Source: Squalus acanthias (lineage: Eukaryota). Taken from it: a stretch of DNA of 64,000 bases. A program made the position numbers and the translations under genes. The stretch lies in assembly GCA_030390025.1 (NCBI GenBank), contig CM059431.1, positions 96,536,001-96,600,000 on the forward strand. Reading direction: 5' to 3'. Within the stretch, counting starts at the first letter, position 1; the number at the start of each line of letters is the position of its first letter. Of the stretch, positions 1-64,000 are shown piece by piece. The notes beneath the pieces are model-generated. The model was not told the origin of the DNA. It saw only the letters and a list, made by a program, of their open reading frames with translations, and ran no database searches.

Positions 1-209
1 AGCTGCGAGGGTCAGAGTGGGAGAGCTGCGAGGGTCAGAGTGGGAGAGCTGCGAGGGTCAGAGTGGGAGAGCTGCGAGGGTCAGAGTGGGAGAGCTGCGA
101 GGGTCAGAGTGGGAGAGCTGCGAGGGTCAGAGTGGGAGAGCTGCGAGGGTCAGAGTGGGAGAGGTGCGAGGGTCAGAGTGGGAGAGGTGCGAGGGTCAGA
201 GTGGGAGAG
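1..209. repeat. 23-bp minisatellite (GGGTCAGAGTGGGAGAGCTGCGA)n, running off the left edge
   Basis: About 9 near-perfect tandem copies are visible. Confidence 0.95.
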
Positions 210-1449
210 ATTTAAAAACTAAGGAGATGTGTGAAAATCTGGAGTGGAAGTGGTGCAAAAATGGAGAGAGGGAGAGAATCAGAAGTATGAAAATCAGAAG
301 CAGAATAGGTATGAAAATTCCATGAGTTGGGAAATCAGAATTGGTAGGGTATGAAAATCTGGGACCGGAAAGGCAGGAGCCTACAAGTATTAACAACCCC
401 GCCCTCCCAATTGTGCCCAAATTCTCTGGGAAAAGCAAAAGTTTAGGAAAAAACTCTGGGAAGTGATGAAGCTCCAGAAACCTGCAATAACTATAAGACC
501 AGTCACTGCTGATCTACAAACTCACGCTCAGAAACCTCTTCAGCTCCCTTTTGTGGGACTGATTTATGTACAATCTACAGGATGGACCAAGCTTACTTCA
601 ACAGCATTTCCTTTATCTTCATCCTCTACCACTGAGAAAGATGAGCAACAAAGTCATTACCTCCAAGTCACAGAACATCCTGACTTCAATATATAGCACT
701 GTTCCATCACTAGTTCAGTCAATATCCTGGAATGCTCCACCTAATTCCATTGTGGGAGCACCATCACCACAAAGGTTCAAGGAGAAGGCCTGCCATCACC
801 TTAGGGCACGAGGAATGAGCAACATGTCGCCAACATCCCACAAACAAATCGTTTCAGATATTAGTCAACCATCAAGGATTCCAGGGGAAGTACATTAGTC
901 ACTGACCCCACCACTGAATTCACGTTGTTTTCATGAGTGTACAACTATTTTCGAAATGCTTTCTCTAACTGGGAATCCGAGCTTACGCCCGACTCCCAGT
1001 GCACCATTTATTGTCATAGAATCATAGAAATTTACAGCACAGAAGGAGGCCCTTCGGCCCATCTTGTCCGCACCGGCCGACAAAGATCAGCACCACGATT
1101 CACTTCCCAGAAACTTTCCTTCCCTCGGATGAGAATTTCTCACATTGCAAAGGCTCAGTGGCTTCTGCCACTATTCTAGAAACGCCCAAACTCCACATCA
1201 CACAAAAATCCCAAAATAATCACTTCCCATTCACACAGCTCAAAAGGTCAAAGATTACTAATTTGGTTTCACTGTGGACATCAGTACACAGTTTAAAGCC
1301 TTGGTTCTACCTGATTTATTTTAAGGAGAGTCTCCTTTGAAGAGATAGTTTGTTATTCTTTTAAATATGAACTGACAGTAGTTACCATGGTTACACTGAA
1401 AAGCCGTCTCTCACGCACCTTGAAGATAAAAAGAGTCACCTTTTTTCCT

Positions 1450-1527
1450 TTAGAAACTGAGACTACTGGAAGTCTGGGAAAGCATAAAGATGGTAGACTG
1501 TTCAGCAGAAAGGTACTTTCGCTTTGC
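1450..1527 (-). CDS. ATP11A: ATP11A stop-containing exon ([25 protein letters not shown])
   Basis: Acceptor aatcacag|GCA; TAA at 1452-1450; a probable donor AAG|gtgact lies 10 nt after the stop (exon end at 1440). The peptide matches the short ATP11A C-terminus as I recall it. Confidence 0.92.
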   Translation of the reverse strand, partial: AKRKYLSAEQSTIFMLSQTSSSLSF

Positions 1528-4500
1528 CTGTGATTTTCCAGGTGAAAGTAGGACATGGAAGCCCAATATTCATTTACAAACAACGGAGGATGAGTAGCCA
1601 GGAGCAGAGGAAAGAAGGGCAGAAGGAGAGAGAAACACAAGGGATAAATCTGGTTAAAGGCAACATATAAAGAAAGCTGTGTACAACATATACAGACACT
1701 TGTGCACATCTACAGAAACTTGTGCACATCTACAGAAACTTGTGCACAACACGTGCAGAAACTTGTTCACATCTACAGAAACTTGTGCACAACACATGCA
1801 GAAACTTGTGCACATCTACAGAAACTTGTGCACAACACGTGCAGAAACTTGTTCACATCTACAGAAACTTGTTCACATCTACAGAAACTTGTGCACAACA
1901 CGTGCAGAAACTTGTGCACAACACATGCAGAAACTTGTGCACAACACATGCAGAAACTTGTGCACAACACATGCAGAAACTTGTGCACAACACATGCAGA
2001 AACTTGTTCACATCTACAGAAACTTGTGCACAACACATGCAGAAACTTGTGCACAACACATGCAGAAACTTGTTCACATCTACAGAAACTTGTGCACAAC
2101 ACGTGCAGAAACTTGTTCACATCTACAGAAACTTGCGCACAACACATGCAGAAACTTGTGCACATCTACAGAAACTTGTGCACAACACGTGCAGAAACTT
2201 GTGCTCAACACATGCAGAAACTTGTGCACATCTACAGAAACTTGTGCACATCTACAGAAACTTGTGCACAACACGTGCAGAAACTTGTGCACAACACGTG
2301 CAGAAACTTGTGCACAACACATGCAGAAACTTGTGCTCGACACATGCAGAAACTTGTGCTCAACACCTGCAGAAACTTGTGCACATCCACAGAAACTTGT
2401 GCACATCTACAGAAACTTGTGCACAACACATGCTGAAAGCTATGTACAACATACACAGAAAGTGGTGAGCAACATATATAGAAATCTTGAACAACATATA
2501 CAGAAACCAGTGTAGGACATATGCAGAAATCTGAGTACAAAAGTTTGTCAAATTGCTAACAATTCCCAGGATGAAAGTTGTGTAATTTTTATTTATTCTT
2601 TTTAAAAATAAATTCAGGTCGAATGAATGTTCAAAGAAACATTATTTCAGAACACAACACATCACTGCTCTTGAGAAGAACGACCCATGACCAAACGTGC
2701 ATCAGTCTATTTCTGGTAAGCAGTGTGCAGACAAATACATATTCAAAGGTTTGTCTGCATATAACTGCAGTCTCTAGGATCAGAAGGAAAAGATGTGCTT
2801 GTGCACGGTGAGGTGAAACATGCCTGTAGCTGGCTCGAAACGTGCCTGTTACACAGCTGAAATGTGCCTGCACAGGGCCGAAACGTGGATGGTAAAACAT
2901 GCCTGTGCAAGGTGAAAGGCCAAGACGTGACTGTGCATGGCAGAGACGTGCATATTGCACGACTGAAACGGGTCTGTACATGGTGAAACATACCTGTACA
3001 TGGCTGAAATTGGTCTGTACATGGCTGAAACATGCACAGGAAGATGTGCCTGTGCACAATGAAACGTGCGTGACAACAACAAAGCAACTTGTATTTATAT
3101 GGCGCCTTTAACGTAGTAAAACGTCCCACGGTGTTCACAGGAGTGTTATCAAGAAAAATTTGACACCAAGCAATAAGAAGGTATTAGAGGAGATGACCAA
3201 AAGACACAGCGCGGACCTGAGTGAGAGCGGGAGCAGCGGCTTAAACAAAAAGGAGTGACGTTACAGGACAGCAGGTAGGTGATTGGTTGGTGAGTATTAC
3301 AGCTCTTTTGCTCTCTAGGTTAGGTAAGTGGATTAAATTCAGAACTGGGAGAGTATTAACTACTGTAACTTCATTTAGTTTAAGTTATTAATTCAATAAA
3401 CAAATTAAAACTAAAAATTAACAGTAAAAATAATTTGAATAAATACTGTAACTAATTATATAAATAAAATAAGGTTAGATAGAGATGGCAGTGCAGGTGG
3501 CGTGTCGTAACTGCAGCATGTGGGAGTTGGTGGAGACCAATGAGATCCCGAGCAACTACATCTGCGGTAAGTGTCTGCAGCTCATGGAACTTCGGCTCAG
3601 AGTTGATGAGCTGGAGTCCAAGCTGCAGACATTGCGATGCATCAGGGAAGGGGAGAGTTACCTGGACATTTTGTTTCAGGAGGCAGTCAGACCCCTTAGG
3701 TTAAGCAGTACGTTTGAAATAGTCAATGGTCAGGGACAGGAGGGTGTGACTGCGAGTTAGGAAGGTATGGGGACCCAGGATGTAGTGATGGAGGAGCCTC
3801 AGCCCTTGACCTTGTCCAACAGGTATGAGGTACTTGCGGCGTGTATGAATGAGAACAAGGACTGCAGGGAGGATGGGCAAACTGACCATGGCACCGTGGT
3901 ACAGGAGGCCATCAAGTGGGGGGAGTAAAAAGGAATGTGGTAGTGGTAGGCGACAGTATAGTCAGGGGGATAGATACTGTTCTCTGCAGCCACGACCGAG
4001 AGTTCTGAAGGTTGTGTTGCCTGCCCGGTACCAGGATTAAGGATATCTCCTCGCGGCTGGAGAAGGACTTGGAGTGGGAGGGGGAGGATCCAGTTGTCGT
4101 GGTCCACGTAGGAACCAACGACATATATAGAATGAGGAATGAGGTTCCGCTGAGGGAGTTTGAGGAGCTCGGATCCAAATTAAAAAGCAGAACCTCAAAG
4201 GTAATAATCTCTGGATTGTTACCTGAGCCACGCACAAATTGGCATAGGGACAAACAGATTAGAGGTTTAAATGCGTGGCTCAAAGAGTGGTGTGGGAGGA
4301 ATGGGTTTCAGTTCATGGGGCACTGGCACCAGTACAGGGGAAAAGAGGGAGCTGTTCCGTTGGGACGGGCTCCACTTAAACTGGGCTGGGACCAGTGTCC
4401 TGGCAAACTGAATACCTAGGGCAATAGACAGGGCTTTAAACTAATGAAGGGGAGTGGGTGGGAGGATTCAGGAAAGAGTAAATTTAAAAGCAGCAAGAGA

Positions 4501-7500
4501 AATGTCAAGGCTCTAGAGCAGAGTAGAGTTTTGGGTAAAAATAAGCAGAGTGGGTCAGGAAGGGACAGAGAGAGTAACAAAGGTAATAAGGCATCAGTGA
4601 CTAAGGTGACATCAGGGAAAAATAGAAATAAGTCAAAACTAAAGGCACTATATCTGAATGCGCGAAGCATTCGCAACAAAATAAATGAATTAGTAGCGCC
4701 GATAGAAATTAATAGGTGTGATCTAATAGCCATTACAGAGATGTGGTTGCAAAGTGGCCAAGGTTGCAAACTAAATATTCCAGGATACTTAACTTTTATA
4801 AGAGATAGGCAAAATGGAAAAGGAGGAGTAGCCCTGATAATAAAAGATGGGATAAAGACAGTAGAGAGAAAGGATCTTAGCTCTGAAATTCAAGAAGTAG
4901 AATCAGTTTGGGTGGAGCTAAGAAACAGCAAGGGGCAGAAAACATTGCTGGGAATTGTTTATAGGCCTCCAAACTGTAGTTGTAATGTAGGGCAGAGTAT
5001 AAATCAGGAAATTAGAGACGCATGTAACAAGGGTAATACAGTAATCATAAGGGACTTTAAGCTACATATAGACTGGGCAAACCAAATTTGCAGTAATAGT
5101 GTGGAGGACGAATTCATGGAATGTATACAAGATAATTTTCTAGATCAGTATGTTGAGGAACCAACAAGGGAACAGGCTATTTTAGATCTAGTATTGTGAA
5201 ACGAGAAAGGGTTAATTAATAACCTTGTAGTAATGGGGCCTTTAGGGAAGAGTGACCAGAATATGATAGAATTTTATATTGAGTTTGAAAGTGATTTCGT
5301 TAAATCTGAAACTAGGGTCTTAAATCTAAACAAAGCAAACTACGTAGGCATGAGGGGCGAGTTGACTAAGGTAGATTAGGAAACTACATTAAAAGGTATG
5401 ACAGTAGACAAGCAATGGCTAGCATTTAAAGAATTAATACATAATTTACAACAAATATACATTCCTTTAAGCCACAAAAACCCCACAGAAAAAGAGGCTC
5501 CAACTGTGGCTAACAAGAGAAGTTAAAGATCGTATTAGATCAAAGGAAGAGACTTATAATGTTGCCAAAAAGAGTAGTAAGCCTGAGGATTGGGAGGATT
5601 TTAGAATTCAGCAAAAGAGGACCAAGAAATTGATAAACAAAGGGAAAATAGAATGAGAGAGTAAACTAGTGAAGACTGCAAAAGCTTCTATAGGTATGTA
5701 AAAAGGAAAAGATTAGCAAAAGTAAATGTGGATCCCTTACAGGCTGAGACAGGAGTAATTATAATGGTCAATAAGGAAATGGCAGAGAAATTAAACAAAT
5801 ACTTTGCGTCTGTCTTCACGGAGGAAGACACAAAAAACCTCCCGGAAATAGTGGAGAACCAAGGGTCCAGCAAGAAGGAGGAACTGAAAGAAATTATTAG
5901 TAAAAAAATAGTACTGGAGAAATTAATGGGTCTGAAAGCTGATAAATCCCCTGGACCTGATGGCCGACATCCTAGGGTTTTGAAAGAGGTGGAAATAGAG
6001 ATAGTGGCTGCATTGATTGTCATTTTCCCAAATTCCATAGATTCCAGAATGGTTCCGACGGATTGGAAGGTGGCAAATGTAACCCCACTATTTAAGAAAG
6101 GAGGGAGAAAGAAAATGGGTAACTACAGACCAGTTAGCCTGACATCAGTAGTAGGGAAAATGCTAGAATCTATTATTAAGGATGTGGCAACAGGGCACTT
6201 AGAAAATAATAATAGGATTGAGCAGCGTCAACACGGATTTATGAAAGGGAAATCATGTTTGACAAATCTGTTACAGTTTATTGAGGTTATAACTAGCAGA
6301 ATAGATAAGGGGGAACCAGTGGATGTGGTGCATTTGGATTTTCAGAGGGCATTCGATAAGGTGCCACACAAGAGGTTATTAAACAAAATTAGGGCTCATG
6401 GGATTGGGGGTAATATACCAGCATGGATTGAGGATTGGTTAACGGACAGAAAACAGAGAGTAGGAATAAACGGGTCATTTTCGTGTTGGCAGGCTGTAAC
6501 TAGTGGGGTACCGCAAGGATCAGTGCTTCGGCCTCAGCTATTCACAATCTACATCAATGATTTGGATGAGGGGACCAAATGTAATTTATCCAAGTTTGCT
6601 GATGATACAAAGCTGGGTGGGAATGTAAGTTGTGAGGAGAATGCAAGGAGGCTTCAAGGGGATAGAGACAGGCTAAGTGAGTGGGCAAGAACATAGCAAA
6701 TGGAATATAATGTGGAGAAATGTGAAGTTATCCACTTTGGTAGGAAAAATAGAAAAGCAGAATATATTTTAAATGGTGAGAGATTGGGAAATGTTGGTAT
6801 TCAGAGGGACCTGAGTGTCCTTGTACACAAATCACTGAAAGTTAACATGCAGGTACAGCAAGCAATTAGGAAAGCAAATGGTATGATAGCCTTTATTACA
6901 AAAGGATTTGGGTATAAGAGTAAAGATGTCTTACTGCAATTATATAGGGCGCTGGTGAGACCACACCTGGAGTATTGTGTACAGTTTTGGGGGGAGGGTC
7001 CTGGAAGAGAGAAATCTAGAATGCTAAAGAGAAAAGACAAGGAAGCAGTGCAGGAAAGTGATTGGGGTAAGCATAACCAGATTGTGTCAGGAAGGGACAG
7101 AGAATACAAACAAAGGAGTGCACTAACAAATAGGGTCCGGGTAAGAAAAAATGGTAATAAGACAAATAGGGCCATAGTACAAAAAAATGTTAAGATGTCT
7201 AAAAATGTTAAAAAGACAAATCTAAAGGCACAGTATCTGAATGCACGAAGCATTCGTAATAAGGTAGACGAATTAACAGCACAAATAGATGTTAATGGAT
7301 ACGATTTAATTGCGATTACGGAGACATGGCTGCAGGGTGACCAAGGCTGGGAGCTGAATATCCAAGGATATTCGATATTTAGGAAGGACAGGCGAAAAGG
7401 AAAAGGAGGTGGGGTGGGCTTGTTAGTAAAGGATGAAATCAGAGCAATAGTGAGAAAGGATATTGGCTCAGAAAATCAAGGTGTCGAATCAGTCTGGGTG

Positions 7501-10500
7501 GAGTGAAGAAGCACCAAGGGGCAGAAAACATTGGTGGGAGTTGTCTATAGGCCTCCAAACAGTAGTGGTAATGTAGGGGATAGCATCAAACAGGAAATTA
7601 GAGATGCATGTAACAAGGGTACTACAGTAATCATAAGAACATAAGAAATAGGAGCAGGAGTAGGCCAATCGGCCCCTCGAGCCTGCTCCGCCATTCAATA
7701 ACATCATGGCTGATCTGATCCTAACCTCATGGCTGATCTGATCCTAACCTCAAATCTAAAGAACACAAGAAGTAGGAGCAGGACCCGGCCACTCAGCCCC
7801 TGGGCCCACTCCGCCACCCACAGGGCCCTGACCGATCCGAACTCAGCCTCATGTCCAATTTCCTGCCCGCTCACCATAACCCCTAATTCCCTTTACCTCT
7901 AGGAAACTATCTATTTCTGTTTTAAATTTATTTATTTAATGATGTAGCTAATCATGGGTGACTTTAATCTACATATAGACTGGCCAAACCAAATTAGCAA
8001 TAATACTGTGGAGGATGAATTCTGGGAGTGTGTACGAGATGTTTTTTTAGAGCAGTACGTTGAGGAGCCAACTAGGGAACAGGCTATCCTAGATTGGGTA
8101 TTGTGCAATGAGAAGGGGTTAATTAATAATCTTGTTGTGCGGGATCCTTTAGGGAAGAGTGATCATAACATGTAGAATTCTTCATTAAAATGGAAAGTGA
8201 AGAAGTCCAATCCGAAACTAGGGTCCTAAATCTAAACAAAGGAAACTACGATGGTATGAGGAGTGAGTCTCAGGATACGGGGTAGGACATTTAAGACTGA
8301 GATGAGGAGAAATTTCTTCACTCAGAGGCTAGATAGATTTCTAGACACAAAATGCATCAAGGGGTATGGGGAGAGAGCAGGAATATGGTATTGAGATAGA
8401 TGATCAACCATGATCATATTGAATGGCGGAGCAGGCTCAAAGGGCCGAATGGCCTACTCCTGCTCCTATTTTTCTATGTTTCTATGTCTCCTTACCGAAG
8501 GAAGGATATACTTGCCATAGAGGGAGTGCAGCGAAGGTTCACCAGACTGGTTCCTGGGATGGGGGGATTGTCCTATGAGGACAGATTGAGTACACTAGGC
8601 CTATATTCTCTAGAGTTTAGAAGAATGAGAGGTGATCTCATTGAAACATACAAAATTCTTACAGGGCTTGACAGGGTAGATGCAGGGAGGATGTTTCCCG
8701 TGGCTGGGGAGTCTAGAACCAGGGGTCACAGTCTCAGAATAAAGGGTTGGCCATTTAGGACTGAGATGAGGAGAAATGTTTTCACTCAGACGGTGGTGAA
8801 TCTTTGGAATTCTCTACCCCAGAGGGCTTTGGAGGCTCAGTCATTGAGTATATTCACGACAGAGATCAATAGATTTTTGGATATTAAGGGACTCAAGGGA
8901 TATGGGGATAGTGCAGGAAAGTGGAGTTGAGGTAGAAGATCAGCCATGATCTTACTGAATGGTAGAGCAGGCTCGATGGGCCGAATGGCCTACTCCTGCT
9001 CCTATTTCTTGTGTTCTTTTTTACGCAGAGAGTGGTAATGATCTGAAACTCGTTGCCGACAAGGGTGGTGGCAGCGGAGACGATCAATAATTTCAAAAGG
9101 AAATTGGATAGGCATTTGAGGGAAATAAACTTGCAGGGCTATGGGGATAGACCAGGGGAATGGGACTGACTGCATTGCTCTACAGAGAGCCAGCATGGAC
9201 TCGATGGGCCAAATGGCCTCCTTCTATGCTGTAATGACTCTATGATTCTATGTAGGCTTCAAGGAGCGCCTTAAAAGGAGGAGAGAGGTAGAGAGGCGGA
9301 GAGGTTTAGGGAAGGAATTCCAGAGCTTAGAGCCTTGGCAGCTGAAGGCATGGCCGTCAATGGTGGAGCAATTAAAATCGGGGATGTGCAAAAGGCCAGA
9401 ATTGGAGGAGCGCAGATATCTCAGAGGGTTTTGAGACTGGAGGAAGTCACAGAGATAGGGAGTGCCAAGGCCATGGAGGGATTTGAAAACAAGGATGCGA
9501 ATTTAAAAATTGAGGCATTGCTTAATCAGGAGATAATGTAGGTCAGCGAGCACAGGGGTGATGGGTGAACGGGACTTGGTGCGAGTTAGGACATGGGCAG
9601 CCGAGTTTTAGATGACCTCAAGTTTACAGAGGGTAGAACGTGGGAGGCCAGCCAGGAGAACATTGGAATAGTGAAGTCTAGGGGTAATAAAGACATGAAA
9701 TGAGGGTTTCAGCAGCAGATGAGCTGAGGCAGGGGTGGAGTTGGGCAATGTTCTGGAGGTGGAAGTAGGGGGTCTTAGTGATGCCGTGGATGTGTGGTCG
9801 GAAGCTCATCTCGGGGTCAAATACAACACCAAGGTTGCGAAAAGTCTGGTTCAGCCTCAGACAGTTGCTAGGTTGACAATGGCTAGGGAACAGAGTTTGT
9901 GGCGGGGACTGAAAACAATGGCTTTGGTCTTCACAATGCAAATAGAGCTCTGCTGCTGAGAACCCCAAGCTCCAGGCAGTGCGTCTATTGCTTTACATAT
10001 CATTGGCGTACATATGGAGGCTGACTCCTCACCTGCATCCAGGAGAACTTTTTTAGCCAGTATGTAGCAAGCCCAACAAGGGAGGCGGCGTTCTGGACTT
10101 AGTTTTAAGGAATGAAGCTGGGCAGGTAGAAGGCGTATCAGTGGGGGAGCATTTTGGTGCTAGTGACCATAATTCTGTTAGATTTAAGGTAGTTATGGAA
10201 AAGGACAAGGATAGACCAGAAATAAAAATTCTAAACTGGGGAAAAGCAAATTTTGCTAAGCTCAGAGGGGATTTAGCCATAGTGGACTGGAAACAGCTAC
10301 TTGAAGGTAAATCAGTGTCAGAGCAGTGGGGGGCATTCAAGGAGGAGGTCCGGAGAGTTCTGACCAAATATGTGCCCTTAAAGAAAAAAGGTGGGACTAA
10401 CAAATCTAGAACCCCCTATATGTCTAGGGATATGCAGGGTAGGATAAAGAAAAAAAGGGAGGCTTATGACCGATACCGAGGGCTAAATACTCCAGAATCT

Positions 10501-13500
10501 TTAGAGGAGTACAGAAAGTGCAGGGGTGCAATTAAAAAGGATATTAGGAAAGCAAAGAGAGAGCATGAAAAATTCTTGGCAAGTAAAATCAAGGAAAACC
10601 CAAAGATGTTTTATAAATATATTAAGAGTAAGAGGATAACTAAAGAAAGGATAGGGCCTATTAGAGATCATGAGGGTAATCTGTGTGTGGAGGCGGGAGA
10701 CGTCGGTCGGGTTCTTAATGAATACTTTGCGTCTGTTTTCACAAGGAGAGGGGTGAAGCAGATATTGCTATCAGGGGGGTGGAGTGTGAAATATTAGATG
10801 AAATAAACATAGAGAGGGGAAGTATAAAGGGGTTTAGCAGCTTTAAAAGTGGATAAATCCCCAGGCCCGGATGAAATGTATCCCAGGCTGTTAAGCGAAG
10901 CAAAAGAGGAAATAGCAGAGGCCCTGACCATCATTTTTCAATCCTCTCTGGCTTCAGGTGTGGTGCCGGAGGACTGGAGGACTGCTAATGTGGTACCCTT
11001 GTTTAAAAAGGAAGAAAAGGATAGACCAAGTAATCACAGGCCAGTCAGCCTAACCTCGGTGGTGGGAAAATTATTGGAAAGAATTCTGAAGGACAGGATA
11101 AATCTTCATTTAGAAAGACACGGATTAATCAAGGATAGTCAGCACGGATTTGTTAAGGGAAGGTCGTGTCTGACAAACTTGATTGAATTTCTTGAGGAGG
11201 TAACAAGGAGGGGAGATGAGGGTAGTGCATTTGATGTAGTGTATATGGACTTTAGCAAGGCTTTTGATAAGGTTGCACATGGCAGACTGGTCACGAAGTT
11301 AAAAGCCCATGGAATCCAGGGCAAAGTGTCAAGTTGGATTCAAAACTGGCTCGGAGACAGGAAGCAGAGGGTAATGGTTGATGGGTGTTTTTGTGACCGG
11401 AAGGCTGTTTCCAGTGGGGTTCCGCAGGGCTCAGTACTAGGTCCCTTGCTTTTTGTGGTATATATCAATGATCTAGACTTGAATATAGGGGGTATGATTA
11501 AGAAGTTTGCAGATGATACTAAAATCGGCTGTGTGGTTGATACTGAAGAAGGACGCTGTAGACTGCAGGAAGATATCAATAAATTGGTCAGGTGGGCAGA
11601 ACAGTGGCAAATGGAATTCAATCCGGAGAAGTGTGAGGTAATGCATTTGGGGAGGGCTAACAAGGAAAGGGAATACACATTAAATGGTAGGACACTGAGT
11701 AGTGTAGAGGAACAAAGGGACCTTAGAGTGCATGTCCACAGACCCCTGAAGGTAGCAGGCCAGGTAGATAAGGTGGTTAAGAAGGCATACGGAATGCTTG
11801 CCTTTATTAGCCGTGGCATAGAATATAAGAGCGGGGGGGGGTTATGCTTCAACTGTATAAAACACTAATTAGGCCTCAGCTAGAGTACTGCGTGCAGTTC
11901 TGGTCACCACATTACAGGAAAGATGTGATTGCACTAGAGAGGGTACAGAGGAGATTTACAAGGATGTTGCCGGGAGTAGAGAATCTTAGCAATGAGGAAA
12001 GACTGGATAGGCTGGGTCTGTTTTCCTTGGAACAGAGGAGGCTGAGGGGAGACCTTATTGAGGTGTATAAAATTATGAGGGGCATAAAGTAGATACAGAG
12101 GACCTATTTCCCTCAGCAGAGGGGTCAAAAACCAGGGGGCACAGATTTAAAGTAATTGGTGGAAGGTTTAGAGGGGATTTGAGGGGAAATTTCTTCACCC
12201 TGAGGGTTGTGGGGGTCTGGAACTCACTGCCTGAAAGGGTGGTAGAGGCAGGAACCCTAACCACATTTAAAAAGTACTTGGATGTGCACTTGGGATGCTC
12301 TAACCTGCAGGGCTACGGGCCAAGAGTTGGGAAGTGGGATTAGGCTGGATAGTTCTTTGTTCGCCGGCATGGACAGGATGGGCCGAAATGGCCTCCTTCC
12401 GTGCTGTAACTTTCTATGATTCTATGCAGAAGGTGTCACCAAGGGGCAACATGTCGATGGGGAAGAGGAGGGGGCCAAGGAAGGATCCTTGGGGGACTCC
12501 TGAGGTGGGAAGGGAAGCTAATGCTGGGGATGCTCTGGTGCTGAGAAAGTAAGGACTGTAACTATGTGAGGACTACCCCATTGGAGCTGGACAACGAAGC
12601 AGAGGTACTGGAAAGGATGGCTTGGTTGATCGTGTCCAATGCCGTGGACTCATCCAAAAGGAGGGATAATGCACAACAGTCACATAGAATGTTAGTCATG
12701 ACTTTTTTGGGGCTGTTTCAGTGCAGAAAAGAGGGAATCATCACCCCCTGAGCCATGTTTTGGTCAGTGTCATGGCTCATGGACAGAGAGCACCTTGTTT
12801 GTGAGTGAGTGACCATTCTCGAGAGAAATACAGAGAGGGTTAATGATTGTAGATCTGGTAGCAGAGTCCTTGGAGGTCTCTGGGCAATGGGTTGAGTAAC
12901 TGGAATGAGAAGGAAGGTGAAGAGATTACCTCCTGAGGAGCATGTTGGATGAGATGGACAAGGAGGGAAGATGGATGGGTAATTGAGGCTACTACTCACA
13001 GAAAGGCAATGATGGCTGTCACAATGGGTCTGGTGGAGAATGCCAAGCAAGGCACAAGGCAAAGCTATGACTCATTTACAAAGATTCAAGACTGGGATGG
13101 CAGCAGGAGATAAAATAGGCTGAGGAGTAATGGACATTGGAGTAAGGATCACTAAACATTGGATGTTGGAGAAGGTGGAGTTGAAAGGTTGGATGGTTGG
13201 ATGAGTGGAATAGGAGAGGTGAGCAGATTCCAGGAAGGGCCAGAGAAAGGGAAATAAGAGTAGGTGACTTGGGGCAAGGTGTGCACACAAGTGGTTACAA
13301 AAGTAAGCCTGAATTACTTTTTGATGGTAAGATGGAGATTTACACAACAAGGCTTAAAACTGAGGGCAGAGAAGAGGGTATATAAAATAGTCCCAAATGA
13401 GAGAGGGAGGAGCAGGAGGCACTGTACACCACTTGAAGACGGTGTGAGGAGGAGCTTTGAGCAGCTATCAGTCATAAGGAGAGGGGTCCGGTTTGGAGAT

Positions 13501-16500
13501 GATAGAAGAGCAAAAGTGGATTTGGGAACACTTGGAAGGGCAAAGGTCGCAGACAGTCAGCCAATGCACTGGCAGAGGTTGCAATTGGAAAATCTAGTGG
13601 ATTCAGGGAGCCAATAAAGGAGTGGAGAGTCGACTAAGAACCAGTGGCAGTAGATCCAGCACAAGTAAATCCAGGGTCCATCAGAGCTGCAAAGTAGTTA
13701 CAGGTGCTAACAATGAAGATCAGAAGATCCAGAGACCAACAGAGGAGGAGGAGTAAAATCCAGGAGGCTGGAGTACTGAAGACTAGGAAGCTGAAGAAGG
13801 TAGAAGAGTAATTCAGGAGACTGGTGGAGATGAGGAAGTTGTTGGACAGCATGAAGAGCCAGCCAGTGATGAGGAATATCAGAAAGGCAGTATGGAGTGG
13901 AGCAGAGTCCACGGCCACAAAACCTGAGCAGGTAGTGGCATAGCAAAGGTCGTTGAGCAACATCAGCAGTAGAAGCAGTCCAGCGGCAAGTACAACCTAT
14001 TGCTACAGCATTGGACAAAAAGCTAGCAGTACATTGGAGCCAATTTGTGAGGCAATTGAGGCTATTCAACAAGGTAAGGTTGGTGTGAATGTTTTTTTCT
14101 ACTAATGTAGAGCAAGTGTTCTGGGTTTCTTTAATTGGTAAAGTTCAACCACAGGGAGTTTAACTTCAACACGACACTTGGACCCACTTGTAATGGATAT
14201 AACGAAAAAGCAAAAGTGCTTCAAATTCCCTAGGGATTCTATCCAATACTTTGACACAAGAACATCAGAAATAATGGGGACAAAAACCGACCATCCCACT
14301 TTTCCACGGTAACTATGGCAGAGCAGGAATCGCATCCTGCTGGCAACATACGACTTTAACCCTGCTAGCAACCTACAACTCTAACCCTTCTGACGACCTG
14401 CAACCCTGATGTTGACCTGGGACCCTGACTCCACGTGCAACCCTGCTGAGAGTTTCTGGGGCCAGGAAATCAAAATACAGGTAGGCATCGTGCTAGTATT
14501 GGTACATCTTGAGCACCTGCCAGGGAGGTGCAGGGGAGCAAAATGAGGTACTTGCTAGTTGCTTGAGTGCTAAGCAGGTAGCAGCAGGTTTAAACAGTTG
14601 TTTCAATTTGAAATTGTCCCCTTTATACAGGTGTGTTCTTTCCAGGACCTGACCCGAGTTTGGAACATCCTGCGGGCCTCACTTATGCTGCTCCACACAA
14701 CCGAACACCAGTATCTTGCTGGTACCCAATTCATTCGGGTCAGACACAGCAGGAGCAAATGCTGACCCACCGGCCCTGCCTCCTTTGCACACAGGATTCT
14801 AACGGCAGCTGAAACTATTGCCCACTCCGCACTTCCCTCAGAGGAAACTCTCAGGGTCTGCTCTGGGGATTAGACCCGATGTCAACTTTGTCCTATCCCA
14901 TTTCCCATCCCTCACTTGCCCAGATTACTCCCTCGGGCCTGAGGAAATTCAGGGCTAAACTGACTGAGCTGCAGCTATCTGCCAATCACAGAGTAATGGC
15001 TATTTGCTCTCTGTGAGTGCCGCATAATTAAAAGTAATATACAATTCAGTATGTATCCACATTCTTTAAACTTAGCGCTCAATTAATCTGTTGGGTACCA
15101 AACAGCTGTGAATTTTGTGAAACACTGAGCAACATTTCTCCCACAATCTATTTTGTCTTTTACCTGAATGAAAAGCATCAATATGTTCATTGCCAGTTGC
15201 GATGCATTGCACACTCAGACAGCAATTGCTGCTCTCAATTACTGTTAATTTCTGACGCCGTCCACTGAACGTTACCTGAACTTTCTCCACTGCTGTTGGC
15301 CAAAGCTGCCTGCAGATTACTTTTTTAACTACATCCGGAAGGAGGCTGACTGTTATTAGCAGGATAATCCCTAACCAGGCCGGCCCTGTTGAGAGCATCT
15401 GCATGAAGACATAGTACATTCTCTGGTAATTCAGAAACGGCCTGAGAAGAAAACAAACATCATCAAGGAAAAGAAGGGACAGAAAAATCTGCTTTAGAAA
15501 TAATAAGATGTGAATAAATAACGGCGGGGCATACTTCCAGCTCATGCCTGTCTGTAATCTAAAGACCCAATGTTTCATTTGCTGCACCATATTCACAGGT
15601 TTGCCAGCATTGTATGCTGCACTGTGCACATAATTACTGTTCAAATCCAGATTGAAATGGGTGCAGAATACCATCAACTTTCCTTTAGCTTTTTAAGTAG
15701 TTAAACAGTGAGATATCTTGGGACACAGCATATATATACACAACTGCACAACACGGCTTCCAGTAAGAACTGTACTGCCCATGTGCTTTATTAATATACA
15801 TCAGTAGTCCACCAGGTGGCACTATTACATTTCTCCCTCCTTAATGAAGAAGTTAATCAAAGCAAATAACCATTGTACATGACTTGCATGGTATACACAA
15901 CTCTTGGTATACATTTCTCAAATGGAATCCATTTTATGTTTCTAAATTCTACTATAGAATTCTGTTACACAAACAAAAGATATGAACTTATTTTCCATAT
16001 TTACAGATTAAACTTTACCACTGGTTTTCTATTTTGAAGAGGATACCTTCTTTCTTGAACAGAACTTTCAGATCTTGTTGTAGGACTTTGACTCATTCTA
16101 GGCTGAGCCTGGGAAGCATTTTTCTCCAAGGGCTGACCTTGATCTACATTTGGACTCTCTACACTTTCAGACTGTTTGTCTGCCTGACTCGGGCTCAGAC
16201 TTAAATTCTGACTTTGTCTTCGAATTGTTTCTGGTACATCTGATGTAGGTCTTGCTACTGGTACTCTACGTGTAACAAGACTATCTGACTCATCAGAATA
16301 AATTGAATCATCCCAGCTTTCAACTCCTTCCACATCTGTAGGTAAGATATGATCAATGTGAACAAACCTAACCTTTCCATGATCAAAAATCTTGACCAAA
16401 TATGTGCGAGGGCCACATATCTTCACTACTCTTCCTGGTAACCACTTTAACCATTTATGGTGATGGTTCTTCACTCTAACCTCCTGGTTCAACTTCACAC

Positions 16501-19500
16501 TTCTCTCTCTAACTCTACCTATATCACGACTCTCTTTCTGCCTTGATTGTTTCTCTTCTGCAGGCTGTGCCAAGTTTGGCTTTAACAACGAGAACCTGGT
16601 TCGTAGCTGTCGTTTGAGAAACAACTCTTCTGGTTTTCTACCAGTAGTTGTATGAGGAGTATTCCGATAGGTAATCAGAAAATTTGCCAGTTTGTGGTCC
16701 AACGACAACTGACGTTTCTTTAGTTTTATAAGAACATAAGAAATAGGAGCAGTAGGCCATTCGGCCCTTCGAGCCTGCTCCGCCATTCAATGAGATCATG
16801 GCTGATCTTCTGCCTCAATTCCATTCACCGGCCCTATCGCCATATCCCTTGATGCCCTTATGAGTCAGAAATCTATCGACTTCTGTTTTGAATATACCCA
16901 ATGACTGAGCCTCCACAGCCCTCTGGGGTAGAGAATTCCAAAGATTCACCACCCTCTGTGTGAAGATATTTCTTCTCATCTCAGTCCTGAATGGCCTACC
17001 CTTTATCCTGAGGCTGTGGTCCCTGGTTCTAGACTCCCCAGCCAAGGGAAACATTCTCCCAGCATCCACCCTATCAAGCCCTGTAATAATTTTGTATGCT
17101 TCAATGAGATCCCTCCTCATTCTTCTGAATTCAAGAGAATACAGGCCTAGTTTACTCAATTTCTTCTCATACGACAGTCCCGCCATCCCAGGAATCAATC
17201 TCGTGAACTTTTGTTGCACTCCCTCTATGGCAAGTATATCCTTCCTTAGGTAAGGAGACCAAAATTGTACACAGTACTCCAGGTGCGGTCTCACCAAGGT
17301 CCTATACATTTGGACTGTGCGCTCTGCTGCACCATTTGAAGCAGGGTGGTACAGTGAAACTTTGGTATGTTTCACACCATTTCTGCTCATGAGCTGTGAA
17401 CTCTTCTGAACAAAATTGCGGCCCATTATCAGACACGATTTCTTCTGGGAGGCCATATGAAGAAAACAATATTTGCAAATTGTCTAGTGTTTTGCTTGTT
17501 GTTATTATCCGCATCGGAAACACCTCTACCCACTTCGAGTGACTATCTATCACTGTGAACAATTGCTGTCCTTCTAGCTCAGCAAAATCTACATGTAACC
17601 TTTGCCACACTCTGGGAGGCCATTTCCATGGCTGTAATGGTACTGATGGTGGTTTCTTGCTCACCGATTGACATGTTGTACACTGGCTGACTATATACTA
17701 TCTCTTTATCTAAACCTGACCATCATAAGTAACTGCGTGCAAAACACTTGGTCAAGCACGTTCCCAGATGCTGGTCATGAAGATCTCCTAACAATTTAGA
17801 CCTGAACCTATTTGGGATAACTACTCTTGCTCCCCACATAATGCAATCTTTATCCACTGACAATTCATTTCTACGAACGAAGTATGGATGGATATCTTCC
17901 TCTGATACCTGGTTTGACCATCCATTTGCTATATAATCATACATCTTTGACATAATTGGGTCACGTTTGATTGCCCTATTAATCTCTTCAACTATGACTG
18001 GCAGCTCATTAATGTATGAGAAATAGAACACTTCTTCCCTATTGGGTGTAACTTGTGATGGGGATGGCAACCTGGACATAGCATCAGCGTTACTGTGATC
18101 AGCTGATCACCTGTACTCAATGTCATACGTATACGTTAACAAAATCAATGCCCATCTCTGTATTCGGGCTGCAGCTAAGGTTGGAACTGGGGACTTTGGA
18201 TGGAGGATTGCGGTCAGTAACTATGGTAAATTTACGACCAAACAAGTATTTGTGAAACTTCTTGACCCCAAAAATCATTGTCAAAGCTTCCCTTTCGATC
18301 TGCGCATAATTCCGCTCACTGGCACTGAGAGTGCGTGAAGCAAAAGCAATTGGTTTCTCCTCCCCACTATCTAGTACATGAGAGATCACTGCCCCAACTC
18401 CATACGGAGAGGCGTCACACGCTAGCTTGATCTCCTTAGATACATCATAGTGAACTAACATGGTACTCTCTACTAACTGGCTTTTACACTCTTTGAATGC
18501 TGTGTCACATTCTTTTGACCACTTCCAAGGGACCTATTTTCTCAACAGCTCATTCAGTGGATGTAACAATGTAGCCAAGTTTGGGAGGAATTTTCCGTAA
18601 TAATTCAAAAGACCCAAAAATGTTCGAAGTTCAGAGACATTCTTGGGAATGGGTGCATTTCTGAGTGTATCCAGCTTTCCCTTGGTTGGATGTAAACCAT
18701 CTTTGTCTACTCTGTGCCCTAAGTACTCCACTGAGTTTTGAAACAACTCACACTTGTGAGCTGTCAGTCGTACTCCATGCTTCTGTAGCCATTTGAGCAC
18801 TTCATTCAACACCTCATTATGGATTTGCCTGTTTGGTGCTGAAATGAGTATGTCATCCAAATAACACACTACCCATTCAATCCCTTGCAAAATTTGGTTC
18901 ATCGCTGGAATATGTCAGGGGCGGAAGACACTCAAAATGGTAGCTTATTGAACTGATATAGGCCTAGATGAGTATTTATAGTCAAGCATAACTTGGACTC
19001 TTCATCTAACTCAAGTTGTAGGTAGGCGTTTGTGAGATCTAACTTTGAAAAGATCTGGCCACCTGTCAGTGCTGTGAACAAATCTCCCAAATTTGGCAAC
19101 GTATTGAGTAGATTACACTCTAGAATCTGGTTTACGGTTACCTTATAATCACCACACAATCTTACCTTATCATCTGACTTAGGTACAACAATGGGTGTAG
19201 CCCAATTACTCAGATCTACCTTCGAGATAATGTTCCCAGTTTCTAGTCTTTTGAACTCTTGCTTAACTTTCTCCTCGAGTGCGTATGGTACGGGATGTGG
19301 CTTGCAGTAAACTGGTCTTGTGTCCTTCTGCACTCTGACACTCGCCTTGAAGTCTTGGATCGCACTGCCCGTTTCGCTGAACACCTTCGGATACTGCTTG
19401 ATGACATCATCTTTCGATGCAAATTTCACTTCCACATGAAAAATCTCATTCCAATCCAGCTTCAGGTGATCCCAACCAATTTCTACCTATCAAGGCAGGC

Positions 19501-22500
19501 TTGTCTCCTGCCACTACTATGAGAGGCAAGCTCTGACACTGATCCTTGTATTTCACTGGTATGGTGACACTTCCGACTACAGGGATTTGCTCTCCTGAGT
19601 AGCCTCGCAGCTCTACCTTCGATTTCTCTAGTCGATAATCACGCAACTTGTCACGATAAATCGATTCCGGTACTACGCTCACGGATGCACCAGTGTTAAT
19701 TCCATGGGTATCTTGGCTCCTGTGACATCTACTTGGATGACGATACCTCGCGAATCGCTGTTAGATACCTTCATGCTCCTGATGACATGAATCTCCAGAA
19801 ACTCTCGTCCGACTGCTGCTCTGCAATGGTATGTAGCGTCTGGTGATTTCTACTTCTAGCATTGCCAGTCGGTTTACTCTCCTGTCAGCATGCCTTCGCA
19901 AGATGCCCAGTTTTCTTGCAGTTGAAACACTCTGTCTTCACATATGGACAGCTTTGAGCGATGTGTTGTCCCAGGCACCGATAGCACGACTTCAATGCAC
20001 TGTTACCTTGGTCAGTTGCTGAGACCTTGGGCCCAACTGTCTTTTACTTTTAGACTGCAGCTGATTCACCTCAGTTGTCTGATGACTGGAAATGGCGCGA
20101 AACTCTCGGGACTATCGGTCAGTCATATCCATTGACAAGATATGCCTGCCTGCAGTCTCTATCCCTGACCCCGCCAAAGTTTGTGGGGTCGAGGGAGGAG
20201 TCATGAGTAGTGGGCCCTTCTTAGTTTGGGGGTGCATCTGGGGCACTCTCCTGCCAAAGAAGCTGAAGCTTACTAGACCAGGTGAGTACTGGAGTCCCCC
20301 CTCCCTGTAAAGAGGAAGATGATGATGTTGGCCCAAGGGCCACAGGTCCCACCTGTTTGAAGCTGACGGAATGGCCACACATTTTGGGGTCGATTTACTA
20401 TAAATGCTATTCATGGCCCTTGTCACCTGCTCCAGTTTCATTTTCGATATTTATTCCCACACAACTGATGTCTCCTTTTATAATAGAAACAGAAAATACT
20501 GGAAACACTCAGCAGGTCAGGCAGCATGTGTGGAGAGGGAAACAGAGTTAACGTTTCAGGTCGATGACCTTTTCCAGTTCAGACGAAAGGTCATCAACCT
20601 GAAACGTTAACTCTGTTCCTCTCTCCACAGATGCTGCCTGACCTGTTGAGTGTTTCCAGCATTTTCTGGGTTTTTTTCAGATTTCCAGCATCCTCAGTAT
20701 TTTGCTGATGTCTCCTTTTATTTGTTTCAATTTTCCTTTACCCAACAAGATACATTTTTAAGGAAGTTAAGGTTTTATTTAGCTATGTCACTCAGTGAGA
20801 AAGCAGCTGTGTTTAAATAAAACACATTCTTGATAGGGAGGTGTGATAACATTCCATCACTGACTGCCCGAAAGTATATTCAACTCAATTACACACTGAA
20901 AAGGATGTGGTACTTTTATCACACTGACCAAATGCTGTCCAGCGCCATCAATTAAATTCTTCTAATATATATTTGTGCAGATAATAAGTTTTGCGAAACA
21001 AATACTTTGTTGTTTAAACTGGATCTAGTCTCTGTCCTTCTGAAAACCTTAAGTTTTATTAAGGGGAAAACATACACTTAAATGTTTTGTTTTACAGTGA
21101 GCCCATATTTACACAGACTTACCAGATAATGCCTCCCCAGAGCAGAGAAAAGATGATGTAAAACAGCAGCGAGCCCCATATCACAAAGTGGTTTATCCAT
21201 GTCCAGTGATGAGTGTCCAGCGCAAGCTATGAAAACAAAAACATGACACGTTTTAACTACCCAACCGTCAGGGTACAGGGTATGTCCCAGGACAGGATGA
21301 GATGCACAAAACAGCAGAGGGGTGAAGCAACAGAGGCCGATGTCCATATCCAATCTATATTCCCATGATAAACTTGGAAATCATCTACAAAATATTTTGC
21401 AAATTAATTTGAGGCGATATTGAATTTTTAATGAGGTTTTCATTTCCCATCCTCACTCAGAAAGTAGAAATCTGTTGGAACACAAAACGTGACCGCAGAT
21501 TTTTAAATAGTTTACCATTGCACAATCAACCACCACTTGAGTACAGTCCAAACATGTCCACTTGGGAAAGGTTTGTGAAATTTAAAAAAAATATTTAAGA
21601 AACTAATAGATCCCCTGTCGCACAGTAGGATACGCTGATTTGGAATGACAGGAGTGGTATAGATAGGAATGGATGTGGGGGTACAGGGCATAATTTCCAA
21701 GTTTGCAGAGGATACAAAACTCGGAAATGTAGTAAACAGTGAGGAGGATAGTAAGAGACTTCAGGAGGACACAGACAGACTGGTAGAGTGGGCAGATGAA
21801 TTTTAATGCAGAGAAATGTGAAGTGATACATTTTGGTAGGAAGAATGAGGAGAACCGATATAAACTAAATGGTACAATTTTAAAGGGGGTGTAGGAAGAG
21901 AGAGACCTGGGCGTGTATGTACACAAGTCTTTGAAGGTGGCAGGACAAGCTGAGAAACTGTTAAAAAGCATACGGGATCCTTGGCATATATTACATTCTG
22001 AAGGGGGAGGGTGAACAGCCAGAGGTCGTGGTCCATATCGGTACCAACGACATAGGTAGAAAGAGGGACGAGGTCCTGCAAGCAGAATATAGGGAGCTAG
22101 AAAATAAATTAAAAAGCAGGACCTCAAAGGTAGTAATCTCAGGATTACTCCCAGTGCCACGTGCTAGCGAGAGCAGAAATAGGAGAATAGACCAGATGAA
22201 TGCGTGGCTGGAGAGATGGTGTAGGAGGGAGGGATTTAAATTCCTGAGGCATTGGGACCGATTTTGGGGAAGGTGGGACCTGTACAAGCTGGACGGGTTA
22301 CACCTCGGCAGAACCGGGACCAATATCCTAGCAGGGGGTTTGCTAGTGCTGTTGGGAAGGATTTAAAACTAGTTTGTCAGGGGGCTGGGAACCTATGTGT
22401 GGGCCCAAAACAGAGAGAAACAAAGCTGTAAGTGCAAGTTAGAAAAGTAGCCAGCAAAATTAGTCGGGAGCAGAAACAAAGGCCAACAGTAAAGAAGGTC

Positions 22501-25500
22501 AAAGTGCAGAAAAATATTAAACAGGCAAAGTTGAAGGCACTTTATCTAAATGCACGTAGCATTCGCAACAAGGTGGATGAATTAATGGCACTAATAGAAG
22601 TAAATGGGTATGATGTAATTGCCATTACATAGAAACATAGAAGATAGGAGCAGAAGTAGGCCATTTGGCCCCTCGAGCCTGTTCCGCCATTTAATGAGAT
22701 CATGGCTGATCATCCAAATTCAGTACCCTGTCCCTGCTTTCTCCCCATATCCCTTGATCCCTTTAGCCTTAAGCAATATATCTAACTCCTTCTTGAATAT
22801 ATTTAATGAATTGGCCTCAACTGCCTTCTGTGGTAGAGAATTCCACAGGTTCACCACTCTCTGGGTGAAGAAATTCCTCCTCGTCTCAGTCCTAAATGGC
22901 TTACCCCTTATCCTTAGACTGTGACCCCTGGTTCTGGACTCCCCCACCATCGGGAACATCCTTCCTGCATCTAGTCTGTCTAGTCCTGTTAGAATTTTAT
23001 AAGTTTCAATGAGATCCCCTCTCATTCTTCTAAACTCTAGCGAATATAAGCCTAATCGACCCAATCTCTCTTCATACGTCATGCCTGCCATCCCAGGTAT
23101 CAGTCTGGTGAATCTTCACTGCACTCCCTCCATGGCAAGAACATCCTTCCTCAGATAAGGCGACCAAAATTGTACACAATACTCAAGGTGTGGTCTCACC
23201 AAGGCCCTGTACAACTGCAGCAAGACATCCTTGCTCCTGTACTCGAATCCTCTCGCTATGAAGGCCGACATACCATTTGCCTTCTTAACCACCTGCTGCA
23301 CCTGCATGCTTACCTTCAGCGACTGGTGCACAAGGACACCCAGGTCTCGTTGCACTTCCCCTTTTCCCAATCTATTGCCGTTCAGATAATAATCTGTCTT
23401 CTTGTTTTTGCCACCAAAGTGGATAACCTCGCATTTATCCACATTATACTGCATCTGCCATGCATCTGCCCACTCACCCAACCTGTGCAAATCATACTGG
23501 AGTTACAGAGACATGGTTGCAGGTAACCAAAGCTGGGAACTGAATGTTCCAGGATACTCAACATTTAGGAAGGACAGACAAAAAGGAAAAGGAGGTGGCA
23601 TAGCGCTGTTAATAAGGGATGAGATCGGTACGGTAGAGATAAAAGATCTTGGCTTGGCAGATCGTGATGTAGAACTGGAATCAGTTTGGGTGGAGCTTAG
23701 AAACAGCAAAGGGCGGAAAACATTGGTGGGAGTTGTGTATAGGCCACCAAACAGTCGTGGTAATGTAGGGCACAGTATCAATCAAGAGATTAGAAGTGCA
23801 TGTAACAAGGGTAATACAGTAATCATGGGGGACTTTAATCTACATATTGACTGGGCAAGTCAAATTACCACTAATAGTGTGGTGGATGAATTCTTGGAAT
23901 GCATGCGAGATGGTTTCCTGGATCAGTATGTGGAGGAACCAACCAGGGAACAGACTGTTCTGGATCTGGTACTGTGTAATGAGAAAGGGCTAATCAATAA
24001 TCTTGTGGTAAAGGGGCCTTCAGGGACAAGTGACCATAATATGATTGAATTTTATATTAAGTTTGAGAGTGATGTAGTCCAATATGAAACTAAGGTCTTC
24101 AATCTAAACAGAGGAAACTACAAGGGTATGAGGGACAAGTTGACCATGGTAGATTGGGAGACTACACTACAATGGCTAACATTCAAGGAAATAATGGATA
24201 ATTTGCAACAAACATATATTCCTCTAGGGCATAAAAACCCAAAAGGAAAAGTGATTCAACCATGGCTAACAAAATAAATTAAAGCTAGTATTAAGTCAAA
24301 GGAGGAAGCTTATAAAGTTGCCAGAAAAAGCGGTCAGCCTGAGGATTGGGATCTTTTTAGAAATTAGCAAAGGGGGACCAAGAAATTGATAAAGAAAGGG
24401 AAAATGAAATATGGGCACAAACTAGCGAAAAATATAAAAACGGATTGTAAAAGCTTTTATAGGTATGTGAAAAGGAAAAGACTGGCAAAGGTAAATGTAG
24501 GTCCTTTACAGTCAGAGATGGGAGAATTTATAATGGGGAATCAGGGTTTTGAAAAAGGTGGCCATTGGGATAGTGGACGCATTGGTTGTCATCTTCCAAA
24601 ATTCTATAGATTCTGGAACGGTTCCTGCAGATTGGAGGATAGCAAATGTAACCCCGCTATTTAAGAAAGGAGGGAGAGAGAAAACGGGGAACTACAGACC
24701 TGTTAGCCTCACATCAGTAGTCGGGAAAATGCTGGAATCTATTATATAAAGAATGCAATAACTGGGCACTTAGAAACTAATAGTAAGATTGGGCAGAGTC
24801 AACACGGATTTATGAAAGGGAAATCCTATTTGACAAACCTATTGGAGTTCTTTGAGGATGTAACTAGTGGAGTAGACAATGGCGAACCGGTAGATGTGGT
24901 GTATTTGGATTTTCAGAAGGCCTTCGATAAGGTCCCACACAAGAGGTTGTTGAACAAAATTAGGGCACATGGAATTGGGGGTAATATACTAGCATAGATT
25001 GAGAATTGATTAACAGACAGAAAACAAAGAGTAGGGATAAACGGGTCTTTTTCAGGATGGCAGGCTGTGACTAGTGGGGTACCGCAAGGATCGGTGCTTG
25101 GGCCCCAGCTATTCACAATCTATATCAATGATTTGGATGAAGGGACTAAATGTAACATTTCCAAATTTGCTGATGATACAAAGCTAGATGGCAGTGTCAG
25201 TTGTGAAGAGGATGTGAAGAGGCTTCAAGGGGATCTCGACAGGCTCAGTGAGTGGGCGAGAACATGGCAGATGGAATATAATGTGGATAAATGTGAAGTT
25301 ATCCACTTTGGTAGAAAAAACAGAAAGGCAGAGTCTTTCCTAAATGGTGAAAGATTGGGGAATGCAGATGCTCAAAGGGACCTGGGTGTCCTTGTACATG
25401 AGTCACTGAAAGTGAATGTGCAGGTGCAGCAAGCCATTAGGAAGGCAAATGGTATGCTGGCCTTCATTACAAGAGGATTTGAGTACAGGAGTAAAGAAGT

Positions 25501-28500
25501 CTTACTCCAATTATATAGGGCCTTGGTGAGACCACACCTGGAGTACAATGTAATTTTGGTCTCCTTACCTAAGGAAGGATATACTTGCCATAGAGGGAGT
25601 GCAACGAAGGTTCACGAGATTGATTCCTGGGATGGCGGGACTGTCGTATGAGAAGAGATTGAGTAAACTAGGCCTGTATTCTCTTGAATTCAGAAGAATG
25701 AGAGGGAATCTCATTGAAGCATACAAAATTATTACAGGGCTTGACAGGGTGGATGCTGGGAGAATGTTTCCCTTGGCTGGGGAGTCTAGAACTAGGGGCC
25801 ACAGCCTCAGGATAAAGGGTAGGCCATTCAGGACTGAGATGAGAAGAAATTTCTTCACTCAGAGGGTGGTGAATCTTTGGAATTCTCTACCCCAGAGAGC
25901 TGTGGAGGCTCAGTCATTGGGTATATTCAAAACAGAAGTCGATAGATTTCTGACTAGTAAGGGCGTCAAGGGATATGGCGATAGGGCCGGTGAATGGAAT
26001 TGAGGCAGAAGATCAGCCATAATCTCATTAAATGGCGGAGCAGGCTCGAAGGGCCGAATGGCCTACTCCTGCTCCTATTTCTTATGTTCTTATTAACAGA
26101 GGCATAGAGTGCCCCATTCTCCCCCCTCCCCCACCCAGTGCCCCATTCTCCCCCTCACCCACCCAGTGCTCCATTCTCCCCCTCACCCCAATACAATGGA
26201 TGCCCAAGACTGGCCAGGAAAACTTAATCTCCTGATCCCAGGAATTCCGAGGAGTGTGATTCTTATCCTGCGATAGTTACAGCAGTGGATTGGGATCATG
26301 GATTTTCTTTCCCTGTAATACCTCACCCAGTGTGTCGCTTGCTCTTTCTGCTCATTTCTATGCCGGTGCGTCAGACTCTAGCTGTGTCTGTGGTGCCACA
26401 TCTGTAATGTATTGTCACATGGTTTGGTATGAGCATGCTCAGTTCGCTCTGGCCTAGTAAACAAGCATCTTGACTAGCAACTCATCATGTCTCTGTCCTT
26501 CATTTGTTCTACCCACATATATTACATTTTTGGTGACGAGGATGGGATCCCAAAGCCATTTTTAGGGATCATGGAAGGATACAGTGTTCAACCTTCGAGT
26601 GAAAAAGTTCAAGGTGAATTTGTGACACCTCAACTGAATTTTTGCGATGTTTTACTGTTAATGCTGATGCAGAATCGTCTGTGCTTCACCTTCGTGTGTA
26701 TGTATACACCGCAACAGCGGCGTTAATTCTCACACGTACACGGGTAGCGTGTTGAGTCACTGTTCGATGGGATCGGGACAATCATGGCCGTGCCTACGGA
26801 ATTCATCGGAAGCCTCGGCATGTATGACCGAGATCGCGAACCATTCAGTTCTTACATTGAGCAGATGGAGATGTTCTTTAAGGCCAATAACATTATTGAG
26901 ACCGAAGGTGCAGATGAGAATGTTCAAGCTCAAAATAAAGTAATTCGTAAACGTAATAAAGCAATTTTTCTAATGGAGATCGGGCCAGATGTCTACGGAA
27001 CGTTGACAAACTTACTCTCGGCAGGGAAAGTGAAGGATGTGTCATTTGAAGACATTGTCGAGAAACTCGAGGACCATTTCGACCCAAAGCCTTTAGAAAT
27101 AGCAGAGAGCTAAGTTTGGTATCAGAAACCAAAAACAAAGTGAAACCATCAGTGAGTACATTGTAGCTCTTAAGAACCTGTCTTTGCATTATAACTTCGG
27201 CACATTTTTGGATCGTGCATTGTGAGATAAGTTTGTGTGTGGACTGGTGGATGAGCGCACACAGTCCACTGAACACTCCGAACCTAACGTTTGACATAGC
27301 ATGCAAAATTGCCCTATCTATGGAGATGACATCGAAGAATGCAATGGAGCTCCGTCCAACTCAAGTGACTAGTGCAGCTGACGTCTACAGTCACAAAGCC
27401 ACCGCCAAACCTAAAGTTGTGAGACCAAGTCAAAAGCATGTCAGTGAGAGCAGTTCAGTGAATTGTTATCACTGCAATGGAAATCACTCACCACAGTCCT
27501 GCCAATACAGAAATGCAAAGTGTTTTCACTGCCAAGCAAGGCCATATTTCAACAGCTTGCAGAGCGAGCTCAAAAGCAGGAAGTAAGAACCATTCTAGTG
27601 GCAATGCAAAGCAGCGACAAAAAAAAAAAGAGGAGTTCACAATATTGAAGTGAACACACCTGATGTTGAAGAATTAGGCATCTACAGTATCTAGAAATAC
27701 TCAGCAGGTCAGGCAGCATCTGTGGAGAGAGAAACAGAGTTAACGTTTCAGGTCGATGACCCTGAAACGTTAACTCTGTTTCTCTCTCCACAGATGCTGC
27801 CTGACCTGCTGAGTATTTCCAGCATTTTCTGTTTTTATTTCAGATTTCCAGCATCCGCAGTATTTTGCTTTTGTATCTACAGTATCTATGTCACTAGCGG
27901 CAACGCAAGCAATCATGAGAAAGACATCCGTACAAAACATTTGATCAATGACCAATATATAGATATGTGTATCGACCCAGCGGCGGACTGCTCTATCATG
28001 AATAAGGACACATATAAGAGTAAGTTTAATCAAATACCACTTACAAAGAGTACCGTAGAGTTAAAAACCTACTCTGGAGAAATCCTAGAGACATATGGAC
28101 AAATGGAATGTACAGTTCAGCACAATGGCCAGTCAGTAAAGCTGGCTATTATTGCAGTAAGCTACAACAACAGGCCAACCCTCATGGGCAAAGACTGGTT
28201 GAGAAAGTTAAAACTAGACTGGAAAAACATCTTCAGTGTAGATGCTTCAAAGGAGCGACTTGACACAATGCTGAACAAGTACAAAAGCATGTTCTCAGAC
28301 AGTTATGAGGGCATCACTGGGTGTGACGCAAATATCCACATCAAGTCCAACGCGAAGCCTGTCTATTGTAAGGCAAGGCCGGTCCCCTAGGCATTGAAAA
28401 GTCAGGTAGAGAAAAAGAGAGAACGGAGTGCTAGTAAAAACTGACAAAAGTGAATGGGCTACCCCGATCGTGGTAGTGCCCAAAGCAGACAAAACTGTAC

Positions 28501-31500
28501 ACTTGTGCGGTAACTACAAAGTTACTATCAACCAAGCAGTTGACGATGAGCAGTACCCGTTACCTACATCACAAGATTTTTATGCAGCACTCTCTGGGTC
28601 AAAGGTTTTCTCTAAGCTTGACCTGTCGCACGCTTACGCTCAGCTGAATGCTGACAAAGAGAGTCAACAGTATCTCACCATCAACATACACAAGGGACTG
28701 TACTCATACACCAAGCTGCCGTATGGTGTAAAGTCCTCCCCCAAAATCTTCCAGGCTACAATGGATAAGATTTTGCAAGGAATTCCAAATTGCTTATGCA
28801 ATCAAGACGATGTGCTGATCGCAACAAACAGCGAGGAAGAAAATCTAGAAGTGTTAGATTTAGTGCTTCAAAGGATGAATTCCCACAATGTCAAATTGAA
28901 AAGGAGCAAATGTGCTTTTATGCAGCCCGAGTTTGTGCACCTTGGTCTGAAAGTTGATTCAAATGGCTTGCAACCAGTTAAGGAAAAGGTTGATGCTGTC
29001 ATCAATGCTCCAAAAGCACAGAATGTGTCTGAGTTAAGATCTTTCCTTGGAATGGTCCAGTACTACGCACGCTTCTTACCGGAGTTAGCGACCATGTTAG
29101 TTCCAGTGCACGAGCTCCTCAAGAAGGATGTCCAGTGGAAGTGGACAAAAGCGCAACAGGAAGCTTACGACGCTTGTAAGAGAAGTCTCTCTAGTGATGC
29201 TCTCCTTGTGCACTACGACACAGAGCGCGAGCTTAAGTTAGTGTGTGATGCTTCTAGCTATGGTGTGGGAGCTGTCATAAGCCACATAATGGATGACAAC
29301 CAAGAGAAACCAATCGCGTTCGCATCGCAAACCCTCACAAAGAGCGAAAGAAACTATATGCAAATTGAAAAGGAAGCACACACCATAGTGTTTGGAATCA
29401 AGAAATTCCAACAGTTCCTGATCAGCAGAAAGTTTACCCTGATAACCGATCACAAACTGCCCCTAGCAATATTGGGGTCCAAATCTGCCATCCCTGCAAT
29501 GGCCGCATCAAGAATGCAACATTGGGCAATGTTGCTGTCACAATATGACTACACGATTGAATATCGCACTTCAAAGCAAAACGCAATCGCAGATGCCTTG
29601 TCCAGGTTGCCACATGAAGACTCGTGTTGGAAGCGAAGGTGAGATTTTCATGCTAGGTGCAGTAGACAAAGACTTTCCCGTGAATGCAACTGAGATTACA
29701 AATGAGACTCAAAAAGACTCAGTACTGAAAAGAGTGTATGAAAACACCTTGAATGGATGGACTGATCAGTGTCTGGACACAGAGTTGAAACCATTCCATA
29801 ACTGTCAGACTGAATTGTTTTGTGAGCAAGGTTGTATCAAGTGGGAAAACAGAGTGGTGGTACCTAATTCTTTGAATTTGAAACCAAAACAAAACAGCCC
29901 GAAAATTAGTTTAACACCAAAACTTTTTGTAAGGAGATTAGGAAGGCTCTGGTAAACCTGATATTAAACAGGATTTGTAGTTCATTTGCAGCATCTGTAG
30001 TTGATTTAAAAGAAAAAAAAGCCAGGAGTTTTTGTTATGTGGTACATGTAATGCTGGTACCATAGTCTTGTTGTATTTGAGAGGGGAATAGAGTCATAAC
30101 GGCTGAGAAGGAGGCTATTCCGAGAGATACAGGGGGGATGTGAGGAAAAACTTTTTTACACAGCGAGTGGTGATGACCTGGAATTCGCTGCCAACAGAAG
30201 TGGTGGAAGCGGAGACATTCAATGTTTTCAAGGGGAGACTGGATAGGCACTTGAGGGAAATAAACTCGCAGGGCTATGGGGATAGAGCGGGGGAATGGGA
30301 CTGACTGGATTGCTCTAGAGAGAGTCGGCATGGACGGCCTCCTTCTGTGCCGTTATGACTCTATGACTCTGACATCCCCCCCTGTATCTCTTGCCCAAAA
30401 CCTTAAATCTGTGTCCCCTAGTCCTTGTACCATCAAATAGTGGGAACAGCCTTTCCCTGTCTAGCCTATCCAAACCCGTCATAATCTTGTACACCTCCAT
30501 CAAATCGCCCCTTAACCTCCTTTGCTCTAATGAAAACAAATCCAGCTTCTCCAACCTGTCCTTGTAGCTAAGATCCCCCATCCCCGGATCCATTCTGGTA
30601 AATCTCCTCTGCACCCTCTCAAGGGCCTTCACATCCTTCCTAAAGTGTGGTGACCAGAACTGGACGCAGTACTCCAGGTACATTTTTTTTTTAAAGGGGA
30701 AAAGCAGTGTAATGTATTATCACATGGTTTGTCACATGGTTTGGTAGGAGCATGCTCAGTTCTCTCTTGCCTAGTAAACAGCCACCTTGACTAAGAGAGA
30801 ACACAGGATGGTCTAAGATAGGTTTACAATGTACGTGTGTAAACACACGAAGCATGGTAAATAAGATTGGTGAGCTGCAGGCGCAAATAGCCACATGGGA
30901 ATATGATGTCATGGCAATAACGGAGACTTGACTCAAAAAAGGGCAGGATTGGGTATTAAATATTCCTGGATATAAGGTGTTCAGGAAAGATAGGAAAGGA
31001 AAGAAAGGTGGCAATATTGGTTAAGGAGAATGCTACAGTGCTGGAGATAGTGTATGTCCTGGAGGGGTCAAGGACAGAATCTATATGGCTAGAGTTAAGA
31101 AATAATAGAGGTGCCATTACACTACTAGGTGTATTCTATAGGCCACCAACTAGTGGGAAGGATATAGAGGAGCAAATTTGCAGAGAATTAGAGAGAGATG
31201 CAAGAACTATAGAGTAGTGATAATGGGGGACTTCAACTATCCTAATATAGACTGGGATAGTAATAGTGTAAAGGGCAGAGAGGGGGAAGAATTTCTGAAG
31301 TGTGTTCAGGAGAACTTTCTGGATCAGCATCTTTCTGGCCCAACGAGGAAGGAGGCATTGCTGGATCTGGTTCTGGGGAATGAGGTGGGTCAAGTAGAGC
31401 AAGTGTCAGTCCGTGAATATTTAGGGAACAATGATCATAGTATCATAAGGTTTAGATTAGCTATGGAAAAGGACAGGGAGCAATCTAGAGTAAAAATACT

Positions 31501-34500
31501 TAATTGGAGGAAGGCAACTTTCAGTGGGTTGAGAATAGATCTGGCCCGGGTAAATTGGAATCAAAGATTGGCAGGCAAAAATGCAATCGAACAATGGGCT
31601 ACCTTTAAAGAGGAGATGGTTCAGGTACAGTCGAGGTACATTCCCACGAGGGGGAAAGGCAGGGCAACTAAAGTCAGAGCTCCCTGGATGATGAAAGAGA
31701 GAGAAAGATGAAGCAGAAAAAGAGCGCGTATGACAGATGCCAGGTCGAGAATACATCTGAGAATCAGGCTAAATATAGGAAGTTCAGAGGAGAAGTGAAA
31801 AAGAAAATAAGAGGGGCAAAGAGAGGGTATGAGAATAGAATGGCAGCTAACATAAAAGGTAATCCAAAAGTCATCTATAGGCATATAAATAGTAAACGGG
31901 TAGTAAAAGGAGGGGTGGGGCCGATTAGGGACCAAAAAGGAGACCTATGCATGGAGGCAGAGGGTATGGCTGAGGTGCTAAATGAGTACTTTGCATCTGT
32001 CTTCACCAAGGAAGATGCTGCAATAGACATAGTGAAGGAGGAGGTAGAGGAGATACTGGATGGGATAAAAATTGATAAAGAGGAGGTACTGGCTGGCTGT
32101 ACTTAAAGTAGATAAGTCACCAGGACCAGATGGGAAACATCCTAGGACACTGAGGTAAGTGAAGGAAGAAATCGCGGAGGTACTGGTCATAATCTTCCAA
32201 TCCTCCTTCGAAACAGGGGTCGTGCCAGAGGACTGGAGAATTGCAAATGTTACATACTTGTTCAAAAAATGGTATAAAGATAAACCCAGCAACTACAGGC
32301 TAGTCAGTTTAACCTCTTCTAATTGTAAATGGAGAACAACGAGTCTGAGTGGGCAATGCTTTCTTCAAAAGATGGCTATATTTCTAAGTTTGCAGGCTCT
32401 TGTGAAAGTGATATAAACTAACATACCTTAAGAGTTACTGTAAATACCAACACAGTGAAAACCAGGGTCCCAAACGTCCAGTTTCCAAACATCTGAAAAG
32501 ATAAATTTTTACAGATTTAGAATAAATCAGTAAGCAGATGAGTTTTAGTACCTTATTCTGTCCGTACAACAGCTGTGCAGAGGCCTGCAGTGTGCCAGCT
32601 CCTGATAGAAACAGTCCATTATACCTGGCGTGTAAGTAGTCCATCCATTTTGATTGTAAAGCCAGCAATTCGGACTTCTCATTAATGCATCAATAAGTGT
32701 TTGACAAGTTTTGGGTGGTGATTGTAACTGGGAGCTGGTTACGGGCGGGCACGGAGCGAGGTTAGCATCAAACTCCCCCAACATCAATTTGAGGCCTGGC
32801 CTATATTAACTCTTGGGCCTCATTCACATGCCGCTGGCCAGCTGCTCACCTGAGGCAGGTGTACGGAGGTGGTTACCTGGCCTCCCAGCTGAGACAGGTG
32901 TACTGAGGCGGTTACTTGGCTGCCCACCTGAGGCAGGTGTACTGAGGCGGTTACCCGGCTGCCGGCAGGTGAAGGTCAGGTGGTTCAGAAGCCATGGCAG
33001 GTAAGTCACGGGGGGGTAGTTTGGCAGGGTTTCGCAGGCGGGGAGTCCGAGGCAGCAAAGGCATAAAACGTTCCTTGTAGGGTACTCATGACCCTCCTCT
33101 CCCCACCTTTGGGGGGTTCTATATCTTCCCTGACAGGTATTACTGAGCAGGGTCCTAATAACATCATAGGACCCCACTATGCACGTATTAACGAGGCTCC
33201 AGCCTGAGTCAGACGGATGCCTTGGCCACCGACCCAAAGGATGAGATATTAGGACAGGTAACCAAGGGCCTGGTCATACAGGTAGCTTTTAAGGAGGAGA
33301 GAGAGGTGGCGAGGCAGAGAGGTTTAGGGTGGGAATTCCAGAGCTTGAAGCTGAGGCAGCAGAAGGCACGACCGCCAATAGTGGAGTGGAGGATGTGCAA
33401 GAGGCTAGAGTCAGAGGAAAGAGAGTTCTTGGGGGGGTGGATATTGTAGGGCTGGAGGTTACAGAGATAGGGAGAGTGGAGGCTATGAAGGGATTTAAAC
33501 ATGAAGATGAGAATTTTAAATTTGAGGAGTTGGGAGACTGGGAGTCAATGTTGTTCAGCAAGCACAGGGGTGATGGGTGAATGAGATTTGGTGCAAGTTA
33601 GGATACGGGCAGCAACGTTTTGGATGAGTTGAAGTTTACGGAGGATGGAAGGTGGGAGGTCGGCCAGGAGAGCGTTGGAATAGTCTAGTCTAAAGGTGAT
33701 AAAAGCATGGATGATGATTTCAGCAGCAGATGAGTTGAGGCAGGGGTGGAGATAGGCGATGTTATGGAGGTGGAAAGGATATGGGTTGGTAGCTCAGCTC
33801 AGGATGCTGAGGTTACAAATAGTCTGGTTCAGCCTGAGATAGTAATACCATTAGAGTGTGACATCATAATACTGAGAGTGTGAGCAACCGCACGGCTGTT
33901 TGCCGGTCCCGCACAGCCCGGGACTGCCATTTCACATGGGAATTTTTGCGCATGTGCAAAACTTTGAATGGGCCTTGCAGCCCGATAAAGGGGCTGCACA
34001 CCCAAAAAGAATTAGGGGAACACTGAATGCGAGATAGTGAAACAGTGGCCAGGGAGGGGAATTGGAATTGGCGAGAGAATGGAGTCTGTGGTGGGGTCAA
34101 AGACGACGATTGGAGGAAGTTCCCACTCACCAAGGACTGGATGTTGGACAGTCTGACAGAAGATCCCCTGGCACTATTTCGAAGAAGAGTAGGGGTGTTC
34201 TCCCCGGTGTCCTGCCCAATATTTATCCCTCAATCAACATCACTAAAACAGATTAACTGGTCATTATCACATTGCTGTTTGTGGGAGCTTGCTGTGCGCA
34301 TTTTGGCTGCCACGTTTCCTACATTACAACAGTGACTACACTTCAAAAGTACTTCATTGGCTGTAAAGCGCTTTGAGACATCTGGTGGTCATGAAAGGCG
34401 CTATATAAATGCAAGTCTTTCTTTCTTTACAATCTCACACTGTCGTGGGATTAATGTTGGCTAGAACCTTTTCTTCACCATCTCTATTACCAAATGTGTC

Positions 34501-37500
34501 CCTTTACTCTTTTCCCACAGATGACTGGAAAATGATTCTGTACCAGTTTAGGTAATCTACCTAATAAGACTCAGTTTTATTTGAGGAGTAAATTAAACAT
34601 TTATGCAGAAAGAGAGTTTACACCCACTAACCAACCCACTACTACTTTTGAGAAACAGAATCTCCACTCAGAAGTAATCACGTCAGTCAGAAAGTGTCTA
34701 ATGTATGTTGCCCAAAAATGAGATAAAGACAAGGTGAAAGAGAGAGAGAGATCTTACCATGTTCAAGTTGGCCCTCATTAGCTGGTGTTAGAAAGAGAAG
34801 CAAACAGCAAAAGCAAAAAATACAAGACAGAAAGTAAATTAACAGGGCAAAAAAAAGCACAGAATTGTTAAGTAAATTAACAAGGCAACAAAACCACAAC
34901 AGAAATATTACTGCGTAAACTAACAGAGCAAAAGTGAGCAGGTAATGGTCAGAAAAAAATATATTTTCCTTAGGCAAGTATAAAAATATCTTAATGGGCA
35001 GGCACTAGAATAAACTGTAAAATTAAATGGGTCATTAAATGATTTATGTAAAATATTAGAGATATATTGCTACAGTAAGAGCTTCAACAGGCAAGAAGAG
35101 TGGCAGACTGTTAGAACGCGATCACCTTATTCTGATGTAGTTGAGGTAGTTTACTAACCTGCCCATTGCTGGTCATGGTTGAATTGTCAAACAGAAAATA
35201 AGCACCAAAGAAAAATACCATAGCATCAAACGCTCCCAGGAACGTCCAGTAAATGAACAACTTCCAACATAACAAGGAATTTTTGGCAATATCCCTGGTG
35301 GTTGAGAAGAAAAGTATTGAAATTGCATTGTTTGCTAAGGTCATTCAGAGAATCCAGATGAACTCTATAGTTATGTGACATGTTTGCCCTTTTGATTTAA
35401 GCTGTACCCTTCATTTTATTTGAATTTGTTCTTGGGATACGAGTGAAACTGGCAAGGGAACATTTCTTGCCTTGAATAACTGAGTGGCTTGCTAAGGATA
35501 TTAAAATCATCAAATAGTGTGGGACTGGTGTCATGTGTAAGCCAGGCCGGGTAGCGTTATGGGGCAAGTTCCCTTCCCTGAAGGGCATTAGTGACCCAGG
35601 TGGATCATTAAAAAAATCAGATGCTTTCATGGTCGTTGTTCTTCAGGTGCTAGCCCAAAAATTACCAGAGTTATTGAATTCAGTTTCACAGTTTGCCATG
35701 GTGGAATTTTAACACTCGACCTCTAGCTGCTAGCCCAGGTTAATAGCCACTGCAGCACTGTAACATTCACTTTGTGACATATTTGTCTGATTAAAGAATA
35801 CTGTGCTTTTTACTTAGCTGAAAGCACAAAATCCAGATAATTTGGTCCATAAAATTATTGGAAAAGCTTAATTTCCTACAGTATTTCAAGCTCTCAAAAT
35901 GAAGCATACTGAACGATATACTTTATTACACACTGATACAATAGCAATTGTCTTACAATTACTTAGCTCAATTATGTTTCACCTGGTGCATGGAGAAGGA
36001 TAGAGGAGTTGAAAGAGTTCAGAAGGTGCGAGCCCCCCTTTAGCATAAGTCATTTGCCAAGAGACTCTCTGTTTTGGGTTTATTTCTGGAGTGTCTGTTC
36101 ATGGTAATACAAACATATCGCAGCCAAGTTGGAAGAATCCTGAAGATTTTTTTCCAAATTGGGGCACTTTCTACAGTCTATCAATTCCTATTGGTTGGGT
36201 GGGAAGATCTAACTGCTGCCACAGAAGGTGGGTTCAGATTCAGAACTTAAGAGCCCATTCGGCCCTTCGCCCTATGCTGGTTGCTAACTCTTCAGCTTGA
36301 GCTGTCTATTCGAATCCCCTTTCCCTGTCCTTTCTCTGTATCCTTTCAAATACTTATCCAATTCCCCTTTAATTGATAGTGGATTAATCTCCTTTCTCTG
36401 TGTTGCTTCGCTGCAACAGGGGAAATGGCCTGAACTTTGCTTGTGCTAAGGAATATCAGAAGACAGAGATTGGGCACTTGTTCATGGAGAGCAGAACATA
36501 ATTCTTTCGATTTTACGAGGAGGCCTGAAAGATTGAGCATTGAAGATGATGCTCAAGGTGAGACACCTTCACCAAAAGAAACTCACACTGTAATATATTT
36601 GCCAGCTATCTGGTCGATCAATTCTTTCAGCTCATACTCTCATTTCACTAGTGGGCTGCCTTTCATCTGTAAGCTTGACACATCCTACCGCCTTTAGGAA
36701 TTCAACGCATCAAGTTAAAGATAAATTAATTAAGTCCTGCGCTTCCGGTGGACGAACTGTGCTTGAAGGGCTACAGCACTTAGAGCATGTTTACCCCCAG
36801 CTGCATAGCTTGCTGAATTTACTCTATAATGTTCCATTAAAAGAACACTGTAGCAATCGCAACATGTACCGTGTGCTCATGGCCTCTAAGCTCACCTGTA
36901 TAATGATGGGTCTCTTTTCAGTGCATCAATACTGACATGTTGTTCCATAAGGCTGTACAACAGGATGGGAAGAGAGGTGAAGCTGATGTTGTACAATGTA
37001 AGGTAGGCAGTGTCATACAATGGCTGTAAAGGAAGACATTTTCAATTATTTTGTATACTTCCAAAATATCAATATAAAGGCTAACCTGCACTCCCAGCAG
37101 GGGCGGTGGGCACAGAGAGCACGGGTTGGAGATCGGGACATAAGTGTTGTAGCCTTATCTCTGACCCAGCCTCCCTATCAGCATGGCTCATCACCAGGAG
37201 GACACAATTCATAGAATGGTTACAGCACGGAAGGCGGCCATTCGGCCCCTCGAGCCTGTGCCGGCTCTCTGCAAGAGCGCTTCAGCTAGTCCCCCTCCCC
37301 CTCCCTTTCCCTGTAGCCCTGCAGATTTTTTTCTTTCAGGTACTTATCCAACTCCCTTTTGAAAGCCGCGATTGAGTCTGCATCCACCACCCTTTCAGGC
37401 TGTGCATTCCAGAACCTAACCACTCACTGCGTAAAAAAGTTTTTCCTTACATCGCCTTTGGTTCTTTTGCCAATCACCTTAAATCTGTGTCCTCTGGTTC

Positions 37501-40500
37501 TCGACCCTTCTGCCAATGGGAACAATTTCTCTCTATCTACTCTGTCCAGATCCTCATGATTTTGAACACCTCTATCAAATCTCCTCTCAATCGTCTCTGC
37601 TCAAAGGAGAACAACTCCAGCTTCTCCAGTCTATCCACGTAACTGAAGTCCCTCATCCCTGGAATCATTCTCGTAAATCTTTTCTGCACCCTCTCTAAGG
37701 CCTTCACATCCTTCCTAAAGTGTGGTGCCCAGAATTGGACACAATACTCCAGTTGAGGCCGAACCAGTGTTTTATACAGGTTCATCATAATTTCCACGCT
37801 TTTGTACTCGACACTTCTATTTATGAAGCCCAGGATCCCATAAGCTTTCTTAACTGCTTTCTCAGCCTGCCCTGCCACCTTCAACGATTTGTGCACATAT
37901 ACCCCTAGGTCTCTCTGTTCATGCACCCCCTTTAGGATTGTACCCTTTAGTTTATATTTCCTCTCCTCATTCTTTCTACCAAAATGTATCACTTCGCACT
38001 TTTGTGTGTTAAATTTCCTCTGCCATGTGTCTGCCCATTCCACCAGCCTGTCTCTGTCCTCTTGAAGTCTATCACTCTCCTCCTCACTGTTCACAATACT
38101 TCCAAGTTTTGTGCCATCTGCAAATTTTGAAATTGTGCCCTGTACACCCACATTAATATATATCAAGAAAAGCAGTGGTCCCAGAACCGACCCCTGAGGA
38201 ACAGCACTGTATACCTTCCTCCAGTCCAAAAAATAACTGTTCACCACGACTCTCTGCTTCCTGTCACTTAGCCAATTTCATATCCACTGTCCCTTTTATT
38301 GTATGGGCTTCAACTTTGCTGGCAAGCCTATTATGCGGTACTTTGTCGAATGCCTTTTGGAAATCCATATACACCACGTCAACCGTATTTCCCTCATCAA
38401 CCCTCTCTGTTACTTCATCAAAAAACTTGATCGAGTTGGTTAAACACGATTTGCCTTTAACAAATCCATGCTGGCTTTCCTTAATTAATCCACACTTGCA
38501 TAATTATCAACAACAACTTGTATTTATAAAGCACCTTTAAAGTAGTAAAACGTCCCAAGGCGCTTCACAGGAATATAAGACAAAAATTGACACCGAGCCA
38601 AATAAGGAGAAATTAGGACAGATGACCAAAAGCTTGGTCAAAGAGGTAGGTTTTAAAGGAGGAAAGAAAGGTAGAGAGACAGAGATCTTTAGGGATGGAA
38701 TTCCAGAGCTTAGGGCCGAGGCAACAGAAGGCACGGCCAACAATGGTTGAGCGATTATAATCAGGGATGCTCAAGAGGACAGAATTAGAGGATCGCAGAT
38801 ATCTCTGGGGGTTGTGGGGCTGAAGGAGATTACAGAGATAGGAAGGGGCGAGGCTATGGAGGGATTTGAAAACAAGGATGAGAATCCAAAAATCGAGGTG
38901 CTGCTTAACCGGGAGCCAATGTAGGTCAGCGAGCACAGGGGGTGACGGGTGAACGGAACTTGGTGCGAGTTGGACACGAGCAGCCGAGTTTTGGATGACC
39001 TCAAGTTTATGCAGGGTAGAATGTGGGAGGCCAGCCAGGAGTCATTGGAACAGTCAAGTCTAGAGGTAACAAAGGCATGGATGAGGGTTTCAGCAGTGGA
39101 TAAGCTGAGGCGGGGCGGAGATGGGCGATGTTACAGAGGTGGAAATAGGCGGTCTTAGTGATGGCGTGAATATAGGGTCGGAAGCTCACTTCAGGGTCAA
39201 ATATGACACCAAGGTTGCGAACAGTGTGGTTTAACCTCAGACTGTTTTTGGGGAGAGGGATGGAGTGAGTGGTTAGGGAATGGATTCGGTCTTCCCAATA
39301 TTTAATTGGAAAAAATTTCTGCTCATCCATTACTGGATGTCAGAGACCATGGAGGGGTTGAGAGAAGTGGTGGTGAGCTAGAGCTGGGTGTCATCAGCGT
39401 ACATGTGGAAACTGACGCTGTGTTTTCGGATGATGTCGCCAGGGGCAGCATGTCGATGAGAAATAGGAGGGGGCCAAGTATAGATCCAGGATAGAACGAT
39501 GCGGGAGCAGGAAGAGAAGCCATTGCAGGTGATTCTCTGGCTACGACCAGATAGAGAAGAATGGAACCAGGCAAGTGCAATCCCACCCAGTTGGACCAAT
39601 GAGAGGCATTGGAGGAGGATGGAGTAGTCAACCATGTCAAAGGCTGCAGACAAGTTAAGAAGGATGAGGATGAATAGTTTACCTTTGTCACAGACACAAA
39701 GGATGTCATTTGTGACTTTGACGAGAGCCGTTTTGGTACTGTGGCAGGGGCGGAAACCTGATTGGAGGGATTCAAACATGGAATTGCGGGAAAGATAGGC
39801 ATGGATTTGGGAGGCAACAACACATTCAAGGACTATGGAGAGGAAAGGGAGGTTGGAGATGGGGGCGGTAGTTTGCAAGGCCAGAGGGGTCAAGGGTTGT
39901 TTTTTTGAGTAGAGGGGTGATGACGGCAGATTTGAGGGAATAGGGTCTCATGGACAAGATGAGCGCAGAGAGGTCATGAGGGGAGATCGGAGAGAAACTG
40001 GAAAAAGATGAGAGTTCAGGGCGAGGGCAGGGAGGAACCTTAGAGGAAGTCTGGCCCTGTGGGCTAGGGGAAGGAAGGGAAGTGGCAGCAGCCGCTGAAA
40101 GGATGGTCTCAATCTTAGAGACAAAGAAGTCCATGAGCTCCTCACACTTATTGACGGAGGTGAGGGTGGAGGAGACAGGGGAGAGCGGTTTAAGAAGACG
40201 GCTAGCCGTAGAGAATAGAAGCCAGAGTTTATCTTTGTATTCCAGAATGATTCTGGAATAGTGAGCAGTTTTGGCAGACGAGAGCAGAACTTATGCTTTA
40301 TGTGGTCCAGCCAGATCTGGCGATGAATGGCTAAACAATTGCATAATTATCCCTCTAGCTTACTAGCAATAGAACTGCTCCAGGCAACAGGAAGTTTGTG
40401 AATGATTAGGGAGATTGGTGCGTTTCCACCAGTAATCTCTATTTAACAATTGTAACAGAACTTTTCAGAGTAACTACAAACTTGAGAAAGTTCAAAACAC

Positions 40501-43500
40501 TTTGAAAGAAACTCCCTTTTTCCAGCACTAGGGCTGTAGGAATAGGTTGTAATTGTGTGAAAAAGAGAGAGAACTAATTAGTGGCAATCATCAACTGCTT
40601 CTGATGCAGGAGACAACAGGAAATGGATGCTGGAGTTAAACTACTAAGGGCATAGCCCTGAACAAAACCTTATACTGTACATAGGAGAAAAGGAAATGAA
40701 AAACCTGCATTTATATTGCAACTTTAACGTTCTTAGGACATCCAAAGCACTTCACAGCCAATTAATTAATTTTTAAAAAGTAGTCACTGTCTTATATAGG
40801 TAAACACAACAACAAATTTGTGTACAGCAAGGTCCCATGGACAGCACTGAGCAAAATAATCAGATAATTTGTTTTGGTGGTGTTGGTTGAGGAATAAATG
40901 TTGGCCAGGACACCCGGGAGAACTCCTTTGCTCTTTGAACAGTGCCACAGGACCTTTTAAATCCACCTGAACAAGCAAACGGGGTGTTAGATTAACCATA
41001 TCCAAAGGGCAACTCCTCCAACAATACAGCACTCCCTCAATATTGCACTGGGATGTTGGCCAAGATTATGTGCTCGAGTCCAACAGTGGGGCTGGAACTC
41101 ACGGCCTTCTGACTCAGAGGCAGGGGCTATTTGGGGCAGAATAGGTAGGAATCCCAGCCCTCAGCGGAATCTATCCTTCCAGGAAACAACATAACCCTAG
41201 GATTTGGTGAGTGCCTTATTGCCAAGTTTGATACTATTGACAAACTAAGACCAAAAATGACAGTGAGGTGGTAGAGGATTTTAGAAAAGTAAATTTAAGC
41301 TGCAAGAAGGGTGTGACAGAATACTAATTGGAAAACACGACTTAGGAACAGAATTACAGAATGGGGTAATTTTAACTTTGTGCGATCGTGTAAAATGGGT
41401 GATAGCAAATCAGCAGCCCCTTTACACCTCTCCCCCAATCCTCCCCCTCCCCCTTTCCTACCCTCCCCCCGTTTTTATTTCCATTGACTTCAAAGGAGCA
41501 ACTTTAATTCAAGTTGGTGTCTTTTATTATAATCTCAGCGGATCAATACCCTGTCCTATGGTATGTGTTGTCGCATGAAATTGATTGAACCACACTGTGG
41601 ACGCTTTATTCTATTAATTTATATACTTCATGCGAAATAAACCAATCTGTTGGTTTACAATCAGCCTGATTTCACTGCATTGCTCTTCAGTTCACCTTCC
41701 ATAAAGACAGGAAATATACCTGGAGCACTGGGAACAATTCTGGGCACTGTACTACAGCAAGGATATCCTGGCACTGGAGGCAATGCAGAAAAGGGCAACA
41801 AATTGATACTGAGCTTAAGGAATCTGAGCTGTGATGAGAGGGTGAAGATCCCAGGATTGTTTACTCTGGAGAAGAGAAGGATGGGGGAAGCGAGATTATT
41901 CATGAACTTAAGGTCCTTCAGGGAATCAATAAATTGAACCTGATAATATGTTTGAAATTGACACAAACTCTAGAATCAGGAACCTGGGCTTGGGCTGAGT
42001 AGAGGGATGGGGGAGACAGTTTAGATTGAAGTACTTTGTTCAGAGAGCAGGTTAGTGTGTGGAATGGACTGTCCGGGGATTCGGTGGGAGCAGAGAGTGT
42101 GGGAAAATGCCCAGGATAATTGGAGAGTTTGAGGGAGTGGTGATTGAAGGAGAATTAGTTTCTCAGGGTCCATCATTCTATATAATGCAGCATCTTCAGA
42201 TGGGGCAGACTTGCTCCTCTACCTTCCATTGCTTGGTCCTGATTTTCTTATTTGCTACCCTTCAGTGTCAGTCTCCTGTAAATGTGAGCAAGAGCCACTC
42301 GCTGATTATCATCCAATTCCCCACAGCCACACTCTGTGCATCTGTGGCCATCTCAGAGCACGTGATTGGTCGAGCACTCAGCCCGCGTGCACAGTAATCG
42401 GTCCAGGGCCCGCACACCGGGGACGCGCATCAGAGGCTCGCACGAACTGCAAACTTCTCTTCACTGACACTGGATGGAGAGAAGATACTGCTGGCGGTTG
42501 AGACTGGAACGGTCCAACCACTGGAATCATTTCCGAGGAAATCTCATCTTCCATTCACCCCCCGCCCCCAACGGATCAGTTCCAGGGATAACCTGGGACT
42601 TTAACCCAGTTTCCCCCAAGGGTCTCGGGAGAACTCTCAGCAGCAAAGGCCCCTAAACCCAGAGATCAAAACCTTAAGCAGCAGCTCCGATAGCTGCACT
42701 GGGAGTTAAAGACTACAAGTTGTATTGTTCACTGGGCTGGTGCTGCAGAGTAGCATTGCTCTGATGTTCCAGGAGTCTGTTGATGCTGATGTCCCTCACA
42801 GGCACATGCCACCTGGTGCTGTGTTGATCCCGACCCTGGGATTCAGGACAGGGTCTGCGGATTTGGACACAGACAGCGGAATGTCTGCTCCACCAAACTA
42901 ATGAGGGTGAGGAACTTAAAGGAACTAACATTAGTAAAGAAAAAGTACTGGAGAAATTAATGGGACTAAAAGCCGACAAATCCCCTGGACCTGATAGACT
43001 ACATGCGAGGGTTCTAAAATAGGTGACGGCAGAGATAGTGGATGCATTGGTTTTGATCTTCCAAAATTCCCTAGATTCTAGAATGGTCCCAGCGGATTGG
43101 AAGGTCGCAAATGTAACCCTGCTATTCAAGAAAGAAGGGAGAGAAAACAGGGAACTACAGGCCAGTTAGCCTGACATCAGTCGTCGGGAAAATGCTGGAA
43201 TCCATTATTAAGGAAGTAATAACAGAGCACTTAGAAAATCATAATATGATTTGGCAGAGTCAACATGGTTTTATGAAAGGGAAATTGTGTTTGACAAATC
43301 TGTTAGAGTTTTTTGAGGATGTAACTAGCAGGGTCGATAAAGTGGATGTAGTATATTTGGATTTTCAAAAGGCATTCAATAAGGTGCCACATAAGATAAG
43401 GGCTCATGGGTAATATATTAGCATGGATAGAGGATTGGTTAAAGGACAGAAAACAGAGAGTAGGGATAAACGGGTCATTTTCAGATTGGCAGGCTGTAAC

Positions 43501-46500
43501 TAGTGGGGTACCGCAAGGATCAGCGCTGGGGCCTCAGCTATTTACAACCTATATCAATGACTTAGATGAAGGGACCAAGTGTAATGTATCCAAGTTTGCT
43601 GACGATACAAAGCTAGGTGGGAAATTAAGCTGTGAGGAGAACACAGAGTCTGCAAAGCGATATAGACAGGTTATGTGAGTGGGCAAGAAGGTGGCAGATG
43701 GAGTAGAACATAAGAACATAAAAAATAGGAGCAGGAATAGGCCACTTGGCCCCTCAAGCCTGCTCCGCCATTCAATAAGATCATGGCTGATCTTAGGCTC
43801 AAAGTCACTTCCCTGCCCGCGCCCCATAACCCTTTACTCCCTTATCTTGCAAAAATCTGTCTATCTCCACCTTAAATGTATTTAATGACCCAGCCTCCAC
43901 GGCTCTCTGGGGCAGAGAATTCCACAGATTTACGACCTTCTGAGAGAAGAAATTCCTCCTCATCTCAGATCTAAAAGGGCGACCCTTTATTCTGAAACTA
44001 ACCCTAACCCGAGTTCTAGATTTCCCCACGAGGGGAAACATCCTCTCTGCATCTACCTTGTCGAGCCCCCTCAGTATCTTATATGTTTCAATAAGATCAC
44101 CTCTCATTCTTCTAAATTCCAATGAGTATAGGCCCAACCTGCTCAACCTATCTTCATAAGTCAACCCCCTCATCTCTGGAATTGTGGGGAAATGTTAGGT
44201 TATTCACTTTGGTAGGAAGAATAGAAAAACAGAATATTTTTTAAATGGTGAGAATCTATTAAATGTTGGTGTGCAGGGGGATTTGGGTTTCCTTGAAAAC
44301 AAAACACAGAAAGTTAGCATGCAGGTACAGCAAACAATTAGGAAGGCAAATGGCATGTTGGCCTTTATTGCAAGGGGGTTGGAGTACAAGAATAAGGAAG
44401 TCTTGCTGCAATTGTACAGGGCTTTGGTGAGACCTCACCTGGAGTACTGTGCACAGTTTTGGTCTCCGTACCTAAGGAAGGATATACATGCCTTAGAGGC
44501 GGTGTAACGAAGGTTCACTAGATTGATTCCTGTGATGAGGTGGCTGTCCTATGAGGAGTGATTGAGTAGGTTGGGCCTATACTCTCTGGAGTTTAGAAGA
44601 ATAAGAGGTGATCTCATTGAAACATGCAAGATTCTGAGCGGGATTGACAGGGTAGATGCTGAGAGGTTGTTTCCCCTGGCTGGATCCAAAATTGGCTTAG
44701 TGGCAGGAGGCAGAGGGTAATGGTCGAAGGTTGTTTTTGTGACTGAAAGCCTGTGTCCCATGGTGTACCGCAGGGATCGGTGCTGGGTCCTTTGCTGTTT
44801 GTAGTGTACATTAATGATTTAGCTATGAATGTAGGAGGTATGATCAGTAAGTTCGCAGATGACACGAAAATTGGTGGAGTGGTAAATAGCGAGGAGGGAA
44901 GCCTCAGGCTACATGACGATATAGACGGGATGGTTAGATGGGCAGAACAGTGGCAAATGGAATTTAACCCTGAAAAGTGTGAGGTGATGCATTTTGGGAG
45001 GACAAACAAGGCAAGGGAATACACAATGAATGGTAGGATCCTAGGAAGGATAGAGGATCAGAGGGACCTTGGTGTGCATGTACATAGATCCCTGAAGGCA
45101 GCAGGACAGGTAGATAAGGTGGTTAAAAAGGCATATGGGATACTTGCCTTCATTAGCCGAGGCATAGAATATAAGAGCAGGGAGGTTATGATGGAGCTGT
45201 ACAAAACGTTAGTTAGGCCACAGCTGGAATACTGTGTGCAGTTCTGGTCGCCACACTATAGGAGGGATGTGATTGCATTGGAGAGGGTACAGAGGAGATT
45301 CACCAGGATGTTACCTGGGCTGGAGCGCTTCAGCTATGAAGAGAGACTGGACAGGCTGGGGTTGTTTTCCTGAGAGCAGAGAAGGCTGAGGGGGGACCTG
45401 ATTGAGGTGTACAAAATTATGAGGGGCATAGATAGGGTAGATAGAAAGGAACTTTTCCCCTTAGTAGAGGGGTCAATAACTAGGGGGCATAGTTTCAAGG
45501 TAAGGGGCAGGAGGTTTAGAGGGGATTTGAGGGAAAACTTTTTCACCCAGAGGGTTGTTGAAATCTGGAACTCACTGCCTGAAAGGGTGGTAGAGGCAGG
45601 AACCCTCACCACATTCAAGAAGCATTTAGATGAGCACTTGAAACGCCATAGCATACAAGGCTACGGACCAAGTGCTGGAAAATGGGATTAGAATAGACAG
45701 GGCTTGATGGCCGGCGCGGACACGATGGGCCGAAGGGCCTCTTTCTGTGCTGTATAACTCTATGACTCTATGGCTGGAGAGTCTAGAACGAGGGGTGACA
45801 GTTTCAGGATAAGGGGTCGGCCATTTAGGACTGATGTGGAGAAAGTTCTTCACTCAGAGGGTGGTGCATCTTTGGAATTCTCTACCCCAGAGAGCTGTGA
45901 ATGCTGAGTCGTTGAGTATATTCAAGTCTGAGATTGATAGATTTTTGGACTTTAGGGGAATCAAGGGATATGGGGATCGGGCAGGAAAGTGGAGTTGAGG
46001 TCGAAGATCAGCCATGATCTTATTGAATGGCGGAGCAGGCTCGAGGGGCCGTGTTGTTTAATCCTGCACCTAATTCTTATGTTCTTAAACTTCCAGTGGC
46101 ACTCCCGGAATTTCAGGACCTGGGATCCCGGTCTCAGTTTATGTCAATGCTGCTCCTGAATTGAGAGATGCAGCCCAGCAGTCCTTTTCTTTTTGACTTG
46201 CAATTCTACAGCACCTTTCACGACTTCAGGACGTCCCAAAGCGCTTTACAGCCAATGAAGCACTCTTGAGGTGTAGTCACTGTTGCAATGTCCTGTGGGG
46301 AAGGACCCGAGCTTTAAGTCAGCAACTGCCCCGACAGCTTGCATTCACCGATAACTCTCTGTGTGGGGAACAGCAGCCTGTGCTCAGGGTACAACAAATT
46401 AATACACTGACGTGAATCATCACTGTTTTGGTACAAATCTTACATCAGCCTGGGAAAGTGCAACTCTCACAGCTCGAAATACATAAAGCCACTGCAGCAC

Positions 46501-49500
46501 ATGTGCTCATTACTGACAACCCGTTTCCTGATCAACAAAGACTGCAACCGTGCTCCTTCCCTGTGTGATTGGCTAAGCTCACAGCAACGCTTCACTTCTC
46601 AAGCACAGAATGATGCAATGGTACGAAATGGAGCAGAGTACTAACCTGCTGAGAAAATCCACAAAAGAACTGGTACAAAAACTGAGGAAATATGAAGCAA
46701 ACATTCTGGAAAACAACAGAAATATGTGATGAGATAATTAAAACACCACAAACAATGACATCAGATATATTTCAAACCTACACTTATTTAAGACTGCATT
46801 CACTTTCAATGTACTCATGAGACCATCTCCTTTAGCTGATGGATTAGCAAAGCTGGGAAAATTTACAGTGGATGATTTTAGCTGGAGTACAGAAAGATTG
46901 CATGTTGCTTTTTTCACTAAAATTATCAACAGGAAAGTTGGTATTGAAGCCCTGAAAGGAAACACAGTAAAATATATGCAGCGGGAAGGCAGGTGATGCT
47001 ATTGGAGCAAGATTCAAAAAAGAGCTCCTGTCCAAACAACAGCAGAACCAAAGACCAACCAGCAGGAGGTGAAACAAGTACAAATCAATTATATTCCAGT
47101 AAGGAGACAAGAAAACGTACTGAAGGCCAAGTGTCTGGATGAATAGGGACACAAGATCAAAATAAGTATTTCACACTTTATACATGAGACAAGTGGAGTA
47201 CGAAAGACCAAGAGACTGGAGCTTACCCTCAACAGGAGTTCCGCCTGAAAGTGCAGTGGGCCTAAAATTATGCTTGAGGGGTTAAATAACTAAACAACAA
47301 TAACAACTTGCATTTATATAGCGCCTTTAATGTAGTAAAACATCCCAAGGCGCTTCACAGGAGCGTTATCAGACAAAATTTAACACCAAGCCATATAAGG
47401 AGATATTAGGGCAGATGATCAAAAGTTTGGTCAAAGAGGTAGGTTTTAAGAGCGTCTTAAAGGAGGAGAAAGTGGTGGAGAGGTTTAGGGAGGGAATTCC
47501 AGAGCTTAGGGCCTCGACAGCTGAAGGCACGGCCACCAATGGTTGAGTGATTAAAATCAGGGGTGCGCAAGAGGCCAAAATTGAGGAGCGCAGAGATCGC
47601 GGAGGGTTGTCGGGCTGGAGGAGATTACAGAGATAGGGAGGGACGAGACCATGGAGGGATTTGAAATCAAGGATGAGAATTTTAAAATCAAGGCATTGCT
47701 TAACCGGGAGCCAATGTAGGTCAGTGAGCACAAGGGAGATGGGTGAACGGGACTTGGTGCAAGTTAGGATATGGGCAGCAGATTTTTGGATGTCCTTAAG
47801 TTTATGCAGGGTGGAAGATGGGAGGCCGGCATTGGAATAGTCAAGTCTGGAGGTAACAAAGGCATGGATGAGAATTTCAGCAGCAGATGAGCTAAGGCAA
47901 GAGCATAGTCAGGCAATGTTACAGAGTTGGATATAGGCAGTCTTAGGGATAGCATGGATATATGGTCGGTAGCCTATTTCCGGGTCAAATATGACACCAA
48001 TTTGCAAACAGTCTAGTTCAGCTTCAGACAGTTGCTAGGGAGAGGGATGGAGTCAGTGGCTCAGGAACGGAGTTTGTGGCGGGGACCGAAGACAATGGCT
48101 TCGGTCTTCCCAATATTCAGTTGGAGGAAATTTCTGCTCATCCAGTACTGGATGTCAGACAAGCAATCTGACAATGTAGGGACAGTGGAGGGGTCGAGAG
48201 AAGTGGTGAGGTAGAGCTGGGTGTCATCAGCATACATGTGGAAATTAAAAAAGAGTCAGACTGTGACCGGGGGGGGGGGGGGGGGGGGGGGGGGGAGAGA
48301 GGGGTTCAGCCTGTGCTGCGAGGGGGAGAGGGGTGGGCGGGGGGGGGGGGAAGAGAGCCTGTGACAAGGGGGGGGGGGGAGAGCCTGTGCTGCGAGAGGA
48401 GAGGGGGGGAGGGGGAGGGGGGTCAGCCTGTCATGGGGGTGTAACTGCCGGTGTGCGCGGTCCTGGATGCTGTGTGTGTCTGAGATGCCCTGGTGTAGGA
48501 GTCTCTCCGACTGCTCGCAGTCAAGCTCATGGTTCGTGAACTCCAGGAGCTGGAATCCCTCAGTCAGGTGATCATCTTGCAGACAGCGCGAGTCAGTGAG
48601 GGGGGGAAACAGGTGACTGTCCATCTGAGTGGGAAGAGTGAACAGGAGGCAGTGCAGGGGTCCCCAGGAGTGTTAAATTGACAAACAGCGATTCAGTGCT
48701 GAGTCCCTGTGACAATATCAACAACTCGTAGGAGGAAAACTGGGTGCAAAGAGGCTGCCAAAGGGTGAGTGAGGTGCAGAAACGCAGCAGCAATTGGAGA
48801 TTGCAGTCAGGGAACAGACAGGGGCTTTTGCTGCTGCCACTGAGGGTCTTGAATGGCGGCTTGCCTCCAGCTGCCAGGGTAACGGCGGGGGGGGGGGGGA
48901 ATGACAGAGCAGAAAGGAAAGCAAAAGGGACAAAGAGCACTGGAAGACAGGGGGTCGCTTTCTGATCAGGCACTAGTCAGGCAGTCTGTATTAGCACTCC
49001 TCTAACCGTCAGTGTGCTGACCCCAACAGCAGGGTCATCATTATTTACTGGATGGTGACAGTAGAACCTGACCCCATGTCTGGATAATGTTTCCAAGGGG
49101 CAGAATGTAGATGAGGAAAAAGAGGAGGGGCCAAGGATGGATCTTTGGGGGACTCCAGAGGTGATGTTATGGAGGCAGAAGCCATTGCTGGAGATGCTCT
49201 GGCTATGATTAGATAGTAAAAGTCGAACCAGGCGAGTGCAATCCCACCCAGCTGGACAACGGAGGAGAGGCGTTGGAGGAGGATGGTGTGGTCAACCATG
49301 TCAAAGGCTGCAGACAGATTGAGAAGGATGAGGAGGGATAGTTTACCATGGTCACAGTCACAAAGGATGTAATTTGTGACTTTGATAAGGGCCATTTCAG
49401 TGTTGTGGCAGAGATGTAAACCTGATTGGAGGGATTCAAACATGGAGTTGCAGGAAAGATGGGCACAGATTTGGGTGGCAACAACACATTTAATAAGTTT

Positions 49501-52500
49501 GGAGAGGAAAGGGAGGTTGAAGTTGGGGTAGCAGTTTGCAAGGACAGAAGGGTCAAGGGAAGGTTTTATTTGAAGATGTAGTGTGATGGCGGTTTTGAAA
49601 GTGAGAGGGACAGTAGCTGAGGGGAGGGGAACCATTTACAACATCATCTAGCATGGGCACCTGGAAAGGAAGCTGGATGGTCGACAGTTTAGTAGGAATA
49701 GGGTCAACAGAACAGGAGATGAGCTTGGAGAGGGCATGAGGGAAGATAGAGAAACGCGGGTTCAGGGCTAGGACAGGGGGAGCCTGGAGGGAGGTTTGGC
49801 TCGATAGATAAGGGGAAAGAGAGAATCATCAGAGGCAGGTGAATGCATGGTCTAAATCTTAGTGATAAAGTTCTCCATGATCTTCTCGCACTTGTTAGAG
49901 GTGAGGGTTGTGGGGGTGGGGAGAGAAGAGAAGAGAAGCCGGGGGGTTATCTTTGCATTTCAGGATGATCCTGGAGTAGTAGGGAAGAGGTGTGGGAGCT
50001 CCAGAAACCTGATTGGAGTGATTCAAACATGGAGTTGCAGGAAAAATGAGCACAGATTTGAGAGGTGAAAACACGTTCAAGGACTTAGGAGAGGAAAGGG
50101 AGATTGTAGATGGGGTGGTAGATTACAAGGATGGAAGGGGTCAAGGGTGGGCTTTTTGAAGAGAACGCTGATGAAGGCAGTTTTGAAAGGGAAGGGGACA
50201 GTACCTTAGGAAATGGAACTTCTTGCAATGTCAGCTAGGATGGTGGCTATGAAGAAAAGTTGGATGGTCAGCAGTTTAGTGGCAATGTGGTCAAATGAGC
50301 ATGAGGTGGGCCTCATGGCGAGATGAGCTCGAAGAGGGCACGAGGGGAAATAGGAGAAACATGGGAAAGATGCGAGTTCAAGGCTAGGGTGGGGTGAGGC
50401 TTGGGGGTTAGATACTAGAAGAAATGTAAGATTTACAATAGAGGATAGAACAGATGGTTGAAAAACTGTCAAATTCACTTCCAAGGTTAGAAACACAGGA
50501 AAGTTTTTCAGCCATTCAGCCCCTCAAGCTTGTTCTGCCCCGTGATTAGATCATGGCTGAAATGTACCTCAACTCCATTTACCTGCTTTTACTCCATATC
50601 CCTTGATACCTTTACCTAACAAAAATCTATTGATCTCAGTCTTGAACATTTCAATTGACCCCCAACATCCACAACCTATTGGGGAGTGAATTCCAGATTT
50701 AAACTATCCTTCATCAGATCAAGTGCTTCCTGATTTTGTTACTGAACGGCCTAGTTCTAATTTTAAGATTATGGTTGAGGCAGAAACAGTGTCAATATTC
50801 AAAATTAGATTGGATAGGTGGCTGAAAGAAAAGGGGCTGAAGAGATATGGGAACAGGATGGGTAAACGTGATTAGACTATCTCCTCATGTGGAGGGTAAG
50901 CATTGACACATACTCGGGCCGATGACCAGTTTCTGTGTTGTAAGCTCGATGCACGTATTTCTATGTACAAACCACTTATAATGGGTAAATTTAAAGGGAT
51001 GCAGCATCTTAAAAAACCATCAGCATTTGAGGATAAAAATGTTGATAGCTTTTAGGTGTTTGGGCTACTGTTGGCAGTGCCCACTCTACAGTGCATTTTA
51101 GCTGCAGGTATCTTTTCAGCAGATGGCTGTTTGCTGAATCAGAGTCAATGTAGCCAGTTCCACACAGTAATTGCCAGGTATGTGCAGATTGACCTGTGTG
51201 GGAGGTGTACACAGTCTGCCTCTGTGTCCCTGACTTGTCTGGCATCCCTCCATTGCTCTGCGTCAAAACTGGGTATCATCAGCAGCAGCAATAACCATCT
51301 CCAACTTAAGAAAGCCTAACCATCTCACCTTGGCATTCAATGACATTATCACCCAATCTCCCACCATCACCTCCAAAAAATTTCACGAAAGAGGAATTCA
51401 CAACGGAAAACCCATTGTCCCAATACTGAGGATGTACCAAAAAATGTACGTGCCAGAACACTTGGCACAACTAAATGGAAACAGTAAGAGAAACAAAAGA
51501 AAGAAAAAAGGCTCCAAAATAGCCTTAAAACACTGTACACATCTTACAATAGGGCTGCTTAAATGCACTTCTGTAAAAGGACACCCTAACAGCCTTGGAC
51601 AGGCATTTTATAAAGGCGGGTAGGTAATGGAGCACTATACCAGGTGAAACACTAGTTCATTAATCCTCAAAGCCAAGAAACCCAACGCCATCCAGGACAG
51701 AGCAATTTGCTTTGATCAGAAACCTATTTCACCCCCCTCAGGATGTGGGTGACAATGGCTCAGCTGCATTCATTACCCATCCATAGTTGCCCCAAGGTGG
51801 TGGCAGTGAGCCTTCTGCTCAACCACTGCAGTCCTTGTGGTGATGGAGCTCCTACAATGGTGTTAGGCATGGAATTCCAGATTTTGATCCAGTGCTGACC
51901 AAGGAACAACGTATGTCCAAGTCAGGATGTGTGAGATTTGGAAGGGAACTTGAAAGTTATGGTGTTCCCATGACATTGCTACTCTTATCCTTCTTAGTGG
52001 TAGAGATTGAGGGCTGGAAGGGTTTTGAGATTCTTGAAATGTGTTGCAGCTGCATCTGTCCAGTGAGTGGTGAGTGTCCCATTACACTCTGACTTGAACC
52101 TTGTAGCTGGTGGAGAGGCTTTGAGGGGCACCCAGCCTCTGCCTTGCTCTTGCATCTAATATGTTGATGTGGCTAGTCTAGTTAAGCTTTTGGTCAGTGG
52201 TGATCCCCATGTTGTTTGAGGGACCTGGTGATGGTGATATCGTTGAAATTCATGGGAGGTAGTTGGGTGTTTTTATTAAGATAACTAACAATAAATTGGC
52301 CACCGTGTCTGGTGCCAGTGAAACCCACCTGAAAATGAGATGGGATGGTAATAGGGCAAAAATTTCACTTAACAGATTGTTGTCCACTTCTCCAATTGTT
52401 TGCCAATTTTATGCCTGATTAATATCAATTTAGAAAGAAACTGAGGCAGAATAATTGTCAGTACGTAGAGTGCCAAATACTAACCATCATAGCACATTTA

Positions 52501-55500
52501 AAATATCTTCAGCGATTGGGGAAAAATAAGAATGATCTTTCTTGCATTTGACCTGAGACACAAGTCCATATTTCTGATGGTTCTCTGCCATTCCTAGTTA
52601 TTTGATACAAGTCTGGTTCTAATATGACTGAAACCCATGAGGTACTTCCCTAGCCATTCAGTAATGGCACTTCTAACTTTGCTTCCTCCTATTGCACACA
52701 CAAATGAATGATAGCACACCAGTAAGTGTTCCATTGTTGAAAGTGTAATACCACACAAAACTTCACTAGTGTTTGGTACAGCACAGATCCGATGGTATTT
52801 GGGTCAGTGATTATAGATTTACTTTAAACACAGACTGAAAAGCTTTCCATTCAATTCATTTTCCTTAAAAAAATTAAATTGATGCACTCACCTTGTAGAA
52901 GAAATACTGGACGAGTTGGGCAATTCGAATGTAATAATAATGGCCATGGACAAGTAGCAACTTCTTGAGATGTTTAAACTTGGGAATACAATAATCACTG
53001 TTTCGTGCAGCTTGACGACCTTCCTTCCCCAAAATACCTGGAGAAACAAAACCTAAGGTGGGCAAAGACTCAAAGAATGACAGCAGTCACACCAATAAAA
53101 GGGGAATTCAAAAAATGTAATTTTTACCTTGCTCTGTTTATATCAATATATCCCCCTCACTGTCCCTTGGCTCGGTTTATATGAGTATATAATTTAGGTA
53201 GGTATGCTGGGCTAGGGTCAGAGTCAGAGCAGAACCTCTGTCTGCCCGTGACCTGCGACACTGACCTTGCTGGAATTCACAGGGTTCAACTCATTTACAT
53301 ATATTTAGGCAGCCTAGGAGTGTAAAATGTGAGAAATACTCTGTGAAGAAGTGAGGAAACTTGTTGCTACAGGATTCAAAAGCAACAGCTCCCCCAAGGA
53401 CCAGCAGATGAGTAATTTATCTTCCAGCATTGGTCAGCATGTTGTATTCTATTGGATACTTACCTTTCTGCTTCTGCAAGAAGATATTGAGAAGGCGCAG
53501 AATTTTCCAGGTGCGAGTGACTTCATGGCAGCCTCTTCAACACGTGTCAGATGTCCCAGATCATTCTCTGCCACCAAAACACTCAACGCACAGAGTTCAG
53601 AATTACTCGGACGCTGACCAAAAGGTATTGTGGAGCTGGTGAGGACACACAGGGAAAGATCGCTGGATCACACACGGGAAGAAACCAGTGAAAGGCGGTG
53701 TGAGAGCTATGTGGGGGGAGGTGCCAATGCCAAGTGAGGAAGTGATGCTTCATCAGTGAGGAACTGAGTCTTGGTTAGACCCCATCTGGAGTACTGTATC
53801 CAATTTTGGGCACTGCATCTCAGGAAAAATATATTGGCCTTGGAGTGGGTGGTTGGAGATTCAGCATGACGCCAGGACATGAAGAGTTAAATTATAAGAA
53901 CAAGTTGCATTAACTTGGTTTATATTCCTTTGAGTTTGAAGGGCAAGCTAATAGAGGTCTTTAAAAAGATGAAGGGATTTGATGGGGTAGAGTCTATTCC
54001 CTCTGGCAGGGGAATCCAGAACAAGGGGGTATAACCTTAAAATTAGAGCTAGGCCGTTCAGGGGTGATGTCAGGTAGCACTTCTTCACACAAAGGGTAGT
54101 GAAAATCTGGAATTCTTTCCCCCAAAAGGCTGTGGATGCTAGGGGTCAATTGAAATTTTCAATACTGAGATCGATAGATTTCTGTTAGGTAAGGGTATTA
54201 AGGGATATGGAGAAAAGGTGGGTAAATAGAGTTGAGGTACATTTCAGCCAGATCTAATATAATGACCAAACAGGATTGAGGGGCTGAATGGCCTCCTCCT
54301 GTTCCTATGTCTGCTGGCACCTGGGAAATTCCTTCACCTAATGTGGTTACTCTTGTTCCAGGAGAAAATGGCACATAATGCCTGGGAGAGATGGTTGGGA
54401 GGGGGGAAAAGAGGACTTTTCCATTCCCCACTGGATTTAATTCTCATGGATCCTGATCTGAAAAGAAGGATTTTGATAAACACCACATGAGGTCCATCTC
54501 CCAGAATGTGCAGATGGTAGGCACCATGTGGAGTCCACTGCCCTCATACAAGGTGACACCAGGACAGCATTTTCCTCATTGCAGAGATCAATGGAGCATG
54601 TGGAAACTTCACTGTAATTTGGGGCCAGTGTTCACCATCTCAACCACAGAAGCACATTGTAGCCCTCAAGGCCTTGGGCGTAGACTGAGAGGCCCACATT
54701 CTGGCCTTCAGCTACCATGGGCCGGGTTACAGAAGACACTCCTGGGGTTTTCAGGATCTGCTGGGGCTCTTGCTGAGGAACAACCACCCTAACCCTGGGC
54801 TCAGTACCAGTACTGCTGCGCTCTCTCAGGTTAGCAGCACGTACCAGGCCCCCACCCTGAGTTTGGGCCCAGTACCAGTGGCATGGCTAGAGGTAATGAG
54901 CAAGATCCAGCTCTCTCTCATCCAGGGATTCCAGTTCTAATCTTCTTTGATCAACAAAGTGTGTAAAGCACAGCAAAAATCTACAGTGCGAAGGACCCAC
55001 ACTAGGCCCTTCTGGAATTCCCTCCCTAAACCTCTCCACCTCTCTTTCCTCCTTTAAGACGCTCCTTAAAACCTACCTCTTTGACCAAGCATTTGGCCAT
55101 CTGCCCTAATATCTCCTTATGTGGCTTGGTATCAAATTTTGTTTGATAATATTCCTGTGAAATGCCTTGGGGCATTTTACATTAAAAGCGCTATATGAAT
55201 ACAAGTTGTTGTTGCTCTCTACAGAATGATCAGCTGCTGAGGATTGTCTTGATGTAGTCATGAGCCATGGGAGCAAAAAGTGCATCTTGTCACCCAGAAT
55301 CCATCTGGAGCCTGACAGTCTTCTCTGAATAGAGCTAGGATCTATCTGACGCATTGTGACAACTCCCAGCAAATCTGGCATTCCAATGGAACCATTGCTG
55401 CTCATCACAGACAATTTGAACATTGAGAGAGTGGAATCCTGTTGTATCCAGGAAATTCAATGGGTTCACAGCAGAGACCCACAATGCAGCCAGAGTCCCA

Positions 55501-58500
55501 TCAATTACCCCTGAACTTTGGGGAAACCAGCAACATAATGGAACTAAATATCCTCGTCACACTGCTGCTGTGATGTCATACCTTAATGGGTTTCCTATAG
55601 ATGGAATCTATGACCTTGAGAATGCAGGAAACATAGAAACATAGAAACATAGAATCTAGGAGCAGGAGTAGGCCATTCAGCCCATCGAGCCTGCTCCACC
55701 ATTCAATACGATCATGGCTGATCATCCAAGTCCCTGCTTTTAATCCCCACAGTACACATATCCCACCCTACCCCCGTAACCCCACGTATTTAATTCCCCC
55801 TAACATATCCCATCCTATCCCCATAACCCCACATATTTAATCCCCCCCTAACACTAAGGGTCAATTTATCATAGCCAAATCAACCTAACCCGCACATTTT
55901 TGGACATGCCCCTCACTGCAGCCTGGAATAAGTCAGTGGCATAAAAGTATTCATTTTAATCAACACTGGCACTTGATCCCAGCTGCAGGACTGGGTGCAG
56001 AACCTAACACAAGCAGGGCTTCCTTACTGAATCTAAATCTGCTAAGATACATCTCCAGACATGCTCTTGTAAGAGCTCCTGGACCTTTTGTCCATAAGAA
56101 TTGGTAATGACAGATTGGTCTTATTCTTTTCCTATGTACCCATATTGTCCTTCACTCCCTTCAGGTCTCCTCCTCTTTTCATCAAAATGGCATAGAGAAA
56201 TTCCCACAGGCAAGCCCATGGTGTTAAGTTATATCTTTTACATTGGGTAGGGGTCAAAAAGTTGACATAGAAGTGTGGCAAAAGGTGTGACAAAAACAAT
56301 TATGGTTTGAAGTCATGCAGTGTGTGCAGAAGATTTTCAATAAGATTTATAGATAGACAATATATGTAAATACATACAAGACAGCATATATAGCTACATG
56401 TACATACACACGCACGGGAACGTGGGTTCACACTATTAGAGTACCTCGCTATTCTTTCTGCGCAGTCTGTGAAACCAGCACATGACGAATTGGAAGTTAA
56501 AACAGCTTTCTGCTGAGCATGGGTTGTAAATTGTGTAAGGGGATTAAAGCAAGGATATCTTCACAGGAAAGAAAATAGTAGAATGTGTAAGAGTCATTCA
56601 GCCATATCTGTAATGGTCTGGAATCTTTCAGCTTGGTCACTTGTGTTTAGGGGATGGGAAGAGTTTATGGCAGCAATAAAACAATTAGAACGGTTAAGTG
56701 CCTGTTTGTTTAGTTTATGTTGTTATTCTGTTGGCATTTGTATGTATCTTTGATGTACTATTGGTAGTACGCATGGAATGTAGTGATCAAAGGTGAAATT
56801 TGGTACAAGAAATGTGAGGGAATGACTGTTCAGCAGCTCGCTCTCATACTGAAATCTGTAGTATGGAAAGACCTGAGCTCTCCTCCTGGTTTTGTGTAGT
56901 ATGAAAAGACTTGTGCACTCATACTGGTTGCGGATAGTATGAGGTTTCAATAAAGTTGTGATCCTGCATTACTAAAACTGAGTGTATGTGTAATCTGGCG
57001 TTTAAAGTCGAGATGAAAAAGCAGTCCAACAACACACACTCGCGTGCACAAACTCGCATACCAAATTCTTTGATCATGCCTTTGTCACCCTCATCTCCAA
57101 AGAAAGCAGAAAGTAATTTCCTTCCTTAGTAGAATAGCCCTTCTCCTTGGGCGACTTAATAGAAGCAGCTGTGTTCACTTGTGTATGCGTCGAGGCTGCC
57201 GTTTCCAATCATGCTGCCAAACATATTTTCACTCCCTCCTTTCCCTCTTTCTCTGTGGGTGCCTATTACTAAGAGGATTCTTGACACTCAATGCCATTTT
57301 TGATGTAGGTGCTGAATTCAGTCACAGTTGTAGGGCTGCAACTAACTCTGGGACTTTCAATCAGGGTGGACTCCAGTAGATTGCAATTCAAGACAGTCTC
57401 AGCTGATCAGCACAGAACAGTCTAAGCTAGAACTGAAACCAGATAAAAGTGAAAACTGTCAACAAAACTTTCCTTCTTAAATTTCAGAGACTGAAAAAGA
57501 GTTAGCTGGCAAAAAGAAACAAGTTAGTTAGTTTGTTTCTCGTGTGTGGCAGACAACAAATCTAAGATTGCGACCAAAGGTGGTGGGAAAGTACCGAGGG
57601 CCACCTCAGAATGAGGAAGTTACAGCCCCAGTGCACACTAAGAGTCTGCGGAACAGGCTGGAGGGGCTGAATGGCCTACTCCTGTTCCTGTGTCCCTTCT
57701 GATCTACCCAATGTGGTGGCAATTTCTATTTGCATTTGCAAGTTGAATAGATGACGTAGATTCTGAGCTCCAGTGGCCTAGTGATGCGGACGAGAGGTTA
57801 AATCACAGAGAAGTAGAGATCAGGGAGGCCATTCAGTCCGTCTAAGATCAAACTCCAATAGAGATTAAATAGTTCCAGAGTTTTTGCCCTCACAGAATAC
57901 TGTAACCCAGAAACCATACCTAGCATTAATCAAAAAAAAGAATTTTGCAAATCATTTAAAAAGATCAAAATTTGTTTCAAAAACGAATGCATCATCTTAC
58001 CTATTCCAACATGGGCTTCCAGAATCATACTGACATCATTAGCCCCATCACCAATTGCCAAGGTTATGGGATGCTCTTTTGAAGTTTTGATCAATTTAAC
58101 TATCTGCAGATAAGGGTTAAAAGAATAAACACGGGTTAAAGGGTTCAATGCAACTTGGAACATCCTTCTACCCCATTATATCAGTAAGTAAACCTAAAAT
58201 ACATTCAGGAGAGTGACTCGGAAATTCTCCTATTCCCCATTCCCATTCCCCAATCAGCACCGATATTCACACCCCATTCTCCAATCAGCATTGACCTTCA
58301 CACCCCATTCTCCAATCAGCACCGACCTTCACACCCCATTCTCCAATCAGCACCGACCTTCACACCCCATTCTCCAATCAGCACCGACCTTCACACCCCA
58401 TTCTCCAATCAGCACCGACCTTCACACCCCATTCTCCAATCAGCATTGACCTTCACACCCCATTCTCCAATCAGCACCGACCTTCACACCCCATTCTCCA

Positions 58501-59047
58501 ATCAGCATTGACCGTCACACCCCATTCTCCAATCAGCACCGACCTTCACACCCCATTCTCCAATCAGCACCGACCTTCACACCCCATTCTCCAATCAGCA
58601 CCGACCTTCACACCCCATTCTCCAATCAGTGCTGACCTCCAGATCCCAGGGCTATACTCATGCTGACAAACGTAGGAGGCCATAATAATGCTACTTGACA
58701 TAACAGCCTTGCTCCAATAAAATCTCCGAAATACTGTGAGCAACACCACGGGAGATGCAGCATACATGTAAAATGTAGGTTTAACAGTTTGTTTTCGAAG
58801 GAACATTCAGCGTAACAAGAGTGCACTTAACATATATAATTAGCAGATAGATGAACATTCAAGGCTAACCTGTGCTTTCTGTAAAGGCGCCATTCTGCAG
58901 CATAAGACTCCACTACAGTTACGACATATTTCCAGAAACAGATCTTTGTAATTACTTGAAGAGCCATTTTCGGCAGGTTTCAGGACGAGTGAAAGTGTGG
59001 CTCCATCAATGATCAAACCATAATCGTGTAAATCATTCTGAGAAAAT
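1450..59047 (-). CDS. ATP11A: ATP11A, P4-ATPase phospholipid flippase; 3' portion, multi-exon, 5' exons lie beyond the right edge of the window
   Basis: Ten exons joined by hand (58870-59047, 58001-58103, 52892-53037, 46646-46705, 36896-37023, 35159-35294, 32427-32492, 21123-21226, 15276-15441, 1450-1527). All introns are GT-AG with matching phases; total 1165 nt. The peptide contains [36 protein letters not shown] and the C-terminus [17 protein letters not shown], which I recognise from vertebrate ATP11A. Confidence 0.95.
1690..2435. repeat. Compound minisatellite of 20-bp (CAGAAACTTGTGCACATCTA) and 23-bp (CAGAAACTTGTGCACAACACRTG) units
   Basis: Direct reading of the sequence; it explains the spurious repetitive ORFs in several frames. 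Confidence 0.95.
2800..3070. repeat. Degenerate tandem repeat of about 22-23 bp (GAAACRTGCCTGTRCA core)
   Basis: Recurrent gaaac-gtgcctgt-ca motifs. Confidence 0.6.
3073..3203 (-). mobile_element. L2 LINE 3' end, interrupted by the CR1 cluster and resuming at about 9253
   Basis: Same tail (caacaacttgtatttata...gatgaccaaaag) as the L2 copies at 38505 and 47296. Confidence 0.75.
6991..8486 (+). mobile_element. Internally deleted CR1 nested in the previous CR1
   Basis: ORF1-ORF2 linker and APE start ([10 protein letters not shown]...GKSDHNM), then a jump near 8268 to the 3' end with hairpin and (TTTCTATG) tail. Confidence 0.8.
7635..7948 (-). mobile_element. Short CR1-derived insertion with a doubled 3' tail
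   Basis: Flanked by TSD TAATCAT (7628-7634 and 7949-7955); carries two CR1-type hairpin tails. Confidence 0.75.
9019..9252 (+). mobile_element. CR1 3' fragment, (ATGACTCT)-tail subfamily
   Basis: CR1-type end of ORF2 followed by a hairpin and atgactctatgattctatg tail. Confidence 0.75.
9253..9932 (-). mobile_element. L2 LINE fragment (C-terminal RT region)
   Basis: [17 protein letters not shown]...YFHL motif on the minus strand. Confidence 0.8.
10030..12426 (+). mobile_element. 5'-truncated CR1 LINE (late APE, RT, 3' tail)
   Basis: ORFs 10141-10797, 10849-11868 and 11844-12092 carry SDHN, QHGF, GVPQG and FADDTK; tail ttctatgattctatg. Confidence 0.92.
12427..13620 (-). mobile_element. Old degenerate L2 LINE remnant
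   Basis: Minus-strand GVPQGS-LGP-like segment at about 12470-12500, followed by purine-rich L2-like sequence; the boundaries are approximate. Confidence 0.55.
15276..15441 (-). CDS. ATP11A: ATP11A exon ([12 protein letters not shown]...[12 protein letters not shown]), TM10 region
   Basis: Acceptor tgttttcttctcag| and donor CAG|gtaacg; 166 nt. Confidence 0.96.
15709..15829 (-). repeat. Short 3' LTR (about 121 bp) of the minus-strand Gypsy element
   Basis: Starts TGTAATA directly after PPT AAGGAGGGAGAAA, contains AATAAA, and ends ...ATATCTCA. The 3' end is inferred because no second LTR is available. Confidence 0.7.
15808..15823 (+). promoter_or_regulatory. CTCF consensus motif inside the LTR
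   Basis: TCCACCAGGTGGCACT fits the CTCF core CCASYAGRKGGCRS; motif only, no binding data. Confidence 0.45.
16728..17310 (-). mobile_element. CR1 3' fragment inserted in the Gypsy integrase
   Basis: [13 protein letters not shown]...[10 protein letters not shown] plus hairpin tail interrupts the integrase after AERTVQ. Confidence 0.9.
20482..20704. mobile_element. Palindromic Penelope-like terminal fragment with 17-bp TSD
   Basis: Inverted arms of about 85 bp centred near 20575; direct repeat CTGATGTCTCCTTTTAT at 20465-20481 and 20705-20721. The PLE assignment is inferred from the structure and a hammerhead-like motif. Confidence 0.65.
21123..21226 (-). CDS. ATP11A: ATP11A exon ([34 protein letters not shown]), TM9 region
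   Basis: Acceptor ttttgttttcatag| and donor CTG|gtaagt; 104 nt. Confidence 0.95.
21604..21990 (+). mobile_element. CR1 RT fragment
   Basis: aagtttgcagaggatacaaaa (KFAxDTK) and KCEVIHFG segments. Confidence 0.75.
21995..26092 (+). mobile_element. CR1 LINE (ORF1 esterase, ORF2 APE and RT, 3' tail), interrupted at 22630-23502
   Basis: HIGTND and DGLH esterase motifs; APE; RT GVPQG and FADDTK; internal deletion near 24541; (TTCTTATG) tail. Confidence 0.92.
22630..23502 (-). mobile_element. Inverted CR1 3' fragment nested in CR1
   Basis: TSD TTACA at 22625-22629 and 23503-23507; closely related to the copy at 61170-62430. Confidence 0.88.
27694..27874. mobile_element. Second palindromic Penelope-like fragment, inserted in the Gypsy element, with 14-bp TSD
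   Basis: Same family as 20482-20704; ATCTACAGTATCTA is repeated at 27680-27693 and 27875-27888. Confidence 0.65.
30088..30682. mobile_element. CR1 3' fragment with an internal inversion
   Basis: Minus-strand body at 30372-30682, plus-strand 3' end at about 30122-30370, and a minus-strand tail remnant at 30088-30121. Confidence 0.75.
30795..32316 (+). mobile_element. CR1 ORF2 fragment (APE to early RT), 3'-truncated
   Basis: YRPP, GDFN, NDH and [10 protein letters not shown] motifs. Confidence 0.88.
32427..32492 (-). CDS. ATP11A: ATP11A exon ([22 protein letters not shown]), TM8 region
   Basis: Acceptor tttatcttttcag| and donor AAG|gtatgt; 66 nt. Confidence 0.95.
32847..32965. repeat. Three tandem 39-bp units
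   Basis: Units start at 32847, 32886 and 32925 (CACCTGAGGCAGGTGTACTGAGGCGGTTAC...). Confidence 0.8.
33225..33840 (-). mobile_element. L2 LINE 3' fragment
   Basis: FKSLHSL..YLCNL..IGGRAF..LWNS motif on the minus strand. Confidence 0.8.
34165..34428 (+). mobile_element. Deu-domain SINE, 5'-truncated (SacSINE1/AmnSINE1-like)
   Basis: Deu-like core and tail gcgctatataaatgcaagtctttctttc; matches the fuller copy at 60364-60830. Confidence 0.75.
34758..34781 (-). CDS. ATP11A: Candidate 24-nt ATP11A microexon (LMRANLNM)
   Basis: Minus strand reads ttttgctgtttgcttctctttctaacaccag|CTAATGAGGGCCAACTTGAACATG|gtaaga. It is in frame and stop-free between two phase-0 exons. Confidence 0.7.
35159..35294 (-). 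CDS. ATP11A: ATP11A exon ([16 protein letters not shown]...[10 protein letters not shown]), TM7 region
   Basis: Acceptor cttctcaaccaccag| and donor CAG|gttagt; 136 nt. Confidence 0.95.
35410..35760 (-). mobile_element. Degenerate tRNA-headed SINE, same family as 59105-59495
   Basis: Reverse-complement similarity seen by eye. Confidence 0.55.
36896..37023 (-). CDS. ATP11A: ATP11A exon ([42 protein letters not shown]), TM6 region
   Basis: Acceptor cttcctttacag| and donor CAG|gtgagc; 128 nt; contains the YNxxFTSLP motif. Confidence 0.95.
37210..38500 (-). mobile_element. CR1 LINE RT and 3' end
   Basis: ORF 37537-38247 ([16 protein letters not shown]) and hairpin tail at about 37210-37270. Confidence 0.9.
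38505..40335 (-). mobile_element. L2 LINE (RT to 3' tail)
   Basis: [26 protein letters not shown] and LHWLPVK motifs. Confidence 0.9.
40700..41122 (-). mobile_element. Degenerate Deu-domain SINE
   Basis: Colinear similarity to 60364-60830. Confidence 0.7.
41700..42135 (+). mobile_element. Old CR1 3' remnant
   Basis: [13 protein letters not shown] segment and tggaatggactg motif. Confidence 0.55.
42895..46087 (+). mobile_element. CR1 RT-3' element carrying two nested CR1 insertions (43706-44183 minus; 44685-45770 plus)
   Basis: RT motifs throughout. The second insert has TSD TGGCTGGA at 44677-44684 and 45771-45778. Confidence 0.88.
46646..46705 (-). CDS. ATP11A: ATP11A exon ([20 protein letters not shown]), TM5 region
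   Basis: Acceptor tgttgttttccag| and donor CAG|gttagt; 60 nt; absent from the ORF track, read directly from the sequence. Confidence 0.95.
47296..48245 (-). mobile_element. L2 LINE 3' portion
   Basis: [15 protein letters not shown] motif and L2 tail; ends at a [12 protein letters not shown] segment. Confidence 0.88.
48259..48445. repeat. G-rich low-complexity tract including a G27 run
   Basis: Poly-G at 48269-48295 and further G runs separated by gcctgtg motifs. Confidence 0.85.
49020..50410 (-). mobile_element. L2 LINE RT fragments, partly duplicated
   Basis: ORF 49045-49635 (LQSG, LSAAFD); a similar segment recurs at about 50000-50400. Confidence 0.8.
50495..50945. mobile_element. Two CR1 3' fragments in opposite orientations
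   Basis: Minus-strand tail at about 50495-50770 and plus-strand tail at about 50775-50945. Confidence 0.6.
51735..52270 (-). mobile_element. Old non-LTR retroelement 3' remnant
   Basis: Shares the 3' tail seen in the SINE at 59105-59495; family not assigned. Confidence 0.45.
52892..53037 (-). CDS. ATP11A: ATP11A exon ([15 protein letters not shown]...LVQYFFYK)
   Basis: Acceptor tttgtttctccag| and donor AAG|gtgagt; 146 nt. Confidence 0.96.
53765..54310 (+). mobile_element. CR1 3' fragment
   Basis: [12 protein letters not shown] segment through to the hairpin tail. Confidence 0.75.
58001..58103 (-). CDS. ATP11A: ATP11A exon (IVKLIK...[21 protein letters not shown])
   Basis: Acceptor tatctgcag| and donor TAG|gtaaga; 103 nt; GDGAND hinge motif. 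Confidence 0.97.
58243..58630. repeat. 31-bp minisatellite (CCTTCACACCCCATTCTCCAATCAGCACCGA), about 12.5 copies
   Basis: CCAATCAG recurs every 31 bp from 58250 to 58622 (13 times). Confidence 0.95.
58870..59047 (-). CDS. ATP11A: ATP11A exon ([15 protein letters not shown]...[11 protein letters not shown])
   Basis: Minus-strand acceptor tgtgttttag| and donor CAG|gttagc; 178 nt; P4-ATPase P-domain motif CCRxxPxQK. Confidence 0.95.
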
Positions 59048-59104
59048 CTAAAACACAGCAATAAAACAATCCTGGGCTAATTATCCTAAATACTCATCAT
59101 TTGG

Positions 59105-59495
59105 ATATGGTAGTGTAGAGATTATGTTACTGGACTAGTAATCCAGAGAACGGGAGTTCAAATCCCACCAGGGCAGTTTGAGAATTTGAGGCAGTTTAAA
59201 AAATCTGGAAATAAAAAGCTGATATCAGCAAAAGTGACCACAAAGTTATTGGAATGTTGTAAAACCCCAACTGATTCACTGGAAGGAAACCTGCTGTCCT
59301 TACCTGTTCTGGCCGATATGTGACTCCAGTCCCACACCAACATAATTGATTCTTAACTGCGCTCTGAAGTGGCCTAGCAAGACACTCAGTTGTATCAAAA
59401 GCGCTACCAGTGGTTCAAGAAGGCCGACCATCACTGTCTCAGGGCAACAAATGCTGGCCTTGCCAGCGATGCCCACATCCTGAGAATGAATTTTT
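59105..59495 (+). mobile_element. tRNA-headed SINE
   Basis: A-box-like TGGTAGTGTAG and B-box GAGTTCAAATCC, followed by a body and a LINE-like tail. Confidence 0.7.
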
Positions 59496-59569
59496 AAAAT
59501 ACTTAAATTTGAAAGAATTGGCTAAAGGGACAAAATATGGTGACTTTGCTCCAATCTCTTAATTTTAGT

Positions 59570-60080
59570 CCAATCTGGTGGCATTGATAAGAAACTGATT
59601 CAGAGGGAGGAGCGGAAAGTTGGAATAAAAGAGATATTCTTGAATTGGCGGGTAACGACCGGGGTCAAGTTTGCAGATCATACTAAGCTAGGAAACAGTG
59701 ATTGTGATGAGAAGAGAAAATTGCAATCAGCTTTGATTAAATGAGTGGGTGGAATGACACGCGAGACGTAGGCTTTGGACAAGTAGTACAGTAAATGGAG
59801 AATACAGCGTGAAAGGGATAGATGAACAAGCAATCAAAAATACCAGAGGGGTGCTGAGTTTCAGCATAACACATATATCTTATATAAAAATTTGAAAACA
59901 AGTACAGGGCACCGGTCAGACCTCATTTGGAATAGTGTGATCTACTTTGGGCGCACCATCTTAGGGAGGATATACTGCCTTGGAGAGAGTCCAGCGATGA
60001 TTCACCTGGATGGTACCAATGATGAAGGGGTTGAGTTATGATGCAAAAATAGGTAGACCTGGGTTGTATTCTCTGGAGAT
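59570..60080 (+). mobile_element. Highly decayed CR1 RT remnant
   Basis: aagtttgcagatcatactaag and agacctcatttggaata motifs. Confidence 0.5.
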
Positions 60081-60363
60081 TTTTTTGATCAGCTGATTGA
60101 CATGCTGAAACCCACCACCGTGTTTAAGACTCTCCAGAAGTCACTGAAAAATCCATGCAGTGTTTCTTTGCCTGATATCTGTTGCACACACTCTCCTTGT
60201 ACGATACTCTACTTATCTAATTCCAGACAGCTTAATCACAAATTGATAAAGGCCAGAGCCTAGGCATCCTGCAACCAGATACTGCTGTAGTTTAATCAGA
60301 TAAAAGCTGCCTAAAGCACCATCTCTGGAAATCCTTCCCCAAACCCCTCAGCCGTTCCAACTT

Positions 60364-60830
60364 TAAAAAAAAGACTTGCATTTATATAGCGCCTTTCACA
60401 ACCACCGGATGCCCCAAAGCGCTTTACAGCCAATGAAGTACTTTTGAAGTGCAGTCACTGTTGTAATGTATGGAAACGCGGCAGCCAATTTGTGGACAGC
60501 AAGTGCCCACAAACAGCAATGTGATAATGACCAGATAATCTGTTTTTTTAGTGATGTTGATTGAGGGTAAATATTGGCCAGGACACCAGGAGAAATCCCC
60601 TGCTCTTCATCGAAATAGTGTCATGGGATCTTTTACATTCGCCTGAGAGCAGACGGGGCCTCGGTTTAATGTCTCATCCGAAAGACGGCACCTCTGACAG
60701 TGCAGCACTCCCTCAGTACTGCACTGGCGTGTCAGCCTGGATTTTGTGCTCAATTCTCTGGAGTGGGACTTGAACCCACAACCTTCTCACTCAAGAGGCG
60801 AGAGTGCTACCAACTGAATCACGGCTGACA
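60364..60830 (-). mobile_element. Near full-length tRNA-headed Deu-domain SINE inserted in an L2 tail
   Basis: B-box GGTTCAAGTCC near 60770 on the minus strand, Deu-like core, and tail gcgctatataaatgcaagtc. Confidence 0.8.
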
Positions 60831-61169
60831 CCTCCTTAAAACCCACTTCTTCCACCAAACTTTTTGTAACCCCTCCTAATATTTCCTTCTTTGGATCAGG
60901 GTCCATTTTTGTCTGGTTACGCCTCCGTGAAACGTTTTGGGATGTTTTTCTATGTTAAAGGTGGTATATAAATGCATGTTGTTGTTATCTGGTGAAGAGT
61001 GGGAAGAACGCGAGCCTCTAATGACCCCTCCAGGCCACATTAATGAGCCAGACTGGCGTGTCAACCGTCTTAAGGAACTGCAACCCTATCTGGCTCAGAT
61101 ATTGGATCAATTCTGCTATGGAGAGTTGATTTAGTTTCACTCCCTCACCACCAGAATGCCATCTTGGAG

Positions 61170-62430
61170 CCATAGAAATATAGAAGATAGGAGCAGGAGT
61201 AGGCCATTCAGCCCCTCTAGCCTGCTCCGCCATTCAATGCGATCATGGCTGATCATCCAAATTCAGAACCCTGTCCCTGCTTTCTCCCCATATCCCTTGA
61301 TCCCTTTAGCCTTAAGAAATATATCCAACTCCTTCTTGAATATATTTAATGAATTGGCCTCCACTGCCTTCTGTGGTAGAGAATTCCACAGGTTCACCAC
61401 CCTCTGGGTGAAGAAATTCCTCCTCATTTCTGTCCTAAATAGCTTACCCCTTATCCTTAGACTGTGACCCCTGGTTCTGGACTCCCCGACCATCGGGAAC
61501 ATCCTTCCTGCATCTAGTTTGTCCAGTCCTGTCAGAATTTTATAAGTTTCAATGAGATCCCCTCTCATTCTTCTAAACTCCAGCGAGTATAAGCCCAATC
61601 GACCCAATCTCTCCTCATATGTCATTCCTGCCATCCCAGGTATCAGCCTGGTGAATCGTCGCTGAACTCCTTCCATGGCAAGAACCTCCTTCCTCAGATA
61701 AGGCGACCAAAACTGCACACAATACTCAAGATGTGGTCTCACCAAGGCCCTGTACAACTGCAGCAAGACATCCTTGTTCCTGTACTCAAACCCTCTCGCT
61801 ACGAAGGCCAACATACCATTTGCCTTCTTAACCACCTGCTGCACCTGCATGCTTATCTTCAGCAACTGGTGCACAAGGACACCCAGGTCTCATTGCACTT
61901 CCCCTTCTCCCAATCTATTCCCATTCAGATAATAATCTGCCTTCCTGTTTTTGACACCAAAGTGGATAACCTCGCATTTATCCACGTTATATTGCATCTG
62001 CCATGCTTCTGTCCAATCACCCAACCTGTCCAAATCATCCTGGAGTTTCTCGGCATCCTCCTCACAGCACACACGCCCACCCAGCTTTGTGTCGTCTGCA
62101 AACTTGGAGATATTACAGCTAGTTCCCTTGTCTAGATCATTAATATATATTGTGAATAGCTGGGGTCCAAGGACCGATCCCTGCGGTACCCCACTAGTCA
62201 CTGCCTGCCACTCGGAAAAAGACCCGTTTATTCCAACTCTTTGCTTTCTGTCTGCCAACCAGTTCTCTATCCAAGTCAATACCTTGCCCCCAATCCCATG
62301 TGCCTTAACTTTACATGCTAATCTCTTATGCGGGACCTTATCAAAAGCCTTTTGAAAGTCCAAATACACCACATCCACTGGTTCTCCCTTATCTATTTTA
62401 CCAGTTACATCCTCAAAAAATTCCAGTAGA
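61170..62430 (-). mobile_element. CR1 LINE RT and 3' end
   Basis: ORFs 61890-62378 and 61263-61874 with DFQKAFD, GVPQG and FADDTK; hairpin tail. Confidence 0.92.
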
Positions 62431-62509
62431 TTACATCTCGACCGGAAAGAGACTCCACTTCTTACCCCCTCCCATGGAAGATAATCACTACTTAGTCATA
62501 TCACCTTGG

Positions 62510-63830
62510 AGACAAAGAGCTTAAGGGATGGTCTGATTAAGCTATTAAAAATATTGAAGAGAATTGACAGAGTTGATAGGGAAAGATTTTTCCCTTGGAG
62601 AGGAATCTAGAACGAGAGAACAGAATCTTAGAATCAGAATTAAGCTGGGTCAAAGGGAATCCTGAAAAAATGTCTCCATGCAAAGAGTTGTGAGTTATGG
62701 GGATATAATACACCAGAAGGGTATAGATGGAGAATCAATCTGGGAGTTTAAAAAGGAGAGATACACTTGGGAAGGAAGGGTATAAAGGGACACGGTCAAA
62801 GGGCAAGGAATTGCGACGGATAAAGGAAGAGCTGCCATGACTACAAAACAGCCAAGTAAGCTCTACAGGGCAATTGTGGTGTCTGAAGGTACAGTGGAGA
62901 TATTCAATAAATATTTTGCATTGGTGATCTGGGAAGTAAGAATGCAGATGTACCAGATGGAGAATATGGAACAATTGTTAGAGATAACTGATAGAAAAGG
63001 AATTGGTTTAAGAAAAAAAATGAACATAACTCAAGGTTAATAAGTCACTGGGCACAGATGGCTGCTCTCTGGGCTTTTGTAAGAAGTTAGAGAAAAATTG
63101 CAAGGTTCTGACCACAATTTTTCAATCCTCGTTAAATATGCAAACTGTGCTGTGGGATTGTATCCAATGTAATACCCTTGTTAAAGAAAGAGAAGGATGA
63201 ACTGGGTAACTAAAGACCAGTTAGTCTGAAGTCAGTTGTGAGCAAACTTTAACAATCTATAATTCAAGATAAAATGAATGAGCATTTAGAAATGAATGGA
63301 TTAATCAAGGACAGCCAGCACAGAGTTATCAAATTTAATAGAATTTTTTTGGAAGAAGTGACTACTTGGATAGGTAAGCAGAATGCAGCAGTGTATATGG
63401 ATTTTCAGAAGGCCTTTGGTAAGGTGTGTCACAAGAGGCTTTCTAGACAAATTAAGGTTTATGGTCTAAGAGGAAAATTGATAACCTCTTGCCATTGACT
63501 CCCTAACCTGAGAAAATAGTTTTCCCTATTCACTCTATCAATACCCTTCCTAATATTGAAAATCTCTGTTAAATCTCCTCTTGGCCTTCTCTGCTCCAGT
63601 GGAAATAGTCCCATTATCTCAAGTCTCTCCTCATAACTATAGCTTCCCATCCCTGCATCATCCTAGTGAATCTGTACGCTCTCAATGGTTTTTAATGTCC
63701 TTTCTGTAATGGGCAGCCCAAAGCTGCGCACAGTCTCTAACTGTGGTCTGACTGATGTTCTGTACAAATTTATTACCGCTTTACTCTGGTACTCTAAGCC
63801 CCTATTTATAATACCCAAAATAAGCCCCTA
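62510..63830. mobile_element. Cluster of old CR1 remnants in both orientations
   Basis: YMDFQKAF on the plus strand (63274-63498) and YEERLE..GLFPLEQRR on the minus strand (63459-63650). Confidence 0.65.
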
Positions 63831-64000
63831 TTTAATGGAAAGACTTCAAATTACAAATTTAAGATAATTAACTATTAGATTTTCTTGCAATTGAGAAGTT
63901 TAACATTTGGTTGCAATGGCAAAGAATCGATGGATTAACAGAAATGCCCACCCTGAATAACTGTCTCTCGGCAAGCTCTCACTCTGCCTGAGAATTGTTC

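What the first reader, a model, noticed from the sequence alone, without database searches (positions are those of the whole stretch)
34758..34781. Candidate 24-nt microexon in the TM7-TM8 exoplasmic loop of ATP11A
Seen: a long TE-free pyrimidine-rich tract with several UGC motifs (ttttgcttttgctgtttgcttctctttctaacaccag), then 24 stop-free nt (LMRANLNM) and a strong GTAAGA donor, between two phase-0 exons. Established: upstream UGC motifs are the SRRM3/SRRM4 neural-microexon signature, and the TM7-8 loop of P4-ATPases faces the CDC50 beta subunit. Inference: a tissue-regulated 8-aa insert that could tune CDC50A binding or trafficking. It is absent from the human reference protein as I recall it; I recall similar inserts in some non-mammalian ATP11A proteins but cannot verify that here.
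Basis: partly seen in the sequence, partly recalled or inferred. Interest (0 to 1): 0.7.

Follow-up and report, generated by a model that had tools for sequence, protein, structure and literature searches.

The report
Conserved ATP11A microexon, shark copy
This 24-base stretch is a genuine and very old mini-exon of the lipid-flippase gene ATP11A that adds eight amino acids to an outward-facing loop. It is already catalogued in human, mouse, chicken and zebrafish as an eye- or nerve-specific exon, so it is real but not new.

Summary

Splice signals alone are weak evidence, since 13 decoys of equal quality lie on this strand. Three other results settle it:
- **Annotated isoforms.** 63 of 217 ATP11A proteins retrieved carry an 8-aa insert at exactly this junction, from sharks to mammals. 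Six catshark and zebra-shark isoforms carry the identical peptide.
- **Spliced contig.** One contig in public run X7 (a relative; library type only guessed as RNA) joins 35159 to 34781 and 34758 to 32492, both at GT..AG.
- **Published tables.** Supplements list a 24-nt ATP11A exon as retina-enriched in human, mouse and chicken (PSI 83-95 in retina, at most 2.5 elsewhere). They list it as neural in zebrafish and as raised by SRRM4.

The acceptor has the SRRM3/4 layout: three UGC at -34, -28 and -21 and a 129-nt AG-free tract. A confident AlphaFold model places the insert in the TM7-TM8 loop, with low confidence for the insert itself.

Tissue bias in this shark and any effect on CDC50A remain untested. 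The novelty class is already known.

The parts
35159..35294 (-). Upstream constitutive ATP11A exon (encodes TM7 and the start of the TM7-8 loop, ends ..TSNGQ). Its donor feeds the microexon.
   Evidence: tblastn of shark ATP11A isoforms; acceptor refined; joint at 35159.
34782..34910 (-). AG-free, pyrimidine-rich acceptor region of the microexon. It holds three UGC motifs (34815-34813, 34809-34807, 34802-34800, i.e. -34, -28 and -21) and branch-point-like TTAAC at -90, TTAAT at -61 and -99, and CTAAC at -10.
   Evidence: AG-exclusion zone 129 nt, against 15-59 nt at the 8 other acceptors. It is the only one of 1,935 YAG sites with both a zone of at least 129 nt and at least 3 TGC within 40 nt.
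34758..34781 (-). 24-nt phase-0 cassette microexon encoding LMRANLNM.
   Evidence: sequence; both joints in one contig of run X7; orthologous 8-aa inserts, with the identical peptide in 6 isoforms of Scyliorhinus canicula and Stegostoma tigrinum.
34752..34757 (-). Donor GTAAGA. With the exon's last base it matches 7 of 9 consensus positions.
   Evidence: joint 34758->32492 with GT..AG ends.
34740..34751 (-). (CU)6 run directly after the donor. It is a candidate PTBP-type silencer; this role is inferred, not tested.
   Evidence: Run X7 has a 2-nt deletion here, so the length of the run varies between relatives.
32427..32492 (-). Downstream constitutive exon (MFGNWTFG.., start of TM8).
   Evidence: joint at 32492.

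Best explanation
The segment is the shark ortholog of a gnathostome-wide, alternatively spliced 24-nt microexon of ATP11A. The same event is most likely VastDB HsaEX1005044 / MmuEX0006735 / GgaEX0024944 / DreEX0015646.

Shown here:
- It is spliced in at 35159->34781 and 34758->32492.
- It adds eight residues between TM7 and TM8, lengthening the exoplasmic loop from about 12 to about 20 residues.
- Isoforms with and without it are annotated in several sharks and rays.

Inferred from cis-elements and from ortholog data:
- Inclusion is switched on by the eMIC-domain factors SRRM3/SRRM4, acting on the UGC motifs in a long AG-free pyrimidine tract with a distal branch point.
- The strong donor helps to define an exon too short for ordinary exon definition.
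- The (CU)6 run after the donor may help to keep it skipped elsewhere.
- Inclusion is therefore expected mainly in photoreceptors and/or neurons.

Inferred only: the longer loop, which sits under the CDC50A ectodomain, modifies assembly, trafficking or kinetics of the flippase complex in those cells.
For: - Orthology: 63 of 217 retrieved ATP11A proteins have an 8-aa insert exactly at NGQ^[MIV][FL]GNW. They include teleosts (LMTTNTQM, 26), mammals (IMTTNTHM, 12), and gar, lizard and alligator (LMTANTHM, 11).
- Cartilaginous fish: of the 86 cluster members and representatives examined, 22 carry an 8-aa insert and 4 a 7-aa insert, in 8 species. Six carry the identical LMRANLNM. 44 lack an insert, often in the same species, so the exon is alternative.
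- Splicing: run X7 has one contig (depth 56.7, shorter side 24 letters) with both joints at CT..AC on the + strand, which is GT..AG on the gene strand.
- Tissue data (Ciampi 2022, PMC9303857, Dataset S1): retina PSI is 82.6, 94.6 and 95.1 in human, mouse and chicken, against 0.18, 1.94 and 2.5 in other tissues.
- Regulator data (held file 7 of the same paper): SRRM4 over-expression gives dPSI 5.6-33.5 in seven cell lines, SRRM3 gives 2.2, and MSI1 gives 0.
- Zebrafish (PMC12626424 supplements): the 24-nt exon is classed MIC_Neural (dPSI 76.9) and is linked to HsaEX1005044.
- Cis-elements match the published microexon architecture (passages, abstract).
- Topology: the AlphaFold model has mean pLDDT 82.7, helices at 961-987 and 1008-1030, and the insert at 997-1004 in the loop.
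- CDC50A contact (passages of PMC12494553): ATP11C binds CDC50A closely through its exoplasmic loops.
Against: - No RNA from this species was seen. Runs X1, X2 and X5 gave only intron and repeat pieces.
- X7 is a relative (intron pieces 94-97% alike). Its library type is only guessed to be RNA, so a processed retrocopy cannot be formally excluded. Its tissue is unknown.
- Identity of the human, mouse and chicken catalogue entries with this exon rests on gene, length and the position of the only 8-aa insert seen in mammalian, bird and fish proteins. Their genomic coordinates could not be checked against sequence here.
- Tissue bias differs between zebrafish (neural) and tetrapods (retina), so the state in sharks is open.
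- In zebrafish the column dPSI_eMIC_Z is only -8.3, and human SRRM3 over-expression gave only 2.2. Dependence on these factors may be partial.
- No annotated isoform carries the insert among the 12 Callorhinchus proteins that could be read at this junction, nor in several sharks.
- The insert itself is modelled at pLDDT below 50, and nothing here tests CDC50A binding.
Confidence: 0.8

Rival explanations
1. The exon is real but is not controlled by SRRM3/4 or restricted to neural or retinal tissue in sharks. Some other program would control it (for example relief of PTBP repression alone, or MSI1), or it would be the major form in many tissues.
For: - A contig with inclusion at depth 56.7 appears in a sample of unknown tissue.
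- Many annotated shark and fish 'X1' isoforms include the exon.
- A (CU)6 run follows the donor, and UAG motifs lie at +58, +114, +117 and +129.
- Responses to regulators are weak: human SRRM3 dPSI 2.2 and zebrafish dPSI_eMIC_Z -8.3.
Against: - In all four species with tissue data the exon is sharply tissue-restricted.
- MSI1 over-expression gave dPSI 0 in human cells.
- The acceptor carries the UGC and long AG-free layout.
- Isoform numbering by NCBI does not reflect abundance (my knowledge, no call).
Confidence: 0.12
2. The exon is constitutive in this species, that is, always included.
For: Only the included form was seen among the listed joints of run X7. No 35159->32492 joint is listed, but 83 further joints were not shown.
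Against: - Insert-less isoforms are annotated beside insert-bearing ones in Heptranchias, Scyliorhinus, Chiloscyllium, Hemitrygon and Rhinoraja.
- The nearest relative by exon identity, Pristiophorus, has only insert-less models.
- Contigs drop minor forms, so absence of the skipped joint says little.
Confidence: 0.05
3. It is a chance pseudo-exon that is never used in this genome.
For: Thirteen decoys of equal splice-site quality lie on the 64-kb strand. No RNA of this species was laid.
Against: - The peptide is identical to annotated catshark and zebra-shark inserts at the same junction and 7 of 8 identical to Heptranchias.
- Both junctions are used in a close relative.
- The acceptor architecture is unique among 1,935 YAG sites.
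Confidence: 0.02

Closest known systems
VastDB events HsaEX1005044 (human), MmuEX0006735 (mouse) and GgaEX0024944 (chicken): the ATP11A 24-nt retina-enriched microexon ('RetMIC') of Ciampi et al. 2022 (PMC9303857, Dataset S1; seen in supplements; sections 8 and 9 read)
   Same: Same gene and same 24-nt length. Mammalian and bird proteins carry their only 8-aa insert at the same NGQ^xFGNW junction. UGC-rich upstream intron. Responsive to SRRM4.
   Different: The peptide differs: L-M-R-A-N-L-N-M here, against [LI]MT[TA]NT[HQ]M in bony vertebrates. Retina specificity has not been shown for any shark. The catalogue coordinates were not compared with sequence here.
Zebrafish atp11a DreEX0015646 (PMC12626424 supplements)
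   Same: A 24-nt cassette placed close behind the upstream exon (561 nt there, 377 nt here). The authors link it to HsaEX1005044 as conserved and regulated.
   Different: It is classed as neural rather than retina-only, and whole-larva PSI reaches about 85 by 5-7 dpf. This shows that tissue breadth has shifted between lineages.
NCBI Gnomon isoforms of elasmobranch ATP11A, e.g. Scyliorhinus canicula X1 (XP_038674757.1), Stegostoma tigrinum X2 and Heptranchias perlo X1 (names; peptides)
   Same: Identical (LMRANLNM) or near-identical (LMRANTNM, LLRANLNM, LMRAKLNM) insert at the same junction, with insert-less sister isoforms.
   Different: Different species. Rhinoraja longicauda models a 7-aa version (LMKANLM).
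Solved ATP11C-CDC50A complexes (6LKN, 7BSP and related)
   Same: Closest solved relative of the host protein. The same TM7-loop-TM8 segment aligns over 95 residues.
   Different: ATP11C chains have no insert; the alignment places an 8-residue gap between ..ENGK and VYGNW. No ATP11A structure, and no insert-bearing form, is among the hits.

Membership tests
SRRM3/4 (eMIC)-dependent vertebrate microexons | Length 3-27 nt and frame-preserving | tested here: met
   24 nt, phase 0 on both sides, no stop.
SRRM3/4 (eMIC)-dependent vertebrate microexons | UGC motif(s) between the pyrimidine tract or branch point and the AG | tested here: met
   UGC at -34, -28 and -21, against 0-1 within 40 nt at the 8 other acceptors. 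67 of 1,935 YAG sites reach 3. The criterion comes from passages of 10.1101/2024.09.17.613571 and section 9 of PMC9303857.
SRRM3/4 (eMIC)-dependent vertebrate microexons | Pyrimidine tract and branch point displaced from the AG (long AG-exclusion zone) | tested here: met
   The AG-free zone is 129 nt, which 3 of 1,935 YAG sites reach. Branch-point-like motifs lie at -61, -90 and -99. The branch point itself was not mapped.
SRRM3/4 (eMIC)-dependent vertebrate microexons | Inclusion rises with SRRM3/4 and falls on their loss | not testable with these tools
   Only ortholog data are available: human dPSI 5.6-33.5 with SRRM4 and 2.2 with SRRM3; dPSI_eMIC_H 48.7 and dPSI_eMIC_Z -8.3.
Retina-enriched microexons (RetMICs, Ciampi 2022) | High PSI in retina and near zero in other tissues, including most neural tissue | not testable with these tools
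   No RNA holder is on record and sample names are coded. The one spliced contig comes from an unknown tissue. The feature is met in human, mouse and chicken but not in zebrafish, where the exon is classed neural.
Orthology with the catalogued ATP11A 24-nt exon | Same gene, same intron, same length, homologous peptide | tested here: met
   63 of 217 proteins have an 8-aa insert at this junction and nowhere else at it. Conserved positions are 1 (L/I), 2 (M/L/V), 5 (N/S) and 8 (M). Genomic coordinates of the catalogue entries were not checked.
P4-ATPase ATP11A (host gene) | Sequence identity to annotated ATP11A and the P4-ATPase domain set | tested here: met
   The exon is 96% identical to shark ATPase IH. 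Hits carry PF16212, PF00702, PF13246, PF16209 and PF00122. phmmer to ATP11C structures gives E = 0.
P4-ATPase ATP11A (host gene) | Insert lies in the TM7-TM8 exoplasmic loop | tested here: met
   Hydropathy cores lie at about 962-986 and 1010-1030. The AlphaFold model has helices 961-987 and 1008-1030 as the 7th and 8th membrane helices, with the insert at 997-1004 between them. The exoplasmic side follows from the known 10-TM topology (established knowledge).

The most novel reading that the evidence does not exclude
The eight-residue loop extension creates a photoreceptor- or neuron-specific ATP11A-CDC50A complex with altered assembly, sorting or phosphatidylserine-flipping behaviour. [quoted passage not shown] Sharks could then show whether the ancestral pattern was retina-only (as in tetrapods) or neural-wide (as in zebrafish). 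No main-text treatment of this exon was found. A 2025 P4-ATPase review has no occurrence of 'microexon'.
Probability: 0.2. Interest if true: 0.6.

Novelty: already known. Interest (0 to 1): 0.27.

Why it matters
As a discovery it adds little. The exon is in public gene models, including sharks with the identical peptide, and in published microexon tables.

Its value is as context. It shows that this flippase microexon and its SRRM-type acceptor layout are present in cartilaginous fish, which supports an origin before the split of jawed vertebrates. ATP11A loss destroys photoreceptor outer segments in zebrafish (abstract and passages of PMC12148042). Yet the retina- or neural-specific isoform has apparently never been studied functionally. 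The exon is therefore a small, well-defined handle on cell-type-specific flippase biology.

Tried and rejected
- **Sequencing runs.** 11 runs were listed and no RNA holder is on record.
- **Laid runs X1, X2, X5.** They gave only intron and high-copy-repeat pieces and no cover of the flanking exons. They say nothing about splicing or expression.
- **First AlphaFold job.** 45 close ATP11A sequences gave mean pLDDT 47, with the whole region 810-1041 below 50. I discarded it. Its helical reading of the insert is not used.
- **Oversized alignment.** A 63-sequence one was used instead.
- **Supplements and papers.** MicroExonator supplements (PMC7821500) have 0 occurrences of Atp11a. Irimia 2014, under the PMC id I recalled, is not held. 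The ATP11C crystal-structure preprint has no occurrence of my loop terms. A search for 'TM7-8' with CDC50 gave only an unrelated Plasmodium paper.
- **Search for the insert in paralogs.** Among 50%-identity cluster representatives, the two closest non-ATP11A representatives (P0294, P0299) lack it, and most other P4-ATPase representatives align with an 8-residue gap there. One representative per cluster cannot exclude minor isoforms.
- **Paralogs in Ciampi Dataset S1.** It lists no ATP11B event and only a 16-nt chicken ATP11C event.
- **Repeat origin.** ARAGORN found no tRNA-like origin for the intronic repeats.
- **Earlier scan notes.** Nothing relevant.
- **Complex prediction with CDC50A.** Not attempted.
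Full report
**What is in the sequence.** On the minus strand a pyrimidine-rich tract ending in CAG is followed by 24 nt at 34781..34758 that read LMRANLNM without a stop, and then by GTAAGA. The exon upstream ends at 35159 with a complete codon (..TSNGQ). The exon downstream begins at 32492 (MFGNWTFG..). tblastn with shark ATP11A isoforms maps the gene's exons on this strand at 59047-58867, 58103-57999, 53037-52892, 46711-46646, 37023-36895, 35294-35159, 32492-32427, 21226-21122 and 15441-15276. With a catshark isoform as query, tblastn also picks up the 24-nt segment itself.

**Is it more than chance?** The splice signals alone are only weak evidence.
- The 2,666-nt intron has 215 AG..GT pairs 3-30 nt apart, and 56 are in frame and stop-free.
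- Only this one also has a donor matching at least 7 of 9 consensus positions, at least 75% pyrimidines upstream, and YAG.
- However, 13 pairs of the same site quality, in any frame, occur on the 64-kb strand.

The acceptor context is much more distinctive. Its AG-exclusion zone is 129 nt, against 15-59 nt for the eight other ATP11A acceptors in the window. Three UGC lie at -34, -28 and -21, against 0-1 within 40 nt elsewhere. Of 1,935 YAG sites on the strand, 3 have so long a zone, 67 have three UGC within 40 nt, and only this site has both.

**Evidence from relatives.** A search with the upstream exon returned ATP11A (ATPase IH) proteins. The best hits were sharks at 96% identity. In the two searches together, the junction NGQ^[MIV][FL]GNW reads as follows in the 217 proteins:

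| Class | Proteins |
|---|---|
| 8-aa insert at the junction | 63 |
| No insert | 104 |
| A single L (a low-quality model) | 1 |
| Could not be read by my pattern (mostly fragments) | 49 |

- The inserts fall into lineage types: LMTTNTQM in teleosts (26), IMTTNTHM in carnivores, bats and a capuchin (12), and LMTANTHM in gar, a lizard and alligator (11). Further variants occur in platypus, birds, frogs, sturgeon and paddlefish, guinea pig and a mouse species.
- A rat partial protein reads IMTTNTSM and then runs into the intron.

For cartilaginous fish I examined 86 cluster members and representatives:

| Class | Proteins | Notes |
|---|---|---|
| 8-aa insert | 22 | LMRANLNM, identical to the window, in 5 Scyliorhinus canicula isoforms and 1 Stegostoma tigrinum isoform; LLRANLNM in two Chiloscyllium species and Hemitrygon; LMRAKLNM in S. 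torazame; LMRANTNM in Heptranchias |
| 7-aa insert | 4 | LMKANLM, Rhinoraja longicauda |
| No insert | 44 | often the same species as insert-bearing isoforms |
| Single L | 1 | Pristis, low-quality model |
| Unreadable by my pattern | 15 | |

No insert-bearing model was listed for Callorhinchus (12 readable), Heterodontus, Carcharodon, Cetorhinus, Pristiophorus, Hemiscyllium, Amblyraja, Leucoraja or Hypanus. The exon is therefore real, alternative, and already in public gene models.

**Direct splicing evidence.** No run is on record as RNA. Four coded runs were laid on window 32300-37100 at 90% likeness.
- Run X7 gave joints 35159->34781 (skips 377) and 34758->32492 (skips 2,265).
- Both joints have CT..AC ends on the + strand, which is GT..AG on the gene strand.
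- Both have one contig, the same depth (56.7) and a shorter side of 24 letters. This indicates one contig running upstream exon, microexon, downstream exon.

Several caveats apply.
- X7 belongs to a relative: its intron pieces carry 6-12 differences per 180-320 nt.
- Its library type is a guess and its tissue is unknown.
- The other three runs covered only intron and repeats, so they say nothing.

**What is published.** In the held library, no main text links ATP11A with microexons or SRRM3/4. A 2025 P4-ATPase review has no occurrence of 'microexon'. The supplements do list the exon.

Ciampi et al. 2022 (PMC9303857), Dataset S1, lists a 24-nt ATP11A exon as a retina-enriched microexon:

| Species | Event | PSI retina | PSI other tissues | PSI neural |
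|---|---|---|---|---|
| Human | HsaEX1005044 | 82.6 | 0.18 | 1.2 |
| Mouse | MmuEX0006735 | 94.6 | 1.9 | 13.5 |
| Chicken | GgaEX0024944 | 95.1 | 2.5 | 17.8 |

- Held file 7 of the same paper gives dPSI 5.6-33.5 on SRRM4 over-expression in seven cell lines, 2.2 for SRRM3 and 0 for MSI1.
- The exon is not in their zebrafish retina list.
- The supplements of PMC12626424 class zebrafish DreEX0015646 (24 nt) as a neural microexon (dPSI 76.9). They link it to HsaEX1005044. Whole-embryo PSI rises from 0-19 at 12-32 hpf to about 85 at 5-7 dpf.
- I read sections 8 and 9 of Ciampi et al.. They report UGC enrichment upstream of such exons and argue that the retina program predates jawed-vertebrate divergence.
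- That these catalogue entries are this exon rests on gene, length and the single insert site seen in proteins. I could not compare their genome coordinates with sequence.

**How it most likely works: splicing.** The acceptor layout matches what is described for SRRM3/4-dependent microexons. The pyrimidine tract and branch point are displaced from the AG, which leaves room for a UGC-containing enhancer bound by SRRM3/4 and contested by PTBP1 and others (passages; abstract). The features found here are:
- three UGC motifs;
- branch-point-like motifs at -61, -90 and -99;
- a strong donor;
- a (CU)6 run at +7 to +18;
- UAG motifs from +58.

I infer SRRM3/4-driven inclusion in photoreceptors and/or neurons, with default skipping elsewhere. 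None of this was tested in this species.

**How it most likely works: protein.**
- Hydropathy and a confident AlphaFold model (mean pLDDT 82.7, pTM 0.82) place helices at 961-987 and 1008-1030 of the catshark isoform. These are the seventh and eighth membrane helices.
- The insert, residues 997-1004, lies in the loop between them. Residues 999-1005 fall below pLDDT 50, so its conformation is not predicted.
- Solved ATP11C-CDC50A chains lack the insert; the alignment places an 8-residue gap at the site.
- ATP11C is reported to bind CDC50A closely through its exoplasmic loops, with TM7-10 acting as a static support domain (passages of PMC12494553).
- CDC50A ectodomain mutations are reported to alter ER exit and substrate affinity (passages of PMC11775268).

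An effect on complex assembly, sorting or kinetics is therefore plausible, but it is inference only. Zebrafish atp11a mutants lose photoreceptor outer segments (PMC12148042), so the gene matters in the tissue where tetrapods include the exon.

**Verdict.** The exon is not new. What remains open is its tissue pattern in sharks, which would show whether the ancestral state was retina-only or neural-wide, and what the eight residues do.

Noticed in passing
window 33266-33748 and 34071-34553: High-copy repeats lie in the same intron, about 200-1,500 nt downstream of the microexon. Summed contig depth is 10^3 to 4x10^5 in all four laid runs, with many loose ends. ARAGORN finds no tRNA-like part. 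They are probably SINE-like elements.
   Followed up: partly
window 37537-38277 (-), 39378-39947 (-), 31154-31711 (+): LINE fragments in the neighbouring introns: RVT_1 (E 1.7e-7 and 2.4e-7) and an Exo_endo_phos_2 endonuclease domain (E 1.2e-12).
   Followed up: partly
proteins P0251-P0254 (Rhinoraja longicauda): This skate's models carry a 7-aa (21-nt) version of the insert, LMKANLM, so the microexon length is not fixed at 24 nt in all cartilaginous fish.
   Followed up: no
window 46646-46711 (-); protein P0003: Heptranchias isoform X4 lacks the 22 residues ([20 protein letters not shown] region, part of TM5) that this 66-nt exon encodes. That model skips a transmembrane-coding exon and looks non-functional or mis-modelled.
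   Followed up: no
PMC9303857 Dataset S1, chicken sheet: Chicken ATP11C has its own retina-enriched microexon of 16 nt (GgaEX1009807; PSI 47 in retina, 0.4 elsewhere). Its length would shift the frame. No ATP11B event is listed.
   Followed up: no
PMC12626424 supplements; window below 15276: Zebrafish atp11a has a second neural-enriched exon of 90 nt near the 3' end (DreEX0015647, linked to HsaEX0006764). The C-terminal exons of the shark gene were not found in the window by tblastn, and I did not look for an ortholog of this exon.
   Followed up: no
protein P0007 (Pristis pectinata, 'LOW QUALITY PROTEIN'): This model has a single extra L at the microexon junction (..NGR-L-VFGNW). It looks like a gene-model artefact at this site.
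   Followed up: no
window 4001-14000 and 48001-50000: There is a strong positive GC skew on the + strand (0.24-0.40) over long stretches. The cause was not examined.
   Followed up: no
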